Shown piece after piece: positions 1 to 64,000 of a stretch of 64,000 nucleotides of DNA. Position 1 is the first letter of the stretch. Each line of letters starts with the position of its first letter. The translations under genes and the position numbers were made by a program. The DNA is from Candidatus Uhrbacteria bacterium RIFCSPLOWO2_01_FULL_47_25 (GTDB lineage Bacteria; Patescibacteriota; Patescibacteriia; GWA2-46-9): NCBI GenBank assembly GCA_001791325.1, contig MGEK01000004.1:8566-72565 (forward strand), in the 5' to 3' direction. The notes beneath the pieces were generated by a model. That model saw only the letters and a program-made list of their open reading frames with translations. It was not told where the DNA came from and ran no database searches.

Positions 1-339
1 CCAGCCGTTGCCAGTGACTTGCTGACGCCGTCGCCTCAAGAGGCAGTTCTCATGCCGGCATCTTCAAAGAGTCAATTGGAAAAGGAAATAGAGGACGTAC
101 TAGCCGAAGATCTTGAAAAATTGTATTGGGAACTGCCGGAACCGGAACGTTTTATTTTTAAGTACAAAGGAGAAGAAACCGCTTCAAAAATTCGTCTGCT
201 TTTAGGAGAAACGGTTGTACGCGCGCAAGAGATATTCCGCTTAATAGTGGAATGGCTTAAACTTTTACCCGGTGTAAATAATTTTTTTATTGAACAGGAA
301 GCAAAGATTAAGACTGATAAATTGTTAAAATTTCGCTAG
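1..339 (+). CDS. hypothetical protein, probably 5'-truncated at window edge (frame open from position 1; listed ORF starts at TTG 19)
   Basis: Open frame 1..339 with no upstream stop; no recognisable motifs. Confidence 0.3.
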   Translation, partial: PAVASDLLTPSPQEAVLMPASSKSQLEKEIEDVLAEDLEKLYWELPEPERFIFKYKGEETASKIRLLLGETVVRAQEIFRLIVEWLKLLPGVNNFFIEQEAKIKTDKLLKFR

Positions 340-357
340 CTTTTTGGTTTTTCTGAA

Positions 358-2916
358 ATGTTAGAAACTATTGTACCGCCACCACCGTCATTGCCGGATG
401 ATTTAACCGGTTCGTTTATGACTTTGGTCTTAATTGTATTGCCCTGGCTTTTGGCGGGAATTGTTTTGGCCGCGCTGTTCATGATTGGGCTATGGATAAT
501 ATATAAGCGCTTACACCATCGTTGGCTGTCAGCTTTTGGACAAGTCATTTTATTAGTAACCGTTCCTAAAGATAGCGCGAAAGAAAAGGAGCGGCAGGAA
601 ACACAGGAAGCAGTGAGGGAAGATATTTCAGTGGCCGAAACCTTTTTTTCTGCCATCGGCGGTATGCGGGCTGAACGGGGCTTAGGGGCTATATTTTTTG
701 GCCGACAGGATCATCTTGCTTTGGAAATAGTGGCGGCCAAGGGGCTTATTTCATTCTACGCGGCTGTGCCAAAACATTTACAGCGATTGATTGAGCAGCA
801 AATAGAAGCGCAATATCCGGAAGCGCAGATTGAAGAAGTGCATGACTATAATATGTTTGTGCCGCGCGGCGCGGCAGTTGGCGCAGTATTGAAATTCCGT
901 CGCCCTTATATTTTCCCCATTAAAACATACCGTGAAATTGAATCTGATCCAATGTCCGCGATAACGAACGCCATGAGCCGGCTGGGGGATGCTGGCGCGG
1001 CTATTCAAATTATCGTGCGTTCGGCCAAGCGTCGTTGGCACTGGTACGGCAAAAAGGTGGCTTCAGAAATGCATCAAGGCAAAACCGTGCTGGAGGCCCT
1101 GCGCCTTGGCCATCCCAACGCTTTTGTGAGAGGATGGTGGGCTGTCATTAAAACCTTGACCGCCAAACCAAAAAAGAAAGAAGAAGCGGAAAATATAAAG
1201 TCGCATCAACTGACCGCTCTTGAGCAAGAGATGGCTAAACGTTTGGAAGAAAAAACCAGTAAAGCCGGCATGGATGCCAATATCAGAGTTATTGTTTCAG
1301 CTGGCACTAAATCGGAGGCGGAACACAATCTTCGCAACATTTTAAACAGCTTTACTCAATATAATCTTTATCAATACGGTAACAGCTTTACCATACAGCG
1401 TCCCCGTAATCAGAAAAAATTGATGCAAGATTTCATTTACCGGCATTATGCAAAGCGACAGCGAGTATTATTGAATACGGAAGAACTTGCCAGTCTGTTT
1501 CATTTTCCTCTGCCCAAGACAGAAACACCAAATATTCGCTGGTTGCGGGCCAAAAAAGCGCCAGCCCCCTTGAATCTTTGTGCCGATGGAGCGATTTTGG
1601 GGCGCAATACTTATCGCGGCGTGACCCAAGCTGTACGCATTGGCCGCGATGACCGCCGCCGCCACGCTTATATTATCGGTACAACCGGTTCAGGTAAGTC
1701 AGTTTTAATGGGAGAGATGGCCAAACAGGATATTGCCGCCGGACATGGTGTTTGCGTGGTAGATCCGCACGGTTCTTTGGTTGACGACATTCTGGAATGT
1801 ATTCCCAAAGAGCGGACCGAAGATGTAATTTATTTTGATCCCTCTGACACGGAGCGCCCCATTGGTCTCAATATGTTGGAAGCGCGGACTGACGCGGAAA
1901 TGGATTTTGTCACTCAAGAAATGATTTCTATTTTCTATAAATTAGTGACTGATCCAGCTATGATTGGGCCGATGTTTGAACATAATATGCGAAACGCGAT
2001 GCTAACGTTAATGGCTGATAAAGAATATCCAGGAACCATTGCCGAAATTCCGCGGATGTTTACTGATCAGGCTTTCCAGAAGTATAAAGTCGACAAGCTT
2101 ACTGATCCTGTGGTCAGAGCCTTTTGGGAAAAAGAAATGGCTAAAACAACCGATTTTCACAAATCAGAAATGCTTGGTTACTTAATTTCAAAAGTTGGTC
2201 GCTTTGTGGAAAACACTATGATGCGCAACATCATCGGCCAGCCGGTTTCCGGTTTCAATGTTCGGCAGATTATGGATAACGGTAAAATATTATTGGTGAA
2301 TTTATCAAAGGGCAAAGTAGGGGAGATAAACAGCAATCTTTTGGGGCTTATTATTGTGAGTAAATTACAAATGGCCGCTTTTGGCCGCGCCGACCGGCCA
2401 GCCAATGAGATTAGCGATTTTTATCTGTATATTGATGAATTTCAGAATTTTATTACGGACTCTATCGCCGTTATTTTGTCTGAAGCTCGTAAATATCGTT
2501 TGAACTTAGTAATGGCTCACCAGTATCTCGGCCAGCTCTCGCAAGGGCAAGATACTAAGATTCGTGACGCTGTTTTGGGTAACGTTGGAACGATGGTGGC
2601 GTTTCGCATCGGGGTGGAAGATGCCGAGGTTTTGGCTAAACAGTTTGATCCGGTTTTTAATGAGTATGATTTGGTGAACATAGATCGGTATCATGCCTAT
2701 GTTCGTCTGCTTGTCAATAATTCAGTAGCTCGGCCGTTTGACATTGATACCTTGCCGCCAACTATCGGGCGGCGAGATCGTGCGGCGCTCTTAAAACAGA
2801 TTTCCCGCTTAAAATACGGCCGTGATCGGGCTATCGTGGAGGCCGAAATTCTTGAGCGCAGTAATTTAGGCGAGGTTAATAGGGCGCCCCAACTCACCAC
2901 GGAGAGCCGTTTATAG
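358..2916 (+). CDS. membrane-anchored P-loop ATPase, TraG/TraD/VirD4 (type IV coupling protein)-like
   Basis: N-terminal TM helix; Walker A IIGTTGSGKS; Walker B-like FYLYIDEFQNF; C-terminal AHQYLGQL...GNVGTMVAFRIG resembles the T4CP Q-x-x-QL / TraM-recognition region. Confidence 0.5.
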   Translation: MLETIVPPPPSLPDDLTGSFMTLVLIVLPWLLAGIVLAALFMIGLWIIYKRLHHRWLSAFGQVILLVTVPKDSAKEKERQETQEAVREDISVAETFFSAIGGMRAERGLGAIFFGRQDHLALEIVAAKGLISFYAAVPKHLQRLIEQQIEAQYPEAQIEEVHDYNMFVPRGAAVGAVLKFRRPYIFPIKTYREIESDPMSAITNAMSRLGDAGAAIQIIVRSAKRRWHWYGKKVASEMHQGKTVLEALRLGHPNAFVRGWWAVIKTLTAKPKKKEEAENIKSHQLTALEQEMAKRLEEKTSKAGMDANIRVIVSAGTKSEAEHNLRNILNSFTQYNLYQYGNSFTIQRPRNQKKLMQDFIYRHYAKRQRVLLNTEELASLFHFPLPKTETPNIRWLRAKKAPAPLNLCADGAILGRNTYRGVTQAVRIGRDDRRRHAYIIGTTGSGKSVLMGEMAKQDIAAGHGVCVVDPHGSLVDDILECIPKERTEDVIYFDPSDTERPIGLNMLEARTDAEMDFVTQEMISIFYKLVTDPAMIGPMFEHNMRNAMLTLMADKEYPGTIAEIPRMFTDQAFQKYKVDKLTDPVVRAFWEKEMAKTTDFHKSEMLGYLISKVGRFVENTMMRNIIGQPVSGFNVRQIMDNGKILLVNLSKGKVGEINSNLLGLIIVSKLQMAAFGRADRPANEISDFYLYIDEFQNFITDSIAVILSEARKYRLNLVMAHQYLGQLSQGQDTKIRDAVLGNVGTMVAFRIGVEDAEVLAKQFDPVFNEYDLVNIDRYHAYVRLLVNNSVARPFDIDTLPPTIGRRDRAALLKQISRLKYGRDRAIVEAEILERSNLGEVNRAPQLTTESRL

Positions 2917-2919
2917 TCA

Positions 2920-2945
2920 CCCCGCTCGGCGGGGCAATTTCTTGC
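2920..2945 (+). terminator. putative intrinsic terminator after the ATPase gene
   Basis: GC hairpin CCCCGC-tcg-GCGGGG followed by caatttctt. Confidence 0.35.
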
Positions 2946-3044
2946 AGAAGCTCAGATACACATTCTGGACTTAGTCGGCAGTTTGTTTTATACTGCTTTG
3001 GCGTAATTTATTAACTAAAATGAAGCACACATGGATTTACGCCC

Positions 3045-3893
3045 ATGGCATCCTTCATTTTTTCGGCGGAATCCGCCGAAGCACCCTCCTTTGCTCATCA
3101 GTGTCGGAGGGTCCGCCATTCGCATTCATCCACGGCTTTACAGCCTTGGTCTTCTGCAAAGGCGGATAAATTAAACAAAAAGCGTATGGTTAGCCAAAAA
3201 ACACAAAGCAACGAGGAAACAAACATTTTACAGAACACGAATTCATCGGACGAATCAGTGGATAGTCCTGATGCTAATACTAATAGCGAAATAACAGCTA
3301 AGACGGCTAGTGCTAAATTGGCTCTTGTTGTGGAACTCATGACGCAAGCCGAGAATATGCTTGTTCAGGCGCGTCAGCTTATTCAAACAACGGTATCATT
3401 GCCGTTGCCTAAAATTGGCCGAACTATTGAGTCCGCTGATATAGGCAACGACGATTCTCCTGTGATTGAAGGAGTTTTTGACGGTCAGCAAATGATCGGC
3501 CCGGACGGCAAGCATTATTCCGTGCCAGCCAATTATGCTTCTAAGTCCAAACTGGTTGAGGGCGATCTCATGAAATTAACTATTACTCCCAAGGGAGCTT
3601 TTGTTTATAAACAAATTGGGCCGATTGCTCGTCGCCGCTTGCGCGGTATTTTAGTGTGCAATCAAGGGGGGAACGATTATTCAGCAAAAGTCAATGATCG
3701 CCTTTATCGTATTTTGACAGCCAGCGTCACTTATTTTCATGGGCGTGAAGGTGATGAAGTCATTATTTTAGTACCGGAAAACGGAGAGAGCAAATGGGCC
3801 GCGGTGGAAAATATAGTCAAGTCGTCAGAGCAGCTGGGGACCACGTTGGCTACTGGACAAGCAGTGTCCGATGAAGAAATAGATGGTATTTAA
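3045..3893 (+). CDS. hypothetical protein (low-complexity N-terminus; real start possibly ATG 3186)
   Basis: 282-aa ORF, no recognisable motifs. Confidence 0.45.
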   Translation: MASFIFSAESAEAPSFAHQCRRVRHSHSSTALQPWSSAKADKLNKKRMVSQKTQSNEETNILQNTNSSDESVDSPDANTNSEITAKTASAKLALVVELMTQAENMLVQARQLIQTTVSLPLPKIGRTIESADIGNDDSPVIEGVFDGQQMIGPDGKHYSVPANYASKSKLVEGDLMKLTITPKGAFVYKQIGPIARRRLRGILVCNQGGNDYSAKVNDRLYRILTASVTYFHGREGDEVIILVPENGESKWAAVENIVKSSEQLGTTLATGQAVSDEEIDGI

Positions 3894-3984
3894 TTAAATC
3901 CCGCGCCACCCCTGCCTGACGGCAGTCAGGGGTGGCGCGGTACTCCGGACGGATGACTTTCTAGAATACGGGACAAACATGTCA

Positions 3985-4020
3985 TATCACCTTTTGTCGC
4001 AATTGCGACAAAAGGTGATA
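3985..4020. repeat. perfect 36-bp palindrome TATCACCTTTTGTCGCAATTGCGACAAAAGGTGATA
   Basis: Checked base by base; sits upstream of the dnaX region. Confidence 0.8.
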
Positions 4021-4059
4021 ATTAATCGCCATTGACTCGTTTTATAGCCTAGTGCTAGG

Positions 4060-4330
4060 ATTATATCGGCTTCTGGAACGGATGCGATTGCGTAGCGCAC
4101 GAACCCCACGAACGTGGGGAGTGGGGCGTCCGCTCAAGAAGCGAAGGGGGGTTCGTTGGTTTGCCCCAACGGCAGCACCGCTCGACGGGGCGTCGCGCAA
4201 CACGCAACACGCGACACCAACGCAATCCTCTGGCCCGGCACCATTCTCTTCCTCTGGTGCCGGGCCCCTTCATTTTGGACATTCCTTCGCTTTTCATAGT
4301 AATATAATGGAGCTTAATCATTATAGTTAA
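4060..4330. ncRNA. GC-rich structured intergenic region; candidate small RNA (SRP RNA/ffs is one possibility given its position upstream of dnaX)
   Basis: About 60% GC in an otherwise AT-rich genome. Several hairpins (CCCCACGAACGTGGGG; GGCCCGGCACCA...TGGTGCCGGGCC). The 5' GAAGGGGGG can pair with 3' CCCCTTC. Only overlapping both-strand ORFs without protein features. Weak resemblance of GGGGGGUUCGUUGGUUUGCCCCAACGGCAGCACC to the 4.5S RNA 5' region. Confidence 0.25.
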
Positions 4331-4333
4331 TTT

Positions 4334-5449
4334 ATGCCAACGGCAATTTATCAAAAATATCGTCCTCGCGTTTGGGCCGAGCTGGCTGATCAAAACCATA
4401 TTAAGACCACGCTGGAACATGAAATTTCCCGCGGTCAAATTACTCACGCCTATTTGTTCGTTGGACCGCGCGGCGTAGGCAAAACAACAGCCGCGCGGCT
4501 GCTGGCCAAATCCGTAAACTGCCAGAATCGCAAGCCGGGCGTTGCTGAACCGTGCAATGAGTGTGAAGTATGCGGTCGCATTCAGGCCGGTCGATCTTTT
4601 GACATTATTGAGATAGACGCCGCTTCGCATACAGGCGTTGATCACGTTCGTGAGCATATTTTGGAAAGCGCCGAGGTGTCCGCCGGGCATGGGACTTATC
4701 GTATTTTTATTATTGACGAAGTGCATATGCTCTCTACGGCGGCTTTTAACGCCATGCTCAAAATTTTAGAAGAACCGCCAGCGCACGTCATTTTTATATT
4801 AGCCACGACCGAAGTGCACAAAGTGCCAGCTACCATTATTTCCCGTTGTCAGCGTTTTAATTTCAAAAAAATTCCGGCTGACGCCATTCGCCAACGTTTG
4901 CGCTCAATCACGCAGGCGGAAAAAATGAACGTTGACGAAGAGGTGCTAAATGTTATTGCCGAACATTCAGACGGCTCATTGAGAGATGCCGAGAGTATGT
5001 TGGGGCAGGTGCTTGCTCTGGGCGGCAAAAAAATTACCATGCTGGAAGCTTCGCTCGTGATTCCTCGCTCCAATCTTAATGAAGCGGCAAATTTAGTAGG
5101 ATTAATTTTGAAAAACGACGCGGCTGGCGCTTTGTCATTGGCCAATAACTTAGTTGAGCAGGGGATATCAGTTTCGGTGTTTATGCAAGATATTATTGTC
5201 TGGTTAAGAAATATGCTTCTGGCTAAAGTAGGGGAACGATTGGATCTTTTTTCTCGCGACACTTTAGGAGAGTTGCAGAGTCGTCTGTTAAAAGACGCGG
5301 TTGGCGTTTCGGCGCGTGAGGCGCAGGAGCTAATAGACATTTTTTTGAGGCGACGACAGAATCTGGGAGAATCGCCCTTGCCGCAGCTGCCCCTGGAGCT
5401 TGCCATTATTGAGGCCTGTACTTTGAAGGCTGATGGAATGGAGTCATAA
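4334..5449 (+). CDS. dnaX: DNA polymerase III subunit gamma/tau (N-terminal ATPase part)
   Basis: YRPRVWAELADQ...LFVGPRGVGKTTAARLLAKSVNC...CNECEVC...IIDEVHML, the canonical DnaX Walker A/zinc module/Walker B. Confidence 0.9.
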   Translation: MPTAIYQKYRPRVWAELADQNHIKTTLEHEISRGQITHAYLFVGPRGVGKTTAARLLAKSVNCQNRKPGVAEPCNECEVCGRIQAGRSFDIIEIDAASHTGVDHVREHILESAEVSAGHGTYRIFIIDEVHMLSTAAFNAMLKILEEPPAHVIFILATTEVHKVPATIISRCQRFNFKKIPADAIRQRLRSITQAEKMNVDEEVLNVIAEHSDGSLRDAESMLGQVLALGGKKITMLEASLVIPRSNLNEAANLVGLILKNDAAGALSLANNLVEQGISVSVFMQDIIVWLRNMLLAKVGERLDLFSRDTLGELQSRLLKDAVGVSAREAQELIDIFLRRRQNLGESPLPQLPLELAIIEACTLKADGMES

Positions 5450-5483
5450 CCGAGCTCTTCTTCTTTTTTCATAAGGTGTTTGA

Positions 5484-5610
5484 GCTGGGAGATCGTCTAA
5501 CTGGCCCCGTTAGAATTTACAAGGACTTCCTCCTAAAGCTGCCGGGTCGTCTAACGGTAGGACGCCAGGTTCTGGCCCTGGTAATCTAGGCCCGCCCCCA
5601 CACTAATAAG
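5484..5610 (+). pseudogene. tRNA-Gln-like 5' fragments. A 5'-fragment CTGGGAGATCGTCTAA is interrupted by a CCCCGTTAGAA element end. B is the 5' two-thirds of a tRNA-Gln(CTG)-like gene ending in the T-stem, followed by stem arm CCCGCCCCCACACTAAT
   Basis: Sequence identity to the intact tRNA-Gln at 5792; anticodon arm CCAGG-TTCTGGC-CCTGG. Confidence 0.5.
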
Positions 5611-5652
5611 ATCATCTCATAAATTTGTGGTGAAATGTAATAATGTAATGTT

Positions 5653-5726
5653 GTACATATGCCTGCGGGGTCGTCTAATGGTAGGACACGACGCTCTGGA
5701 CGTCGGTATCTAGGCACGCCCCGCAC
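5653..5726 (+). pseudogene. tRNA-Gln(CTG) 5' part (acceptor, D and anticodon arms, T-stem 5' strand) followed by stem arm CACGCCCCGCACC. Its 3' partner is at 5881-5920
   Basis: CTGCGGGG...CGACG-CTCTGGA-CGTCG...CTAGG; acceptor complement CCCCGCAG is found at 5901-5908. Confidence 0.5.
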
Positions 5727-5791
5727 CAATTTAACTTTGTCTAGATGTTATTGTATTATACTTTTACATAAAAAGATCTAAGAAGCCGATC

Positions 5792-5863
5792 TGGGAGATC
5801 GTCTAATGGTAGGACACGACGCTCTGGACGTCGGTATCTAGGTTCGAATCCTAGTCTCCCAGA
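5792..5863 (+). tRNA. tRNA-Gln(CTG), intact
   Basis: TGGGAGA/TCTCCCA acceptor, D-arm TCTAATGGTAGGAC, anticodon arm CGACG-CTCTGGA-CGTCG, T-arm CTAGG-TTCGAAT-CCTAG. Confidence 0.8.
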
Positions 5864-5880
5864 TTGGTTTCTTAGAAATT

Positions 5881-5979
5881 GGTGCGGGGTGAAAGTCCTA
5901 GCCCCGCAGGCATGTGTACAATTTGAGAAAGTTGTTAATCTGAACGATTAGTGTGGGGGTGAAAGTCCTAGTCTCCCAG
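5881..5979 (+). pseudogene. tRNA-Gln 3' fragments: GGTGCGGGGTG-AAAGT-CCTAG-CCCCGCAGG (5881-5910) and AGTGTGGGGGTG-AAAGT-CCTAG-TCTCCCAG (5950-5979)
   Basis: Each is a T-stem 3' strand plus acceptor 3' strand, preceded by the complement of the stem arms at 5713-5726 and 5591-5607. Confidence 0.5.
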
Positions 5980-6251
5980 CTTAGCCACTTTATGAACAGT
6001 TAATTAGTGCTGGGTAAGATAGTCTGATTTCAAAAAATAAAAATGAAAGGGCTTGGCTAGAAAATGATATTTTGCTAAAATAGTCGCAGTAATTATTAAT
6101 CGTATAACGTAATCTTTATGGGTGGAAACAGCGCCAAGCGCGCGAGAATGAAGCAGGAAGCAAAACGAGCCAAAAAGCGGCGAGCCAAAAAGTAGTTTTT
6201 GATTATTTTTTTAAATGTCATTGACCACAGAATCAATGGCAAAATTGACTT

Positions 6252-7304
6252 ATGCTATATAATCCTAACCTCTATTCCGTAGAAAGCGTTACCGACGGTC
6301 ATCCTGATAAAATTTGCGATCAAATTTCTGACGCTATTCTTGACGAATGTTTGCGTCAAGATGCCAATAGCCGTGTAGCCATTGAAGCTTTTGGCAGTCA
6401 TGGCATTATTATTGTGGGCGGTGAATTAACGACAAAAGCATGGGTTGATGCGCCAGCGATAGTTAATGGGGTATTGAAAGACATAGGATATGATGATCAT
6501 TATGGCGTAATTTCAAATATCGTTGGCCAATCGCCAGATATAGCAATGGGCGTTGATACTGGCGGCGCTGGTGATCAGGGAATAATGTATGGATATGCCA
6601 CCAATGAAACGCCGGAGTATCTACCTATCGGCGTTGTGCTGGCGCACAAATTGACCAAAGGGCTGGCGGAACTTCGCCAGAGCGGGAAATTGAAATGGTT
6701 ACGGCCGGATGGCAAAGCAGAGGTCATCATACAAAACGGACGAGCGCATAAAGTATTGGTCAGCTGTCAGCACGATGAAGGTGTAAAACAAGAAGAGCTC
6801 AAAAAAGCTTTGATTGAAAATTTAATCATACCCACAATCCGTGATTCATCCGGCGTTGATATTTTTGTAAATCCAACTGGTAAATTTGTGCGCGGCGGTT
6901 TTGACGCGGATACGGGCCTGACTGGTAGAAAAATTATGGTTGATACTTATGGAGGTCTCATTCCGCATGGCGGAGGGTGTTTCTCTGGCAAGGATCCTAC
7001 AAAAGTTGACCGTTCTGCCGCCTATATGGCGAGATTCGCGGCAAAAAATATTGTCGCGAATGGCATGGCGAAAGAATGTTTAGTGTCGGTTGCTTATGCC
7101 ATCGGCATGGCCGATCCTCTAATGCTTGAGGCCGTGAATGAAAAAGGAGAAAGCGTGGTAAAATTGCTTAATCATAAATTTGATTTTCGCCCCTTGGCCA
7201 TTATTGAGCGGCTGAACCTTAGACGGCCGATTTATCGTCAAACCGCGGCTTATGGCCATTTTGGCAAAGCAGGTTTTCCTTGGGAAGAAATAATTAATCT
7301 TTAG
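6252..7304 (+). CDS. metK: S-adenosylmethionine synthetase
   Basis: SVESVTDGHPDKICDQISDAILD, GLTGRKIMVDTYGG, GGGCFSGKDPTKVDRSAAY: MetK signature motifs. Confidence 0.9.
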   Translation: MLYNPNLYSVESVTDGHPDKICDQISDAILDECLRQDANSRVAIEAFGSHGIIIVGGELTTKAWVDAPAIVNGVLKDIGYDDHYGVISNIVGQSPDIAMGVDTGGAGDQGIMYGYATNETPEYLPIGVVLAHKLTKGLAELRQSGKLKWLRPDGKAEVIIQNGRAHKVLVSCQHDEGVKQEELKKALIENLIIPTIRDSSGVDIFVNPTGKFVRGGFDADTGLTGRKIMVDTYGGLIPHGGGCFSGKDPTKVDRSAAYMARFAAKNIVANGMAKECLVSVAYAIGMADPLMLEAVNEKGESVVKLLNHKFDFRPLAIIERLNLRRPIYRQTAAYGHFGKAGFPWEEIINL

Positions 7305-7387
7305 TTCGGAATCTTGGGCGAATCCCGCACTGCGGGGCGAAGAGCATATAGAGTGACCTTGGTTATAATTTAGTTGATGAAACGTCA

Positions 7388-7425
7388 TATATACAAATTG
7401 TGACGATCGTCACAATTTGTATATA
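7388..7425. repeat. perfect 38-bp palindrome TATATACAAATTGTGACGA|TCGTCACAATTTGTATATA
   Basis: Checked base by base; lies between metK and the giant gene. Confidence 0.8.
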
Positions 7426-7542
7426 AATGATTTTGTCTGGAATAATAGAATAGTAAAAATGGAGGAGTTTTTATCCCTATCCCCCGGGGCGGACTGGTTC
7501 GGCGGCAAAGTGCTGGATAAACAAAAAATATGTTATAATATA

Positions 7543-7663
7543 CCCCGTTAGAAGTCTGACTTAGCATAATAATTGCGGCTCTAGTCATGAATAAATACAT
7601 CAACCAGTTAAACACTATAATCATCACAGCCCCGCATAGCGGGGCCGAGGACTTCTAACGGGG
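7543..7663. mobile_element. MITE/RPE-like palindromic element, family 1 (TIR CCCCGTTAGAAG...CTTCTAACGGGG), copy 1
   Basis: 12-bp perfect terminal inverted repeats; internal GCCCCGCATAGCGGGGC hairpin. It is the reverse-orientation relative of copy 3. Confidence 0.65.
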
Positions 7664-7685
7664 TAGATTTTTAAGGTTAGTTCTA

Positions 7686-10600
7686 TTGGTGAAAATGTCT
7701 AAATTATTGGGGGCAAAAAAAAGAAAAAACCCCGCACATCACGGACGCAATAAGCCAGTGGCGCGGGGCCAAAGACAAGAAACTCGCGCAAAAAAACGCC
7801 TCAAAGAACGTGTTTTGGGCGTTATTCAGCGTCAGGTCAAATTAAGGGAACTAAAAGTTTTGGCGCGGCGCGGCGTCATAGGTACGGTAGTGGTCGTTTT
7901 GTTTATTTCCAGTCTTTTTGTCAGAGCCGAGCCCAATCCGTTGCTTGTTCATGAAGTAATTTATCCGCAGTCTTGCCGTGGCACTTGGCAGGGGATGAAT
8001 AATATTTTTACGCAGGAGCTTGATGCCAGAGCCGAGGCCGATGATTTTAATAAGACCAATAGCGCCATGCCCGCCTTGGGCGAACCAACTGTTGCGGCAG
8101 TGCCGGGCAAGGAAGAGTACAACGCTTTCACGGTGTCATTGCCAATTCTTGACCAGCAGTCAAATGTTGATACGTTGATGGATCAGCCGTCAGATACAGA
8201 TCAGGATTTACAATTGATTATTCCACCCATTATTCCTTCTCAAGAGGAGTCGCCCGTTGAAAACGCGCCTTCTCAAAATACACCCATTGAAGATAATGAC
8301 AATAATAGTGAAAATAAGAGTTTAGAAAACGCTCCTTCAGAACAAGTTCTTGGGGAAGAGGACAAAGCAGATGATTCCAGTCAGCCGGTAACAGACGAAC
8401 AGCTGTCAACGGAGAAATCCAATGAGGAACAGGAACAGCCGTTATCGCCACCCTCACAACCTCAACCCCAAGAGCCGCTAGATACTCAATTATTTCCAGA
8501 ACCTGAAACAAAGCCATTGGCGCCACCCGACGATACGTTGCCAATGCCGACAGAACCGCCGGCAACAGAACCGTCAGGAGCGGAACCGTCGTCAACAGAC
8601 CAGCCGATAATCAATTTCAACAATTTGTTGGATAAACTGATTAATAAAGCTTTGGCCGAGGAAGACGCTATCCTGAATACAGATACCAACGCGAGTACGG
8701 CAGATACAAATGGCGCCGAAACTAAAGTTGATTCTAATAGCGAGGCAGACGGCTTTAGTGTTGAAGACATAGTGAAATCAGTGGCGGAAAAGATTGGAGA
8801 TATTGTTAGCGATTCTGCCGATAAGGTGAGTGAAATCATCGCGCCAATTACGGCGGAGCCAGTGGATATACAAAATTTAACACCCGGCACCCCGTCCCTA
8901 GAAACAAAACCGGAGGCTGAAGATTCGCCGTCTTTGCTCGGCACTTTATTTGATGCGGTGGGGCAGGCAATATCTGCAATTACGGATTTAATTTCGCCAT
9001 TGCCGCCGTCAGTTTTAGAGGCTCCATCATTCGCGATACAGGATAGTAATATCTTAAAAACGGAAAATGGCACAATGGCCTGTGCAGACTTCACCCCTCC
9101 TGCCACCACGCAAATTGAACAGGCGTCGCTCGGTCTATCATATACTTTAAAAGATCAATCGCCATTGCCAAACGAGCAGTCTGGATTTCTATGGGCTGAA
9201 TATACTCAAGATAGACAGAATTGGATGATATTAAGTTCCATTGAAGACACGAACTCATCAGTTGAATCGGCTTATCATTTATTTAATTTTCCTCCCGACT
9301 TTGACGCTGGACGCATAAGCGAGACCATTGTTCGTTTGCGCTGGTTTGGCAAATATGATGAGCCGGAAATTTTTATAGATAGTTTATGGCTAGATGTTGC
9401 TCGCCTTGGCGACAGTGAGCAGGAAAAGCCTTCGGAATTAAAAACCGCTAAAAAAGATTTTGCCGCTTTTGAGGACCCGGTTTTTAATTTAAGCTTTGAT
9501 CCGCAAGTGCCCCTATCAGCAAAGAGAGGCGTCATATTTGATAACAGCCAGTCGCAATCAATCATAGAAAAGTATAAAGAAAGATATAAGCAGTGGCTGG
9601 AATCATGGGCGAATTTTATTATTCAAAAACCATTGTCATTCGCGCGTAACGCGCTGGCGCAATCTCCGTCGGCTGATCAAGCGACGCCAAACGACGCGGC
9701 TCTATGGCATGAGACTAATCTGGATATTTCCGCGCGTCTATTGACTAAGGATTATGGACCCACTGACATTGTTCCAGAATTATTGCGCTTAAATTCCGGG
9801 CAATTCAAAATATCGCTTGCCGCGCGCGCCTTCCGCCCTGGCGCCTATATTTTACAAACAACAATTCAAAAAGGGGAGAGTGTCCAAACCCTAGAACAAG
9901 ATTTCACTTGGGGGGTACTCGTCGTAAATACTGACCAGTCGGTTTATAAAACCGGCGACGAAGCTTCATTCTTCTTTGGGGTCTTGAACGATAAGGGAGA
10001 GACTGCCTGCGACGCGACGCTTGAAGCGAAAATTACGGATCCTGCAGGACAGGCGGTGACACTAGCCACGGCTGACGGCACCATCAAGTCCTCTAGTTCA
10101 TGCGCGAAAAACAGCGTCACTGATACGCCTGACTATGGGGCGACTTATCATACAACCACGGCAGGCACCTATGCACTGGCAGTGACGGCTACGACGGTTG
10201 AGGGGAGCCACACCATCACTGACACTTTTTCAGCACAAGATGACCTTCCGTACCGCGTTCGTCGCAGAGGCGCGAGTCGTATTTATCCTTTGGCCAAGTA
10301 CGAGATGTCAATTGAAGTTACGGCACGCAATGATTTTAAGGGAACTGTTACCGAGCGCGTTCCGTTAGATTTTATTGTCACGCCGTCGTCGAATTTTGTA
10401 ATTACTGCAGTAGAAGACGCCCAAGCATTAACGTGGGATGTTGCGCTTCAAGCAGGAGAGAGCCAAAACTTCACGTACGAGTATAACGCACCTGACATTT
10501 CTCCAGCCATTTTTCATCTGGGAGAATTTTCTTTAACCGCTTCCGGCGCCGATCAGCCGATATTTATTGAACCCAATCAGTGGGAAATAGCGAGCGACGG

Positions 10601-13600
10601 ACTTGACCCAGTTATTATCCACGCGCCAGAGGTGGCGCTCCGTCCAGAAGTGCGCGGAAAGGCCGAGCGATTAGCAAGAGAGGTGCCGCTTCCCGAGAAC
10701 GTTCCGCATCACACCCGTTCAATGGAAGGAAATTTTGAAAGCCGGAAAATGAATAGACCCGTCAGTCTTGCTCTGGCTCGCGAGCAGGTGCCGCCAAACG
10801 CAAAGATTTCTGTTGTTGACGCTTATGGTAAAGAAATTACTGACGGTATCGTAGTAAATACAGAAGAAGATACTATGACCGTGGATATTAACCCCGATGC
10901 TAAAGGTATGCGCCCGGGAAAATATACTCTTTATGTGACGGATCCTGACACCGAAGAAGTGCTGGCTGAACAGGATTACACTTGGGGAGTGTTGGCTTTC
11001 AACCCTGATTATGCCGTGTATCCGCCTAACACAACAGCCAATCTCTCCTTTGGCGTGCTTGATGATGCCGGGCGGGTGCTTTGCGATGCGGCCTTGGTCG
11101 CTATTATTGCCGATCCTAGCGGGAATGAAACAGTGCTTGGCACTGGCGATGGTTCGATACGGGTAAACGAGGAATGCTATCAAATGGAAGATACGCAGAA
11201 ACCAGATTATGAAGCCAACTTTGACACAACTATTCCCGGTATCTATCAAATGACCATCATCGCCAAAAGTAAAAACGGCGAGCGGACGCTCAATGATTCG
11301 TTTTCTGTTGATCCAAACGCCGCGTTTTACCTCAAGCGCACAGGGCCGACCCGCACATATCATCCAGCCACTTACAATTATTCCCTCGACTTTACCGCCA
11401 AAGAGGCTGGCACTTATGACATAACGGAAAAAGTTCCTGCTTCATTTACTATAACGGGTGATGGTTTTACCGTAACCGAACAAGACCAAACAAAAATTTT
11501 ACACTGGCAAGTAACGGCCGTGGCGGGGGAAACTAAAACACTGGCTTATCGTTTCAAAGGACCGCCGCTCTCGCCGTATCTTTTTTTACTGGGAGCGGCG
11601 GAAGTAAAAACATCCAGCCCAAATCAAACATGGGTTGAGCCCAGAGAGTGGATGCTGGCCTCTGACAACGCTTGCTCTTCCGACGTTGATCCTTCTGGAA
11701 ACTGGAATACAGCTGGTTCATGGACCTCATGCGGTGGCGTGGTACCGACGACAACTGACACCGTCGCCATTGTTGACGGCGATACTATCACGATCGACTC
11801 CGCGCCTAATTCTGTCATTTCCGTCAACATCAATCTCGGTGGTACGTTAAATGGCGGCTCGGCGACTCTCAATATCAACAATACCGCCGCATCTGGCACT
11901 TCTTTTACCAATAGCGGTACGTGGACCTCCTCAACCGGCACCGTTAATTTTGGCAGCGACGTTGCGTTAACAATGCTTTCAGGAAGCTTTATTGGTTCTA
12001 ATAATTTCAATAACATTACCCATACTTTTACTCCCACTGCTGCAAGAACATACACCGTGGGCGCGGCAGTTGAGATTGGTGGTAATTGGACGTCAACTCC
12101 GGGGTCTACCAGTAACGCCCGCGATTTAACCATTAATTTAAGTGGAGCAACTACTGTTACTGGGACACTAACTCTTGATGGTCGAGGTTGTAATAATGGC
12201 GCTGCTGATGGCACCGCTTCTACCACGCAATTTTCTACCAATGGCCAGAACTTAACAGTTCGCGCGATAGTTGTTGATGGTATTACGAATGGGGATGGTT
12301 GCCGATTTACCACAGCTAACTCTTCTGTTGTTACGTTTACGGGGACGGGTACTACGACGCTTTTCACTTTAGGTCAGACAGGTAGCACCGCCTTGATGAC
12401 TACCGGGACTACTACTGAATGGGATGTTACTTCCGTGTCAGGCACCCCGACGCTTTTTTCCACTTCCGGGACAACAATTACCGTCCACATTTTAAAAATC
12501 GCTGCCTCCGCAACCATTGTCAACCTTGGCGCAGCCTTTACGATTGACGCCAATTCTGGAAATAAATTATGGATTAATTCTGGCATTTTAAATCAGGAAA
12601 ACAGAACTATTACCGCCGGAGCTAGCGCAACTCTGCAGATTGATTCTGGCGGCACTTTGTGCTTGGGCGGGACAACTGCTTCCACCACGGCTAATTGTGC
12701 GTCAGGCGCGACTCAAGCTACGGCTCAAGCAATGCCTTCGTTTACCACCTATACTTTTGACGCCGCCTCAACCGTTTCCTACCTTTCTAACGCTAACGTC
12801 GTGTTTTCCAGTACCCCGAACTATGGCAACTTAACGCTCAACCCGGTCTTGATCAGCACCAACCGTACCTATACACCTGGAGGAGCCATGACCATTAACG
12901 GTGATTTCACTATCAACCCTAATGAGTCGTTTACCGATACTCCCTCGCTCACCGTCGATCCACTTAATAACTATACCGTGGCCTCTGGTAAAACCACTAC
13001 CATTACGAAGACCAATGCCGCCACTTCTGTTCTTATTCTGCCGTTAGCAGTGAGCCAATACCTGTCAACAGGTAAGTTAGTCATTGCCAGTGGTGGAACA
13101 CTCAATGGTGCTATCAGTTCTGCCACGATTATCATTAAGGACACCGGCGCGGCTTTTACCAATAGCGGCACTTATACTTATGGCCTCACAAAAGTGTCTT
13201 ATACGAACACCACTAGCTCCACTGTGTTAGGCATGACCGGCACCAGTGGCACGAATGGATATTATGATTTAGACATAAATGGCACTGGAGGAACCCATAC
13301 GCTGGGGGCCAACACCACGGCCAATAATGCCACCACCATTACCGCCGGCACCTTAAACACTTCGGCAGCCAGCAGCTTCACTTTGACCACTAGCACCTTG
13401 AGCATCACGGGCGGTCTAACGGCCAATGCCTCGTTTATCAATATAACCGGAGCCGGCGCGGCTTTTACTAAGTCTGGCACATTTACTTATGGTACTTCAA
13501 CAGTTGAATATACTAATGCTACGGGAGCGACTGTTTTGTCTATGAACAATGTTGGCAGCACCAACGCCTATTACACTATTTGGGTTGCCAATGGCTCTCA

Positions 13601-16600
13601 TACTCTCGGAGGGGATATCCGAGTTTATGGCGATTTAGCATCAGTATCTGGCACCCTTTCTGACGCGACTGATAGCGTAACGGTAGTTGGTAGTGTTACT
13701 TGTTTTGCTGCGTTTGCGTGTGGAACCATTACATTTACGGGCGGCACTTTTACCCAGATCGTCGCTGCTAATCAGACTTTTGGCACGAATGCATCAGATA
13801 GTACTATAGATTGGACTTTTAATAACCTGACTTTTGATAGTTCTTCTGGATCAAACACTATTACTTTAGGTAATATAGGTTTGACTGGTACCGGTCAAAT
13901 TATTGTTAATGGAACATTAACAATTGGCACAGGGGGCACAATGACCACTCTGCAGGCTGATACCTATGACCGCATCATTGACGCGAACATCGTGACCATT
14001 ACCTCAAAAGGAATCTTGTTCGCCTCGTCTTCGGCGTTGTTCACCGTTGCCGGAGCATTTACTCATACTTCCGGCGGCACTTTCACTCACAGCAACGGCA
14101 TTGTCACATTTGACGGCACCGCGGCCTTGAATTTTGTAAATAATACAACGACTTTTTATGATGTGGTGGTTGCTACCGGGGTAACAAGAACAATTACCGC
14201 AGGAGCCAGCAATGTTCTTACTATAGCCAATACTCTGACAATTAATGGAACAGGAAGAATGGTCTCATTTTCTTCCGAACAATTGTATCTTACAAAAAAT
14301 GGTGAAACGCCGCTCATTGTGGGCGGGGCAACAGCAGTGAATGGACTAACCCTTGTTGTATATAGGCCAGCTGGCACGGCCACTAACGTCGCCGCCACGA
14401 CTTATAATTACCTCTATATATTACCGACCGCGGCGACGACATTAACCCTTCTCGGCGCAACCACAGTCAACGTCAACCTTTTAGTGACAGGTCCTGGTGC
14501 CGGTATAGTTGCCACTCTGGACACGAATGGCCAAACCCTCAATGTCGTCGGCGCTGTCGTCGCCGGTTTTGGTACACCGGGTGCTGTTATTATAGGCGCG
14601 AGCACAGTGGATGTGGACGGGGATGTATTAATTTGGGATGTTTCCGGAAGCTATATCAGCATGACTTCGGGCAGCTTGAATGTTGGCGGCAACTGGTCTA
14701 ATGGAGCGAATTCAGTCTTTACTGCCGGCACTGGCACCGTTACTTTTGACGCCGCGGACGCCGGTAACACCATCGCCACGGGCGGAACTGACAGTAACCA
14801 TGATTTTTACGATGTCATCTTTGATAATTCAGCCGGCTCTTGGATATTCCAGACAAACGACGTCTTAATCTCCAATAATTTAACCGTCACAAATACATCG
14901 GCCACAGGAGTTAACGCCTCGGTGAATGTGACGGTCAACGGCAGTGTTACTGGAGCGGGTGTAATTAACATTACTAATAGCGTGACCTTTACCCAAAAAG
15001 TGGCAGCCGTCAGTAAGACTTTCGGCACCACCTCTGGTGCCAATGATTGGACATTTTATAACTTAGCCTTTGAAAACTCCTCGGGACCCCGGACCATTGA
15101 TACTAATGGAGGGTCGGGACAAATTATCGTTTCCAATACCCTAACTATTGGTAATGCCGATGATTCCACGGTGACCACTCTTGACAACAACACTACTAAT
15201 GACCGCATCATTGACGCGAACATCGTGACTATTACCTCTAAAGGAAGCTTGACCGCTTCTTCCTCGGCTTTATTCACCATTGCCGGCGATTTCACCAATA
15301 ACGGCACCTTCACGCATAGTAGCGGCACAGTTACTTTTGACGGCGCGAGCGCCAACATTAACATACCAGACGCGGGCATAACATTTTATAAGGTTATTAT
15401 TGATATCAGTAGCCCCAATGCTAAAACCTTAGTGAACGGTGCCACGATTGCCGTGATGACTGTGGCTAACACCCTCACCGTTAATGGCACTGGCGCCTTG
15501 ACTTCCGGAGGAGGCAATGAACAGGTTAAGCTCACCAAAGACGGCGATACCGGAGGAGTGCCTTTAACGGTTGGCGGTGCCACAGCCGTTTCGGGGGTGG
15601 CCGCTTTTATTTACGCTCCGGCCGGCGCCGCCACCACGGTTACCGGAACTACTTACAGCTCTCTTACTATTAACCCTACTGCGGCTACCACGTTGACGTT
15701 AGGCGAGGCTGTCATAACAAGTGGCGCTTTGTATGTCTTTGGTCCCAATAGCACTACCGCCGCCACTCTAAATACAAATAACTACGACCTGACAGTTGGT
15801 GGAGCCTTGTTTGTCGGTGCATGGTATTTGGGTTATGCCGATGGAGTGGTTAATTTGGGAAGCAGTACGGTTACGGTGAGTGGGGACGTTTGGATAATGC
15901 AAGATACGGGATCCGAACTTGATGCCGGCTCATCTACCCTGACGGTTGGCGGAAACTGGGTTTGGTTTTCCGCCTTTAGCTCCGGCGGTATTTTTACGGC
16001 GGGCACGAGTACCGTCAAATTTAATGCCGGTGATGCAGGGAATACCATTGATGCCGGCGCCGGCGCGTTTAACAACGTTATATTTGACAACGCCGCCGGC
16101 TCCTGGACGTTTCAGACCACGGCGGCGACAATTTCTGGAGATCTCACCATGACCGCGGCCACGCAGGTTAACGCTTCGGTTAATGTTACAGTGAACGGCA
16201 ATGTATCGTGCGGTGTGACATGCGGAACGATTAATATCACAAACGCTGTTACGTTTACCCAATCCGTTGACGCGGCTAAGAATTTTGGCACCAGCGTTGT
16301 CGATGACGCAACAGTCTGGACATTTAGCAGTCTGACCTTTACAGCCACTACAGATACCATAACTACTAGCTCCAATGGCACCGGCAATATAAATGTTACT
16401 GGCACCTTAACTATTTCCGGCTCAACTACTCTGGATGCCGGCGATCGTAATTGGGTTCTATCCGGCGCTGGCACGCCCTTCGCGCGAACCGGAACTTTCA
16501 CCGGAAACACATCCACTTTTAATTATACTTCAACCACCGGAGTTGACGCCCTTTCCTCGGCCGCCATGACCGGTTCTAATGCCTACTACAATCTCACTAT

Positions 16601-19600
16601 CAACTCTTCCGGCGACACCTTCACGGCTGGTGTGGCTGTTGCGGCTACTAACAAAGTGCTCGTAACCGCCGGTATCCTTGCCATGGGTGCCAATGCTTTG
16701 ACCGCAGGCTCCACAGGTGTCACTGACTCTGGCCAAATTAGTGTGGCTTCCGGTCATTCTCTAACCTCAAGTGGCACCGTCACCATCGTTAGCTCGGCCG
16801 CAAGTACAGCGAGTTGCCTTGGCGGAACAACCCTGCCGGGGTGCACTGGCGCAGTGGGCACACTCACTTTATCCACTCTTGTTATCGGTGACGGAGCCAC
16901 CACCATGACCACGGCTTTTGGTGGTACCACTCCGAGCATGGCCATTTCTACGCTTCTCAATATCACTACGAACGCCACCTTCACCGCCGGTACGGGAAGT
17001 ACTATTACTTTGTCAGCGGCTGGCACTCCCATTACTCGAGACGGGAACTTCAGATGCGGTACAAGCACGGTTGCTTATACTTCCTCCACCGGAGTTGACG
17101 CCCTGTCTTCGGCCGCCATGACCGGTGACTGCACAACCGGAAACGCCTTCTACAACCTAGTTATAAACGGTACAAACAATTTTCCCGTTACTAACGATAT
17201 TATTGTTACTAATAATTTAACCGTGACGGCAGGGTCACTTACTGGTACAAGCAATGTAACCGCCAACAGTAATGTTGCCTGTGGCGTTACTTGCGGCTCG
17301 ATTACTTTGACCGGCGGCACGTTTCTCCAATCAGTAGGGGATGCCAAAAATTTTGGCACAAATGTAGACGAAGACGATACTTGGACATTTAACAATCTTA
17401 CTTTTACAGCCACCACAGATACCATAACCACGAGTTCCAATGGTACTGGCAACATAAATGTTACTGGCGACTTAACTATTTCCGGCTCAACCACTCTGGA
17501 CGCAGGAGACAGAACATTCGTTTTGTCAGGTAGTTCCGGCTCGCCGTTCGTGAAAACAGGCACTTTCACTTACAATACTTCCACGATTAAATATACTGGT
17601 ACGACAGTAACGGTATTATCTATGACCGGCACCGGTGGTAGTGATGGGTACTATAATCTCACGGTGGACGGCACCGGGCCATTTAACGCCGGCGGAGCAA
17701 TTGTAGCAAATAACGATGTCACGGTAACGTCCGGCACACTGGCTATGGGGGCGAACGCCCTCACAGTGAACGGCGGCGACATCTCGGTCAGCGGTATCTT
17801 CTCGCAAACCGCGGGCAGCGCCACCACAGTTGTCACTACTGGCTCCATTGGAGGCGCGGGTACTACGACCTTTGGCGAGCTTAACATTGGCACTGGTTCA
17901 AGTGACCAAACTACTACGGCTGGCGGCGACTTCACTGTCTCCGGCGTTCTGACCACTGTCTCATCTTCCAGCACCAACAATTTTGACGCTTCTTCTAAGA
18001 CCATCACCCTCTCGGGCACAGGCACGCCGTTTGTGAATAACGAGACGTTTACTTATGGGACTTCCACTATAAAATACACTGGCAGTGATACCACCACAGT
18101 TCTTGCGATGACTGGCACCGGTGGGACAAATGGATATTATAAATTGATAACTCAAGGCACAGGTCCGTTTAACGCTGGCGGAAGTATCACAGCCAACAAC
18201 AATATCAACATTACGAGCGGCACTTTTGCCGTTGGCGGAAACACCTTAATTGGTGCCAATATCACTGTTGACGGCGGTTCGTTGTCGGCAACAACGAGCG
18301 GCGGAAAAATTAAAATTTCCGGCGGCGGAGATTTGTCCGTCACGAGCGGAAGCATTGTTACGGCTGATGTGGCGACCCCGGTTGAAATCACAAGTTCTGA
18401 TACCGCTACGCCAACCTATGTTGGCGTGAGCGTTACTGGCGCTTCCAGTACAATAAATATCCCCGAATTGGATATTGATTATTTAAAGAGCACGGGATTT
18501 GTCGTTGGCGCGAGCGTTACCGTCACGGCCATGGATAAGGTGAGATGGGGCGGGAGCGGTGGAACATGGAATGGACAGGCGGCGGTGGGCGAAGTGCTGT
18601 TAGACGCCACGAGTTTAACTAAGACGCTTGATGGTCATGTTTTTCCAAATACATGGGCGAGCCAAGGCGGTTCTGATTGCAACGTCAGAGCGAATACTGA
18701 TGGTACTGTCACCATGACAAATTTTTCCGGAACATATAGTGGCGAAGACTATGATTGCGATAATGGCGGTACGGTAACATGGGTCAGCGGGCTCTCGATA
18801 GCCGGCACGGTTTATACTGACGAAGGGTCAACTCGTATGACCACTGGACCGACCGTGCGCGTAAAAGTTGATGGAGCAGGGGACTTCAGTGATGTGGCAG
18901 ATACTACCAATTGCCCGGGGAGTAGCCCCTGCGGTGAATACCTTATCACAGGTGTCACTCCTACGGACAGCGGAGCAGTGCTTACGATTTATCTTGATGA
19001 TGAAACAGAGAATGCCACCACTGTCACCATATCGAGCGGCTTGGATTTAACGGGCATAGACCTTTACCAAAATCGTGTCATCGTGCGATACGAAACCGGC
19101 AGCAGTATTACTAATACCAATTTAGACCAATATGACTGGGTTAACGAAGGTGATGCGAATATTGATGGAGACATTGGTTTCCAGGTGACAGCCGGCGCTT
19201 TGACAGTCTCTAAAGACAGAGAACTCCACATCTGGACAGGCAAGACTTTCACGCCGGGCGGAAGCGTTACCACAAATACCGGAGGCAGTGGAGTTGGTGG
19301 AGACGTCCATATTGTGGGAATTTTTACAGCCACGACTACCGAGAGTCATTCGGTCGGCGGCTCCTGGACTGATACTGGCACGTTCAATCCCGCCAGCTCA
19401 ACGGTCACGTTTGCCGCCACCTCTGGCACGAAAACCATCACTTCAACCGGCTCGTCATTTTATAATTTGATTATCAACGGTTCGGGCGGCGAGTTTCAGC
19501 CACAAGACGCCATGGTTGTTACAAACGACCTTACTATAACCGCGGGCACGCTGTCGGGAACGCAAAACGTGACGGTTAACGGCCATGCTGTAGGTACCGC

Positions 19601-21356
19601 CGGAATAATCAGTCTTACGGGGGGCACATTTGAGCAGCGAGTAATCGCTAACAAAAATTTTGGTCCAACGACCGCCAGCACCAGCTGGACGTTTAGCACG
19701 CTCATTTTTTCTAACAGCAATGCTGGAGCCACGGAAATTATGATTTTTACTGAACCCTGTAGTACTTGCGGCGTGACCGTTAGCAGTATTCTTTATATTG
19801 GAAAATCTGGCGATGCGGTTGACGCGACAACTACTCTAAATGCTGAAGACAAAATTTGGACACTATCGGGCACGGGCGGCGATCCTTTCCAGATTTTGGC
19901 CTCACCAGCGGGCGATTTAGCGCCAGCTGCTGCCACTTTTGTTTACACTGGCAATAACGAGGCGGGTAATACCACAGTGCAGTCCGAAACCTACATTGGG
20001 TTAGAGTTTAACAACGGTTCAGAAATATATGCCTTGGAAGGGGAAACTAGTGGCAGCACGACAGTGACAATTACTGCCGGCACTTTGAATCTTAATGGAC
20101 AAACATTAACTTCTAACGGCAATCTCATTGTCAATGGTACGTTGTCAGGAGCAACTGATGTTATGGTGAATGGCAATGTTACTGGCAGTGGCATAGTAAC
20201 CTTGACCGGCGGTACGTTTGAGCAGGTTGTGTTTACCGACAAAACGTTTGGCTCAAGCTCTGGTACGAATACGTGGACTTTTAGTGGTTTGAAATTTAAT
20301 AACTCTAGCGGTGCGGCTGGCCGCACGATTACGCCAAACGCCGGTACGGGCGATGTAGTGGTTTCTGGAACACTGACGCTTGGCGACAGCGGAACGCAGA
20401 TAATTACCTTTAATAATGATACTAATGATAGAGTCTTTGACTTGAATGGCGCGATTCTTATATCAACCCAAGGCTCCTTTACTGCTTCAAATAGTGTCGC
20501 GTTCTCTGTAGCAAGTAATTTTACCAATAACGGCGCCTTTGCCCATTCCAGCGGTACCGTGACATTTGACACGACAGGCATAAGCATTCTCGCTGGCACC
20601 GGTTCGCCCGCCATAACTTTTTTCAATTTCACTTCAACCACGGCCGGAAAAACAATCAATTTTACAGCCGGACAAACTTTTAGAATAAACGGCAAATTGA
20701 CTATTTTGGGCGCTGACCTAAATCCGGTTAATCTTCATTCAACTTCATCTCCGACGCTATGGACAATAAATCATCAAGGAACAGAAAGCGTGCAATACGC
20801 CGATATAGACGATAGCGCTTGCGACGGTAGTAGCAACATCAGTCTTGATAGCACGTCCACCGGCACTAACGATGGGACTTGTTGGCTTTTCCCGAGTTTG
20901 TCTTTCACCATCAGTCCGACAAGCGTTAGTCTTAATTTAACATCCCCGACTTTTACTACGACGGCCACTAATACATTGACCGTGACCGCGCGAGCTGAAT
21001 TTGGCTATACTTTGACTGCGTATGAAACTGGCGTGCTAACACATACGGCATATCCGAGCAAGACCATAGATGATTGGACTGGCATCCATCCAACTGGTTC
21101 GGCTTGGTCAAGTACTTGTATCGCGGCAAGTGAATGCGGTTTTGGTTATAATACGAGCGACGCTGATATTGGCATGAGTACTAATTATTCCGCTTTTGCC
21201 GGTTTATTAGACGCGCCCGGCGACGCCGTGGCGAGTTCCTCGGGACCAGTCACTGGCGAGGCCACCACCATCACCTACCGCTCTTCAGTTAGCGCCATTC
21301 AAGCCGCTGGGCCATATCAGACGACCATTATATATATAGTGACGCCACAGTTCTAG
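7686..21356 (+). CDS. giant (4556 aa) cell-surface protein: basic N-terminus plus signal-anchor TM, acidic linker, Ig-like domains, long Thr/Gly-rich parallel beta-helix-type repeats, WxL-like C-terminal domain (likely ATG start at 7695)
   Basis: Single uninterrupted ORF. TM GVIGTVVVVLFISSLF; repeated DFTWGVLVVN.../DYTWGVLAFN... domains; many repeats of ...TFTxxGTxTxSGTVTFDG...; C-terminus shares W...GFGY...AGxYxxTIxYIxTPxF with ORF 23614..24882. Confidence 0.8.
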   Translation: MVKMSKLLGAKKRKNPAHHGRNKPVARGQRQETRAKKRLKERVLGVIQRQVKLRELKVLARRGVIGTVVVVLFISSLFVRAEPNPLLVHEVIYPQSCRGTWQGMNNIFTQELDARAEADDFNKTNSAMPALGEPTVAAVPGKEEYNAFTVSLPILDQQSNVDTLMDQPSDTDQDLQLIIPPIIPSQEESPVENAPSQNTPIEDNDNNSENKSLENAPSEQVLGEEDKADDSSQPVTDEQLSTEKSNEEQEQPLSPPSQPQPQEPLDTQLFPEPETKPLAPPDDTLPMPTEPPATEPSGAEPSSTDQPIINFNNLLDKLINKALAEEDAILNTDTNASTADTNGAETKVDSNSEADGFSVEDIVKSVAEKIGDIVSDSADKVSEIIAPITAEPVDIQNLTPGTPSLETKPEAEDSPSLLGTLFDAVGQAISAITDLISPLPPSVLEAPSFAIQDSNILKTENGTMACADFTPPATTQIEQASLGLSYTLKDQSPLPNEQSGFLWAEYTQDRQNWMILSSIEDTNSSVESAYHLFNFPPDFDAGRISETIVRLRWFGKYDEPEIFIDSLWLDVARLGDSEQEKPSELKTAKKDFAAFEDPVFNLSFDPQVPLSAKRGVIFDNSQSQSIIEKYKERYKQWLESWANFIIQKPLSFARNALAQSPSADQATPNDAALWHETNLDISARLLTKDYGPTDIVPELLRLNSGQFKISLAARAFRPGAYILQTTIQKGESVQTLEQDFTWGVLVVNTDQSVYKTGDEASFFFGVLNDKGETACDATLEAKITDPAGQAVTLATADGTIKSSSSCAKNSVTDTPDYGATYHTTTAGTYALAVTATTVEGSHTITDTFSAQDDLPYRVRRRGASRIYPLAKYEMSIEVTARNDFKGTVTERVPLDFIVTPSSNFVITAVEDAQALTWDVALQAGESQNFTYEYNAPDISPAIFHLGEFSLTASGADQPIFIEPNQWEIASDGLDPVIIHAPEVALRPEVRGKAERLAREVPLPENVPHHTRSMEGNFESRKMNRPVSLALAREQVPPNAKISVVDAYGKEITDGIVVNTEEDTMTVDINPDAKGMRPGKYTLYVTDPDTEEVLAEQDYTWGVLAFNPDYAVYPPNTTANLSFGVLDDAGRVLCDAALVAIIADPSGNETVLGTGDGSIRVNEECYQMEDTQKPDYEANFDTTIPGIYQMTIIAKSKNGERTLNDSFSVDPNAAFYLKRTGPTRTYHPATYNYSLDFTAKEAGTYDITEKVPASFTITGDGFTVTEQDQTKILHWQVTAVAGETKTLAYRFKGPPLSPYLFLLGAAEVKTSSPNQTWVEPREWMLASDNACSSDVDPSGNWNTAGSWTSCGGVVPTTTDTVAIVDGDTITIDSAPNSVISVNINLGGTLNGGSATLNINNTAASGTSFTNSGTWTSSTGTVNFGSDVALTMLSGSFIGSNNFNNITHTFTPTAARTYTVGAAVEIGGNWTSTPGSTSNARDLTINLSGATTVTGTLTLDGRGCNNGAADGTASTTQFSTNGQNLTVRAIVVDGITNGDGCRFTTANSSVVTFTGTGTTTLFTLGQTGSTALMTTGTTTEWDVTSVSGTPTLFSTSGTTITVHILKIAASATIVNLGAAFTIDANSGNKLWINSGILNQENRTITAGASATLQIDSGGTLCLGGTTASTTANCASGATQATAQAMPSFTTYTFDAASTVSYLSNANVVFSSTPNYGNLTLNPVLISTNRTYTPGGAMTINGDFTINPNESFTDTPSLTVDPLNNYTVASGKTTTITKTNAATSVLILPLAVSQYLSTGKLVIASGGTLNGAISSATIIIKDTGAAFTNSGTYTYGLTKVSYTNTTSSTVLGMTGTSGTNGYYDLDINGTGGTHTLGANTTANNATTITAGTLNTSAASSFTLTTSTLSITGGLTANASFINITGAGAAFTKSGTFTYGTSTVEYTNATGATVLSMNNVGSTNAYYTIWVANGSHTLGGDIRVYGDLASVSGTLSDATDSVTVVGSVTCFAAFACGTITFTGGTFTQIVAANQTFGTNASDSTIDWTFNNLTFDSSSGSNTITLGNIGLTGTGQIIVNGTLTIGTGGTMTTLQADTYDRIIDANIVTITSKGILFASSSALFTVAGAFTHTSGGTFTHSNGIVTFDGTAALNFVNNTTTFYDVVVATGVTRTITAGASNVLTIANTLTINGTGRMVSFSSEQLYLTKNGETPLIVGGATAVNGLTLVVYRPAGTATNVAATTYNYLYILPTAATTLTLLGATTVNVNLLVTGPGAGIVATLDTNGQTLNVVGAVVAGFGTPGAVIIGASTVDVDGDVLIWDVSGSYISMTSGSLNVGGNWSNGANSVFTAGTGTVTFDAADAGNTIATGGTDSNHDFYDVIFDNSAGSWIFQTNDVLISNNLTVTNTSATGVNASVNVTVNGSVTGAGVINITNSVTFTQKVAAVSKTFGTTSGANDWTFYNLAFENSSGPRTIDTNGGSGQIIVSNTLTIGNADDSTVTTLDNNTTNDRIIDANIVTITSKGSLTASSSALFTIAGDFTNNGTFTHSSGTVTFDGASANINIPDAGITFYKVIIDISSPNAKTLVNGATIAVMTVANTLTVNGTGALTSGGGNEQVKLTKDGDTGGVPLTVGGATAVSGVAAFIYAPAGAATTVTGTTYSSLTINPTAATTLTLGEAVITSGALYVFGPNSTTAATLNTNNYDLTVGGALFVGAWYLGYADGVVNLGSSTVTVSGDVWIMQDTGSELDAGSSTLTVGGNWVWFSAFSSGGIFTAGTSTVKFNAGDAGNTIDAGAGAFNNVIFDNAAGSWTFQTTAATISGDLTMTAATQVNASVNVTVNGNVSCGVTCGTINITNAVTFTQSVDAAKNFGTSVVDDATVWTFSSLTFTATTDTITTSSNGTGNINVTGTLTISGSTTLDAGDRNWVLSGAGTPFARTGTFTGNTSTFNYTSTTGVDALSSAAMTGSNAYYNLTINSSGDTFTAGVAVAATNKVLVTAGILAMGANALTAGSTGVTDSGQISVASGHSLTSSGTVTIVSSAASTASCLGGTTLPGCTGAVGTLTLSTLVIGDGATTMTTAFGGTTPSMAISTLLNITTNATFTAGTGSTITLSAAGTPITRDGNFRCGTSTVAYTSSTGVDALSSAAMTGDCTTGNAFYNLVINGTNNFPVTNDIIVTNNLTVTAGSLTGTSNVTANSNVACGVTCGSITLTGGTFLQSVGDAKNFGTNVDEDDTWTFNNLTFTATTDTITTSSNGTGNINVTGDLTISGSTTLDAGDRTFVLSGSSGSPFVKTGTFTYNTSTIKYTGTTVTVLSMTGTGGSDGYYNLTVDGTGPFNAGGAIVANNDVTVTSGTLAMGANALTVNGGDISVSGIFSQTAGSATTVVTTGSIGGAGTTTFGELNIGTGSSDQTTTAGGDFTVSGVLTTVSSSSTNNFDASSKTITLSGTGTPFVNNETFTYGTSTIKYTGSDTTTVLAMTGTGGTNGYYKLITQGTGPFNAGGSITANNNINITSGTFAVGGNTLIGANITVDGGSLSATTSGGKIKISGGGDLSVTSGSIVTADVATPVEITSSDTATPTYVGVSVTGASSTINIPELDIDYLKSTGFVVGASVTVTAMDKVRWGGSGGTWNGQAAVGEVLLDATSLTKTLDGHVFPNTWASQGGSDCNVRANTDGTVTMTNFSGTYSGEDYDCDNGGTVTWVSGLSIAGTVYTDEGSTRMTTGPTVRVKVDGAGDFSDVADTTNCPGSSPCGEYLITGVTPTDSGAVLTIYLDDETENATTVTISSGLDLTGIDLYQNRVIVRYETGSSITNTNLDQYDWVNEGDANIDGDIGFQVTAGALTVSKDRELHIWTGKTFTPGGSVTTNTGGSGVGGDVHIVGIFTATTTESHSVGGSWTDTGTFNPASSTVTFAATSGTKTITSTGSSFYNLIINGSGGEFQPQDAMVVTNDLTITAGTLSGTQNVTVNGHAVGTAGIISLTGGTFEQRVIANKNFGPTTASTSWTFSTLIFSNSNAGATEIMIFTEPCSTCGVTVSSILYIGKSGDAVDATTTLNAEDKIWTLSGTGGDPFQILASPAGDLAPAAATFVYTGNNEAGNTTVQSETYIGLEFNNGSEIYALEGETSGSTTVTITAGTLNLNGQTLTSNGNLIVNGTLSGATDVMVNGNVTGSGIVTLTGGTFEQVVFTDKTFGSSSGTNTWTFSGLKFNNSSGAAGRTITPNAGTGDVVVSGTLTLGDSGTQIITFNNDTNDRVFDLNGAILISTQGSFTASNSVAFSVASNFTNNGAFAHSSGTVTFDTTGISILAGTGSPAITFFNFTSTTAGKTINFTAGQTFRINGKLTILGADLNPVNLHSTSSPTLWTINHQGTESVQYADIDDSACDGSSNISLDSTSTGTNDGTCWLFPSLSFTISPTSVSLNLTSPTFTTTATNTLTVTARAEFGYTLTAYETGVLTHTAYPSKTIDDWTGIHPTGSAWSSTCIAASECGFGYNTSDADIGMSTNYSAFAGLLDAPGDAVASSSGPVTGEATTITYRSSVSAIQAAGPYQTTIIYIVTPQF

Positions 21357-21360
21357 TGAA

Positions 21361-21516
21361 GAATATGGAATATTGAATATGGAATATAGGGATGTGCTGT
21401 GAAGAATATGGAATATTGAATATGGAATATAGGGATCGTTGATTTGAGAAAATTAATTGAAGAATATAAAATTTAGAATATAGGGATCGAACGGTGGAGA
21501 ATATTGAATATACATT
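21361..21516 (+). repeat. promoter-proximal block: (GAATATN)4 - 15 bp - (GAATATN)4 - spacer - GAATATAAAATTTAGAATATA - GGGATCGAACGGTGGAGAATATTGAATATACATT. It is near-identical to 26901..27056
   Basis: Direct comparison: 21389-21516 is identical to 26929-27056; the first heptamer arrays differ at 2 positions. Confidence 0.85.
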
Positions 21517-22953
21517 ATGAAAAGTGAGATTAAGTCATTTAGAGATTTGGTGGTATGGCAAAAAGCATCTGCTTTGGCAACTTTGCTGTATAAAGTTACG
21601 GAAAATTTTCCTAAAACAGAAATATATGGAATAACAAGTCAGATGCGACGGGCAGCGGTATCGGTTTCTTCTAATATTGCCGAGGGATTTAAAAGAAATT
21701 CAAAAAAAGAAAAAGTGCAGTTTTATTCAATGGCTTATGGGTCTCTTTCGGAATTGGAAAGTCAAATAGAAATTTCTTTTCGTCTGGAATATTTAACAAT
21801 TACTAACTACGATCAAATTTTATCCGCAATCAACGAAGTTTCTCGACTCCTAGACGGTATTATTAGGTCCACTAATAGAAATTATCAAAGTAGGTTTGAT
21901 GTTCTCGTTGCTGTATCTATATTCTATATTCTATATTCTATATTCCCAATCTCACCGGCTAATGCTGGTGAAATTGGTCTGGCTGTCACAAGAAACCGCT
22001 TTGATATTGAGATGCTCTCGGGCGACACATACAAGGGTGATTTAGCCGTGTATAATAAATCAGCAGACGCCGCCTTGCCTGTGCACGTGGAATTGGCGCT
22101 CTGGAACATTAAAGAGGATTCTGAAGATATTGAGTTTGTTCAAGCGGAGTCATTGCTTAATGCCACACGTTGGTTTGAGGTTCAGCCGAAAGATTTTATT
22201 TTAGACCAAGGCGGCGATAGGCAAATTAAGTTTGAGATCACGGCTCCCAAAGACGCTTCGCCCGGAGCGTACTTGGTAATGATGCGTTTTCAGGCGGTTT
22301 TGCCGGAACATTATTTTTTGAAAGAAGGTCCAAGATTTTTGCCCGAGATTGGCGTTTTGTTTTTCATCAATGTCAGAACACTGGCCATTGACAGCGCGGC
22401 AGAAAATAATCGCTTAAATATCGTTTCATTTGAACCCGAAGGGACGCATCGCTTAACTTTTATTGACCGTTACGTGGTAAGTCCTGCCAATGCTGGCGTA
22501 TTTGACGAAGCAGTAAAAAAATTAGTGGCTAAAATTGAAAATAAAAGCATCTATTATTTTAAAGCCTCCGGCTTTGTCGTTATTAAAAACTTGTTTGGCC
22601 AGACAGTGTCACTCATTAAAATTCCCGAAAAATTTTTACTTCCCAACCGTACTCGCAGCATCCCCATCACCGTTATCACACCACCAACGGAACAATCAAA
22701 ATCCAATATTCTATATTCCATATTCTATATTCTTCAACAACAAACATACCTCGGCCCCTACACCGCGACACTAACGCTCAACGTTCCATCAAGCAATGGG
22801 GGAGTAGAGCCAATTTCAGAATCAATCAATTTCTGGATTATCCCATGGAAGTTTTGGTCGGCCGTTATTATTATAGCGTTGTTAATCGCGTTCATTATAT
22901 TAAAATTGCGGCGTCGGCTTCGGCCGGCACTAAGTGCGCTGATCGGACGCTGA
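21517..22953 (+). CDS. four-helix-bundle (23S rRNA IVS protein / Avd-like) domain fused to TM segment, DUF916-like surface domain and C-terminal TM anchor
   Basis: N-terminus FRDLVVWQKA...FPKTEIYGITSQMRRAAVSVSSNIAEGFKRNS matches the TIGR02436/PF05635 signature. Downstream WFEVQPKDF...VPKDASPGAYLVMMRF and the terminal hydrophobic helix + RRRLR resemble CscA/DUF916 proteins. Confidence 0.7.
   Translation: MKSEIKSFRDLVVWQKASALATLLYKVTENFPKTEIYGITSQMRRAAVSVSSNIAEGFKRNSKKEKVQFYSMAYGSLSELESQIEISFRLEYLTITNYDQILSAINEVSRLLDGIIRSTNRNYQSRFDVLVAVSIFYILYSIFPISPANAGEIGLAVTRNRFDIEMLSGDTYKGDLAVYNKSADAALPVHVELALWNIKEDSEDIEFVQAESLLNATRWFEVQPKDFILDQGGDRQIKFEITAPKDASPGAYLVMMRFQAVLPEHYFLKEGPRFLPEIGVLFFINVRTLAIDSAAENNRLNIVSFEPEGTHRLTFIDRYVVSPANAGVFDEAVKKLVAKIENKSIYYFKASGFVVIKNLFGQTVSLIKIPEKFLLPNRTRSIPITVITPPTEQSKSNILYSIFYILQQQTYLGPYTATLTLNVPSSNGGVEPISESINFWIIPWKFWSAVIIIALLIAFIILKLRRRLRPALSALIGR
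21918..21945 (+). repeat. (TATATTC)4 heptamer array inside the CDS at the 4HB/TM junction (inverted relative to the upstream GAATATN arrays)
   Basis: Read directly; encodes IFYILYSIF. Confidence 0.85.
22705..22732 (+). repeat. second (NATATTC)4 heptamer array inside the same CDS, just before the C-terminal TM anchor
   Basis: AATATTC TATATTC CATATTC TATATTC. Confidence 0.8.
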
Positions 22954-23030
22954 ATATGTGGAACGCTGAATTTACGCTGATAACGACGCTGATCGGACGC
23001 TGAATATGTGGAACGCTGATATTTACGCCG
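22936..23030 (+). repeat. array of about 8 ACGCTGA/ACGCCGA heptamer units (two 45-bp direct repeats) overlapping the last codons of the preceding CDS and ending 1 bp before the GxxExxY start
   Basis: GCGCTGATCGG ACGCTGAATATGTGGA ACGCTGAATTT ACGCTGATAACG ACGCTGATCGG ACGCTGAATATGTGGA ACGCTGATATTT ACGCCGAATGG. Confidence 0.85.
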
Positions 23031-23031
23031 A

Positions 23032-23463
23032 ATGGATATGAACAAGGTTAAGGATTTCTTGTATGAAAAGGAGTCGTATCAGATTAGAGGAGCGTGTTTT
23101 GATGTTTATAAAGCATTTGGTGGAGCATTTAAGGAAAAAATAGTGGATCGGGCGCTTACTAAATCTCTGGCTAAACGCGGATTAAAAGTGGACGAACAAA
23201 AACGTATAAACATTTTGTATGATGGTGAAAAAATTGGTACCTATATTCCCGACAAAATCGTAAATGATGCTATTATTTTAGAAGTGAAGGCAAAAAGTTT
23301 TATCACCAAAGATGATATAGATCAATTTTGGAAATATTTGAAAGGGTCAGACTATAAATTAGGATTCCTTGTAAATTTCGGTCCGGCAAAATTAGAAATA
23401 AAAAGAGTGGTATATGATTCAGCCAGACCAGTTCGGCGTGTTTCGGCGTCCTTATCGGCGTGA
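23032..23463 (+). CDS. GxxExxY family protein (PD-(D/E)XK nuclease-like)
   Basis: YEKESYQIRGACFDVYKAFGGAF...LEVKA...FLVNFGPAKLEIKRV: the family's diagnostic motifs. Confidence 0.75.
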   Translation: MDMNKVKDFLYEKESYQIRGACFDVYKAFGGAFKEKIVDRALTKSLAKRGLKVDEQKRINILYDGEKIGTYIPDKIVNDAIILEVKAKSFITKDDIDQFWKYLKGSDYKLGFLVNFGPAKLEIKRVVYDSARPVRRVSASLSA

Positions 23464-23506
23464 ATCAGCGTTTATATCAGCGTATTCATCAGCGTAAGTC
23501 GGCGGT
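23428..23506 (+). repeat. array of TCGGCGT x3 + TCAGCGT x3 + TCGGCGG (reverse complement of the upstream ACGCTGA/ACGCCGA array), overlapping the GxxExxY 3' end
   Basis: TTCGGCGTG TTTCGGCGTC CTTATCGGCGTG AATCAGCGT TTATATCAGCGT ATTCATCAGCGT AAGTCGGCGG. Confidence 0.85.
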
Positions 23507-23613
23507 ATTATGGTTATCCACAGGCGGGCTTGTGTCAATTCTATTACTTTTATGATATAATTCATTCAATATTAATAAGTCCTAATTATTAAAAATCGTA
23601 ATTCATTCTAAAT

Positions 23614-24882
23614 ATGGTCAAAAAACTACGCAAATATCAACGATTTACAGTAGTTTACGTTTTAATTTTTTCAATAATAACTTTCTTTTCGGGCGCGCAT
23701 ATTTGGGGGCTGTTGCCGCCAGCTCGTGCGGCTGCTCTCACCAGTGTGAAAGACGTGCTCTCGACGTCAGAGTCGGGCGCCAACGCGAACCATACAATTC
23801 AGTTCGTAACTCCTTCAGGAGTACTACTCTCAACCCATACAGTGACACTCACATTTGACGGCTCACCATTGTTTGACGTTAGCGGCCTTGATGAAGATGA
23901 TGTGGATATGAGCGAAGACACTACGGGTGATATTGGCGATTGTGGCTCATTTGCTACGGCTAAGACCACTATAGCTGGAGCACCTGACGGCACCAACTGG
24001 GGTGTTACTTTCTCCGGTCAGACCATTGTATTCACACATCCTTCTGGTGATGATAACCAAGACATTGCCGCCGGTGCGTGTGTTCAGATAAGGATCGGCG
24101 ATGGTACTGTGGCTATGGACTCAGGCACGGGCGATGCTCAGATTAATAATCCGGCTGGTAACGGCGATGGTGTGGCTGAAATTGAAACAATTGACATTGC
24201 CACCGATAGCACCGTAGACGACAGCGGCACAGCTATGACCGCCACCGTAGAGGGTGTGGCCGTGAGTGTTACTGTTGATGAAAGTTTAGCCTTCTCTATA
24301 GCGGTCGTAACATCCGGTAACTGTACAGAAGGCGGAGGCGGGACCGCGGTTACCACGACAGCAACAACCGTGCCGTTTGATAGTATCGCGCTTGCCGTGA
24401 ACACTTTTTATAGAGGTTGCCATGATTTGACGGTGAGCACTAATGCGGCAAACGGCTATACCACAACTGTCGAAGAAAATAAAAGTTTAATTCGCACCGG
24501 TACTGATGGGGGCGACAAGACAATCAATGATGCTATTTGTGATGCGGGTGACGACTGTACCTCGGCCATTGGTGCTGGGACGACGTCGCCTTGGGCCACG
24601 GCCACTGCCAATCACGGTTTTGGCTATACATGCAGTGGCAGCGCTTGTGACGCTGCTTTCGCTACAGCTGCTGAATTTAATGCCTTTCCTTGCCGTAGTT
24701 CAACAGCGTCAGATTGTGATCCTGTTGATGGACCACTGGCTCTGGCTACCCCGATTTCGTCAGGAGGAGTTCCCGTCAGTGCTCAAACTTCAAGAATTGT
24801 ATACAAGCTTTCGTTTTCCGCCACTCAACCGGCTGGAACTTACGGTAACACTATTACCTATATAACAACCCCGACATTTTAG
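23614..24882 (+). CDS. secreted surface protein with WxL-like C-terminal domain (CscB/CscC-like)
   Basis: Signal peptide/TM at N-terminus; C-terminal ~100 aa align with the giant protein's C-terminus (HGFGY...AGTYGNTITYITTPTF vs CGFGY...AGPYQTTIIYIVTPQF). Confidence 0.55.
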   Translation: MVKKLRKYQRFTVVYVLIFSIITFFSGAHIWGLLPPARAAALTSVKDVLSTSESGANANHTIQFVTPSGVLLSTHTVTLTFDGSPLFDVSGLDEDDVDMSEDTTGDIGDCGSFATAKTTIAGAPDGTNWGVTFSGQTIVFTHPSGDDNQDIAAGACVQIRIGDGTVAMDSGTGDAQINNPAGNGDGVAEIETIDIATDSTVDDSGTAMTATVEGVAVSVTVDESLAFSIAVVTSGNCTEGGGGTAVTTTATTVPFDSIALAVNTFYRGCHDLTVSTNAANGYTTTVEENKSLIRTGTDGGDKTINDAICDAGDDCTSAIGAGTTSPWATATANHGFGYTCSGSACDAAFATAAEFNAFPCRSSTASDCDPVDGPLALATPISSGGVPVSAQTSRIVYKLSFSATQPAGTYGNTITYITTPTF

Positions 24883-24959
24883 TTGAGCATTGGACGGTAT
24901 TGAATAATTTAATATCATTATCAACTCCGCCCACATGATACTATAGCGGTAATGTTGTC

Positions 24960-25904
24960 ATGAAAATTCGCTACTCGCCATCATCCTTTATTGCTTTTTT
25001 AGTCGGTGGATTAACGGTGGGCGTGATCATGTCGCCAACCGCAGTGATGGCGCAAGCAGTAAAAACTCTCACTATCTCACCCCTCACTTTTGAACTAACC
25101 GCCAATGCGGGCGAGACTATATCTAATGTCTTAAAGATATATAACAATAACGATTTTAATATATCAGCCAACATTGATGTTGAAGATTTTGCTCCGGCCG
25201 GAGAGACCGGTCAAGCAGTGGTTACCGAACCGCAGGAGGATAATACCTATTCTTTGGCTCGTTGGATTACGGTTGAGGAAGAAACATTTGAAATAGAGGC
25301 ACAAAATTTTCGGCCGATTACTTTTCATGTTAACGTTCCCCTGAACGCCGAGCCGGGAGGGCACTACGGAACAGTACTTGCTTCTATCGCCGATGGTGGT
25401 GGCGAGGGCGGAGTTAGCGTGGCATCTAAAGTAGGCGCGCTTTTACTGCTTCAGGTGGCTGGTACGGCTAAAGAGTCTCTAAACGTCGCCAGTATGGGAG
25501 CGCCGAATTTTTCCGAATACGGGCCCGTAACCATTGCCACGAGATTCCAAAATACTGGCACTGTCCATTTAAAGCCGCGGGGGTTTATTTTAGTGCAAAA
25601 TATGTTTGGCCAAGAAACAGCCAAATTAAATTTAGACCAGAAAAATGTGTTGCCTAACTCGGTGCGTAGGATAGAATCAAAATTAGACGAGAAATGGCTA
25701 TGGGGTAAATATACGGCGACCTTGACGGCGATTTACGGTTCAACCAATGAGCCACTTTCTTACACCACAACTTTTTGGGTGATCCCTTGGCGGGTGAGTT
25801 TGGCTGTCGGCCTCATACTATTGATCGTTTTCATTATTCTTTATCGGGCTCGTCGGCGGATATTTTTGGCGCTCAAAATTCTCTTAAAGGGTGAACATAG
25901 TTGA
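24960..25904 (+). CDS. DUF916/DUF3324-like cell-surface protein with C-terminal membrane anchor (CscA-like)
   Basis: Signal peptide; WITVEEETFEIEAQNFRPITFHVNVPLNAEPGGHYGTVLAS; C-terminal TM LAVGLILLIVFIILY + RARRR. Paralogous to the C-terminal half of 21517..22953. Confidence 0.55.
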   Translation: MKIRYSPSSFIAFLVGGLTVGVIMSPTAVMAQAVKTLTISPLTFELTANAGETISNVLKIYNNNDFNISANIDVEDFAPAGETGQAVVTEPQEDNTYSLARWITVEEETFEIEAQNFRPITFHVNVPLNAEPGGHYGTVLASIADGGGEGGVSVASKVGALLLLQVAGTAKESLNVASMGAPNFSEYGPVTIATRFQNTGTVHLKPRGFILVQNMFGQETAKLNLDQKNVLPNSVRRIESKLDEKWLWGKYTATLTAIYGSTNEPLSYTTTFWVIPWRVSLAVGLILLIVFIILYRARRRIFLALKILLKGEHS

Positions 25905-25974
25905 AGAATATAGAATACAGAATCTAGAATAGAGAACTTGGAACATGGAATTTAAAACATGGAATTTAAAACAC
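25905..25974 (+). repeat. ten tandem 7-bp units (AGAATAT AGAATAC AGAATCT AGAATAG AGAACTT GGAACAT GGAATTT AAAACAT GGAATTT AAAACAC) between the CscA-like gene and the dockerin gene. The dockerin gene start codon lies within the array
   Basis: Strict 7-bp periodicity read directly. Confidence 0.8.
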
Positions 25975-26894
25975 AGATTATCATTTTTTGCGGTTGTGTT
26001 GTCGTTGGTTCATTTTTCGTCATAGCGAGCAACCACGTTATTGCGCAATCAAATTCGCAGGGCGTAGGCGTTTCCATTACTATTGAGCAAACAACAACGC
26101 CGCCTCCCACTCCGCCGCCTAGCGGTGGCGGAGGAGGTGGTGGTGGAAGTACAGTTATTGTTCCATCGCCAACGGATATCGCCACATTTGTAATGAAAGG
26201 TAAGGCTTATCCAAAAGCGATAATAACGATACTGCGCAACGGCGCAGTTACTAAAACGCTGATTGCTGGAAACGACGGATTATTTGAAGCGACCATCTCC
26301 GGATTGCCTGCTGGTTTGCAGACTTTTGGCGTGTACGCGCAAGATACTGAAGGGAAAAAATCCGTCACTTTAAGTTTTACCTTAAGCCTATTGGCTAATA
26401 TGACGACCACGCTGGAGGGCTTAATTATACCGGTAACCATAGAAATATCTTCGCCGGTCGTAAATCAAGGTAATCCATTATTTATATATGGTCAGTCGTT
26501 TCCGGAAAGCAATATCAGTCTTTTTATTCAATCAAAAGAAGTAGTTAAAACGACAGCCACTAAGCCGAGCGGCAATTGGCGATATGAATTGGATACGGCG
26601 CCATTGGATTTGGGCGATCACGCGGTTCGCGCGAAAGCGCAGGCCTTAACCGGCGAGCAGAGTGAGTTTTCAGAAACCAAATTTTTTCGGGTAATACCGA
26701 AAGGAGCTCATGGGACGCCCGGCAGTTGTCCTGCGGATTTGAATGATGATAATCGTGTAGATATTACTGATTTAAGTATTTTATTGTATAATTGGGGCAC
26801 GCCAAAGAATACTCGCGCTGATTATAATAAGGATGGCAGGGTTGATATCGTTGACTTTTCAATTCTGCTTTACTATTGGGGAACGTGTGTATAG
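25959..26894 (+). CDS. secreted Ig-like-domain protein with C-terminal type-I dockerin module
   Basis: Signal peptide; Pro/Gly linker; duplicated calcium-binding segments DLNDDNRVDITDLSILLYNWG and DYNKDGRVDIVDFSILLYYWG. Confidence 0.7.
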   Translation: MEFKTQIIIFCGCVVVGSFFVIASNHVIAQSNSQGVGVSITIEQTTTPPPTPPPSGGGGGGGGSTVIVPSPTDIATFVMKGKAYPKAIITILRNGAVTKTLIAGNDGLFEATISGLPAGLQTFGVYAQDTEGKKSVTLSFTLSLLANMTTTLEGLIIPVTIEISSPVVNQGNPLFIYGQSFPESNISLFIQSKEVVKTTATKPSGNWRYELDTAPLDLGDHAVRAKAQALTGEQSEFSETKFFRVIPKGAHGTPGSCPADLNDDNRVDITDLSILLYNWGTPKNTRADYNKDGRVDIVDFSILLYYWGTCV

Positions 26895-26900
26895 TTGTAA

Positions 26901-27056
26901 GAATATGGAATATAGAATATTGAATATAGGGATGTGCTGTGAAGAATATGGAATATTGAATATGGAATATAGGGATCGTTGATTTGAGAAAATTAATTGA
27001 AGAATATAAAATTTAGAATATAGGGATCGAACGGTGGAGAATATTGAATATACATT
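26901..27056 (+). repeat. second copy of the promoter-proximal block (heptamer arrays + 128 bp identical to 21389-21516)
   Basis: Direct comparison with 21361-21516. Confidence 0.85.
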
Positions 27057-28595
27057 ATGAAAAGTGAAATTAAGTCATTTCGAGATTTGATAGTTTGGCA
27101 AAAATCTTCCAATTTAGCAACTTTAATATATGGCATTACTAACGATTTTCCCAAGAGCGAAATGTATGGTTTGACCAGTCAAATGCGCCGAGCTGTTGTA
27201 TCAGTTTCATCTAACATTGCAGAAGGCTTCAAACGAAACTCTAGAAAGGAGAAGGTACAATTCTACACAATGGCCTATGGTTCTCTTTCAGAATTAGAAA
27301 GCCAGATTGATATTTCAAAAAATCTTCACTATTTATTGGAAAGCCAATACCAAACAATAATTGAGGCAATTAACGAGGCGTCAAGGCTTTTGGACGGTAT
27401 TATTAGAGCCACTAACAGAACTCACAACGATCGTTTTTTTTCGCCTGCCATCTCTGTACTACTTGCCGTTGCGATCTCTGTATTCTATATTCAATATTCT
27501 ATATTCCCAACAGCGCCTGCCGGCGCTGTTTCGTCCGTGCGGCTTTTTTTTATTCCGGAAAATTCCGAGGTCGTTGCCGGTGATATTATAAAAAGTGACA
27601 TTTGGGTAGACACGCAGGGAAATACTATCAATGCGGTGGATATTAGTGTTTCTTATGATTCAATGGTTGAGCTTTTAAGCGCGGAGAAAAATGATTCAAT
27701 TTTGAATTTATGGGTTGAGGAACCGAGCTTTTCCGATACTACGCGCCGCGCTAAATTTACCGGCGGCCGTACTGGCGGGTTTGAGGGTCGGGGAATAATT
27801 GGGCAGTTGTATTGGAGAAATGAAAACGCCGGGGGAAAAGCAACTTTAGGCTTTGATGAGTCGTCTGTTGTTTTATTAAATGATGGATTGGGTACTCCAG
27901 CGGAGCTAGAGAGACGACAATCGGATTATAATATATTGGCCAAGGGAGAGGGTTTATTGAATTTATCTTCGGCCTCGCACCCGGATGAAAATAAATGGTA
28001 TAATCAGCCGTTTGTGCGTTTAAGTTGGCCGACAATAGAAGGCGCGATTTACAGCTATTTAGTTACGAGGGATCCGGCTCAACTACCAGATGACACGTTG
28101 GACGAGCCAGTAGGCAATATTAAGCTAAGCGACCTGACGGACGGCGTATATTATTTTAAGCTTAAACAAAAAAAACTCGGCGAAGAAGGGTGGTCCAGTG
28201 TTGTTTCCAGACAAATTAAAATTGACAAAACGCCGCCGGAATTTATTGAGGCAAAGATTTCACGTGATTCGGAACTTGTTCAAAATAAGTATTTCGCGAG
28301 CTTTGCCGCTAACGACAAGGCATCTATAGCTCGTTATGAAATAATTGAAGGGGATAGCGCTCCGGAGCCGATATTGCAGCCGCCATTTATTTTAAAAAAT
28401 CAAGATAGAAGCGTGGCCGTTACAATTAGAGCCATTGACGCGGCCGGTAATTACAAGGACATAATTATACCGGCCCTGACTTGGTGGCAAAGGCCGTCAA
28501 TTATTTTATATGTGAAAATAGGGCTTATTGTCGGGCTAGCTCTAATTGCAGCGGTGATAATAATTGTGATTATCAGGAGAAAAAAATCAATATAA
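27057..28595 (+). CDS. four-helix-bundle (Avd/23S-IVS-like) domain fused to TM, cohesin-like domain, Ig-like domains and C-terminal TM anchor
   Basis: N-terminus FRDLIVWQKSSNLATLIYGITNDFPKSEMYGLTSQMRRAVVSVSSNIAEGFKRNS. Cohesin-like INAVDISVSYDSMVELLSAE...LWVEEPSFSD. (TATATTC)4 at 27479-27506. Terminal TM + RRKKSI. Confidence 0.65.
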   Translation: MKSEIKSFRDLIVWQKSSNLATLIYGITNDFPKSEMYGLTSQMRRAVVSVSSNIAEGFKRNSRKEKVQFYTMAYGSLSELESQIDISKNLHYLLESQYQTIIEAINEASRLLDGIIRATNRTHNDRFFSPAISVLLAVAISVFYIQYSIFPTAPAGAVSSVRLFFIPENSEVVAGDIIKSDIWVDTQGNTINAVDISVSYDSMVELLSAEKNDSILNLWVEEPSFSDTTRRAKFTGGRTGGFEGRGIIGQLYWRNENAGGKATLGFDESSVVLLNDGLGTPAELERRQSDYNILAKGEGLLNLSSASHPDENKWYNQPFVRLSWPTIEGAIYSYLVTRDPAQLPDDTLDEPVGNIKLSDLTDGVYYFKLKQKKLGEEGWSSVVSRQIKIDKTPPEFIEAKISRDSELVQNKYFASFAANDKASIARYEIIEGDSAPEPILQPPFILKNQDRSVAVTIRAIDAAGNYKDIIIPALTWWQRPSIILYVKIGLIVGLALIAAVIIIVIIRRKKSI

Positions 28596-28601
28596 ACATA
28601 T

Positions 28602-29996
28602 ATGCGAGGGTGGGCGCTTAAATTATTCGTTTCAATTTGCCTAATAACGCTAACGAGTGTCACTGAAGTAAATGCTGCTGGCACCGCTTCTCTATCCCTC
28701 TCGCCGTCACAGGGCGCGTTTATTGTTGGCAACTCTTTTGATGTTTCCATATTTGTTAATACCAATGGCAATGATATTAATACGATAGAGGTTAATGTAA
28801 AATTTTCGCCAGATACCTTGCAAATAGTCAGTCCCAGCGCCGGTCAATCATTTATTTCGGTATGGATTACCCAACCTACGTTTTCCAATGAGCAGGGGAC
28901 TATTCATTTTGCCGGAGGGCTTCCTTCGCCAGGCATTAATACCACGGCTGGACTTGTTTCCACTATAACATTTAGGGCAAAAGCTCCGGGCACTGGCACC
29001 ATAGAAATTTTACCTAACTCAAAAGTTCTCTTGAACGACGGAAAGGGAACAAATATTTTAACTTCAGTTACCAAGGGCTCATACAGTCTAACTTTAGCGG
29101 CTCCTGGCGGTCCAGAAATTTCGTCCTCTACTCATCCTGACCAAAACGCCTGGTATAAAAACAATAATCCGGTTTTTAGCTGGACACGAGGTTTAAGCGC
29201 GGCGCAACCGGTTGAAAATATGACGGAATTTAGCTGGTGGTTTGATCAGGATCCAAGAGGGTATGCTGATAATAAAGCTGACGGAACGGGCTTAAACGCT
29301 TCATATAGCGACGTTCAGAGTGGTATTTGGTATTTCCACGTAAAAGGCAAAATTAGCGATTTATGGGGGCAACAAAGCTCATACGCGGTGCGTATAGATA
29401 ACACGCCGCCAGCCGCTTTTACGCCAAACATATCGCCGGACGGATCAAAGCCAAATGAGCGGCGCATCGTGTCATTTACTACTACTGATCAGCATTCCGG
29501 CCTTGATCATTACGAAGTTAAAGTATTGCCGCTTGATGAAAATACTGGCGCGGAGCCATTTTTTACTGAACATACGAGTCCGTGGCTGACCACTTCTTTG
29601 GGTATTGGTCGCTATCAAATAATTGTGCGCGCTTTTGACAAGGCTGGGAACTGGCAGGATGGGACTTTGACAATCACGAATGAACCGCCGCCGCCAACCT
29701 TAAAAGAGAAATTCAATCAGGGTATTATAGTGAATGGAAGATTCATTGCCTGGTGGATGATTCTTACCGGCAGTATTATTTTATTGCTGTTACTGCTGCT
29801 CATTTTGATATTGTGGCGCCGCGCGCATGAGGATGTTTCAGAGCAAATACAAGAGACTTTGGAAAAAGCGCACGAGCGCTTGCGGCGCCAGCATGGAAAA
29901 ATTGCCGCTGAACTTAAAGAAGAAGAGGAGGTTAAAGAAGTGTTAAGTCAGGAATTAAAAGATTTAGAAAAGGACGATCACGATAAGGGAGAGTAG
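28602..29996 (+). CDS. cohesin-like-domain surface protein with C-terminal TM anchor and charged coiled-coil tail
   Basis: Signal peptide; IEVNVKFSPDTLQIVSPSAGQSFISVWITQPTFSNEQGTIHFAGGLPSPG...TITFRAKAPGTGTIEI resembles the cohesin fold signature; THPDQNAWY domain; TM LTGSIILLLLLLLILILW. Confidence 0.55.
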   Translation: MRGWALKLFVSICLITLTSVTEVNAAGTASLSLSPSQGAFIVGNSFDVSIFVNTNGNDINTIEVNVKFSPDTLQIVSPSAGQSFISVWITQPTFSNEQGTIHFAGGLPSPGINTTAGLVSTITFRAKAPGTGTIEILPNSKVLLNDGKGTNILTSVTKGSYSLTLAAPGGPEISSSTHPDQNAWYKNNNPVFSWTRGLSAAQPVENMTEFSWWFDQDPRGYADNKADGTGLNASYSDVQSGIWYFHVKGKISDLWGQQSSYAVRIDNTPPAAFTPNISPDGSKPNERRIVSFTTTDQHSGLDHYEVKVLPLDENTGAEPFFTEHTSPWLTTSLGIGRYQIIVRAFDKAGNWQDGTLTITNEPPPPTLKEKFNQGIIVNGRFIAWWMILTGSIILLLLLLLILILWRRAHEDVSEQIQETLEKAHERLRRQHGKIAAELKEEEEVKEVLSQELKDLEKDDHDKGE

Positions 29997-30020
29997 CGGG
30001 TAGTGGCAGTTTTGAGTTGA

Positions 30021-30126
30021 AGAATATAGAATATTGAATATGGAATATGGGTATTGAACCGCGAAGAATATAGAATTTAGAATATGGGTTTGAAATTAGA
30101 AGATATAGAATTCAGAATATAGGTGT
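30021..30126 (+). repeat. heptamer arrays (AGAATAT AGAATAT TGAATAT GGAATAT; AGAATAT AGAATTT AGAATAT; AGAATTC AGAATAT) upstream of 30127
   Basis: Read directly; same family as 21361-21431. Confidence 0.8.
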
Positions 30127-31527
30127 ATGAAAAGCGAAATTAAATCGTTTAGAGATTTGATTGTGTGGCAGAAGGCAGCCGCCCTTGTGTTGATCGCTAT
30201 ATTCTATATTCTATATTCTATATTCCCAATCTCGCCAGCTAACGCTGGCTCTGCCTCACTCTCATTGGTTTCCTCAAAGCGAACTTACACCGTCGGCGAA
30301 AATGTCGCGGTTAGCGTTATTTTGAGCACGGGAGATGTTAGCATTAACGCGGCAAGCGCTACGATTACGTTTGACCAAAAGAAGCTCTCAGTAGTAAGCG
30401 TTTCTCGTTCCGGTTCAGTCTTCACTTTATGGGCGGAAGAACCAACCTTTTCAAATTCTCAAGGAGTAATTAGTTTGGGCGGAGGGTTGCCAACGCCGGG
30501 TTTTTCCGGTAGGGGAGCGATTATTATCAGAATTACTTTTCGGGCAAAAGAAGAAGGCACAACGGCTGTCAGATTTGCCGGCGGAACGGTTTTGGCGAAT
30601 GACGGACTGGGCACTAATGTTTTAGCAGGACTCACTGGTCTTGATTTAACTATTCAGGGAAGGGCGGTCGTTACAACGCCGCCGGAGAAACCCCTAGAAA
30701 GAGCGCCGGTTGTTACCCCACCAGGTCAAGTGCCGTTGGCGCCGGTTATTTTGTCGCGTACGCATCCTGACGAGTCTGGTTGGTATCGCAATGCCCAGCC
30801 GGGTATTATTTGGGAATTACCGTCTGATGCTAAGGGAGTAAGTGTTAGTATTGATCAAAACGCGAATGGTGATCCCGGCACAACCTCTGAAGGGCTATTT
30901 AACTTTTACAGCGCCAAGGAGCCGCTTAAAGATGGCGTTTGGTACGCCCATGTCAGGGTAAGCAATAGTCGCGGTTGGGGGGCGATTGGTCATTACCGCT
31001 TAGCTATTGATACCGCGCCGCCGATGATTACAACGGCAAAATTGGTGTTTGAAGCAGCCAGAACCAAGGCCATAGAATTTGCCACTAGCGACCCCTTATC
31101 ATCAACCGACTATGTATCTATTTTAGTCAATGGAGAACAGGTCGCCTCGCAAGCTAGCTCGCCATACACCTTACCGTCATTAATTCCCGGCAATCATGTG
31201 ATTACAGTAATAGCCTATGATAAAGCAGGCAATAAAGCGTCCCAGGATCTCTATTTGAGCATTTTGAGCCAAGAAATATCAAGCGCGCCAAGAACAAGTC
31301 TTTTAATCATTATCATTCTTATTCTCGCCTTGATTTTGCTGGTTATATTTATCATCTGGCACTTCTATGAACGCCATCATCGCCGGGCCATTTTGGAAGA
31401 ATTAGCCAAAACCAGGCGAGAGCTTAAAGGAATGTCGCAAAAGTTACGCTCACTGGAGGGTAAATTAAATGCCCATGCTAATGCAAATGTCAGTGAAAAG
31501 TCCCAAACAACAATTAAAAAAATATAG
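30127..31527 (+). CDS. cohesin-like-domain surface protein whose N-terminus retains only the first ~19 codons of the 4HB module (MKSEIKSFRDLIVWQKAAA) joined directly to the (TATATTC)4-encoded TM segment
   Basis: Compare MKSEIKSFRDLIVWQKAAALVLIAIFYILYSIFPISPANAG with the 21517 protein; heptamer array at 30198-30225; cohesin-like ATITFDQKKLSVVSVSRSG...LWAEEPTFSNSQG. Confidence 0.65.
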   Translation: MKSEIKSFRDLIVWQKAAALVLIAIFYILYSIFPISPANAGSASLSLVSSKRTYTVGENVAVSVILSTGDVSINAASATITFDQKKLSVVSVSRSGSVFTLWAEEPTFSNSQGVISLGGGLPTPGFSGRGAIIIRITFRAKEEGTTAVRFAGGTVLANDGLGTNVLAGLTGLDLTIQGRAVVTTPPEKPLERAPVVTPPGQVPLAPVILSRTHPDESGWYRNAQPGIIWELPSDAKGVSVSIDQNANGDPGTTSEGLFNFYSAKEPLKDGVWYAHVRVSNSRGWGAIGHYRLAIDTAPPMITTAKLVFEAARTKAIEFATSDPLSSTDYVSILVNGEQVASQASSPYTLPSLIPGNHVITVIAYDKAGNKASQDLYLSILSQEISSAPRTSLLIIIILILALILLVIFIIWHFYERHHRRAILEELAKTRRELKGMSQKLRSLEGKLNAHANANVSEKSQTTIKKI

Positions 31528-31578
31528 GTCGTAAGATGTCAGATAGTAGTTAGGAGTGTTTGTAATTAATATCAACCA

Positions 31579-31610
31579 GAAACTATCATACTATATAGTA
31601 TGATAGTTTC
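31579..31610. repeat. perfect 32-bp palindrome GAAACTATCATACTAT|ATAGTATGATAGTTTC, with an imperfect second copy at 51294-51325
   Basis: Checked base by base. Confidence 0.75.
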
Positions 31611-31698
31611 CGCACAAGAGGTGCTAGAAACACCCACAATGAACATGGGCATTCGCGTGCCTTGACTGTATCGTTAGGTTTTTGTAATATGTATGAAT

Positions 31699-31802
31699 CC
31701 CGCACCATGGCTTAACGGCCATGGTATCTGATTAACACTCTTCGGGAATTTTTTAGACATTATGACCCACGCTGATGCGTGGGGTATCCTGCATGGTGCT
31801 GG
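31699..31802. mobile_element. MITE-like element family 2 (TIR ATCCCGCACCATG / CATGGTGCTGGAT), copy E1
   Basis: Terminal inverted repeats; internal CACGCTGATGCGTGG hairpin shared with the copy at 52163. Confidence 0.55.
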
Positions 31803-31833
31803 ATGAACTTAAACTCGCATTATAAATAAAGAT

Positions 31834-32148
31834 ATGAATACAGCCGTCATCAAAACTGGGGGTAAACAATATTTGGTTAAGCCTGACCAACGACTTAAGG
31901 TTGAAAAACTAACCGGTGAAGTCGGCGCGGAGGTAGTTTTTAGCGACGTTTTGTTGGTTGCCAATAATGATCAGCTTATAGTCGGTCAACCAGTGGTAAA
32001 AGAGGCAAAAGTGACAGCCACGATTGCCAAGCAGGGTAGAGGCAAAAAAATTATCGTGCAAAAATATAAACCCAAAGTTCGTTATCAAAGGAAGCGCGGT
32101 CATCGTCAACCGTTCACAGAGATCGTTATTGGAAATATAGAGTATTAA
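31834..32148 (+). CDS. rplU: 50S ribosomal protein L21
   Basis: AVIKTGGKQYLV...KVTATIAKQGRGKKIIVQKYKPKVRYQRKRGHRQPFTEI. Confidence 0.9.
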   Translation: MNTAVIKTGGKQYLVKPDQRLKVEKLTGEVGAEVVFSDVLLVANNDQLIVGQPVVKEAKVTATIAKQGRGKKIIVQKYKPKVRYQRKRGHRQPFTEIVIGNIEY

Positions 32149-32253
32149 CCCCATTAGAGAATGCCCCGCCCCGCTACGCCACGGCGGGGTGCGGGGTGCA
32201 ATTTTCCCATACGAGCACGGGGTCTAATGCCCCGTGCGAGTTCTCTAACGGGG
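32149..32253. mobile_element. MITE/RPE-like element family 1, copy 2 (CCCCATTAGAGAATGCCCCGC...CTCTAACGGGG)
   Basis: TIRs; flanked by TTAA / TTAAC direct repeat; begins immediately after the rplU TAA. Confidence 0.65.
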
Positions 32254-32259
32254 TTAACT

Positions 32260-32319
32260 TACGAAAATACGAAATAATACGAAAGTACGAAATTGATCTT
32301 GACTTACGAAAGTACGAAA
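32260..32319 (+). repeat. six TACGAAA units with 8-10 bp spacing
   Basis: Units at 32260, 32268, 32278, 32286, 32305, 32313. Confidence 0.7.
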
Positions 32320-32322
32320 AGA

Positions 32323-32970
32323 TTAGATTTCTTTTCTATTAAGGAAAGCGCTTTGCAATGTTGCTTCATCCGCGTATTCCAGCCGTGAGCCAGTGGGCAG
32401 GCCTCTGGCTAGACGCGTAATTTTGATTTTAGTTGGTTTTAATAGTTTGGCTAAGTATAAGGCCGTGGCGTCTCCTTCTAAATTGTTATTAAGCGCTAAA
32501 ATAATCTCAATAATTCCGTCTGATTTAATTCTTTCATAAAGCTCTTTAAATCTAAGCTGTTTAGGATTAATGCCCTCAATTGGGTTAAGTAGGCCCCCTA
32601 GCACAAAGTATAGCCCGTGGTAAAGATTTGTTTGTTCAATGGGAAAAATATCGCGCCCTTCGGCAACCACGCATAATTCCATCTTGTTTCTTTTGACATT
32701 ACCGCATATAGAGCAGATTGATTTCTCGCTAAATTGTCCGCATTGTTTACAGGCAGTGACTTGTTTGTGAAGATTTAAAATTGAAGTAGCCAACAGCGCG
32801 GCTGTTTCTTGTTTGCCTTGCAACAGCGAAAAGGCAAATCTTTCCGCGGTACGGCGTCCAATGCCGGGTAAAACCATAAAGGCTTCAATGGCGCGACGTA
32901 ATGGTTCTGGATAGCGAGACATACCCCGTATATCAACATTCATAGGCAAACACTGCACGGCGTTTGCCAA
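32323..32970 (-). CDS. recR: recombination protein RecR (probable true start at Met 17, near 32922)
   Basis: YPEPLRRAIEAFMVLPGIGRRTAERFAF; C4 zinc finger CKQCGQFSEKSICSIC; Toprim domain. Confidence 0.85.
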   Translation of the reverse strand: MANAVQCLPMNVDIRGMSRYPEPLRRAIEAFMVLPGIGRRTAERFAFSLLQGKQETAALLATSILNLHKQVTACKQCGQFSEKSICSICGNVKRNKMELCVVAEGRDIFPIEQTNLYHGLYFVLGGLLNPIEGINPKQLRFKELYERIKSDGIIEIILALNNNLEGDATALYLAKLLKPTKIKITRLARGLPTGSRLEYADEATLQSAFLNRKEI

Positions 32971-33093
32971 TCAATATAAGCTGATACCCAATGTTTATTA
33001 GATATTGGTAATCAGCAAAGAAGTTCATATGATAACAATTTTGTAATGAATGTTGTATTACGGGGCATAGCAGTTGGAGCTATAAGCCGTAAG

Positions 33094-34479
33094 CTAAAAT
33101 ACCGGCACTCCTTGATCCTGCTGCCGCTCAAGATTTTGGAAGCTTACTCGGCCTTCGTCAAAGTATAATTCCACGACACCAGTCGGTCCATTACGGTGTT
33201 TTTCTATTCTAATTTGAGCAATATTACGTTCCTCTGGCGATACATCGCGAACGCTGCGATCCATGGCCTTCCTGTATATAAATAAAACAACGTCCGCGTC
33301 TTGCTCTATGGTTCCAGAATCGCGCAAGTCGGCGAGTTTAGGAATGGCCGGACTACGAGCTTCCACCGCCCTAGACAGTTGCGACAACGCTAATATCGGT
33401 ATATTTAACTCACGCGCCAAGCTTTTAAGGGCTCTGGTGATTTCAGATATTTCTTGCACGCGGTTGTCTGATTTGGTGCGCGATTCCATAAGTTGTAAAT
33501 AATCAATTATCAGTAGCCCCAGTCCTTTTTCCATCTGTAAACGGCGGGCTCTGGCGCGTATTTCCATAATATTAGCCGTGGCTCCGTCGTCAATATATAT
33601 TGGAGCATTAGATAAAACATCCATAGCGTGACCAATTCGGCTAAAATCATTATCGTCGCCTTTGTCAGAAAGACGACCAGTGCGCATTCGCCAGAGATCA
33701 ACGCCCGCCTCAGCGCACAGCATTCTATCCACAAGCTGTTCTTTAGACATTTCCAGACTAAAAATACCAACCGGTATTTTTGACTGAATAGCGGCATGGC
33801 GAGCTATATCCAGAGCTAATGAGGTTTTACCAACCGAGGGCCGCGCGGCAAGTATAATTAAATCTGATTTTTGCATACCAGCCAGCTTAGCGTCCAACTC
33901 TTTAAATTGCGTTGGTATTCCCCTGAGCTTCCCTCCTTCATGATGTAATTCATCAATGCGTTCAAATGCTTCGTTGAGCAGTGATTTTATTGATATGAAG
34001 ACATGGCGAAGATATTTTTGAGTGACAGAAAACAATGTTCGTTCGGCTTGATCTAAAGTGTTATCAATATCTGGTTCCTCTTCGTATCCTAGACCAGTAA
34101 TTTTTACACCCGCTTCCAGTAGCCGCCGAAGAGTCGCCTTCCGTTGAACAATACCAGCATAGTTATCCGCATGGGCGGCCGTGGGCACGGCGTTTACCAA
34201 GCTGACTAGGTAACTTTGACCGCCTATAATTTGAAGTTGCTTTTTTTCATCCAGACGGTTGCTGATGCTTAGTATATCTATTGGTTCATGTTTTAAGAAA
34301 AGATCCATCATGGCCTCATAAATAAAGCGATGAGCATCCCTGTAAAAATCTTCTGCCGTGACAAGATCAATAACCCTAAAGACCGCTTCTTTGTCCAGCA
34401 ATAGGGCGCCCAGTAAGGACTGTTCAGCCTCCAAATTTTGGGGCGGTACTTTGATTACTTCATTTGTATCTGCGGGCAT
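33094..34479 (-). CDS. dnaB: replicative DNA helicase DnaB
   Basis: N-terminal DnaB domain; Walker A LIILAARPSVGKTSLALD; RecA-like C-terminal domain. Confidence 0.9.
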   Translation of the reverse strand: MPADTNEVIKVPPQNLEAEQSLLGALLLDKEAVFRVIDLVTAEDFYRDAHRFIYEAMMDLFLKHEPIDILSISNRLDEKKQLQIIGGQSYLVSLVNAVPTAAHADNYAGIVQRKATLRRLLEAGVKITGLGYEEEPDIDNTLDQAERTLFSVTQKYLRHVFISIKSLLNEAFERIDELHHEGGKLRGIPTQFKELDAKLAGMQKSDLIILAARPSVGKTSLALDIARHAAIQSKIPVGIFSLEMSKEQLVDRMLCAEAGVDLWRMRTGRLSDKGDDNDFSRIGHAMDVLSNAPIYIDDGATANIMEIRARARRLQMEKGLGLLIIDYLQLMESRTKSDNRVQEISEITRALKSLARELNIPILALSQLSRAVEARSPAIPKLADLRDSGTIEQDADVVLFIYRKAMDRSVRDVSPEERNIAQIRIEKHRNGPTGVVELYFDEGRVSFQNLERQQDQGVPVF

Positions 34480-34480
34480 A

Positions 34481-34602
34481 CCCCGTTAGAAGCCCTCGGC
34501 CCCGCTATGCGGGGCTGTGGTGATTAAAATATTTAATTGGTTGATAGATTGTACCATAACTATAAGGATTGATGATTATATTAAATTAGGCTTCTAACGG
34601 GG
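34481..34602. mobile_element. MITE/RPE-like element family 1, copy 3, abutting the dnaB start codon (element...GGGG-T-ATG on the minus strand)
   Basis: TIRs CCCCGTTAGAAG / CTTCTAACGGGG; CATA direct repeats at both flanks. Confidence 0.65.
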
Positions 34603-34713
34603 CATACTGTTAACTTTATAACGGGCTTATGCTTTGGGCAAGAGGAAAGAATGGGGGCTGTCTGTGGATTATTGCGTTTATGTGCCTTATGCTATCATAT
34701 AAAGCAGTAATAT

Positions 34714-35397
34714 ATGTATGAACACACATTGGGGCAAGTGCTTTGGTTGGCCTTTCGAGATACAATTGAAAGCCTGCTTATATATTTGCCTTTAGTTTTT
34801 GGGGGATTATTGATATTTGTAGGCGGATGGGTGGCGGCTGGATTGATTGGCCGAGGGGTAGAGCGTTTAGGGGAATATTTGGGGCTAGATTACGTTTGGG
34901 AAAGGTTACGACTGAATGAGCCATTGATGTATATATGGCCAAAGCAGGCCATATCTCACGCTTTGGGGATGCTTGTTCGCTGGCTTTTGATCTTTTTATT
35001 GCTATCGGCCGTAGCTGAGGCGTTACATTTGTCTGCCGTGACAGGCTTCCTGCAATCACTAGTTAGTTATCTGCCGCACCTCGTGTCGGCTATAGTAATT
35101 TTAATGATCGGCGTGCTAGCAGCCGGTGTTTTGGATAAATTGACGACCATTGGCGTGGTGGCTACTCGCTTTGGGCCGAGTGATTTGCTTGGGGCTGTTA
35201 TTCGCTGGAGTGTTTTGATTTTTTCTTTCTTGGCCGCCGCTAGAGAACTGGGCGTTTCTAATGATTTAATCCAAACGGTAATAACAGGATTTGTGGCTAT
35301 GTTGGCTATAGCCGGAGGCATTGCTTTTGGTCTTGGCGGTAAAGATTATGTGACTGGTCTTATCAGTAAAATTAATCGTGACTTCACGCGCCAATAA
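34714..35397 (+). CDS. small membrane protein with two 'conserved TM helix' (MscS N-terminal-like) repeats
   Basis: Two hydrophobic repeat units; no channel domain. Confidence 0.4.
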   Translation: MYEHTLGQVLWLAFRDTIESLLIYLPLVFGGLLIFVGGWVAAGLIGRGVERLGEYLGLDYVWERLRLNEPLMYIWPKQAISHALGMLVRWLLIFLLLSAVAEALHLSAVTGFLQSLVSYLPHLVSAIVILMIGVLAAGVLDKLTTIGVVATRFGPSDLLGAVIRWSVLIFSFLAAARELGVSNDLIQTVITGFVAMLAIAGGIAFGLGGKDYVTGLISKINRDFTRQ

Positions 35398-35431
35398 TTA
35401 AAACTAAAGCTTATCTTTATGCGCTTAATTT

Positions 35432-35533
35432 ACCCCGTTAGAGAATGCCCCGCTCCGCCCCGCCGCGGCGGGGTGCAATTTCCCCGTACGAGCACGACGG
35501 GGTCTAATGCCCCGTGCGAGTTCTCTAACGGGG
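35432..35533. mobile_element. MITE/RPE-like element family 1, copy 4
   Basis: CCCCGTTAGAGAATGCCCCGC...GTGCGAGTTCTCTAACGGGG. One frame translates without stops to NPVRELARGIRP...GAFSNGV (spurious ORF 35425..35649). Confidence 0.65.
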
Positions 35534-35571
35534 TTTGCTAGATTATTGGCATCTGTTTTATATTCAGATCC

Positions 35572-35647
35572 GTGGGTCCGTAGCTCAATGGTAGAGCAAG
35601 AGCCTTTTAAGCTCGAGGTTCTGGGTTCGAGTCCCAGCGGACCCACC
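35572..35647 (+). tRNA. tRNA-Lys(TTT)
   Basis: GTGGGTC/GACCCAC acceptor; anticodon loop CTTTTAA; T-arm CTGGG-TTCGAGT-CCCAG. Confidence 0.8.
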
Positions 35648-35771
35648 ATAGATAGAGATATAAATAAAATAAAAAGTTCTAGTTGTGATATTATTTTTTA
35701 TAATATGACACTATGGGGCGGGCATAGGGTATTCTGGAAGGTGCGGGATAAATCTATTTAGTAATTATCAA

Positions 35772-36446
35772 ATGGCATTTCTTGATAAGCTTATTCTTAA
35801 TGAAGGCGAGGAGCTTGTCAGCGTCACCAGAGCGCATTGGTTGGCGGTGCTTGCGCCTTATGTGATTATCGCGCTAATTTTCTTAGCGCCGTTCTTTTTT
35901 CTCTGGCCATTGTTTCAATTTGGCTCTATTGGAGTTTATGTTTTTTTCGTTATTATTTTTATTGCTATATTTTTGGCGGCGCGAGAAAATCGTCGCTGGC
36001 AACGCAGTATGCTAGTTTTAACATCAACCCGCCTTTTATGGTTTGAACAAAAAGGCTTTTTTGATCGTACGGTAACTGAAACTTTTTATCAAAACATCCA
36101 GGATATATCTTATCGCATTAAAGGATTTTTTCAGACTATGGCTCATTTCGGGTCATTGCGCGTTCAGATTGCCGGAGCTAGTGGGCCGCTTGAAATCAAA
36201 TATTTGCCCAATCCTGATAAAATTCAACATGTGATTCTTGATTTTCGGGAACAAAAAAGAGCAGTTGTATCTGGCGCCGATAATGAATGGTGGGAGGATC
36301 GTATATCAGCTATGAGTAAGGAGGAGCGGCAAATTTTTTTTAGCAATATTCGCAATCAAATTGGCGAGGAGGCTTGGTATAATTTATTCAGACCAAAAAC
36401 TCAAAGCAGTGTTAAAGACAGAAACTTGCCCGAGGCGCTCCTCTAA
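35772..36446 (+). CDS. membrane protein with bacterial PH (bPH_2, YdbS/YdbT-like) domain
   Basis: Two TM helices then LVLTSTRLLWFEQKGFFDRTVTETFYQNIQDISYRIKGF. Confidence 0.5.
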   Translation: MAFLDKLILNEGEELVSVTRAHWLAVLAPYVIIALIFLAPFFFLWPLFQFGSIGVYVFFVIIFIAIFLAARENRRWQRSMLVLTSTRLLWFEQKGFFDRTVTETFYQNIQDISYRIKGFFQTMAHFGSLRVQIAGASGPLEIKYLPNPDKIQHVILDFREQKRAVVSGADNEWWEDRISAMSKEERQIFFSNIRNQIGEEAWYNLFRPKTQSSVKDRNLPEALL

Positions 36447-36460
36447 AGTAAAATATCCGT

Positions 36461-36874
36461 ATGCATGTGGTCAATCGCCTAGGCGATCTTAAATCGTGGC
36501 TACCGTGGATTATAGGTATTTTGATAGCCTTAATGTCGCTGGCGATTGGAAAACTGGCGGTTAAGAGGTATAGTATACAGCAGGAAATTAAGGCCGAGCA
36601 ACGGGAAATATCCTTAGCGGGCGCTAGGAATGACGAGCTGTTAACGCTTTTGCAATACGTTCAATCGCCGATTTATGCCGAGGAGCAGGCGCGACTGAAG
36701 TTCGGTTTGGCTAAACCGGGCGAGAAGGCAGCTGTTGTGCCAGATGTTAATAGCGGAAATACTGATAATGGCGCGGGAACCCTGTTTGAGAAATCAAATG
36801 GCGACATTGAATCAGGGCAACCAAATTATCAAAAATGGTGGAATTATTTTTTTGCAAGTTATGAATGGCAATAA
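36461..36874 (+). CDS. septum formation initiator (FtsB/DivIC-like)
   Basis: Single TM + coiled coil + EEQARLKFGLAKPGEKAAVV. Confidence 0.6.
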   Translation: MHVVNRLGDLKSWLPWIIGILIALMSLAIGKLAVKRYSIQQEIKAEQREISLAGARNDELLTLLQYVQSPIYAEEQARLKFGLAKPGEKAAVVPDVNSGNTDNGAGTLFEKSNGDIESGQPNYQKWWNYFFASYEWQ

Positions 36875-37853
36875 AGTAACGGAAGATATAAATAAGGCCA
36901 GTGAATCATTTGATTCAAATAAAACTGCGGATAAAGAGAAAAGCCGAGAGGCCATGCGCTCAATAGTTTTACGATGGATTGAAAGCGAGGATGAAAAAAT
37001 AAAAAAACATAATATAGAAGAAGAATCCGTTGTTAAAGATGATAGGGGAAAAAGAATAATTGAAGCGCGGTCATTTGATATCGCCACCGTAGAAAAAACC
37101 GAAAGGGAAAAAGAAACTATTCACAAAGCTCGTCAGCCAAAAGCGTTGTCGGTCAAGAAAAGAGAGCAACCATCAGGAGAAATGGTGGATCGCCGAGAGC
37201 GCGACATTCCGGAATTCCATGTTACTCCCTCATTGCTACCGCGCCGTAAAGTGACCAACGGATTGGCAGTGCTGTATTCTTTTATATGGGTTACGTTTAT
37301 CGCGGGTATAATGATTTTAAGTTTTGGTGTTTACAAACTAGGGTGGAATGACCCTTTGACCAATCAATTATTGAACTACGTGCCATTGCCGTATGGTTTT
37401 GTTCGTTATCATCCAATTTGGTACAGTATTTATCGTCAGGAATACCAAGCCATTAGTCGTTTTCGCGGTCAACAAGCAGTAAGCACTCGTTTAACTGTTT
37501 CGCCCGAAGAGATTGAAGGGATTTTATTAAGGCGAACGATTGCCAATGATTTAGCGTGGAGTAATGGTTTATGGGTTACTAGCGAAGAAGTAGAGGGTGA
37601 ATTTGACAGTATTGCATCAAGGGCTGGATCAACAGAAGAGGTTGAACGTGCCATACAATCATTATGGGGATACAGCCTTGATGAATATAAGCAACGTGTA
37701 ATTAGACCGTATTTGCTCAAAAAGAAATTATTCGCTGTTTTGGCCGCCAACAATTTATTGCGTCGTAAAACCAGTGAGGCTAACGATTTACAAGTACTTG
37801 ACGCCTATCTTGATGGGCTTAGGGCATCAACGCCAGTGGTACTGTTTCGCTAA
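36861..37853 (+). CDS. hypothetical membrane protein with SurA-N/PpiD-like C-terminal region (start set at ATG 36861 overlapping the FtsB stop; the longer listed ORF starts inside ftsB)
   Basis: TM GLAVLYSFIWVTFIAGIMILSF; no strong motifs. Confidence 0.4.
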   Translation: MNGNKVTEDINKASESFDSNKTADKEKSREAMRSIVLRWIESEDEKIKKHNIEEESVVKDDRGKRIIEARSFDIATVEKTEREKETIHKARQPKALSVKKREQPSGEMVDRRERDIPEFHVTPSLLPRRKVTNGLAVLYSFIWVTFIAGIMILSFGVYKLGWNDPLTNQLLNYVPLPYGFVRYHPIWYSIYRQEYQAISRFRGQQAVSTRLTVSPEEIEGILLRRTIANDLAWSNGLWVTSEEVEGEFDSIASRAGSTEEVERAIQSLWGYSLDEYKQRVIRPYLLKKKLFAVLAANNLLRRKTSEANDLQVLDAYLDGLRASTPVVLFR

Positions 37854-37884
37854 TCCCGTTAAAGCCCAAAGATAAAAATTTATA

Positions 37885-38011
37885 TGGAGCTGGAGGCGAG
37901 ATTTGAACTCGCGACCCATCGCTTACGAAGCGATTGCCCCGCCTGCCATCGCCTAAGCTTCCTGTTAGAATTGAACTGACGTCCGCGGTTTACCTGCCCG
38001 CCATTTGCCTA
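37885..38011 (-). pseudogene. tRNA-derived fragments: 3' two-thirds of a tRNA (anticodon arm ATCGC-TTCGTAA-GCGAT, T-arm GCGAG-TTCAAAT-CTCGC, CTCCAGC-T-CCA) without a matching 5' acceptor strand, plus palindromic stem arms
   Basis: Reverse complement read directly; required acceptor 5' strand GCTGGAG is absent. Confidence 0.45.
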
Positions 38012-38083
38012 AGCCAGCGGTGAGATTTGAACTCACGACCTCTGCTTTACGAAAGCATTGCTCTACCTCTGAGCTACGCTGGC
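38012..38083 (-). tRNA. tRNA-Thr(CGT)
   Basis: Reverse complement GCCAGCG-TA-GCTC-AGAGGTA-GAGC-A-ATGCT-TTCGTAA-AGCAG-AGGTC-GTGAG-TTCAAAT-CTCAC-CGCTGGC-T. Confidence 0.8.
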
Positions 38084-38190
38084 AAATCGCGATGGCAGGC
38101 GGGCGATACCGCTGTTCTACCACTGAACTAAGGAGGCTCGGGACATGGCGGGCAGGTCTACCGTTGAGCTACTCCGGCATGCTTTAATAA
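38084..38190 (-). pseudogene. tRNA 5'-half-like fragment (GCCTCCTTAGTTCAGTGGTAGAACAGCGG) plus stem arms complementary to 37937-37954 / 37985-38009
   Basis: D-arm recognisable; no cognate 3' half. Confidence 0.4.
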
Positions 38191-38194
38191 AATA

Positions 38195-38265
38195 AGCGGG
38201 ATACCGGGATCGAACCGGTGCTCTCAGCTTGGGAAGCTGATGTAATGCCACTATACTAATCCCGC
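38195..38265 (-). tRNA. tRNA-Gly(CCC)
   Basis: Reverse complement GCGGGAT-TA-GTAT-AGTGGC-ATTAC-A-TCAGC-TTCCCAA-GCTGA-GAG-CACCGG-TTCGATC-CCGGT-ATCCCGC-T. Confidence 0.8.
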
Positions 38266-38269
38266 AAAA

Positions 38270-38340
38270 GATACGGGTAACCCCGCTTAGCGGGGTGTTC
38301 CTAGCTTGGGAAGCTAGTGTACTGCCATTGTACTACACCC
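38270..38340 (-). pseudogene. tRNA-Gly(CCC)-like 5' two-thirds (acceptor GCGGGTG, D-arm, anticodon arm CTAGC-TTCCCAA-GCTAG) followed by a CCCCGC-TAA-GCGGGG hairpin instead of a T-arm
   Basis: Reverse complement read directly. Confidence 0.45.
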
Positions 38341-38540
38341 GCACGATACACGACCATAGCCAATCGGTTCTTCTTTTGATATAATAAAAAACAAAACTTG
38401 TCAGAATACGTTATACGTTTCTAGAGTATAGAAAATGGAGCATTTATTGGCAAGGTGTTGGGTGATATTTGCCAGTCTGCCGCTCTTTTTTATTAAATTT
38501 CACGAATTCCCGAGCATAAGTTCGGAGATTATTTAGAAGA

Positions 38541-39221
38541 ATGATTCATCTAAAAGGCGTTACCAAACAATATCCCGGCAACATAGTTGCCATCCGTAAT
38601 ATAACCCTGCACATTGAACCGGGTGAGTTTGTTTCCGTAGTTGGTCAGTCGGGCGCCGGCAAAAGCACGATAGTGCGCCTATTGATGGCCGAAGAAGCGG
38701 CTAGCCGCGGTCGTATTATTGTGGGAGGCTGGGATATCACCGGCATTAAAAGACGAGAAATACCAGTTCTAAGACGCCAGATCGGCGTTGTGTTTCAAGA
38801 TTATAAGCTGCTGCGCAAGAAGACAATTTTTGAAAATGTTTCCTTTGCCCTAGAAGTATGCGGGGAGCCGCGCCAAAAAATTAAGACTCTCGTGCCGCAA
38901 CTCTTAAAAATAGTTGGGCTTGAAAATCAGCAGAGAAGATTCCCAGATCAACTATCTGGCGGAGAACAGCAAAGAGTGAGCATTGCGCGAGCGTTAGCCC
39001 ACAGACCCAAGCTTCTTTTGGCGGATGAACCAACGGGCAATCTTGATTCGCTTAATGCTCAAGAGATTGTTGACGTATTACGTAAAATCAATGAACTCGG
39101 CACCACTATTATGTTAGTGACGCACAATCGTGACATCGTTAACGCTTTAAAAAAGCGGGTAATTACGCTTGATCACGGCGAAATAATATCTGATCAAGCA
39201 GTAGGCCGTTATGTTTTATAG
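38541..39221 (+). CDS. ftsE: cell division ATP-binding protein FtsE
   Basis: ABC ATPase with [35 protein letters not shown]. Confidence 0.85.
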
Positions 39222-40128
39222 CATCTGGCGTATTATAAAATTTAGCAGCACAAATATCTGGAGAAATTTTTGGCTGTCTTTTATTACTACCAGTACGATC
39301 ATCATCACCCTCATGAGTGTTAGTCTGGTCTGGGCACTGCAGATTGGGTTAAAACAAATTATTAGCTCGGCCGAAAAACGAATTGATATGTCCGTGTATT
39401 TTTATCCATCAATCACTGATGCCCAGGCCAATAGCGTGATTACTGCCCTAAAGACTATCCCCGGTGTTCAAGAAATTGCTTTTGTGACAAAAGAACAGGC
39501 CCTAGCCAATTATGAAAAAATGGCCAAGGACTCTCCGGAGTTATTGGACCCGCTTTCTGCGATCGGTCAAAATCCTTTTGGTTCATCAATTATTATTAAA
39601 ACCAATGAACCATCGGCGTACTCCGGCGTCATTGAGGAATTAAACAAGCCGCAGTACAAGGATTTAATTGAAGGGCAGAAAAAAGACTATGAGGAGAACC
39701 GACTATTTATTGATTCATTCTCCGCATTTACAAATAAGGTTAGACTATCAGGATTAATCATAAGTTTCATTTTTGCTATTATAGCCGTGCTCTTAATTTT
39801 TAACGCGATCAGAGTGGCTATTTACACGCAACGCGAGGAAATCGCTATTATGAAACTGGTTGGCGCTTCCAACTGGTTTGTCCGCGTGCCATTCTTAATA
39901 GAAACCGCGATTTATAGCGCCATTGCCATTATCATAAGCGGGGGTTTATTCTTTGCTCTTTTATATTTTGTACAGCCATATTTAGGGATCTATTTTGGCG
40001 GAGATGTTGACCTTCTGGGTTATTTCACTGATAATGCAGTAACTTTTTTGGGGCTTGAATTTATAGTCCTAGCATCGTTGAATGTTTTAGTGGGCAGTTT
40101 GGCTCTGCGGCGTTATCTTAAAGTTTAG
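39211..40128 (+). CDS. ftsX: cell division permease FtsX
   Basis: FtsX topology; extracellular domain; IAIMKLVGASNWFVRVPF. Confidence 0.8.
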   Translation: MFYSIWRIIKFSSTNIWRNFWLSFITTSTIIITLMSVSLVWALQIGLKQIISSAEKRIDMSVYFYPSITDAQANSVITALKTIPGVQEIAFVTKEQALANYEKMAKDSPELLDPLSAIGQNPFGSSIIIKTNEPSAYSGVIEELNKPQYKDLIEGQKKDYEENRLFIDSFSAFTNKVRLSGLIISFIFAIIAVLLIFNAIRVAIYTQREEIAIMKLVGASNWFVRVPFLIETAIYSAIAIIISGGLFFALLYFVQPYLGIYFGGDVDLLGYFTDNAVTFLGLEFIVLASLNVLVGSLALRRYLKV

Positions 40129-40160
40129 GTTAGCGGCTGGCGCGAAGTCCCGCCCTCTTC

Positions 40161-40231
40161 TCGGGGGTCGTCTAATGGCAGGACATCACCCTTTGGAGGT
40201 GAGTATGATGGTTCGAATCCATCCCCCCGAG
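40161..40231 (+). tRNA. tRNA-Gln(TTG) embedded in an ~18-bp extended acceptor helix (CCGCCCTCTTCTCGGGGG...CCCCCGAGAAGAGGGCGG)
   Basis: TCGGGGG/CCCCCGA acceptor; anticodon arm TCACC-CTTTGGA-GGTGA; T-arm GATGG-TTCGAAT-CCATC. Confidence 0.8.
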
Positions 40232-40289
40232 AAGAGGGCGGGAGAGCCGTGAACTCAATAGTTTAGAAATGGCATAGAGCTATAAATAG

Positions 40290-40793
40290 ATGAGCATGGT
40301 TAGAAGAAATTATGTTATCGCCGCAAGTATCTGGTTAATTTTAATCTTAGCTGTTTTTTTAATTGCTTTTGCAATGGCCATTAATATCATCGTGTCTAAA
40401 AAACAAAGCAAGGAAATCATTGTTAACGGCGACAAGGCAGTGGTCAGTATTGGCAATACCCAACTGGTTGTTAGAATTGCCGACACACCGGCAAAACAAA
40501 ACAAAGGCTTGGGAGGCCAAACCAATCTGGGCGCAAACGAAGGCATACTTTTCGTTTTTACAAAATCAGATTACTATTCTTTTTGGATGAAAGATATGCT
40601 TTTCCCGATTGATATAATCTGGATAGGGGAGAACGGCCAAGTGATGGGGGTCACTGAACACGTCAAGCCCGATTCATTTCCACGAACGTATCAACCGCCA
40701 ACAGCCGCCCGATATGTTCTTGAGGTTCAAGATGGATGGGCACAACGGTACAAAATTAAAGTTGGTGATTTAGTTACTATTAAAGAAAATTAA
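40290..40793 (+). CDS. DUF192 (COG1430) family protein
   Basis: N-terminal TM; MLFPIDIIWIGENGQVMGV. Confidence 0.65.
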   Translation: MSMVRRNYVIAASIWLILILAVFLIAFAMAINIIVSKKQSKEIIVNGDKAVVSIGNTQLVVRIADTPAKQNKGLGGQTNLGANEGILFVFTKSDYYSFWMKDMLFPIDIIWIGENGQVMGVTEHVKPDSFPRTYQPPTAARYVLEVQDGWAQRYKIKVGDLVTIKEN

Positions 40794-40806
40794 TTTTTAA
40801 GGTATG

Positions 40807-40952
40807 CCCCGTTAAAAGTCTGACTCAATATAATTATCGCATCTTTAACCATGACACTATCTATCAATCAATTAAATATCATCCCGCATGGCGGGACCAC
40901 AGAAGATAAAATTCTTTTGGGAATTTTATCTTCATAAGGACTTCTAACGGGG
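40807..40952. mobile_element. MITE/RPE-like element family 1, copy 5, inserted at the antiporter start codon (TATG duplicated; ...CTTCTAACGGGG-T-ATG)
   Basis: TIRs CCCCGTTAAAAGTC / GACTTCTAACGGGG; flanks AAGGTATG|...|TATGCC. Confidence 0.65.
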
Positions 40953-40953
40953 T

Positions 40954-42651
40954 ATGCCAATTTTTTTGCAATTAAGCGCCATCTTGGGCATTGCTTTGGC
41001 GGTTTCTTTTATTGTTAAACAATTACGTCAGCCTTTGGTAATTGGCTATATCATTACCGGCATTATCGTTGGACCTATGTTTTTGGGATTGGTGCGTCCT
41101 GGCGACACTATTGAGTCATTTGGACAGATAGGCGTAGCGCTTTTGTTGTTTATTGTCGGCCTCGGTCTTAAACCAGAAATAATTAAAGAGGTTGGGCGAA
41201 CATCTGTGGTGACCGGCCTTGGACAAATTATTTTCACCGCCGTTATTGGTTTCGCCATAGGAGTTGCCTTGCATTACGATGTTATTACGGCATTGTATCT
41301 TGCCATCGCTTTTACTTTTTCCAGCACCATTATTGTTTTGCAGCTGCTTTACAGCAAAGATGAGCAGGATACATTATATGGCCGCGTTGCTATCGGTTTT
41401 TTGTTAGTGCAGGATTTTGTCGCTCTTTTGTTATTTTTATTTTTAACCAGCGCTAGCGCAAACGATAGCGGTATTTATGGATTTTTTGCCGCTATGTCTT
41501 TTAAGGTTTTAGCGATTGGCTTAGCCGTTTATTTGTTGAGCCGCGAGTTAGTGCCGCGCATTGATATGGCCTTTGCTCGCAGTCGCGAGGTGTTATTTCT
41601 TTTTGCTTTGACGAGCGCCTTGAGCCTGGCCACGCTTTTTGAGGCTTTGGGATTTTCTTTTCAGCTCGGCGCCTTGTCGGCTGGCGTTATTCTCTCCAGT
41701 TCTCCTTATCAGCGCGAAATTGCCGCTCGTCTGGCTACCTTACGAGATTTTTTTCTTATTATGTTTTTTGTTATTCTTGGCGCGAGCGTATCATTAGACA
41801 TCATTCAAAATTTTTGGCCCGCTATTATAATTTTCTCCCTCTTTATTCTTATTGGGAATCCCTTAATTGTTATTATTTTGATGCGGCATTTGGGTTACAC
41901 TTTGGAGACAAGTTTTTTTGCGGGGTTAACAGTCGCCCAAATCAGTGAATTTTCCTTAATCTTATTAGCCTTAGGAGTGAGTTTAAAGCATATTGCCGCG
42001 CCGGTTATGGGGGCGGCTACCGTAGTTGGGTTAATAACGATTTTTTTCTCTTCTTATTTTATTATTAACAATCGTCGTTTGTTGCGACTAATAGAGCCAT
42101 TGCTCAGGCGTATTTTTGGCGTTGACAAAAATCAAGTCGCGACCATAACGACAGAGCAACCACAAGTGATTTTATTTGGTTGCCACCGACTCGGCGGCGG
42201 GATCGTCGCCACTTTAAAAGAAAGGGAGATATCGTTGCTGGTAATTGATCATGACCCCGATGTTGTGCAAGAGTTGGAAACCGCGCATACTTCCTGCCTT
42301 TTCGGTTCCGCTGACGACATTAATTTTTTGGAAACCCTGCCCGTGTCGCAGTGCCAAACGTTTATTTCAACAATACCAGAGGAGGATGTTAATTTCGTGT
42401 TAGTGGAGTACCTGCGTCGCCGCAATCCCACAGCCATTATTCTATGTATTTCTAATCACCATCACCAGGCTTCTTCTTTGTACACGGCCGGCGCGACTTA
42501 CGTGATTGTGCCCCCGTATCTTGGTCGACGTTATCTGATTGAATTATTGCGCGAACATGGGCTAAACAAGCAAGGGTATTTGGCTGAACGCGAATTGCAC
42601 GAGCGGGAATTAGGCTATATGCAAAACGGCATTAATTCATCTGTGCTATAA
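40954..42651 (+). CDS. monovalent cation:proton antiporter (CPA2/Kef-type) with C-terminal TrkA-N-like domain
   Basis: 12-13 TM helices; Na_H_Exchanger-like N-terminus. Confidence 0.75.
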   Translation: MPIFLQLSAILGIALAVSFIVKQLRQPLVIGYIITGIIVGPMFLGLVRPGDTIESFGQIGVALLLFIVGLGLKPEIIKEVGRTSVVTGLGQIIFTAVIGFAIGVALHYDVITALYLAIAFTFSSTIIVLQLLYSKDEQDTLYGRVAIGFLLVQDFVALLLFLFLTSASANDSGIYGFFAAMSFKVLAIGLAVYLLSRELVPRIDMAFARSREVLFLFALTSALSLATLFEALGFSFQLGALSAGVILSSSPYQREIAARLATLRDFFLIMFFVILGASVSLDIIQNFWPAIIIFSLFILIGNPLIVIILMRHLGYTLETSFFAGLTVAQISEFSLILLALGVSLKHIAAPVMGAATVVGLITIFFSSYFIINNRRLLRLIEPLLRRIFGVDKNQVATITTEQPQVILFGCHRLGGGIVATLKEREISLLVIDHDPDVVQELETAHTSCLFGSADDINFLETLPVSQCQTFISTIPEEDVNFVLVEYLRRRNPTAIILCISNHHHQASSLYTAGATYVIVPPYLGRRYLIELLREHGLNKQGYLAERELHERELGYMQNGINSSVL

Positions 42652-42689
42652 TAGTTTGTATTAATCATTATCTATAAATCTAAAAATAT

Positions 42690-43319
42690 ATGATCAAAGC
42701 TAGCATTATTATCATAACGACCATTATTTTATTATTTATTTTTTTATTTTATGCGCGTCTCAACAAGTCCAAACAAGGCCCTCCTTTATCTAGTGAAAAC
42801 ATTATAGAAAACATATCTGAAGATAATAATATGGTACAATCAACCTCAAAATATACTTTTCCCGGTATACTACCCAACGAACGTATCCATGGCAAACGCG
42901 CGACGATCGCCACTAATAAAGGAAATATCACAATTAAGCTTTTAGACGAGGAAGCGCCCCTAGCGGTAAGTAATTTTGTTTATTTGGTCGAAGCCGGCTT
43001 TTATAATGGTTTAACCTTTCATAGAGTGGTGCCGAATTTTGTGATACAGGGTGGAGACCCTGACGGCGATGGCACTGGCGGACCGGGGTATAAATTTTCT
43101 GACGAGCCGGTTAGCAAAGAATATAAGCGCGGCATTGTGGCCATGGCCAACGCCGGAGCAAATACCAATGGTTCACAATTTTTTATTGTTCTTAAGGATC
43201 AGCCAACATTACCCAAAAACTATACTATATTCGGTGAAGTTATTGATGGCATGGATATTGTTGATAAAATTATTATAGGCGATACAATGCAGACAATATC
43301 ATTAAGTAATAATAATTAG
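42690..43319 (+). CDS. cyclophilin-type peptidyl-prolyl cis-trans isomerase
   Basis: FHRVVPNFVIQGGDP...MANAGANTNGSQFFIV. Confidence 0.85.
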   Translation: MIKASIIIITTIILLFIFLFYARLNKSKQGPPLSSENIIENISEDNNMVQSTSKYTFPGILPNERIHGKRATIATNKGNITIKLLDEEAPLAVSNFVYLVEAGFYNGLTFHRVVPNFVIQGGDPDGDGTGGPGYKFSDEPVSKEYKRGIVAMANAGANTNGSQFFIVLKDQPTLPKNYTIFGEVIDGMDIVDKIIIGDTMQTISLSNNN

Positions 43320-43368
43320 GGTACAAATGTATGGAAAGATCTAAATTATCCTATATCCATCCCGCACC

Positions 43369-43497
43369 ATGCAGGATACCTTCCGCCCGAGGCGCTCGCC
43401 TGCCGGACGGGCAGGGATCGGCGCGGGAGGGAATGCTAAAGAGATTCTTGAAGGGAATTATGCCAGATGCCGAGGTCCACAAGTCATGGTGCGGGAT
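43369..43497. mobile_element. MITE-like element family 2, copy E3 (ATCCCGCACCATG...CATGGTGCGGGAT) lying in the 5' end/leader of the htrA-like gene in an open reading frame
   Basis: 13-bp perfect TIRs; ATCCAT direct flanks; internal GC-rich hairpins. Confidence 0.55.
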
Positions 43498-44632
43498 CCA
43501 TTTAGCGGCGGCTGTTTTAATTATCTCTTTTGTTTTGGGCGGTGTTTCTTTTTCGGCGCCTCCCGGGAATAAATCGCCGGCGGTGTCGGCGCCGTCTAAA
43601 GTAGCTGTCCAAAATACCAAACCGTCTGTGCCAGCGTCCTTACTGCCGGTGGCAACAGTGGATGAGGAAGAAAAAATAATCTCCTTGATTAATAAAGCTT
43701 TGCCCAGTGTTGTGAACATTGTGGGCAGCAAGCTTGACCAAAATGGCAATAAAGAAGTGATTACGAGAGGGACAGGTTTCGTAGTTGATCCAAAAGGACT
43801 TTTGCTAACGAATCGTCATGTGGTTAGTCAAGATAATCTAACCTATACTGTTTTCTTTTCTGATGGTTCTAAATACTTGGCTACTATTCTAGGACGCGAC
43901 CCCTTAAACGATCTTGCCATCGTGCAAATACTGGGCGATAAATTTCCGGCCCTACCGCTTGCCAACTCTGACAAAATTCGTATAGGTCAAACAGTTGTAG
44001 CCATTGGTAATTCACTCGGCCGTTACAGCAATACCGTTACCAAGGGTATTATTAGCGGTCTGGGCCGTTCCGTGGCAGCCAGTGATAACATTACTGGACA
44101 AACCGAAACGCTAGATGATGTTATTCAAACCGACGCGGCGATCAATTTAGGAAATTCCGGCGGCCCTCTCTTGAACTCCAAGGGTGAAGTCTTGGGCATT
44201 AACACCGCCATTGAACAATCTGGCCGCGGCGTTGGATTCGCCATTCCTATTAACGACGCTAAAAAAGTTTTGGAATCATACAGCCATTTTGGTAGAATAG
44301 TGCGACCGTACTTAGGGGTGAGATATGTCACGGTAACTTCCGATATTCAGGATGAATTCAAACTATCATATGATTATGGCGCGTTAATTAACGCCGGGGA
44401 ATTGGCTAGCGGACCGGCGGTAGTTCCCGGCAGTCCGGCCGAAAAAGCTGGCCTCAAAACAGGAGACGTGATCCTTGGGGTAAATGGTGTTTTAGTTCGC
44501 GGTAATATCACGCTCTTGAAACTTATACAGCAAAAAAAGCCAGGTGATTTTATAACCTTGCTAGTGGCAAGAGGCAAGGCCGTTTTAAATATTGAGGCAA
44601 CCATTGTGGAGTTGCCTGCCTATAAGCCATAA
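43433..44632 (+). CDS. HtrA/DegP-family serine protease (trypsin-like domain + PDZ). The longer ORF from 43331 runs through the MITE-like element
   Basis: TM anchor; catalytic triad context LLLTNRHVV, DLAIVQI, GNSGGPLLN; C-terminal PDZ. Confidence 0.8.
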   Translation: MLKRFLKGIMPDAEVHKSWCGIHLAAAVLIISFVLGGVSFSAPPGNKSPAVSAPSKVAVQNTKPSVPASLLPVATVDEEEKIISLINKALPSVVNIVGSKLDQNGNKEVITRGTGFVVDPKGLLLTNRHVVSQDNLTYTVFFSDGSKYLATILGRDPLNDLAIVQILGDKFPALPLANSDKIRIGQTVVAIGNSLGRYSNTVTKGIISGLGRSVAASDNITGQTETLDDVIQTDAAINLGNSGGPLLNSKGEVLGINTAIEQSGRGVGFAIPINDAKKVLESYSHFGRIVRPYLGVRYVTVTSDIQDEFKLSYDYGALINAGELASGPAVVPGSPAEKAGLKTGDVILGVNGVLVRGNITLLKLIQQKKPGDFITLLVARGKAVLNIEATIVELPAYKP

Positions 44633-44713
44633 TCAGCAGTATTAATCGTTGACAATTGAGCATATTTTTGGTATACCTAATCTTATTGTAGTAGGAAGAT
44701 AATAAATAGTTTC

Positions 44714-45193
44714 ATGAATAATTCCAATTTATTTACTAAAAAATATCTGACAACGGAAGGACGTCAAAAGGCAGAGGAAGAATTGTATTATCTTAAAACA
44801 GAGAAACGCCCGTTGATAGCTGAAAAAATAGAAACAGCCAAAGAATTAGGCGATCTTTCAGAAAATGCTGAATACGCTGAGGCTAAAGACGAACAAGCTT
44901 TTGTTGAAGCGCGCATTCTTGAGCTCACTAATCTTATAAAATATGCTGAAGTGGTTCCTCATCAAACTAAAGTTAGCGATATCGTGAACGTTGGTTCAAC
45001 GGTTACCATTGAAGATGAAACGGGACAACGCACCTATATTATTGTGGGTTTTAATGAAGCTAATCCATCGGCGGGGAAAATTTCTAACGAATCACCTTTG
45101 GGACAGGCCTTGCTTGGTCGCCGGGTAGGGGAGATTGTAAGTTTTCAAATCCCGAGTGGTTTTAAGAAACTTACCATAATAGCGATAAAATAA
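44714..45193 (+). CDS. greA: transcription elongation factor GreA
   Basis: LTTEGRQKAEEELYYLKTEKRPLIAEKIETAKELGDLSENAEYAEAKDEQAFVEARILEL. Confidence 0.9.
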   Translation: MNNSNLFTKKYLTTEGRQKAEEELYYLKTEKRPLIAEKIETAKELGDLSENAEYAEAKDEQAFVEARILELTNLIKYAEVVPHQTKVSDIVNVGSTVTIEDETGQRTYIIVGFNEANPSAGKISNESPLGQALLGRRVGEIVSFQIPSGFKKLTIIAIK

Positions 45194-45201
45194 AGCGTCA
45201 T

Positions 45202-46665
45202 ATGGCCACAGACGAGCTAACCGCGAGAAGGCAAAGGCTTGAACAGTTGCGCAAGCAAGGGTTTGATCCTTACCCCAGCACGATTAAGCGTTCGCACAGT
45301 ATTAAGGAAGTACGAGAGCAGTTTGGAGAATTGCAGAAAAAAGTGGAGACGATCACGGTTTGTGGACGAATTATGGCCATAAGGAAACATGGCGGGTCAA
45401 CTTTTTTTACAGTGCGCGACGACGCTCATAATTTACAAGTATACTGCAAGCGTGATGTTATCGGGCAGGATGCATATACTTCTTTGGAAACGCTTGATGG
45501 GGGTGATTTTTTAGAAATTACCGGCACCCTTTTTGTAACCCATGCCGGCGAACAGACCGTTTTAGCTAAAATTGCTCCACGTATTATAGCTAAGGCTTTA
45601 AGACCTTTGCCGGAAAAATGGCATGGCTTAAGCGACGTGGAAACCAGATATCGCAAAAGATATCTTGATCTTTTAATGAATGAAAGTGTGAGAGTCGTTC
45701 ATGAACGTCGCACAGAGATATCAAGTCTTATTAGAAAATTCTTAGAAGAGCGTGGGTTTACTGAAGTGGAAACGCCTATTTTACAGCAAATCCCGGGTGG
45801 CGCTACCGCTCAACCTTTTATGACTCACTTGAATGCCTTGGATCTTGATTTGTATTTGCGTATCGCTCCCGAGCTTTATTTAAAGCGCTTGCTGGTGGGC
45901 GGATTTACTAAAATTTTTGAGATAGCCCGGTGTTTTCGCAACGAAGGTATAGACCATGCCCATAATCCAGAATTCACGAATGTAGAGTTATATCAGGCTT
46001 ATATTGATTATCGTGATTTAATGCGACTGGTAGAAGAGTTAATGGCTGATTTGGTAAGCAAATTAACCGGTTCTTTGGAGTTTAATTTTGAAAAATATCA
46101 CCTTGATTTTACTCCGCCCTACGCGGTCAAGGATTGGATGCTGGTTTTGGAAGAAATATTGGGCGAAACAATAGAGCATATGACTGATGATTCGCTACGG
46201 CTGGTGTTGATAGAACACGGTGTTGAACTGGAAACCGCAGACGGGTATGGGGCAATGCTTGATAAGGCCTACAAAAAATTAGTGCGCCCCAATATCATTC
46301 AGCCAACATTTCTGATAGACCATCCAATTAGATTATCTCCTTTAGCCAAGCGGCATAAAGACAAACCTAATCGGGCGGAAAGATTTCAGCTGGTGTTGGG
46401 CGGAGGCATTGAACTAGTGAACGGCTTCTCTGAATTAAATGATCCGCTTGATCAACGCTCTAGATTTGATGAACAGGAACGTTTAAGGCAGGCTGGCGAC
46501 AAAGAAGCACAACGAATTGATGAAGATTTTTTGGAATGCCTGGAATATGGAATGCCTCCGGCCGCCGGTTTGGGTCTTGGTCTTGATCGCCTGGCCGCTC
46601 TTCTAACTAATAATCATTCGCTAAAAGAGGTTATCCTTTTTCCGACCTTGAGGCCAAAATCGTAA
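45202..46665 (+). CDS. lysS: lysine--tRNA ligase (class II)
   Basis: OB-fold anticodon-binding N-terminus; class II motifs including FRNEGIDHAHNPEFTNVELYQAY and GLGLGLDRL. Confidence 0.9.
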   Translation: MATDELTARRQRLEQLRKQGFDPYPSTIKRSHSIKEVREQFGELQKKVETITVCGRIMAIRKHGGSTFFTVRDDAHNLQVYCKRDVIGQDAYTSLETLDGGDFLEITGTLFVTHAGEQTVLAKIAPRIIAKALRPLPEKWHGLSDVETRYRKRYLDLLMNESVRVVHERRTEISSLIRKFLEERGFTEVETPILQQIPGGATAQPFMTHLNALDLDLYLRIAPELYLKRLLVGGFTKIFEIARCFRNEGIDHAHNPEFTNVELYQAYIDYRDLMRLVEELMADLVSKLTGSLEFNFEKYHLDFTPPYAVKDWMLVLEEILGETIEHMTDDSLRLVLIEHGVELETADGYGAMLDKAYKKLVRPNIIQPTFLIDHPIRLSPLAKRHKDKPNRAERFQLVLGGGIELVNGFSELNDPLDQRSRFDEQERLRQAGDKEAQRIDEDFLECLEYGMPPAAGLGLGLDRLAALLTNNHSLKEVILFPTLRPKS

Positions 46666-46666
46666 T

Positions 46667-47101
46667 TTGTTATTTATGCAAATTAATAATTTAGTAATGG
46701 TATTTGGAACATTTGACGTGCTCCATCCAGGGCATTTGTGGTTTCTTAAAAAAGCGTCTCAATATGGACGATTAATTGTGGCCTTGACGCCGGATAAAAT
46801 GTGCCTCAAATATAAAGATCATTTGCCATGTCATAGTTTTATCCAACGGAAAAGTCATCTAGAGGATATTATTTATTTAGATAAGGTGATTAGCGCTGAT
46901 ACTCGGGCGGGATCTTGGCAAACAGTGCAACAATTGCGCCCATCTATTATCGTTTTGGGTTATGACCAAAAATTATTGAGGCGCCATTTAGAAAAACGTT
47001 TAAGAGAGTTAAATCTAAATCCTAGAATAATCATGTTAAAAGCTTATCGTCAGCATTTTTATCAGTCATCGCGCCTGCGAGCGATAGCCGAAACAGTATG
47101 A
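46667..47101 (+). CDS. cytidylyltransferase-like nucleotidyltransferase (HxGH family)
   Basis: VFGTFDVLHPGHLWFLKKA. Confidence 0.55.
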   Translation: MLFMQINNLVMVFGTFDVLHPGHLWFLKKASQYGRLIVALTPDKMCLKYKDHLPCHSFIQRKSHLEDIIYLDKVISADTRAGSWQTVQQLRPSIIVLGYDQKLLRRHLEKRLRELNLNPRIIMLKAYRQHFYQSSRLRAIAETV

Positions 47102-48342
47102 TTGATCCGATCATTCTTAGAGAAAACTCCAAAATTATTGAAGAAACACTCAAAAAGCGCGGCTGGCGCACAGATATTACTGCCGTTCAATCGGCTGACG
47201 AAAAGTACCGGCAATTGCTTCAGACCGTTGAAAAAATGCGAGCAGCGATCAACGAACGATCAAAAAGTAAGGTGACAATCAAAGAACAGGAAATTTTGCG
47301 TGTCGATAAGCGCAAGTTGAAAGCCAGTGAAACAGCCCTAGCCAAGGCTAAGTTGAAAGCGGAAGCGCTTTTGAGGGAATTACCCAATTTGCTTAAAGAT
47401 GATGTGCCGGCAGGGCAAGATGAAAACGATAACGTGGTCATAAAAGTTGTTGGCAAGCCGCCTCATTTCCCTTTCCCTTTTAAAGATTATTTAACCTTAG
47501 CCGCCGAGCATGATCTTATTGATCTTGAGCGGGCCGCTAAAGTTTCTGGATCCCGTTTTTATTATCTTAAAAACGAAGCAGCTTTGTTAAGCATGGCTTT
47601 AGTGCATTATGGTCTTGATCTGGCGGTCAATGAAGGATTCGTGCCAATTTTACCACCAGTTATGATCGGTGAGGAAGCCATGAGTGGTATGGGCTATCTT
47701 GAGCATGGTGGTGAAGATGAAACGTATCATTTTATAAAAGACAACTTATACTTAGTTGGAACGTCGGAGCAGTCTATAGGGCCTATGCACAAGGATGAAA
47801 TCATTGAAGCCGATCGTCTGCCGCTTCGCTATGTTGCTTTTTCAACATGTTTCAGGCGCGAAGCCGGATCATATGGCAAGGACACGAAGGGCATTTTAAG
47901 AGTCCATCAATTTGATAAGTTGGAAATGTTTTCAATTACTACTCCTGAACGGTCTAACGAAGAACAAGAGTATTTATTGTCATTGCAAGAGAAATTCATG
48001 AACGGACTTGGTCTTGCCTATAGAGTGGTCAAACTTTGCGCTGGAGATTTGGGTGCTCCCAGCGCTCGTACCTATGACATAGAAACATGGATACCATCAC
48101 AGAATCGATATCGCGAAACCCACTCCACCTCAACCACGACAGATTTTCAATCCCGTCGTTTGCGTATTAGGTATCGCCGGCCGGATGGAACAGTCGCGCT
48201 CGTGCATATGCTGAACGGAACCTTGGTGGCGGTTAATCGTCCGTTAATTGCTATTTTAGAATATGGCCAGAAAGAGAATGGAACAATTAATTTGCCGTTG
48301 GTATTGAAGCCCTACCTCTTTGGGAAAGAATATATTGCATAA
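47098..48342 (+). CDS. serS: serine--tRNA ligase
   Basis: N-terminal coiled coil; class II core FRREAGSYGKDTKGILRVHQFDKLEMF. Confidence 0.9.
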   Translation: MIDPIILRENSKIIEETLKKRGWRTDITAVQSADEKYRQLLQTVEKMRAAINERSKSKVTIKEQEILRVDKRKLKASETALAKAKLKAEALLRELPNLLKDDVPAGQDENDNVVIKVVGKPPHFPFPFKDYLTLAAEHDLIDLERAAKVSGSRFYYLKNEAALLSMALVHYGLDLAVNEGFVPILPPVMIGEEAMSGMGYLEHGGEDETYHFIKDNLYLVGTSEQSIGPMHKDEIIEADRLPLRYVAFSTCFRREAGSYGKDTKGILRVHQFDKLEMFSITTPERSNEEQEYLLSLQEKFMNGLGLAYRVVKLCAGDLGAPSARTYDIETWIPSQNRYRETHSTSTTTDFQSRRLRIRYRRPDGTVALVHMLNGTLVAVNRPLIAILEYGQKENGTINLPLVLKPYLFGKEYIA

Positions 48343-48344
48343 GC

Positions 48345-49520
48345 ATGGCTGGTTTAGGTGATACTATTGAGCTATCTCTCATAAAGCAAATGGAGATGCT
48401 GGCTATGAGCCAGCCGGGAGTTATATCATTAGCTCAAGGTATTCCTTCGTTTGATACGCCAGAGCCAATTAAACGCCGTTCTGTTGAGGCTATTAATGAA
48501 GGGCGTGTTGCTCAATATTCATCCAGCTCTGGATTATCGGATTTAAGAGAGGACATTGAGGACGAGCTTGAAAGAGACGGCATGTCGTATGACTTTGCAA
48601 AAGAAATTATCGTGACTGCCGGATCAATTGAGGCTATTTGCGCGACTTTGCTGGCTATTTTAGATCCGGGCGATGAGGTGATATTGCCATCGCCAACCTA
48701 TACTTCATATGTACAAGCTATTTTGGTTGCTCGCGGAGTGCCGATTTTCATTCCGCTTCATGAAGAAAGTGGCTGGACACTTGATTTAGATTGTTTAAAG
48801 AATAAATTAACTTCAAGAACACGCGCCATTCTTTTATGCAACCCCAATAATCCCACGGGCTCTATTTTCTCCAAAAAACAATTATTAGCTATTGGAGCAA
48901 TCGCTGAATCGTATAATTTAATTATTTTGACTGATGAAGTATATAAAGATTTTATATATGATAAAGAGGCAAAAAATAATTTTTTTACCTTAGCCAGCAT
49001 ATCTGCTTTGCGACACCGCGTAGTACGTATTTTTAGTTTTTCTAAGGCCTACGCAATGACCGGATGGCGTATTGGTTATTTGCATACTGACCGCGCTCTA
49101 GCACAACGTATTCTTAGAGTTCATGATAGCTTAATTACTTGCGCTCCCGTGGTCTCGCAACATGCGGCTATGGCCGCTCTGCGGTTAAAGCCGCATGAAC
49201 TACAACATTATATTGACGAATACATGGTAAGGCGACAAATACTTTGCGATGGGCTTAATGCTTTGGACGAGTATTTTAGTCATACTGTTCCGGCGGCGAC
49301 TTATTTTGTTTTTCCGAAAATTAAGATTAAAATGTTTCCTGCCTATAATGGGTCCTTCTCTTTTGCCAAAGAGCTGCTGGAAAAAGTAAACTTGGCTGTT
49401 GTTCCGGGAATCGCTTTTGGTCCAGAAGGGGAGCATCATTTGCGATTATCCTTCGGCCGTTCACGCCATGATATAAACGAGGGGTTGCGAAGATTGAGCG
49501 TATTCATTAAGATGATTTAA
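48345..49520 (+). CDS. class I/II pyridoxal-phosphate aminotransferase (aspartate/aromatic aminotransferase-like)
   Basis: SFSKAYAMTGWRIGYL lysine-PLP region; NPNNPTG. Confidence 0.8.
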   Translation: MAGLGDTIELSLIKQMEMLAMSQPGVISLAQGIPSFDTPEPIKRRSVEAINEGRVAQYSSSSGLSDLREDIEDELERDGMSYDFAKEIIVTAGSIEAICATLLAILDPGDEVILPSPTYTSYVQAILVARGVPIFIPLHEESGWTLDLDCLKNKLTSRTRAILLCNPNNPTGSIFSKKQLLAIGAIAESYNLIILTDEVYKDFIYDKEAKNNFFTLASISALRHRVVRIFSFSKAYAMTGWRIGYLHTDRALAQRILRVHDSLITCAPVVSQHAAMAALRLKPHELQHYIDEYMVRRQILCDGLNALDEYFSHTVPAATYFVFPKIKIKMFPAYNGSFSFAKELLEKVNLAVVPGIAFGPEGEHHLRLSFGRSRHDINEGLRRLSVFIKMI

Positions 49521-49521
49521 T

Positions 49522-50250
49522 ATGCGTATCATGCTAAAAAAATTAGTGGAGCGTTATCTGCGATTTTTGACCGGTATAGTAATTTATCGCCATCAGCCAG
49601 ACATAATAGCGATAGCCGGAATTACCAGCAAAACCACCACAAAAAAATATATTGTTGATCATCTGCGTCAAATTGGTCTGGATGTAAGAGCCAATCCCAA
49701 AAGCTACAATACGGAGATAGGGCTACCCTTGGCGGTTTTATACGTGGAAGTATCAGGATATGCCTGGAAATCCTGGTTAAAAACGATTTGGCAATGTACG
49801 ACAATAGCCTTATTTTCCAAAAGATTTCCTAAAATACTGGTTCTGGAATTCGGGGTAAGCGGGGTGGGGGATATGAAGCACTTACTCAATATCGTTAAGC
49901 CACGCATAGCTGTATTTACGAATATTAGGCCATCTGATTTTAACCCAAACACAACGATTGATGAGCTAAATTCTGAAATGCTTGATCTTATGAAAGTAAT
50001 CCTCAATAACGGGTTGGTTATTTATAATTGGGATGACAATAATTTGCGTGCTTTGGCTAATCAATTTTCAGGGCAAAAGATCAGTTATGGTATCGGAGAA
50101 GGGGCAGATATTCAAGCAACCAATATTCAGCAGCATCTTGATGGGTTGTCCTGGGCTGTCTATGGTCAAAAAAGAAAGACGATAAAGTCCGGTCTGCACC
50201 ATATTTATGCTGAGTTGGCAGCCGATGCGGTGGCTAGAAGTTTTAAGTAA
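49522..50250 (+). CDS. Mur ligase family protein, short (central ATPase domain only; possibly truncated paralog/pseudogene)
   Basis: IIAIAGITSKTTTKKY...NTEIGLPLAVL...ILVLEFGVSGVGDM resembles MurF central domain; only 242 aa. Confidence 0.45.
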   Translation: MRIMLKKLVERYLRFLTGIVIYRHQPDIIAIAGITSKTTTKKYIVDHLRQIGLDVRANPKSYNTEIGLPLAVLYVEVSGYAWKSWLKTIWQCTTIALFSKRFPKILVLEFGVSGVGDMKHLLNIVKPRIAVFTNIRPSDFNPNTTIDELNSEMLDLMKVILNNGLVIYNWDDNNLRALANQFSGQKISYGIGEGADIQATNIQQHLDGLSWAVYGQKRKTIKSGLHHIYAELAADAVARSFK

Positions 50251-50358
50251 CCTATGAATAAAAAATATGCGCGGCAATATCGCGCACTGTGGCTATAATC
50301 TGGCTTCTTCTAGAAGTCTATAAAAATAAAAGGCTCCCTTTAGCTCAAATTTCTGCTT

Positions 50359-51210
50359 ATGCTGGTTTCGCGCTGGGGTCGCCAACCTATAAAGAAAAAA
50401 TGGCCAACTTTGAATTATCCAACAAATAGAAGAAACTATTCAGTAAGAGGCTTTCGGTCATTCAAGAGATATTTTGTGGCGTTATTTCTTTTATTTAGCG
50501 TCTATTTTTTTATTTATTCTTCTATTTTTGACATTAATCGTATCATTATATTGGGTAACGCCACTATAAATGCAAAAATCATAGAAGATATAGTTGATCA
50601 AATAAAAAAAGAAAAAAGATGGTTTATTTTTCCGCAGAAGAATATTTTATTTTTTGACGATAATTTTTTGAAATCTGAATTGATGAACAATATCCATTTA
50701 GATTCTGTACAAATTAAAAAACGTCCATGGGGTACGTTATATATATCTATTTCCGAAAAAACAGCCGTTGCTTTGTGGTTGAATCGTGGTCGTCACTATA
50801 CCCTTGACAAACAGGGAAAAATAATTGATGAAATTGGTTCTGTCTCCAATGATCAAGTTGATAATTTTGTAAAGATTACGAATAACTCATTAATACAAGA
50901 AACTAAAATAGGGGAGAGGGTAATGTCAGACCACGTTCTGGAAACTATCAAAAATATTAATTCCAAACTGCCGCCACAGATTGGAATTAAATTTAATTTA
51001 TTTGATATAAGTGAGGCTGAACAAGGAAAAATTATCGCTCGTACGGCTGAGAATTTTGCGGTTTACTTTAGTACCATTGCTGATGTAGCTCCTGAATTAA
51101 ACAAGCTAATCGCTTTTGTTTTAGAGAAAGATCGAGTTGATCGTAATTGGCGTGATAATATAAGCTATATTGACCTGCGTTTTGGCAGTACGAGAATTTA
51201 TTACAAGTGA
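50359..51210 (+). CDS. FtsQ/DivIB-like cell division protein (TM + POTRA)
   Basis: Basic N-terminus; TM YFVALFLLFSVYFFIY; INRIIILGNATINAKIIEDI POTRA-like start. Confidence 0.5.
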   Translation: MLVSRWGRQPIKKKWPTLNYPTNRRNYSVRGFRSFKRYFVALFLLFSVYFFIYSSIFDINRIIILGNATINAKIIEDIVDQIKKEKRWFIFPQKNILFFDDNFLKSELMNNIHLDSVQIKKRPWGTLYISISEKTAVALWLNRGRHYTLDKQGKIIDEIGSVSNDQVDNFVKITNNSLIQETKIGERVMSDHVLETIKNINSKLPPQIGIKFNLFDISEAEQGKIIARTAENFAVYFSTIADVAPELNKLIAFVLEKDRVDRNWRDNISYIDLRFGSTRIYYK

Positions 51211-51419
51211 ATCTCAGTTTGCGTCGACAGACATAGGGAAGTAACCTTTAAAATAGATTAATTTGTACTAGAATATCCGATATTTATTATGTAAAAACTC
51301 TCATACTACATAGTATGATAGTTTTAGATCATTATAATATTGTACGACACAAAAATTACTGTTAATAATTGATCAATGAGTGCTATACTGAATACAGCCC
51401 ATAATCAAGGAGGGACAAA

Positions 51420-51608
51420 ATGAGACAACAGACGGCGAAAGTTACCCGTCAAAAAACTAAGCTGGCTGGCAAGGAGGCTGATCGTACAGTAAGGCAAGTT
51501 ATGAATCGCATGGTCAAGTTCGTAGGCTGGCCTAAATCAAGGGCAAGGCGTGCCGCCCGAAATTGGGTTAAGGCAATCAATAAGGGTGAGGTGGAATTTG
51601 GCAGTTAA
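51420..51608 (+). CDS. small basic hypothetical protein
   Basis: 62-aa ORF preceded by an imperfect palindrome and followed by hairpin 51634-51662. Confidence 0.3.
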   Translation: MRQQTAKVTRQKTKLAGKEADRTVRQVMNRMVKFVGWPKSRARRAARNWVKAINKGEVEFGS

Positions 51609-51742
51609 CTGGTGCTGTCAGCCGGGCTTGTTCAAGGAAGATACCTCTAGTATCTTCCTTTATCTTCCTTATGATGTCGTAAAAGGTATATTGTGCGACG
51701 CAATATACATATTGTAATAATGTTTTTTTACCTCTCCCCTAG

Positions 51743-52150
51743 TTAAAATCGCTCAACAAACAATCTTTTGCCAGCAAAGAAAGTTATTAGAGCAACTATG
51801 GCTTGCGCTAAACTTATCACAGTGATTCCTGAAGGGGATATTAAGGCCAAGGTTATAATTATTATAAACACAGACCAACCCAATAAATCATATTGCAATT
51901 CAGCCAATGGTGACCACCGTAAGTATGTTTTTGCTTCATTCTCCCCTATTCCGGCGCCTTGCTTGGTTTGTTTGTGATATTTATAGATTGAAAACCAGCC
52001 GCTAAAAATGATGGCGGTTAAGCCCATAATAATCATCGCGGTTTTTGTCAGATTTTCTAGGGCCTCATAATAAGCGATATAAAAAACAAAAAAAGCAACC
52101 AATAAAAATAACCAAAGTAATTGTTTTATCATTTCCGCAAATTGATTCAT
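51743..52150 (-). CDS. hypothetical membrane protein (4 TM)
   Basis: Hydrophobic profile only. Confidence 0.45.
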   Translation of the reverse strand: MNQFAEMIKQLLWLFLLVAFFVFYIAYYEALENLTKTAMIIMGLTAIIFSGWFSIYKYHKQTKQGAGIGENEAKTYLRWSPLAELQYDLLGWSVFIIIITLALISPSGITVISLAQAIVALITFFAGKRLFVERF

Positions 52151-52162
52151 ATTAATTATTTA

Positions 52163-52261
52163 CCTCGCACCATGCCTGCTGAATAGGCAGGGCTTGTGCT
52201 GTGTATTTGAGTATTCCTCCTCACGCTACGCTGACGCGTGGTAATTCTGCATGGTGCGGGG
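52163..52261. mobile_element. MITE-like element family 2, copy E2 (CCTCGCACCATG...CATGGTGCGGGG), 12 bp upstream of the minus-strand membrane-protein start
   Basis: TIRs and shared internal CACGCT..GCGTGG hairpin with E1. Confidence 0.55.
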
Positions 52262-52306
52262 TTCATTTACGGCTTTACAGGCATAATTTTGGTGGTACGG
52301 GGGGTT

Positions 52307-53521
52307 TTACGGCAAAAATGGCAAAGGATCCTGGGGAATTCCGCTGAGACGCGTCTCAAAGTGTAAATGCGGGCCAGTACTAAACGGCCCGGCTCCCGGG
52401 GTGCCTGGAATGCCTCCAGACAAAGCAATTACTTCGCCCTGCGCCACAAATGAATCTTGCTTAACCATTATTTTTGAAACATGGCCATATACGGTGGCCA
52501 GCCCGCCATTGTGAATAATCATGACAAAGCCATAACCTCGCTTGCCGCCGGTTTGGACGCGGGCTACATAACCAGAGGCGGCCGTTCTAATGGGCGTTCC
52601 CTGATAAGCGCGTATATCAATACCAGAATGCTCAAACAGGCGGCGAAATGGGTAATCTGGATCATGAAATAGCGTAGATAATCCGCGATTGCGAGGCACG
52701 GGCCAGATTAAAACCGGTTTCTCGCCGTCCGTGGTTAATCCTTCTTGGCGTAAGCGTTCCCGCACTTCACGTTCAAGATTTGTTATTTCTTGATTGGTTT
52801 GCTCTTGCTCACGACGCGCCTCCTCTAGGAGAGCAGAAAAACGCTGTTCTGATGAACGGGTTTCTTGTAATAAATAAGCTTTGCTCTCTTGTTGTGCCTC
52901 AAATGATAGCTGTTGCTCTTCCAAAATGCTAAGTTCCTCAACCAGTCCTTGCCGTTTATCCTCTAATTGTTTTTTATCATCATTGAGTCTATTTTTTAGA
53001 GCTTCAACATCACTTACTAGACGCCCGATACTGATTTGTACTGTTTTAATTTGTTTCAGTTCTCCATAAAAATCAGCAAACGACGACCGTGTAAATAGGA
53101 TTTGAATTATGCTTCTGCTCTGTTCACGAGCAAGCCATCTCACCAAGGCCCCCAACTGCTCTTTATACTCCGAAATTTGTTTTTCTTTAGCACGAATGCT
53201 GTTTTCTAATCCGCTAATTTCTAAATTAGTAACCTCCACATTAGTTCGCCCCATCTCTATATCAAGAGCTGTTTTATTAAGGCGATCCGTTAGAATAGTA
53301 AGTTGATTTGATAAGGTCAGTCGTTCTTGCCTTTTTTGTTGAAGATTGATTTCGTAAATGGCCGCTTTTTTCTTAAGATCTTCTACTCTTTGCAATTTTT
53401 CTCGCAGAGTGGCTTGCAGGTCATTAACTTCCTCGGCCAAAACAATGGTTGGTAAGATAATAATAAGGGCACTGAAAGTCATTATGAATGTTGTAGAATA
53501 TCTCTGCTTAAAAATACGCAT
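52307..53521 (-). CDS. coiled-coil M23 family metallopeptidase (EnvC/NlpD-like)
   Basis: Long coiled coil then GIDIRAYQGTPIRTAASGYVA...GFVMIIHNGGLATVYGHVS. Confidence 0.8.
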   Translation of the reverse strand: MRIFKQRYSTTFIMTFSALIIILPTIVLAEEVNDLQATLREKLQRVEDLKKKAAIYEINLQQKRQERLTLSNQLTILTDRLNKTALDIEMGRTNVEVTNLEISGLENSIRAKEKQISEYKEQLGALVRWLAREQSRSIIQILFTRSSFADFYGELKQIKTVQISIGRLVSDVEALKNRLNDDKKQLEDKRQGLVEELSILEEQQLSFEAQQESKAYLLQETRSSEQRFSALLEEARREQEQTNQEITNLEREVRERLRQEGLTTDGEKPVLIWPVPRNRGLSTLFHDPDYPFRRLFEHSGIDIRAYQGTPIRTAASGYVARVQTGGKRGYGFVMIIHNGGLATVYGHVSKIMVKQDSFVAQGEVIALSGGIPGTPGAGPFSTGPHLHFETRLSGIPQDPLPFLP

Positions 53522-53522
53522 A

Positions 53523-54989
53523 TTAACTCAATTTTTTTATGGCTTGAGTAATTCTGGATAACGTTTTGGTCTTACCCAAAATAGAGGCGGTGATAAATGG
53601 GCCAGGACTTTCTTTTAAGCCGGTTAAAGCGACTCGCAGAGGCCACAAGGTCTCCCCTACTCCTAATTTTTCTTCATTGATTACCGTCTTAATAATATCT
53701 TCAAGATTGGTTTCGCTAAAATCAGATTCAGGGCAGCTCTCTAAAAGTTTAATCAAGCGCTTTAATTTTTGTAAAGTAACGGCCGGATTAGTGGTTTTCC
53801 AATTTAACAGTTTGGCCTCATAATCCGGTTGGCGAAACAAGAAACCGACGATATCTGGCACTTCGGAAAATTTTTTAGCTCTCTCGGCTACAAGTAAACT
53901 AATTTGCTCAAGCTGGTTATCTGTCAGATTTTTAGCACCAACTTGTTCAAGGTATGGTTTTGCCAAGCGAATGATCTCAAGGGTTGGTAAAGATTTCAAA
54001 TAATGGGCATTAAACCAATCAAGCTTCTGGTTATCAAAAATGGCCCCTGATTTGTTCACGGTGTTAAGATCAAATTTATCAATTAATTCTTCCCGAGTAA
54101 AAAACTCTTTTGATGTTTTTGGATTCCAGCCCAGCAAAGCCAGGTAGTTAATTATGGCCCCTGGCAGATAACCGTCATCACGAAATTTGAGAATATCGGT
54201 GCTACCATGGCGTTTGCTTAATTTGGAACGATCACGGCCTAGGATTAATGGTAAATGAGCGAAGCGGGGGGGTGTCCAGCCAAGAGCTTTGTACATAATC
54301 AGTTGTTTGGGCGTGGAAGGCAGCCATTCTTCGGCACGAATAACTGGATCAATATTCATAAGATGATCGTCAACAACCGAAGCAAGATGATAAGTGGGCC
54401 AACCATCGCTTTTTAAGAGCACCTGGTCATCAATAACGGCATTCTTAAAGTGAACACGTCCGCGTATCAAATCATTAACAGTGGTCTCCCCTATTTTTGG
54501 TATTTTCAAACGAATTATTGATAGTTCTCCAGATTGGACGCGCTTAAATGATTCTTGTGCATTAAGAGATCGACAATGACCATCATAACCTACTGGTTTT
54601 TTTGTTTTTTCTTGTTCCAGTCGTAGTTTTTGCAATCGCTCCGGCGCGCAAAAACAATAATAAGCATCCTCACTCGTCACTAAACGATCAGCGTAATCTT
54701 TATATAATATCAATCGTTCCGATTGACGATATGGGCCGTACGGACCGCCAATATCGGGCCCCTCATCATAATTGATCTGAAACCAGCGTAAAGCCTCAAT
54801 TATTTTGTTCTCAGCGCCCGGCCTCAATCTTGTTTGATCTGTATCTTCAATTCTTAAAATAAAATTGCCGTGATGGTGTTTAGCGTAAAGCCAATTAAAA
54901 AGAGCCGTCCAAATACTGCCAATATGCGGGTCGCCTGTTGGCGAAGGCGCAAAACGGGTACGAACTTTTGTGGGTTTTTTGTTCGGCAT
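53523..54989 (-). CDS. gltX: glutamate--tRNA ligase
   Basis: RFAPSPTGDPHIGSIWTALFNWLYAKHHHGNFILRIEDTD; KLSKR motif LSKRHG. Confidence 0.9.
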   Translation of the reverse strand: MPNKKPTKVRTRFAPSPTGDPHIGSIWTALFNWLYAKHHHGNFILRIEDTDQTRLRPGAENKIIEALRWFQINYDEGPDIGGPYGPYRQSERLILYKDYADRLVTSEDAYYCFCAPERLQKLRLEQEKTKKPVGYDGHCRSLNAQESFKRVQSGELSIIRLKIPKIGETTVNDLIRGRVHFKNAVIDDQVLLKSDGWPTYHLASVVDDHLMNIDPVIRAEEWLPSTPKQLIMYKALGWTPPRFAHLPLILGRDRSKLSKRHGSTDILKFRDDGYLPGAIINYLALLGWNPKTSKEFFTREELIDKFDLNTVNKSGAIFDNQKLDWFNAHYLKSLPTLEIIRLAKPYLEQVGAKNLTDNQLEQISLLVAERAKKFSEVPDIVGFLFRQPDYEAKLLNWKTTNPAVTLQKLKRLIKLLESCPESDFSETNLEDIIKTVINEEKLGVGETLWPLRVALTGLKESPGPFITASILGKTKTLSRITQAIKKLS

Positions 54990-54991
54990 TA

Positions 54992-56236
54992 CTAATTGGT
55001 AATTAAGCCCAGGCGACGTAAATCTTTGATAATAATTTTTGCCAGTGAACGGCGAACCGGATGAATAAAATCTAATAATTTATTTGGTGTTACCCACCGG
55101 AAATCAACCAATTCATGCTGGTCAACCTTGACAGTATCATTCTTGCCATCAAATTTCAAATAAAAAACAGTAACGCTCTGGCCGGCATAACCATGATAAA
55201 GTTTTCGCTTGGCGGTATCACTATCATTTTTAGACCAAATTTTTTGCCAACGGTATTTATATACGTCTGGTTTACTTTGCCCAATAATAGTTAAATTAGT
55301 AAGATTGAGCTCCTCTGCCATTTCTCTTAGCACGGCATTAGACGGCGTCTCATCCGGCTCCCGACCGCCTTGTGGAAATTGCCAATGATTGGGCACCCCA
55401 GCCCTTTCAACCAGAAGTATTTCTCCCTTTTTATTAATTATACAGCCGACCGTTAATGGTCTGTATTTGAATTTCATACTTAATAACCATCCTACCGTTT
55501 TTATCAAAAAAACGATAGTAGCTGTAAAAATTCTTCGCCAGCGACTGGGTGTATAAACGAAACGCCATGACCATTCTAATCCGATGCGTCTCATCCACCA
55601 AGGAGCTCTAACGACGCGATTGGCTAAATAATCAAGAGCGCCGCCCACCCCAATACCAACTTTAACGCTTGGACAGTAGGATAAAAATTTAGCTAACCAT
55701 TTTTCCTGCTGTCCATGTCCCAGGGCCACCACCAAAAAATCTGGTTTAACCTTATTTATGTGTTTGATTAGGCGGTCGTGCAGAGGATGATTAATTATAA
55801 AAATTTCACCCTTCATACTATAGACACCTCCTTTCGGTGGTTCGTTCGTACCGACTATGTTAATGCCATATTTAGCATGCACGTTTTTTGCCGCCTCTTT
55901 GGCCACACCATTCTCTCCGCCCAAAAAGAAAAATGACGTATCCTTTGGCACGCCAGCAAAGATCAAATTTAGAAAATCAGACCCCGTTACTCGTTCCTTT
56001 AAGCGATACCCGGCCAAGCGCAAAGCCAAGATTAAACCAAAACCGTCTACTAGCGCTAAATTAGCTCGCAGAAGAGCATCTCTGAAAGTTAAATCTTTAC
56101 TTGCTAAAACAACCATCTCTGGATTGGGAGTGACAATATAATGTTGTTTGCCGTCATTAAGAAATTTTTGTACTAATTTCAGCGCTTCATCTTGTGATAC
56201 GTTATCAACGGCTATGTTAAAACAATAAATCCGCAT
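54992..56236 (-). CDS. fusion protein: WecB/TagA/CpsF-family glycosyltransferase (N-terminal) + NUDIX hydrolase (C-terminal)
   Basis: TPNPEMVV...LALVDGFGL (WecG/TagA); NUDIX box GGREPDETPSNAVLREMAEELNL. Confidence 0.7.
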   Translation of the reverse strand: MRIYCFNIAVDNVSQDEALKLVQKFLNDGKQHYIVTPNPEMVVLASKDLTFRDALLRANLALVDGFGLILALRLAGYRLKERVTGSDFLNLIFAGVPKDTSFFFLGGENGVAKEAAKNVHAKYGINIVGTNEPPKGGVYSMKGEIFIINHPLHDRLIKHINKVKPDFLVVALGHGQQEKWLAKFLSYCPSVKVGIGVGGALDYLANRVVRAPWWMRRIGLEWSWRFVYTPSRWRRIFTATIVFLIKTVGWLLSMKFKYRPLTVGCIINKKGEILLVERAGVPNHWQFPQGGREPDETPSNAVLREMAEELNLTNLTIIGQSKPDVYKYRWQKIWSKNDSDTAKRKLYHGYAGQSVTVFYLKFDGKNDTVKVDQHELVDFRWVTPNKLLDFIHPVRRSLAKIIIKDLRRLGLITN

Positions 56237-56237
56237 A

Positions 56238-56843
56238 TCAGTTTAAACGTGCCGATTCAACGATACTGTAAATTGGGCCAGAAGCGCGTAATTTGCTTTC
56301 CATAAGATGAATTTCGTTAACTGACCAAGATATCGGTCTCGAAACATACCATTCGGTTGTCAGGGATTTTGTTTGCCGCAGGCGTCCAAGCGTGATATGA
56401 GGCACAAAACGTCGCTCATCTATAACAAAACCCAATGATTTTAGCTGATTAGATAGATTTTTATGCAGGGTATTCAAGACATGGCTCTTAATCTCTTCTA
56501 CGTTAATATACACAACTCTGGCGTTAGACGGTTGAGGAAAAGTCCCAAGACCCTTTAGTACCAATAAAAAAGGCCTTACCTTTATCGTACTCTCTTTTAT
56601 AATCTTAATAATCTCCGGCACTGTCCCCTCTTCCGTGTCGCCAAGAAAATGTAATGTTAGATGAGCTTGTTCAGGATTAACCCATTTAACATCATGGCCC
56701 GCCAACTTTTCCCATTCATGTTCTATCTCGCTGATAATCTTTTGGATAGTTATTGGCGACGGCACAGCAATAAAAAGACGTTTCATAATTCTGTTATTGT
56801 GATATATTTTTTTCATTTTGGCAAATCCAGGGATGCTTGACAT
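56238..56843 (-). CDS. 2H phosphoesterase (RNA 2',3'-cyclic phosphodiesterase ThpR/LigT-like)
   Basis: Two H-x-T-x motifs: AHLTLHFLG and PHITLGRL. Confidence 0.75.
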   Translation of the reverse strand: MSSIPGFAKMKKIYHNNRIMKRLFIAVPSPITIQKIISEIEHEWEKLAGHDVKWVNPEQAHLTLHFLGDTEEGTVPEIIKIIKESTIKVRPFLLVLKGLGTFPQPSNARVVYINVEEIKSHVLNTLHKNLSNQLKSLGFVIDERRFVPHITLGRLRQTKSLTTEWYVSRPISWSVNEIHLMESKLRASGPIYSIVESARLN

Positions 56844-56896
56844 CTATTTGGGCATTTGATAATCTAGCATTAGCACTCAAAGTATGAGAGTGCTAA

Positions 56897-57101
56897 CCCC
56901 GCACCTTTCGGCGTTACGAACGCCAGTACTAAAGCATATTTTTCTTTATGACTTATTATAATACCTATTCAATTCAACCAAGCGTTAATGCCAGCGTTCG
57001 TCATGAAGGCCGTGGCCTTGCAGTTTCAGTTATTGATTCTTTGTGGTCACCCGCGCTAGTGCGGTCAAGCCAAAGAACGCTAACGCCGTAAAGGTGCGGG
57101 G
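56897..57101. mobile_element. palindromic element family 3 (TIR CCCCGCACCTTTCGGCGTTACGAACGC / GAACGCTAACGCCGTAAAGGTGCGGGG) ending ...GGGG-T-ATG at the clpB start
   Basis: About 25-bp imperfect TIRs read directly. Confidence 0.5.
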
Positions 57102-57102
57102 T

Positions 57103-59754
57103 ATGCCGGTGAATAATTTTACGACAAAATCACAAGAGGCTCTTCAGCGCGCTTATCAATTAGCCAGCGAGCGTAACCATCAGCAAATAGAACCATTGCA
57201 CCTGTTGGCGGCTCTGCTTAGTCAAGAAGAGGGCATTGTTTTGCCGGTTTTAAAGCAATTAGAGGGACCCACAGCGACGATCAAGGAGGCCATCGCGACA
57301 GCTTTGGAATCCTTGCCGCATGTTCAATCGGGGGGTCTTTTGCAGGTTTACTTGAGTCCAGAAATGGCAGAAGTCTTGAAGCGGGCGGACGTTGAAGCCG
57401 GTCGTCTTAATGATGAATTTATCAGTACTGAACATCTGTTTTTGGCTATCTCTGAGGTTTCAAGTTCAGCCGCCGATATATTGCGGCGTTTTAAAATATC
57501 CTACGATAAAATTCTGCAGGTTTTGGTAAGTGTGCGCGGCACGCAGCGTATCACTGACGCTGAACCAGAATCAAAGTTTCAGGCCATGGAAAAATACGCG
57601 CGCAACCTGACTGCTCTGGCTCGTCAAAAAAAGTTGGATCCGGTGATCGGCCGTGATGATGAAATACGCAGAGTCATGCAAGTTTTGTCTCGGCGCACAA
57701 AAAATAATCCGGTGCTAATTGGCGAAGCGGGCACGGGTAAAACCGCCATCGTAGAGGGCTTAGCTCAGCGTATCACCGACGGTGATGTTCCAGAATCGCT
57801 GAAAGACAAAGAATTAATCGCGCTTGACCTTGGTTCCGTGCTGGCTGGCGCCAAATTTCGCGGTGAATTTGAAGATAGATTGAAGGCCGTATTGAAAGAA
57901 ATCAGCAACGCCGCTGGCAAAGTAATTTTATTTATTGATGAACTTCATACGTTGGTTGGCGCCGGCGCGGCCGAAGGAGCGATTGACGCTTCTAACATGC
58001 TAAAGCCCCCCTTGGCGCGTGGCGAACTGCATGCTATTGGCGCCACGACCTTGAAGGAGTATCAAAAATATATTGAAAAAGATCCGGCTCTAGAGAGACG
58101 TTTCCAGCCGGTTTATGTGGGCGAGCCGACGTTGGAAGATACGATCGCTATCCTGCGCGGGATTAAAGAAAGATATGAAGTTCATCACGGCGTCCGCATC
58201 ACGGACGCGGCCATTATCGCAGCGGCCAATTTGTCGGCGCGCTATATAACGGATAGATTTCTTCCAGACAAAGCAATTGACCTGATTGATGAAGCTGCTT
58301 CGTCGCTTCGTATGGAAATTGACAGCATGCCAACAGAGCTAGATAAACTCAAACGGCGAATTATTCAATTGGAGATAGAAAAACAGGCCATGCTAAACGA
58401 AACGGACGCGTCTTCATTGGAGCGTCGTCGCACCCTAGAGACAGAATTAGCTTCTTTACAGGAGAAAAATAATCAATTGGCGGTTCATTGGAAAAACGAA
58501 AAGGAAGCAATCGGTAAAATACGTGAAGCCAAAAAGAAAATTAACGCTTTCAAACAAGAGGCCGATATTGCCGAGCGACAGGCACAGTTTCAGCGTGTGG
58601 CTGAAATACGCTATGGTCTAATTCCCGATTTAGAAAAGGAAGTGAAAAAACAAGAGAACAAGCTTCTCTCTATCCAAAAAGAAAGCGGACAAAGCATACT
58701 GAAGGAAGAAATCACAGAACGCGACATCGCCCTTGTGGTGGCGCGCTGGACAGGTATACCTGTCGCTAAAATGCTTGAGGAAGAAACTCAAAAACTTGCG
58801 CGTGCCGAAGAAGAGCTGGGCCGACGAGTAGTTGGTCAAGAACCCGCTATTATATCGGTCGCTAATGCGCTCAGGCGTTCACGCGTAGGCATTAGTGAAG
58901 AAAATAGGCCGATTGGTAGTTTTATGTTTGTTGGGCCAACTGGTGTTGGCAAAACAGAATTGGCTAAAGCTTTGGCAGAATTCATGTTTAATGACGAGCA
59001 AGCGTTGGTGCGCGTGGATATGTCCGAATACATGGAAAAGCACAGTGTGGCCAAATTAATTGGCTCGCCGCCAGGATATGTTGGCTATGAGGAAGGAGGA
59101 CAATTAACGGAAAAAATCAGGCGTCGACCATATGCCGTTATTTTATTTGATGAGATAGAAAAAGCGCATCCAGATGTATTTAATATACTCTTACAAATAC
59201 TTGATGATGGCCGCCTGACTGACGCCAAGGGTCGCGTTACTAATTTCAAAAACACCATTATTATTATGACTTCTAATCTTGGCAATCAGATTATTCAAGA
59301 ATACACTTTGGGGTTTGCTGCGGCCGCTAAAAGCGATACGATGGCAAGCAAAGAAGACGAAATGGAACAAAAAATTATGACTATCATTAAAGAGCATTTT
59401 AAGCCGGAATTCTTAAACCGCGTTGATGATATTATTGTTTTTCATCATTTAACAGAAAAGCATCTCAGAGAAATAGTTGAAAAACAGCTTATAAAGGTTC
59501 AGGAACGGCTGCAGGGCAAGGGCATAATGCTCAAATTTACCGAGCAGGCTAAAATATTATTAAGTAGGGAAGGTTTTAATCCAGAATATGGAGCTCGACT
59601 ACTAAAGCGAGCTATTCAAACTCATCTGCTCGACCCTTTGGCTAAAAAAATCGTTGAAGGAAAGATGCATGAAAATATGACCATAATTGTTGATAGTGAT
59701 GGTAAAAAAATTACGATCAAGGCAGAGAACAAAAAAGCCATGGCCAATATCTAA
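57103..59754 (+). CDS. clpB: ATP-dependent chaperone ClpB (start set at ATG 57103; the listed ORF begins upstream inside the repeat element)
   Basis: Clp N-domain; two AAA+ modules ([15 protein letters not shown]; [15 protein letters not shown]); long middle coiled coil. Confidence 0.9.
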
Positions 59755-59906
59755 CTCACGTGTCTTGAATTATTAACCGTCATGGCTTTATCCCTGCCGG
59801 CCGCCTACCTGCCGCAGGCAGGGTTGGTGCGGCGCCCGAGGCGGATGGCTTTCTCAAGGCGTGGGGTAAATTTAACTTGGCAGGTGGCTTTTAATCAACT
59901 ATAATA

Positions 59907-61295
59907 TTGAGCATGAAAACCGGGATATATTATCTATTGATGTGCTTATTTATTTTTTCTGCAGCACTACATGGTGCGCAAGCGCAAGAATTGAATAATC
60001 ATACTCAAGCCAGGCCATTTAATCCAAATTTTATCATTGATGATTATGAATTTATCGACGTTAGTTCAATGTCGGTGGAAGCAATTAGAAGATTTCTTAA
60101 CAGCAAAAGCGGTATTTTAAAATCATATAGCGTAATTGACATAGACGGGGTAGAGCGCGATGCTGCAGAAATCATTGGACGCGCCGCCCTTAATTACTCT
60201 ATAAATCCAAAATTCATCCTTGCCCTCCTGCAAAGGGAACAAAGTTTAATTGAAGATTCCAATCCCTCCACTCGCGATCTTGATTGGGCTACGGGTTATG
60301 CGGTTTGCGATAGTTGCAGTACGGATGATCCGGGTATTCAAAAGTTTAAGGGCTTTGCCATTCAAGTTGATCGCGCCGCTTGGAGGCAACGATATTATTA
60401 TGAACATCCTTTTGAATTTGGGGTTCGCGTCGGCGGAACGAGTCTTATTGATAATACGCTTATCACGCCCGTCAACCAGGCAACGGCCAACCTTTACATT
60501 TACACGCCACATCTTAACGGAAACCGAAATTTTTGGACTATTTGGAATGATTATTTTTCTAGAAATTATCCCGACGGCACTATTCTAAAAGAGCGAGACA
60601 CTGACAATATCTGGCTTTTAACAAATGGGAAATTGCGATTAGTTACTTCGCGCGCCACTATGATGGCAGACTATGATCCTAATAAAATTATAATCGTTTC
60701 CACGAACGATATCATGCGTTATGACATTGGTGTCCCTATAAAATTTCCTAACTATTCACTCCTACGTTCGCCCCGGGGGACAGTTTACTTATTAGTGAAT
60801 GACGTTCGCCGAGGTATTACCTCGCGCGAAATATTCCGAGGCTTGGGTTTTAACCCAGAAGAAATCATTGATGCCTCATGGGAAGATCTAAACCTATATA
60901 GCGAGGGGGTACCAATCACTTCCACTGAAGCTCAACCGCTTGGAGAATTACTGCAAAATAAAATAACAGGCGGCGTTTATTACGTGGCTTATGGCGTACG
61001 TCATCCGATTAAATCACGAGAAATATTGCGCAATCGCTTCTCCCGCTATCCCATAAAACCTGTATCTCCAGAAATGTTGTCAAAATATTATCTTGGAGAT
61101 GCTGTAAAATTTAAGGACGGCGAGCTGGTAACTACGTCTGGTGAGACAACCGTTTACGTTATATCCAACGGACAAAAAAGACCAGTAGTATCAAGCGAAG
61201 TATTCACCGAGCTTGGCTACAGATGGTCTAATATTATCCATACGACTCCCGATGCTGTAGCAGTTCATCCTGATGGAGCGCCCATAACAGGTTAA
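59907..61295 (+). CDS. secreted hypothetical protein
   Basis: Signal peptide MSMKTGIYYLLMCLFIFSAALHGAQAQ. Confidence 0.5.
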   Translation: MSMKTGIYYLLMCLFIFSAALHGAQAQELNNHTQARPFNPNFIIDDYEFIDVSSMSVEAIRRFLNSKSGILKSYSVIDIDGVERDAAEIIGRAALNYSINPKFILALLQREQSLIEDSNPSTRDLDWATGYAVCDSCSTDDPGIQKFKGFAIQVDRAAWRQRYYYEHPFEFGVRVGGTSLIDNTLITPVNQATANLYIYTPHLNGNRNFWTIWNDYFSRNYPDGTILKERDTDNIWLLTNGKLRLVTSRATMMADYDPNKIIIVSTNDIMRYDIGVPIKFPNYSLLRSPRGTVYLLVNDVRRGITSREIFRGLGFNPEEIIDASWEDLNLYSEGVPITSTEAQPLGELLQNKITGGVYYVAYGVRHPIKSREILRNRFSRYPIKPVSPEMLSKYYLGDAVKFKDGELVTTSGETTVYVISNGQKRPVVSSEVFTELGYRWSNIIHTTPDAVAVHPDGAPITG

Positions 61296-61306
61296 TCTAA
61301 ACATCT

Positions 61307-62113
61307 ATGGCTCTGGTTTTTGCTGCTATTGTTCCCCACTCACCTATTTTTATTCCCGATATCGGTAAAGATAACCTTGCGGAGCTTCAACATACTATTC
61401 AGGCCCTCCAACAAATCAGTAAACAACTAGTTATGGCTAGCCCAGAAACGATTATATGCATAACTAATCATCCCGTCGGTAAAGACAATTTAAACAATGC
61501 TCTCGTTTTTAATTTAAATTCACACTACCAAACAAATTTTGAAGAATTCGGCGAATATGGTAATACTTTTATGATTCCCGGAGACCCGGCTCTAACTTAT
61601 CATTTGAAGCATCGCTTTGATTCAGAGCGTGATAAATACCCTATCGCTGTGACCAGCGAACAAAAATTGGATGGCAGCATAAGCTCTCCGCTTTTTTATC
61701 TTTTGAAAGGACAGCCCAATATACATCTGGTGCCAATGAGCGACACCATAGAGGATGATCGTCCAGAATTTGTGCTTGGCGGGAGGCTGCGGCGACCTAT
61801 TTATCAGGAAAAAAAAAGAATTGGGCTTTTCGCTATAATGAACTTATCTCATCGCCTGAACGATAAATCTCCGGCTGGTTATTCGCCAAAAGCTAAATCG
61901 TTTGATCAACGCGTGATCGCGGCTATTACTAAGAATAAAGTTACTACACTTCTTCGCCTCAAGAAAGAAACCTTGCTGGAAGTCAAAGAATGTGCTGTGC
62001 GTCCCCTATTGTTATTGTTCGGTATATTGAAAAATACCAATTACACACCGGATTTATTATCTTATGAAAGTCCTTTTGGCATAGGCCACGCTGTAATAAA
62101 TCTTAAACTCTAA
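61307..62113 (+). CDS. LigB/MEMO-like (class III extradiol dioxygenase fold) protein
   Basis: AAIVPHSPIF...NLSHRL resembles LigB-family metal-binding motifs; weak. Confidence 0.35.
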   Translation: MALVFAAIVPHSPIFIPDIGKDNLAELQHTIQALQQISKQLVMASPETIICITNHPVGKDNLNNALVFNLNSHYQTNFEEFGEYGNTFMIPGDPALTYHLKHRFDSERDKYPIAVTSEQKLDGSISSPLFYLLKGQPNIHLVPMSDTIEDDRPEFVLGGRLRRPIYQEKKRIGLFAIMNLSHRLNDKSPAGYSPKAKSFDQRVIAAITKNKVTTLLRLKKETLLEVKECAVRPLLLLFGILKNTNYTPDLLSYESPFGIGHAVINLKL

Positions 62114-62131
62114 TGTAGAAAACAGTGAGCT

Positions 62132-64000
62132 ATGTCAATCAGGCGTTCGTCTAATGATCAATTTGCCAGCATAGTTCCGTTAGTTTATATACCTCGCGGA
62201 TTTGATCAGGAGTTTATTTATCGCATACCACGAACAGTGGTAAACCCCGTTAGAGAACTGGCACGGGGCATTAGACCCAGTGCTCGTACTGGTAAATTAC
62301 ACCCCGCGGAATCCACCAGCTGGCGGAGTGGGGCATTCTCTAACGGGGTAAATATAGTCGCCGGTCAGCCGGTCACGGTTAATTTTCGCAAAAAAACAAT
62401 TCAAGGAATAGTGCGTCGCACGTTTAATAAGCCGGCATCTTTAAAAACAATACTAGATATTAAATCAGTACTTCCATATCTCCCGTTAACAAAGGGGCAA
62501 TTGGCGATCATAGATACATTAGAAAATTATTATGGCGCTAGCAGGACTTTAGCCTATAAGACGGTGGTTGTAAAATTCGCTATGAATCTAAGGTTGGAGC
62601 ATAAGCGATCTCATCAAAAAATTAAATATCCAGCGCTTACTGAAACAAATCAACAAACGCTCCTTTTACTTCTTCGGGCTAAACCCAAACTTACCATCAG
62701 CGGCGCGCTTTATGATCCGCGCCATTCTTTATTTATTGAGTATATACGCCAACGCATCAAAAACAAGGGCCAGATCCTTTTGCTTTTTCCAGATAATGAG
62801 TCAGCAGAAATTGTTAAAGAGTCTTATGAAAAATATTTTAATGAGGCCGCTTTGGTAATTTGGTCATCTCAAGCGCCTATTGGTCAGCTCAGTCGAGACT
62901 GGATGCGCATTAGCACGGGAGAGGCTAGCATCATATTAGCCACGCGGAGCGGGCCATTTTTACCATTTAAATCTTTGCGAGCGATCATCCTTTTTGATGA
63001 AGCCGACAATAATTATAAATCATGGGATCAACAGCCATATTACGATACAAGGCTACTTGCCGAAAAGTTATCGGAGACTGAACAAATACCTTTGCTGACA
63101 ACACGGCTTTTGCCGCCCTTACAATCACGTCACCAAGTGCTTAGTATAATTTCCAGAAAAAAAGCTGCTTTAGTAACTATTTTTGATCGTCAAACGCTTT
63201 ATAAAGAAAACCCCAAGGCTATTATCCCCGAAGAAGTAATGACCTTCATTGGAAAATCGTCGCCAAGCGAGCAGAGCTTGGTTTTTATTAATCGTCTCGG
63301 TTACGCGGCTCTTTTTTGTCGCGATTGCGGCTATATTTTTCGCTGCCAGAATTGCGATACACCGTTAATACATGTTTCAAACCAATCCAATGGAGCGAAT
63401 ATACGATGTTACAAATGCAGTCACGTTGCCATAACACCTGTCTTTTGTCCACAGTGTCGTTGTGTCCACCTGCGATATTTTGGCGTCGGAGTAGAAAGAA
63501 TACACGAAGAGTTAATTAAACAATTCCCCCATAAACGTATTCAACGCCTAGACCGCGCTTATTTAAAAACCGGCCCCAGTCTTCAGCAGTTGCTTGATAA
63601 TATTAGAAACCATCGCGTTGATATTACAATAGCTACCTCTATTATTCTGCCGCGTCTGTGGTCTTTACCTTTATTCAACACGACAGTGGTCTTACAGGCC
63701 GAAAGCTTATTTTTGACAACGGGTTGGCGGGCTTATGAAAATGGATTAACCGCTCTTCGTCAACTGCGAACAGCTACTAAAGGGCATTTTTACGTTGAAA
63801 CAAGTTTGCCCAATCATCCAGTGATTAAATCTTTGCAGTCAACAAATCTAAAAAACTTTTTCACTAGTGAGCTTGCTGAAAGAAAAAGATTTAACTATCC
63901 TCCATATTCCAGGTTGATCAAATTAATTGCCAAAAGAAGTGACGCTGGCATAAGCTCTAATGAAATTGGCAGATTGGGCAATATTGAAACGATTGAAATA
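62132..64000 (+). CDS. priA: primosomal protein N' (PriA), 3'-truncated by window end, carrying an in-frame 108-nt insertion (MITE family-1 copy 6 + target duplication) in its N-terminal domain
   Basis: Frame 2 open from ATG 62132 to the window end (not in the ORF track because no stop is reached). IPRTVV[insert]IVAGQPVTVNFRKKTIQGIVRR is a PriA 3'-DNA-binding-domain pattern. Downstream Cys4-Cys4 zinc module CRDCGYIFRCQNCDTPL...CYKCSHV...CPQCRC. Confidence 0.75.
   Translation, partial: MSIRRSSNDQFASIVPLVYIPRGFDQEFIYRIPRTVVNPVRELARGIRPSARTGKLHPAESTSWRSGAFSNGVNIVAGQPVTVNFRKKTIQGIVRRTFNKPASLKTILDIKSVLPYLPLTKGQLAIIDTLENYYGASRTLAYKTVVVKFAMNLRLEHKRSHQKIKYPALTETNQQTLLLLLRAKPKLTISGALYDPRHSLFIEYIRQRIKNKGQILLLFPDNESAEIVKESYEKYFNEAALVIWSSQAPIGQLSRDWMRISTGEASIILATRSGPFLPFKSLRAIILFDEADNNYKSWDQQPYYDTRLLAEKLSETEQIPLLTTRLLPPLQSRHQVLSIISRKKAALVTIFDRQTLYKENPKAIIPEEVMTFIGKSSPSEQSLVFINRLGYAALFCRDCGYIFRCQNCDTPLIHVSNQSNGANIRCYKCSHVAITPVFCPQCRCVHLRYFGVGVERIHEELIKQFPHKRIQRLDRAYLKTGPSLQQLLDNIRNHRVDITIATSIILPRLWSLPLFNTTVVLQAESLFLTTGWRAYENGLTALRQLRTATKGHFYVETSLPNHPVIKSLQSTNLKNFFTSELAERKRFNYPPYSRLIKLIAKRSDAGISSNEIGRLGNIETIEI
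62245..62348. mobile_element. MITE/RPE-like element family 1, copy 6 (reverse orientation of copies 2/4), inside priA, in frame, without stop codons
   Basis: CCCCGTTAGAGAACTGGCACGGGG...GGGGCATTCTCTAACGGGG; flanked by GTAAA direct repeats; encodes NPVRELARGIRPSARTGKLHPAESTSWRSGAFSNGV. Confidence 0.7.

Follow-up and report, generated by a model that had tools for sequence, protein, structure and literature searches.

The window analysed here, a 64,000-nt stretch of a Candidatus Uhrbacteria contig, contains three concentric tRNA-Thr(CGT) genes at 37885-38178 (minus strand), arranged in nine segments that tile the locus exactly with zero spare bases. The innermost gene is intact and is enclosed by a second copy (P2) broken between anticodon bases 35 and 36, which is enclosed by an outermost copy (P1) broken in the D arm, between bases 23 and 24; the levels are separated by GC-rich, mutually complementary arms. 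Judged from its sequence, this locus was probably invaded by successive small mobile cassettes, each overwriting a tRNA gene. The parts of the nest and the region upstream are as follows (a slash within a sequence marks a breakpoint).

38425-38453 (-), sigma-70-like promoter match (TTGCCA-17-TATACT) upstream of the cluster; consensus match only
38157-38178 (-), P1 5' piece: outermost dead tRNA-Thr(CGT), broken after nt 23
38138-38156 (-), left arm and leader of cassette 1: CCTGCCCGCCAT GTCCCGA; pairs with 37938-37955
38104-38137 (-), P2 5' half, from the tRNA-Thr(CGT) that cassette 1 carries: broken after anticodon base 35 (…GGTATCG/)
38084-38103 (-), left arm and leader of cassette 2: CCCGCCTGCC ATCGCGATTT; the cassette 1 arms in inverted orientation
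38012-38083 (-), innermost tRNA-Thr(CGT), intact: ARAGORN; Rfam, 68.1 bits
37993-38011 (-), trailer and right arm of cassette 2: TAGGCAAATGGCGGGCAGG; pairs with 38084-38103 in the minimum-free-energy fold
37956-37992 (-), P2 3' half: TAAACCGC…AGGAAGCT, anticodon base 36 to discriminator
37938-37955 (-), trailer and right arm of cassette 1: TAGGCGATGGCAGGCGGG
37885-37937 (-), P1 3' part: partial tRNA match (Rfam, 31 bits)

The P1 5' piece (GCCGGAGTAGCTCAACGGTAGA) comprises the acceptor 5' strand, the D-stem 5' strand, the D loop and the first two D-stem 3' bases; the P1 3' part continues with the last two D-stem bases, the anticodon arm (CGT), the T arm, the acceptor 3' strand and CCA. Joined in silico, the P1 halves (GGTAGA-GCAATCGC) were called by ARAGORN as a tRNA-Thr(CGT) with 20 of 21 stem pairs and the P2 halves (GGTATCG-TAAACCGC) were called as a complete tRNA-Thr(CGT), and zero tRNAs were called for wrong-partner joins of the halves in this nest. 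The original prediction had recognised the intact tRNA-Thr, its stem arms and the inverted repeats, all of which are present, the perfect repeats appearing 'crossed' because the arms shared by both cassettes run in opposite directions. It had also described two flanking tRNA fragments; these are real, but two tRNAs have left four pieces between them, of which the P1 5' piece and the P2 3' half had gone unnoticed. Folding, which had been proposed as a check, bore out the nesting: the 294-nt RNA folds as concentric cloverleaves (z = -4.74; 0 of 200 shuffles equally stable).

The three levels are divergent alleles (62-76% mutual identity), and uncompensated mismatches are found at C3·A70 in P1 and P2 and at C51·A63 in P2. 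The innermost gene is presumably the only functional copy of the nest; it has 86% identity to plain tRNA-Thr(CGT) genes in relatives L010 and L083. Intact orthologues of P2 (loop ATCGTAA) are found in L090-L093, L119 and L183, and the divergent Thr(CGT) types have a patchy distribution at one syntenic locus. The promoter match may drive transcription of an upstream tRNA-Gly pseudogene, an intact tRNA-Gly and the Thr nest.

A cassette consists of 5'-CCTGCCCGCCAT, a 6-8-nt leader, a complete tRNA (~72 nt), a trailer and GGCAGGCGGG-3', and is about 106-113 nt long. The terminal repeats CCTGCCCGCC and GGCAGGCGGG are complementary at 8 of 10 positions and conserved in 24 cassettes, for which the right-end consensus is AGGCG(T/A)(A/T)GGCAGGCGGG; the ends pair over 10 bp (with one conserved T·G and one conserved C·A), followed by a 5-bp helix, stacked beneath the acceptor stem of the cargo. 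The commonest site is the D-arm junction GGTAGA/CCTGCCCGCCAT…GGCAGGCGGG/GC, between host nt 23 and 24, and the left-arm 12-mer of cassette 1 is also found directly after GGTAGA in dozens of loci; other insertions lie between anticodon bases 35 and 36, after base 37, in the D loop and in the T loop. The breakpoints, for which randomness or precision had been named as decisive, are base-precise across loci and mostly between nt 23 and 24, with target-site frequencies biased by the D-arm flank in the metagenome search pattern. Target bases are neither duplicated nor removed, and cargo and host gene read in the same direction. Rejoining gives a base-exact tRNA in twelve hosts, and target-site duplication is thus absent. 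The D-arm class and the anticodon-loop class differ in how the arms are oriented with respect to the cargo (the right end of cassette 2, reverse-complemented, matches the standard left end); arms and cargo are therefore separable modules, which a one-piece transposon model does not explain. No ORF is present within the cassettes, so an integration enzyme would have to act in trans.

At least 36 non-redundant loci, in many metagenomes and in named Patescibacteria genomes, have the cassette arms at the D-arm position described above; a metagenome scan with an 18-mer junction gave at least 120 loci. The D-arm junction is present in a single-cell Patescibacteria genome (L028), and it is identical in lineages whose FtsE proteins are only 46-65% identical. 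Further nests occur in L019 (Uhrbacteria), L018 (Falkowbacteria; insertion after base 37), L022 (labelled Patescibacteria group) and L023, and nests are located on contigs of up to 115 kb. A gapless scan for extended acceptor helices and an Rfam E-value scan (eight relatives) were too insensitive, suggesting that all class-level relatives were plain; a blastn-short search of tRNAs against tRNA-masked loci recovered the nests in L018, L019, L022, L023 and L028. A scan of viral contigs with a pattern of 15 specified bases was uninformative, as a pattern of this length is expected to match that often by chance.

Among the matches listed, a cargo tRNA was present in 24 non-redundant loci; 12 of these 24 hosts rejoin to a full tRNA and the other 12 cannot be rebuilt. 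In all 12 rebuilt hosts (Thr CGT, seven; Thr TGT, three; Ala GGC; Arg CCG), again among the matches listed, the cargo anticodon equals the host anticodon. One boundary offset serves for 11 of these hosts; the twelfth, Arg, requires a 1-nt shift.

Conservation is far higher in the cassettes than in their hosts. For example, the cassettes of L165 and L194 are identical (110/110 nt), with 86% and 73% identity between the host halves and ~57% between the 300-nt flanks, which is the level of unrelated sequence. Similarly, cassette 1 of the window is 91% identical to its counterparts in L119 and L183, with hosts at 68%. Cargos of Thr hosts show 92-100% identity to cargos in other hosts in five of the ten loci compared (79-89% in the rest), and 58-92% identity to their own host (10 Thr loci).

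Stem mismatches without compensation, truncations and additional hairpins mark the host genes: the L022 host is without a T arm, the outer shell in L089 is truncated, and the T arm of the L194 host is replaced by a hairpin despite a cassette identical to that of L165; the L018 host is intact. Solo arms, which lack a tRNA, were found exclusively in hosts that cannot be rebuilt (10 of 10 insertions among the matches listed). In L090-L093 a type-B Thr gene has eroded arms and the host relic is absent, which we read as the end state of erosion. Half of the hosts keep 19-21 of 21 stem pairs, which would be explained by recent insertion and would also fit retained function. Of the two causes initially proposed for a systematic process, a tRNA-targeting element is strongly supported by the at least 36 loci, the base-precise breakpoints and the conservation of cassettes over hosts; a functional, unusual gene structure is not supported, given the mismatches, truncations and hairpins of the hosts and the confinement of solo arms to dead ones. 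Nests recur in other loci and genomes; in about 19 of 29 loci of class-level relatives no relic was detected, and the Lys and Gly tRNAs of the window are without arms.

Two tRNA-Gln loci of the window show related structures.

5486-5980 (+), nested tRNA-Gln(CTG), sister locus: intact gene at 5792-5862
5664-5714 with 5897-5909 (+), middle Gln(CTG) copy, split in the T loop: encloses the intact gene
5540-5590 (+), outer Gln(CTG) relic: older split copy
5486-5501 (+), outer Gln(CTG) relic: 16-nt outermost fragment
40149-40242 (+), tRNA-Gln(TTG) with arms: gene at 40161-40230 between 12-nt arms CCCGCCCTCTTC and GAAGAGGGCGGG

In the Gln(CTG) nest, the tRNA body is identical over 44 nt between the inner and the middle copy, and the arms belong to a family (CGCCCC(G/C)CACC…GGTG(C/T)GGGG) that is also found around tRNA-Gly in L018 and L022 and around tRNA-Thr in L019. 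The tRNA-Gln(TTG) had been placed in an 18-bp extended acceptor helix; the extended helix exists, as a perfect 20-nt inverted repeat (40148-40167 with 40224-40243) composed of the 7-bp acceptor stem and 13 further bp. This gene is enclosed by remains of an older tRNA-Gln anticodon stem (GCGGC…GCCGT); a relative (L084) has a clearer outer 5' relic, and its arms covary (CCCGTACATTCC and GGAATGTACGGG).

The tRNA-Gly pair next to the Thr nest is a tandem of pseudogene and replacement, without nesting.

38195-38265 (-), tRNA-Gly(CCC) of type GCGGGAT, intact, without arms: ARAGORN; Rfam, 63.3 bits
38272-38342 (-), pseudo-tRNA-Gly(CCC) of type GCGGGTG, full length: Rfam tRNA model, 41.5 bits

The original prediction was right about the intact gene. 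It had counted the pair as part of the nested architecture and its upstream member as the 5' two-thirds of a tRNA with the T arm replaced by a hairpin; that member is a full-length cloverleaf (acceptor GCGGGTG with TACCCGT) in which the hairpin CCCCGC-TAA-GCGGGG (38281-38295) is indeed present, within a 17-nt T arm (ACCCC-GCTAAGC-GGGGT) that retains its stem (ACCCC with GGGGT) and a 7-nt loop (GCTAAGC), so that only the T-loop sequence is aberrant. The first 47 nt equal the intact tRNA-Gly(CCC) of relative L086, an intact gene is likewise carried by L087, and the pseudogene is more decayed in L080 (95% relative). Hairpins of the CCCCGC-N3-GCGGGG type were observed five times (0.15 expected). 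Such a hairpin would have inactivated the resident Gly allele in its T loop, with a different Gly(CCC) allele now adjoining; the pair probably reflects the same turnover as the Thr nest, in tandem instead of nested form.

In the proposed mechanism, a site-specific cassette would destroy the resident tRNA gene and supply a replacement in the same step. The host gene promoter would drive transcription through the nest, the GC-rich arm helix would isolate folding of the inner tRNA from the look-alike host halves, and the inner tRNA would be freed by RNase P and RNase Z, the host halves being discarded. Insertion would kill the target, such that survivors would be cassettes in a cognate, usually single-copy gene, which afterwards could not be lost. 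A later cassette could then target this replacement in turn, and Russian dolls would result: here a type-A Thr within a type-B Thr within a P1-type Thr. Erosion would remove outer shells and then arms, until a plain gene is left. We explain the same-anticodon rule by this survivorship; targeting by homology is the alternative explanation. Neither the 64-kb window nor any cassette yielded a transposase, recombinase, homing endonuclease or integrase, so that mobility is deduced from distribution only; nor were arm pairs more than 260 nt apart enclosing an ORF, as for an autonomous element, found among about 210 loci. Two other routes were considered and rejected: spread by homologous recombination through long flanks (host halves diverge within 6-8 nt of the junction, cassettes being identical) and retro-copying of a mature tRNA (the cargo has no encoded CCA before the trailer).

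Other origins of the nests have to be weighed. They might be functional intron-containing or split tRNA genes, in which the arms form a processing helix, the inner tRNA is released from an 'intron', and the outer halves are either ligated or left to work as a two-piece tRNA, in the manner of the disrupted tRNA genes of archaea. The insertions are indeed precise, co-oriented and in or beside loops, including the canonical intron position after base 37 (L018); 12 of the 24 hosts among the matches listed give tRNAs with 19-21 of 21 stem pairs when rejoined; and the leader-trailer helices covary, tolerating G·U about seven times as against one A·C. We nevertheless consider this unlikely: the host is a bacterium (DnaB, FtsEX, ClpB, class II LysRS; Candidatus Uhrbacteria), the arm helix abuts the exons without a bulge-helix-bulge (BHB), no intron or ribozyme family matched, and the cargo duplicates the host anticodon, which would be needless if the host were spliced. 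Furthermore, hosts decay (0 of 10 solo-bearing hosts intact), and identical cassettes have one host intact and another destroyed (L165 and L194). A slightly smaller chance is given to local duplication or rearrangement without a mobile element, by replication slippage, template switching at hairpins or recombination of paralogous tRNAs, with the arms as lineage-wide pre-tRNA processing stems. The 44-nt identity between the inner and middle Gln(CTG) copies, the quasi-palindromic arms and an NCBI contig (L002) with a deletion between the two T loops, proof of recombination or assembly collapse between levels, would suit such an origin; the divergence of the Thr levels, each with its closest relatives in other genomes, would not, and neither would an identical cassette amid unrelated flanks, an identical junction at such low FtsE identity, or the armless Lys and Gly tRNAs of the same window.

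Remnants of att sites, left by integrase-mediated islands or prophages that were later deleted from tRNA genes, are a highly improbable source of the fragments. The anticodon loop and the T loop are classical integrase target sublocations, and L007 and L012 have 3' fragments only, downstream of an intact tRNA; however, 5' relics upstream together with 3' relics downstream of a complete inner tRNA cannot result from a single-tRNA crossover, and the inserts are only ~110 nt long, with no integrase nearby and no terminal direct repeats. Least credible of all is an assembly or binning artefact that chimerised tRNA-Thr alleles of co-occurring strains: contigs of close relatives often end within nests (L080, L081, L088, L089) and L002 differs by a 119-nt collapse, but three independent assemblies (L001, L003 and L004, from JGI and ENA) have the same sequence here, the architecture recurs in the single-cell genome and on contigs of up to 115 kb, and base-exact tiling with complementary arms is unlike chimeric joins.

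Returning to mobile cassettes as the preferred reading, we tentatively suggest that they might constitute a new selfish class, a 'gene-overwriting' homing cassette that spreads horizontally among Patescibacteria, inserts without duplication into the conserved D arm or loops of essential single-copy tRNA genes and delivers its own replacement; it would be unlosable and would drive xenologous tRNA turnover, and its mobilisation would depend on an integration activity, perhaps one that recognises the structure of tRNA-like DNA or RNA. No description of a similar selfish element was found in a literature search. If true, this would be an unrecognised mobile-element strategy, in which an essential gene is destroyed and replaced at once, and it would offer a parallel in bacteria for the association of mobile elements with disrupted archaeal tRNA genes, which has long been debated; duplication-free, base-precise insertion into a nearly universal tRNA motif (GGTAGA/GC) would imply an integration activity. 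For annotation, nests break assemblies and give false tRNA calls (e.g. a 93-nt 'tRNA-Gly' at 38252-38344), and they hide relic genes, so that CPR tRNA complements need nest-aware annotation.

Archaeal disrupted tRNA genes comprise non-canonical BHB introns, split and tri-split tRNAs, and transposing tRNA introns of Thermoproteales (PMC10714607, PMC3978253, PMC4090602). The cassettes resemble these in the breaks at the D arm, anticodon loop or T loop, in the GC-rich complements beside the pieces and in evidence of an insert moving between tRNA genes; in contrast, they are bacterial, lack a BHB, carry a complete tRNA with the same anticodon, and leave a host that decays unspliced, with its pieces contiguous, not dispersed. 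The BHB motif consists of two 3-nt bulges separated by 4 bp, lies at both exon-intron boundaries and belongs to archaeal or eukaryotic hosts with the splicing endonuclease EndA, in which selection keeps the exon stems intact. A BHB intron was rejected for the nests: the arm helix begins directly at the junctions (GGTAGA/CCTGCC… and …GGCGGG/GC), no 3-nt bulges are present in minimum-free-energy or centroid folds, and the hosts decay. Split tRNA halves lie at separate loci and are joined in trans via complementary leaders; a split tRNA of the Nanoarchaeum or Caldivirga type was rejected on the contiguous, concentric halves within 294 nt.

Integrative elements at tRNA genes restore the displaced 3' part from attP, and the sublocations that they target were reportedly classified by Williams in 2002. 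Like the cassettes, they use a tRNA gene as landing site and compensate the damage with their own copy of tRNA sequence, whereas the cassettes are ~110 nt long, lack an integrase and an att direct repeat, replace the whole tRNA and leave both 5' and 3' relics. An integrase-borne island, a kb-scale element between direct repeats of the tRNA 3' part, was rejected on the same grounds: no integrase in 64 kb, no direct repeat, and 5' relics present. Group I introns in tRNA have a conserved P1-P9 ribozyme core and are usually 200 nt or more; those in bacterial tRNA anticodon loops share with the cassettes the precise, co-oriented, duplication-free insertion and a patchy, homing-like distribution, but the cassettes are too small, have no ribozyme core and do not maintain the host exons. 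Rfam gathering and E-value scans gave only tRNA matches, the inserts measure 106-113 nt including the tRNA, and a group I intron or small ribozyme was rejected.

MITEs, Rickettsia palindromic elements, Correia elements and REPINs are short palindromic repeats that insert into genes. The cassettes share their shortness (106-113 nt), lack of an ORF, hairpin-forming inverted-repeat ends and many copies, and also have tRNA-less solo forms; they differ in strict tRNA targets, a functional cargo matched to the target, no autonomous partner found among about 210 loci, and the absence of target-site duplication (12 rejoined hosts; exact tiling in the window). IS200/IS605-derived palindromic elements (PATEs) and REPINs have a separate subterminal hairpin at each end, insert 3' of a fixed tetra- or pentanucleotide and are moved by a Y1 HUH transposase (TnpA or RAYT). 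The missing target-site duplication fits these elements; the cassette ends pair with each other, not as separate hairpins, and the 5' flanks vary by site (TAGA, ATCG, CCCA, ATGG). With nested transposable and addiction elements, finally, the cassettes share self-insertion, concentric copies with the youngest innermost and loss that kills the cell, the hold on the cell being here the replacement of an essential gene, not a toxin-antitoxin pair.

On the minus strand, the intact tRNA-Thr(CGT) at 38012-38083 and the intact tRNA-Gly(CCC) at 38195-38265 were both found by ARAGORN and Rfam; the coordinates given in the original prediction are correct. The two tRNA fragments recognised there around the tRNA-Thr belong to a set of four: nine abutting segments, with zero leftover bases, tile the region from 38178 to 37885 (RNA sense, minus strand). 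These are the intact inner tRNA-Thr(CGT), the pieces of two broken copies of tRNA-Thr(CGT), an outermost (P1) and a middle one (P2), and the paired arms of two cassettes (a cassette being a complete cargo tRNA between arms, inserted into a host tRNA gene).

Segments of the tRNA-Thr nest
38178-38157, minus strand, P1 5' piece, GCCGGAGTAGCTCAACGGTAGA
38156-38138, minus strand, cassette 1 left arm, CCTGCCCGCCATGTCCCGA
38137-38104, minus strand, P2 5' half, 3' terminus …GGTATCG
38103-38084, minus strand, cassette 2 left arm, CCCGCCTGCCATCGCGATTT
38083-38012, minus strand, inner tRNA-Thr(CGT)
38011-37993, minus strand, cassette 2 right arm, TAGGCAAATGGCGGGCAGG
37992-37956, minus strand, P2 3' half, TAAACCGC…AGGAAGCT
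37955-37938, minus strand, cassette 1 right arm, TAGGCGATGGCAGGCGGG
37937-37885, minus strand, P1 3' part, GCAATCGCTTCGTAAGCGAT…CTCCAGCTCCA

Joined in silico, the two pieces of P1 are called as tRNA-Thr(CGT) by ARAGORN, as are those of P2; swapped-partner joins gave no tRNA call. The 294-nt nest RNA folds as three concentric cloverleaves (-123.8 kcal/mol, z = -4.74; none of 200 shuffles as good), and the outer shells show decay, with a C3·A70 mismatch in P1 and P2 and C51·A63 in P2. A sigma-70-like promoter match is predicted at 38453-38425 (minus strand). Cassette 2 has flanks that exactly invert the standard ones, and its cargo is nonetheless co-oriented with the host; arms and cargo therefore behave as separable modules. 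The nest region is base-identical across independent JGI and ENA assemblies (loci L001, L003, L004). In locus L002 (NCBI LCND01000032), the 119 nt that separate the GAGTTCAAATCTC T loop of the inner tRNA-Thr from that of P1 (window 37906-38024) are absent. As a result the two form a single chimeric tRNA, for which ARAGORN gives no call; the difference reflects either recombination between nest levels or assembly collapse.

Closer relatives were retrieved via FtsX and an upstream ORF, and their comparison shows that the nest system is dynamic; many class-level relatives carry plain, adjacent tRNAs at the locus. Four relatives (L090-L093) have an intact, un-nested P2 orthologue with the anticodon loop ATCGTAA, which proves that P2 of the window is a tRNA-Thr(CGT) gene whose break lies between bases 35 and 36; this orthologue keeps the same leader and trailer in eroded form. 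A 95% relative (contigs L080 and L089) has another nesting order, a P1-type gene inside the window's inner type inside P2; its P1-type gene has a perfectly complementary acceptor 3' strand (CTCCGGC), and the P2 T loop also contains a tRNA-less hairpin (CCCGCCTGCC-GTC-GGGCAGGG). The tRNA-Thr(CGT) genes at the locus fall into divergent types that are patchy across lineages: the inner gene of the window belongs to type A, with 86% identity to L010 and L083, and P2 to type B, with 83-85% identity to L082 and L090; type B is also found in L015. The contigs of the close relatives L080, L081, L088 and L089 stop inside tRNA nests; cassettes are therefore assembly breakpoints in short-read metagenomes.

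When all tRNAs were compared with the tRNA-masked loci, same-anticodon relics around intact tRNAs were detected in other named genomes as well, and none in the non-Patescibacteria control loci, which contain few tRNAs. A tRNA-Gly(CCC) is cut after base 37 in L018 (Falkowbacteria; host intact) and L022 (labelled Patescibacteria group; host without T arm), Uhrbacteria locus L019 contains nests of tRNA-Thr and tRNA-Gln(CTG), and the single-cell genome L028 has the identical D-arm junction GGTAGA/CCTGCCCGCCAT…GGCAGGCGGG/GCAAT. Two Patescibacteria genomes carry the double hairpin TGCGCC-N3-GGCGCA-YTCGCC-N3-GGCGA at tRNA-relic junctions (L019 at about 3880 and 7395; L023 at about 5690). In two further Patescibacteria loci (L030, L034), near-perfect palindromes (CCTGCCTGCC, 0-4 nt, G/AGGCAGG) sit as insertions in the D loop, anticodon loop and variable region of relic tRNAs.

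Metagenomes were scanned with the 18-mer junction GGTAGACCTGCCCGCCAT, a pattern that skews the target-site spectrum towards the D arm; at least 120 loci matched, many by chance in high-GC coding DNA, and at least 36 non-redundant loci were tRNA-associated. Most of the loci compared stem from metagenome assemblies, with concordant evidence from one single-cell genome and from multiple independent assemblies. Among the matches listed, 24 loci contain a cargo tRNA, in inserts that mostly measure 106-113 nt, with two longer ones at 150 and 251 nt; their consensus is CCTGCCCGCCAT-CGCCTAA-[tRNA]-AGGCGTAG-GCAGGCGGG. A complete host tRNA was rebuilt in 12 of these 24 by excision at one consistent boundary (shifted by 1 nt for the Arg host), and in all 12 the host anticodon equals that of the cargo (Thr CGT, seven; Thr TGT, three; Ala GGC; Arg CCG); in the remaining 12 loci the host is truncated, chimeric, interrupted again, or ends with the contig. 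Ten solo inserts among the matches listed (38-45 nt) consist of arms around a GCC-GAA-GGC mini-hairpin, which retains the three outermost acceptor bases from each end of a deleted cargo. None of the ten hosts concerned can be rebuilt, and a replacement tRNA usually lies next to the insert.

Among the 10 Thr loci that were compared, cargos match those of other hosts at 92-100% identity in five and at 79-89% in the other five; to their own host the identity is 58-92%. The cassettes of L165 and L194 are identical (110/110 nt), whereas their host halves share 86% and 73% and their flanks about 57% identity, i.e. the level of unrelated sequence; of these two hosts one is intact, and in the other a hairpin takes the place of the T arm. 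Cassette 1 of the window is 91% identical to the cassettes of L119 and L183, and the hosts 68%. Several survey loci keep synteny with the window at only 46-65% FtsE identity, and the phenomenon therefore spans deep Patescibacteria lineages. The host in L169 is a chimera of a 5' acceptor strand GCCGCCT and a 3' end (GCGAGTTCAAATCTCGCCTCCGGCT) equal to the window's P1-type 3' end, which suggests that a cassette can carry along part of the host relic of its donor.

Two tRNA-Gln loci in the window have related architectures.

tRNA-Gln loci
40161-40230, tRNA-Gln(TTG) between perfect 12-nt arms, within vestiges of an older tRNA-Gln anticodon stem
5486-5980, tRNA-Gln(CTG) nest, breakpoints in the T loop

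At the tRNA-Gln(TTG) of L084 the outer relic is clearer and the arms covary; covariation in the leader-trailer helices around tRNA-Gln, with G·U tolerated about seven times versus one A·C, agrees with base pairing in the sense RNA. The arm family of the tRNA-Gln(CTG) nest, CGCCCC(G/C)CACC…GGTG(C/T)GGGG, also surrounds tRNA-Gly in L018 and L022 and tRNA-Thr in L019.

The supposed two-thirds of a tRNA-Gly upstream of the intact tRNA-Gly(CCC) proved to be a full-length cloverleaf (38272-38342) with an aberrant T loop, scoring 41.5 bits with the Rfam tRNA model. Its first 47 nt are identical to the intact tRNA-Gly(CCC) of relative L086 (L087 also carries that gene intact), and ACCCC-GCTAAGC-GGGGT, which contains CCCCGC-TAA-GCGGGG, takes the place of its 17-nt T arm. 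This pseudo-tRNA is more degraded in L080. The adjoining intact gene is a different allele and has no arms; the pair is turnover in a tandem, armless form. A 93-nt tRNA-Gly(CCC) called by ARAGORN at 38252-38344 (minus strand) was rejected as a false call, combining the pseudo-tRNA-Gly and the first bases of the next gene. CCCCGC-N3-GCGGGG hairpins occur five times in the window (0.15 expected; at 2920, 7323, 7630, 34500 and 38281), four being intergenic and mostly without a T tract, and one the pseudo-tRNA-Gly T arm. A dispersed repeat of about 75 nt, ACCCCGTTAGAGAATGCCCCGC…GCGGGGTGCAATTT, has full copies at 32144-32220 and 35428-35500 (88% identity over 49 aligned nt) and pieces at 7537-7669, 34480 and 5503; fragments adjoin other GC hairpins and the outermost tRNA-Gln junction.

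The window is chromosomal DNA of Candidatus Uhrbacteria with housekeeping genes (DnaX, MetK, DnaB, FtsEX, LysRS, SerRS, GluRS, ClpB), and no transposase or integrase was found among the genes of the 64 kb. Related Patescibacteria share the arrangement in which tRNA-Thr(CGT) and tRNA-Gly(CCC) lie upstream of ftsE and tRNA-Gln(TTG) follows ftsX. Other plus-strand features include a protein of 852 aa (358-2916) whose ATPase domain is of the type IV secretion coupling-protein class (TraG/TrwB), and a 4556-aa ORF (7686-21356) with many internal direct repeats (families D4, D6, D8, D10-D13, D15), probably a giant surface protein. Three paralogous genes lie in regions 21357-22953, 26897-28595 and 30018-31527; two (21517-22953 and 27057-28595) have an N-terminal 23S-rRNA-IVS/bAvd-like four-helix domain, and the third (30127-31527) a cohesin domain, and its first 57 nt (family D9) match the start of 21517-22953 at 81% identity. 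GAATATRGAATAT repeat arrays precede each paralogue, with inverted copies about 450-560 nt downstream, and a 300-nt direct repeat (87% identity) connects 21359 and 26899.

The data agree with a site-specific cassette of small size that moves horizontally, interrupting a tRNA gene and delivering its replacement; mobility is deduced from distribution. Insertion is precise, with no target duplication. Only insertions into a cognate gene would persist, because insertion would kill the target; there the cassette would be indispensable thereafter. Reinvasion of a resident would yield the Russian-doll arrangement. Decay of its outer shells is seen as C·A mismatches in P1 and P2 and as truncations and hairpin insertions elsewhere. 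In a common transcript, the arm helix stacked under the acceptor stem may shield the inner tRNA, as it folds, from the host halves that resemble it, and RNase P and RNase Z may release this tRNA. No cassette contains an ORF, and no larger arm-bounded element was found among about 210 comparison loci.

We rate the cassettes as small non-autonomous mobile DNA, with a substantial chance that they represent a distinct class of element. Full-text literature searches gave no description of such cassettes, the only related text concerning archaeal tRNA introns and rRNA introns of CPR bacteria. A group I intron was ruled out by Rfam scans, and integrase att remnants by the wrong topology and the lack of an integrase. 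Archaeal disrupted tRNA genes look like the nests; however, the nests fail their defining tests, since they lack a BHB motif, occur in a bacterium and do not maintain their exons. MITEs and REP-like palindromes resemble the cassettes in size and inverted-repeat ends, but the cassettes, unlike these, make no target duplication, strictly target tRNA genes, and have a cargo gene that matches their target.
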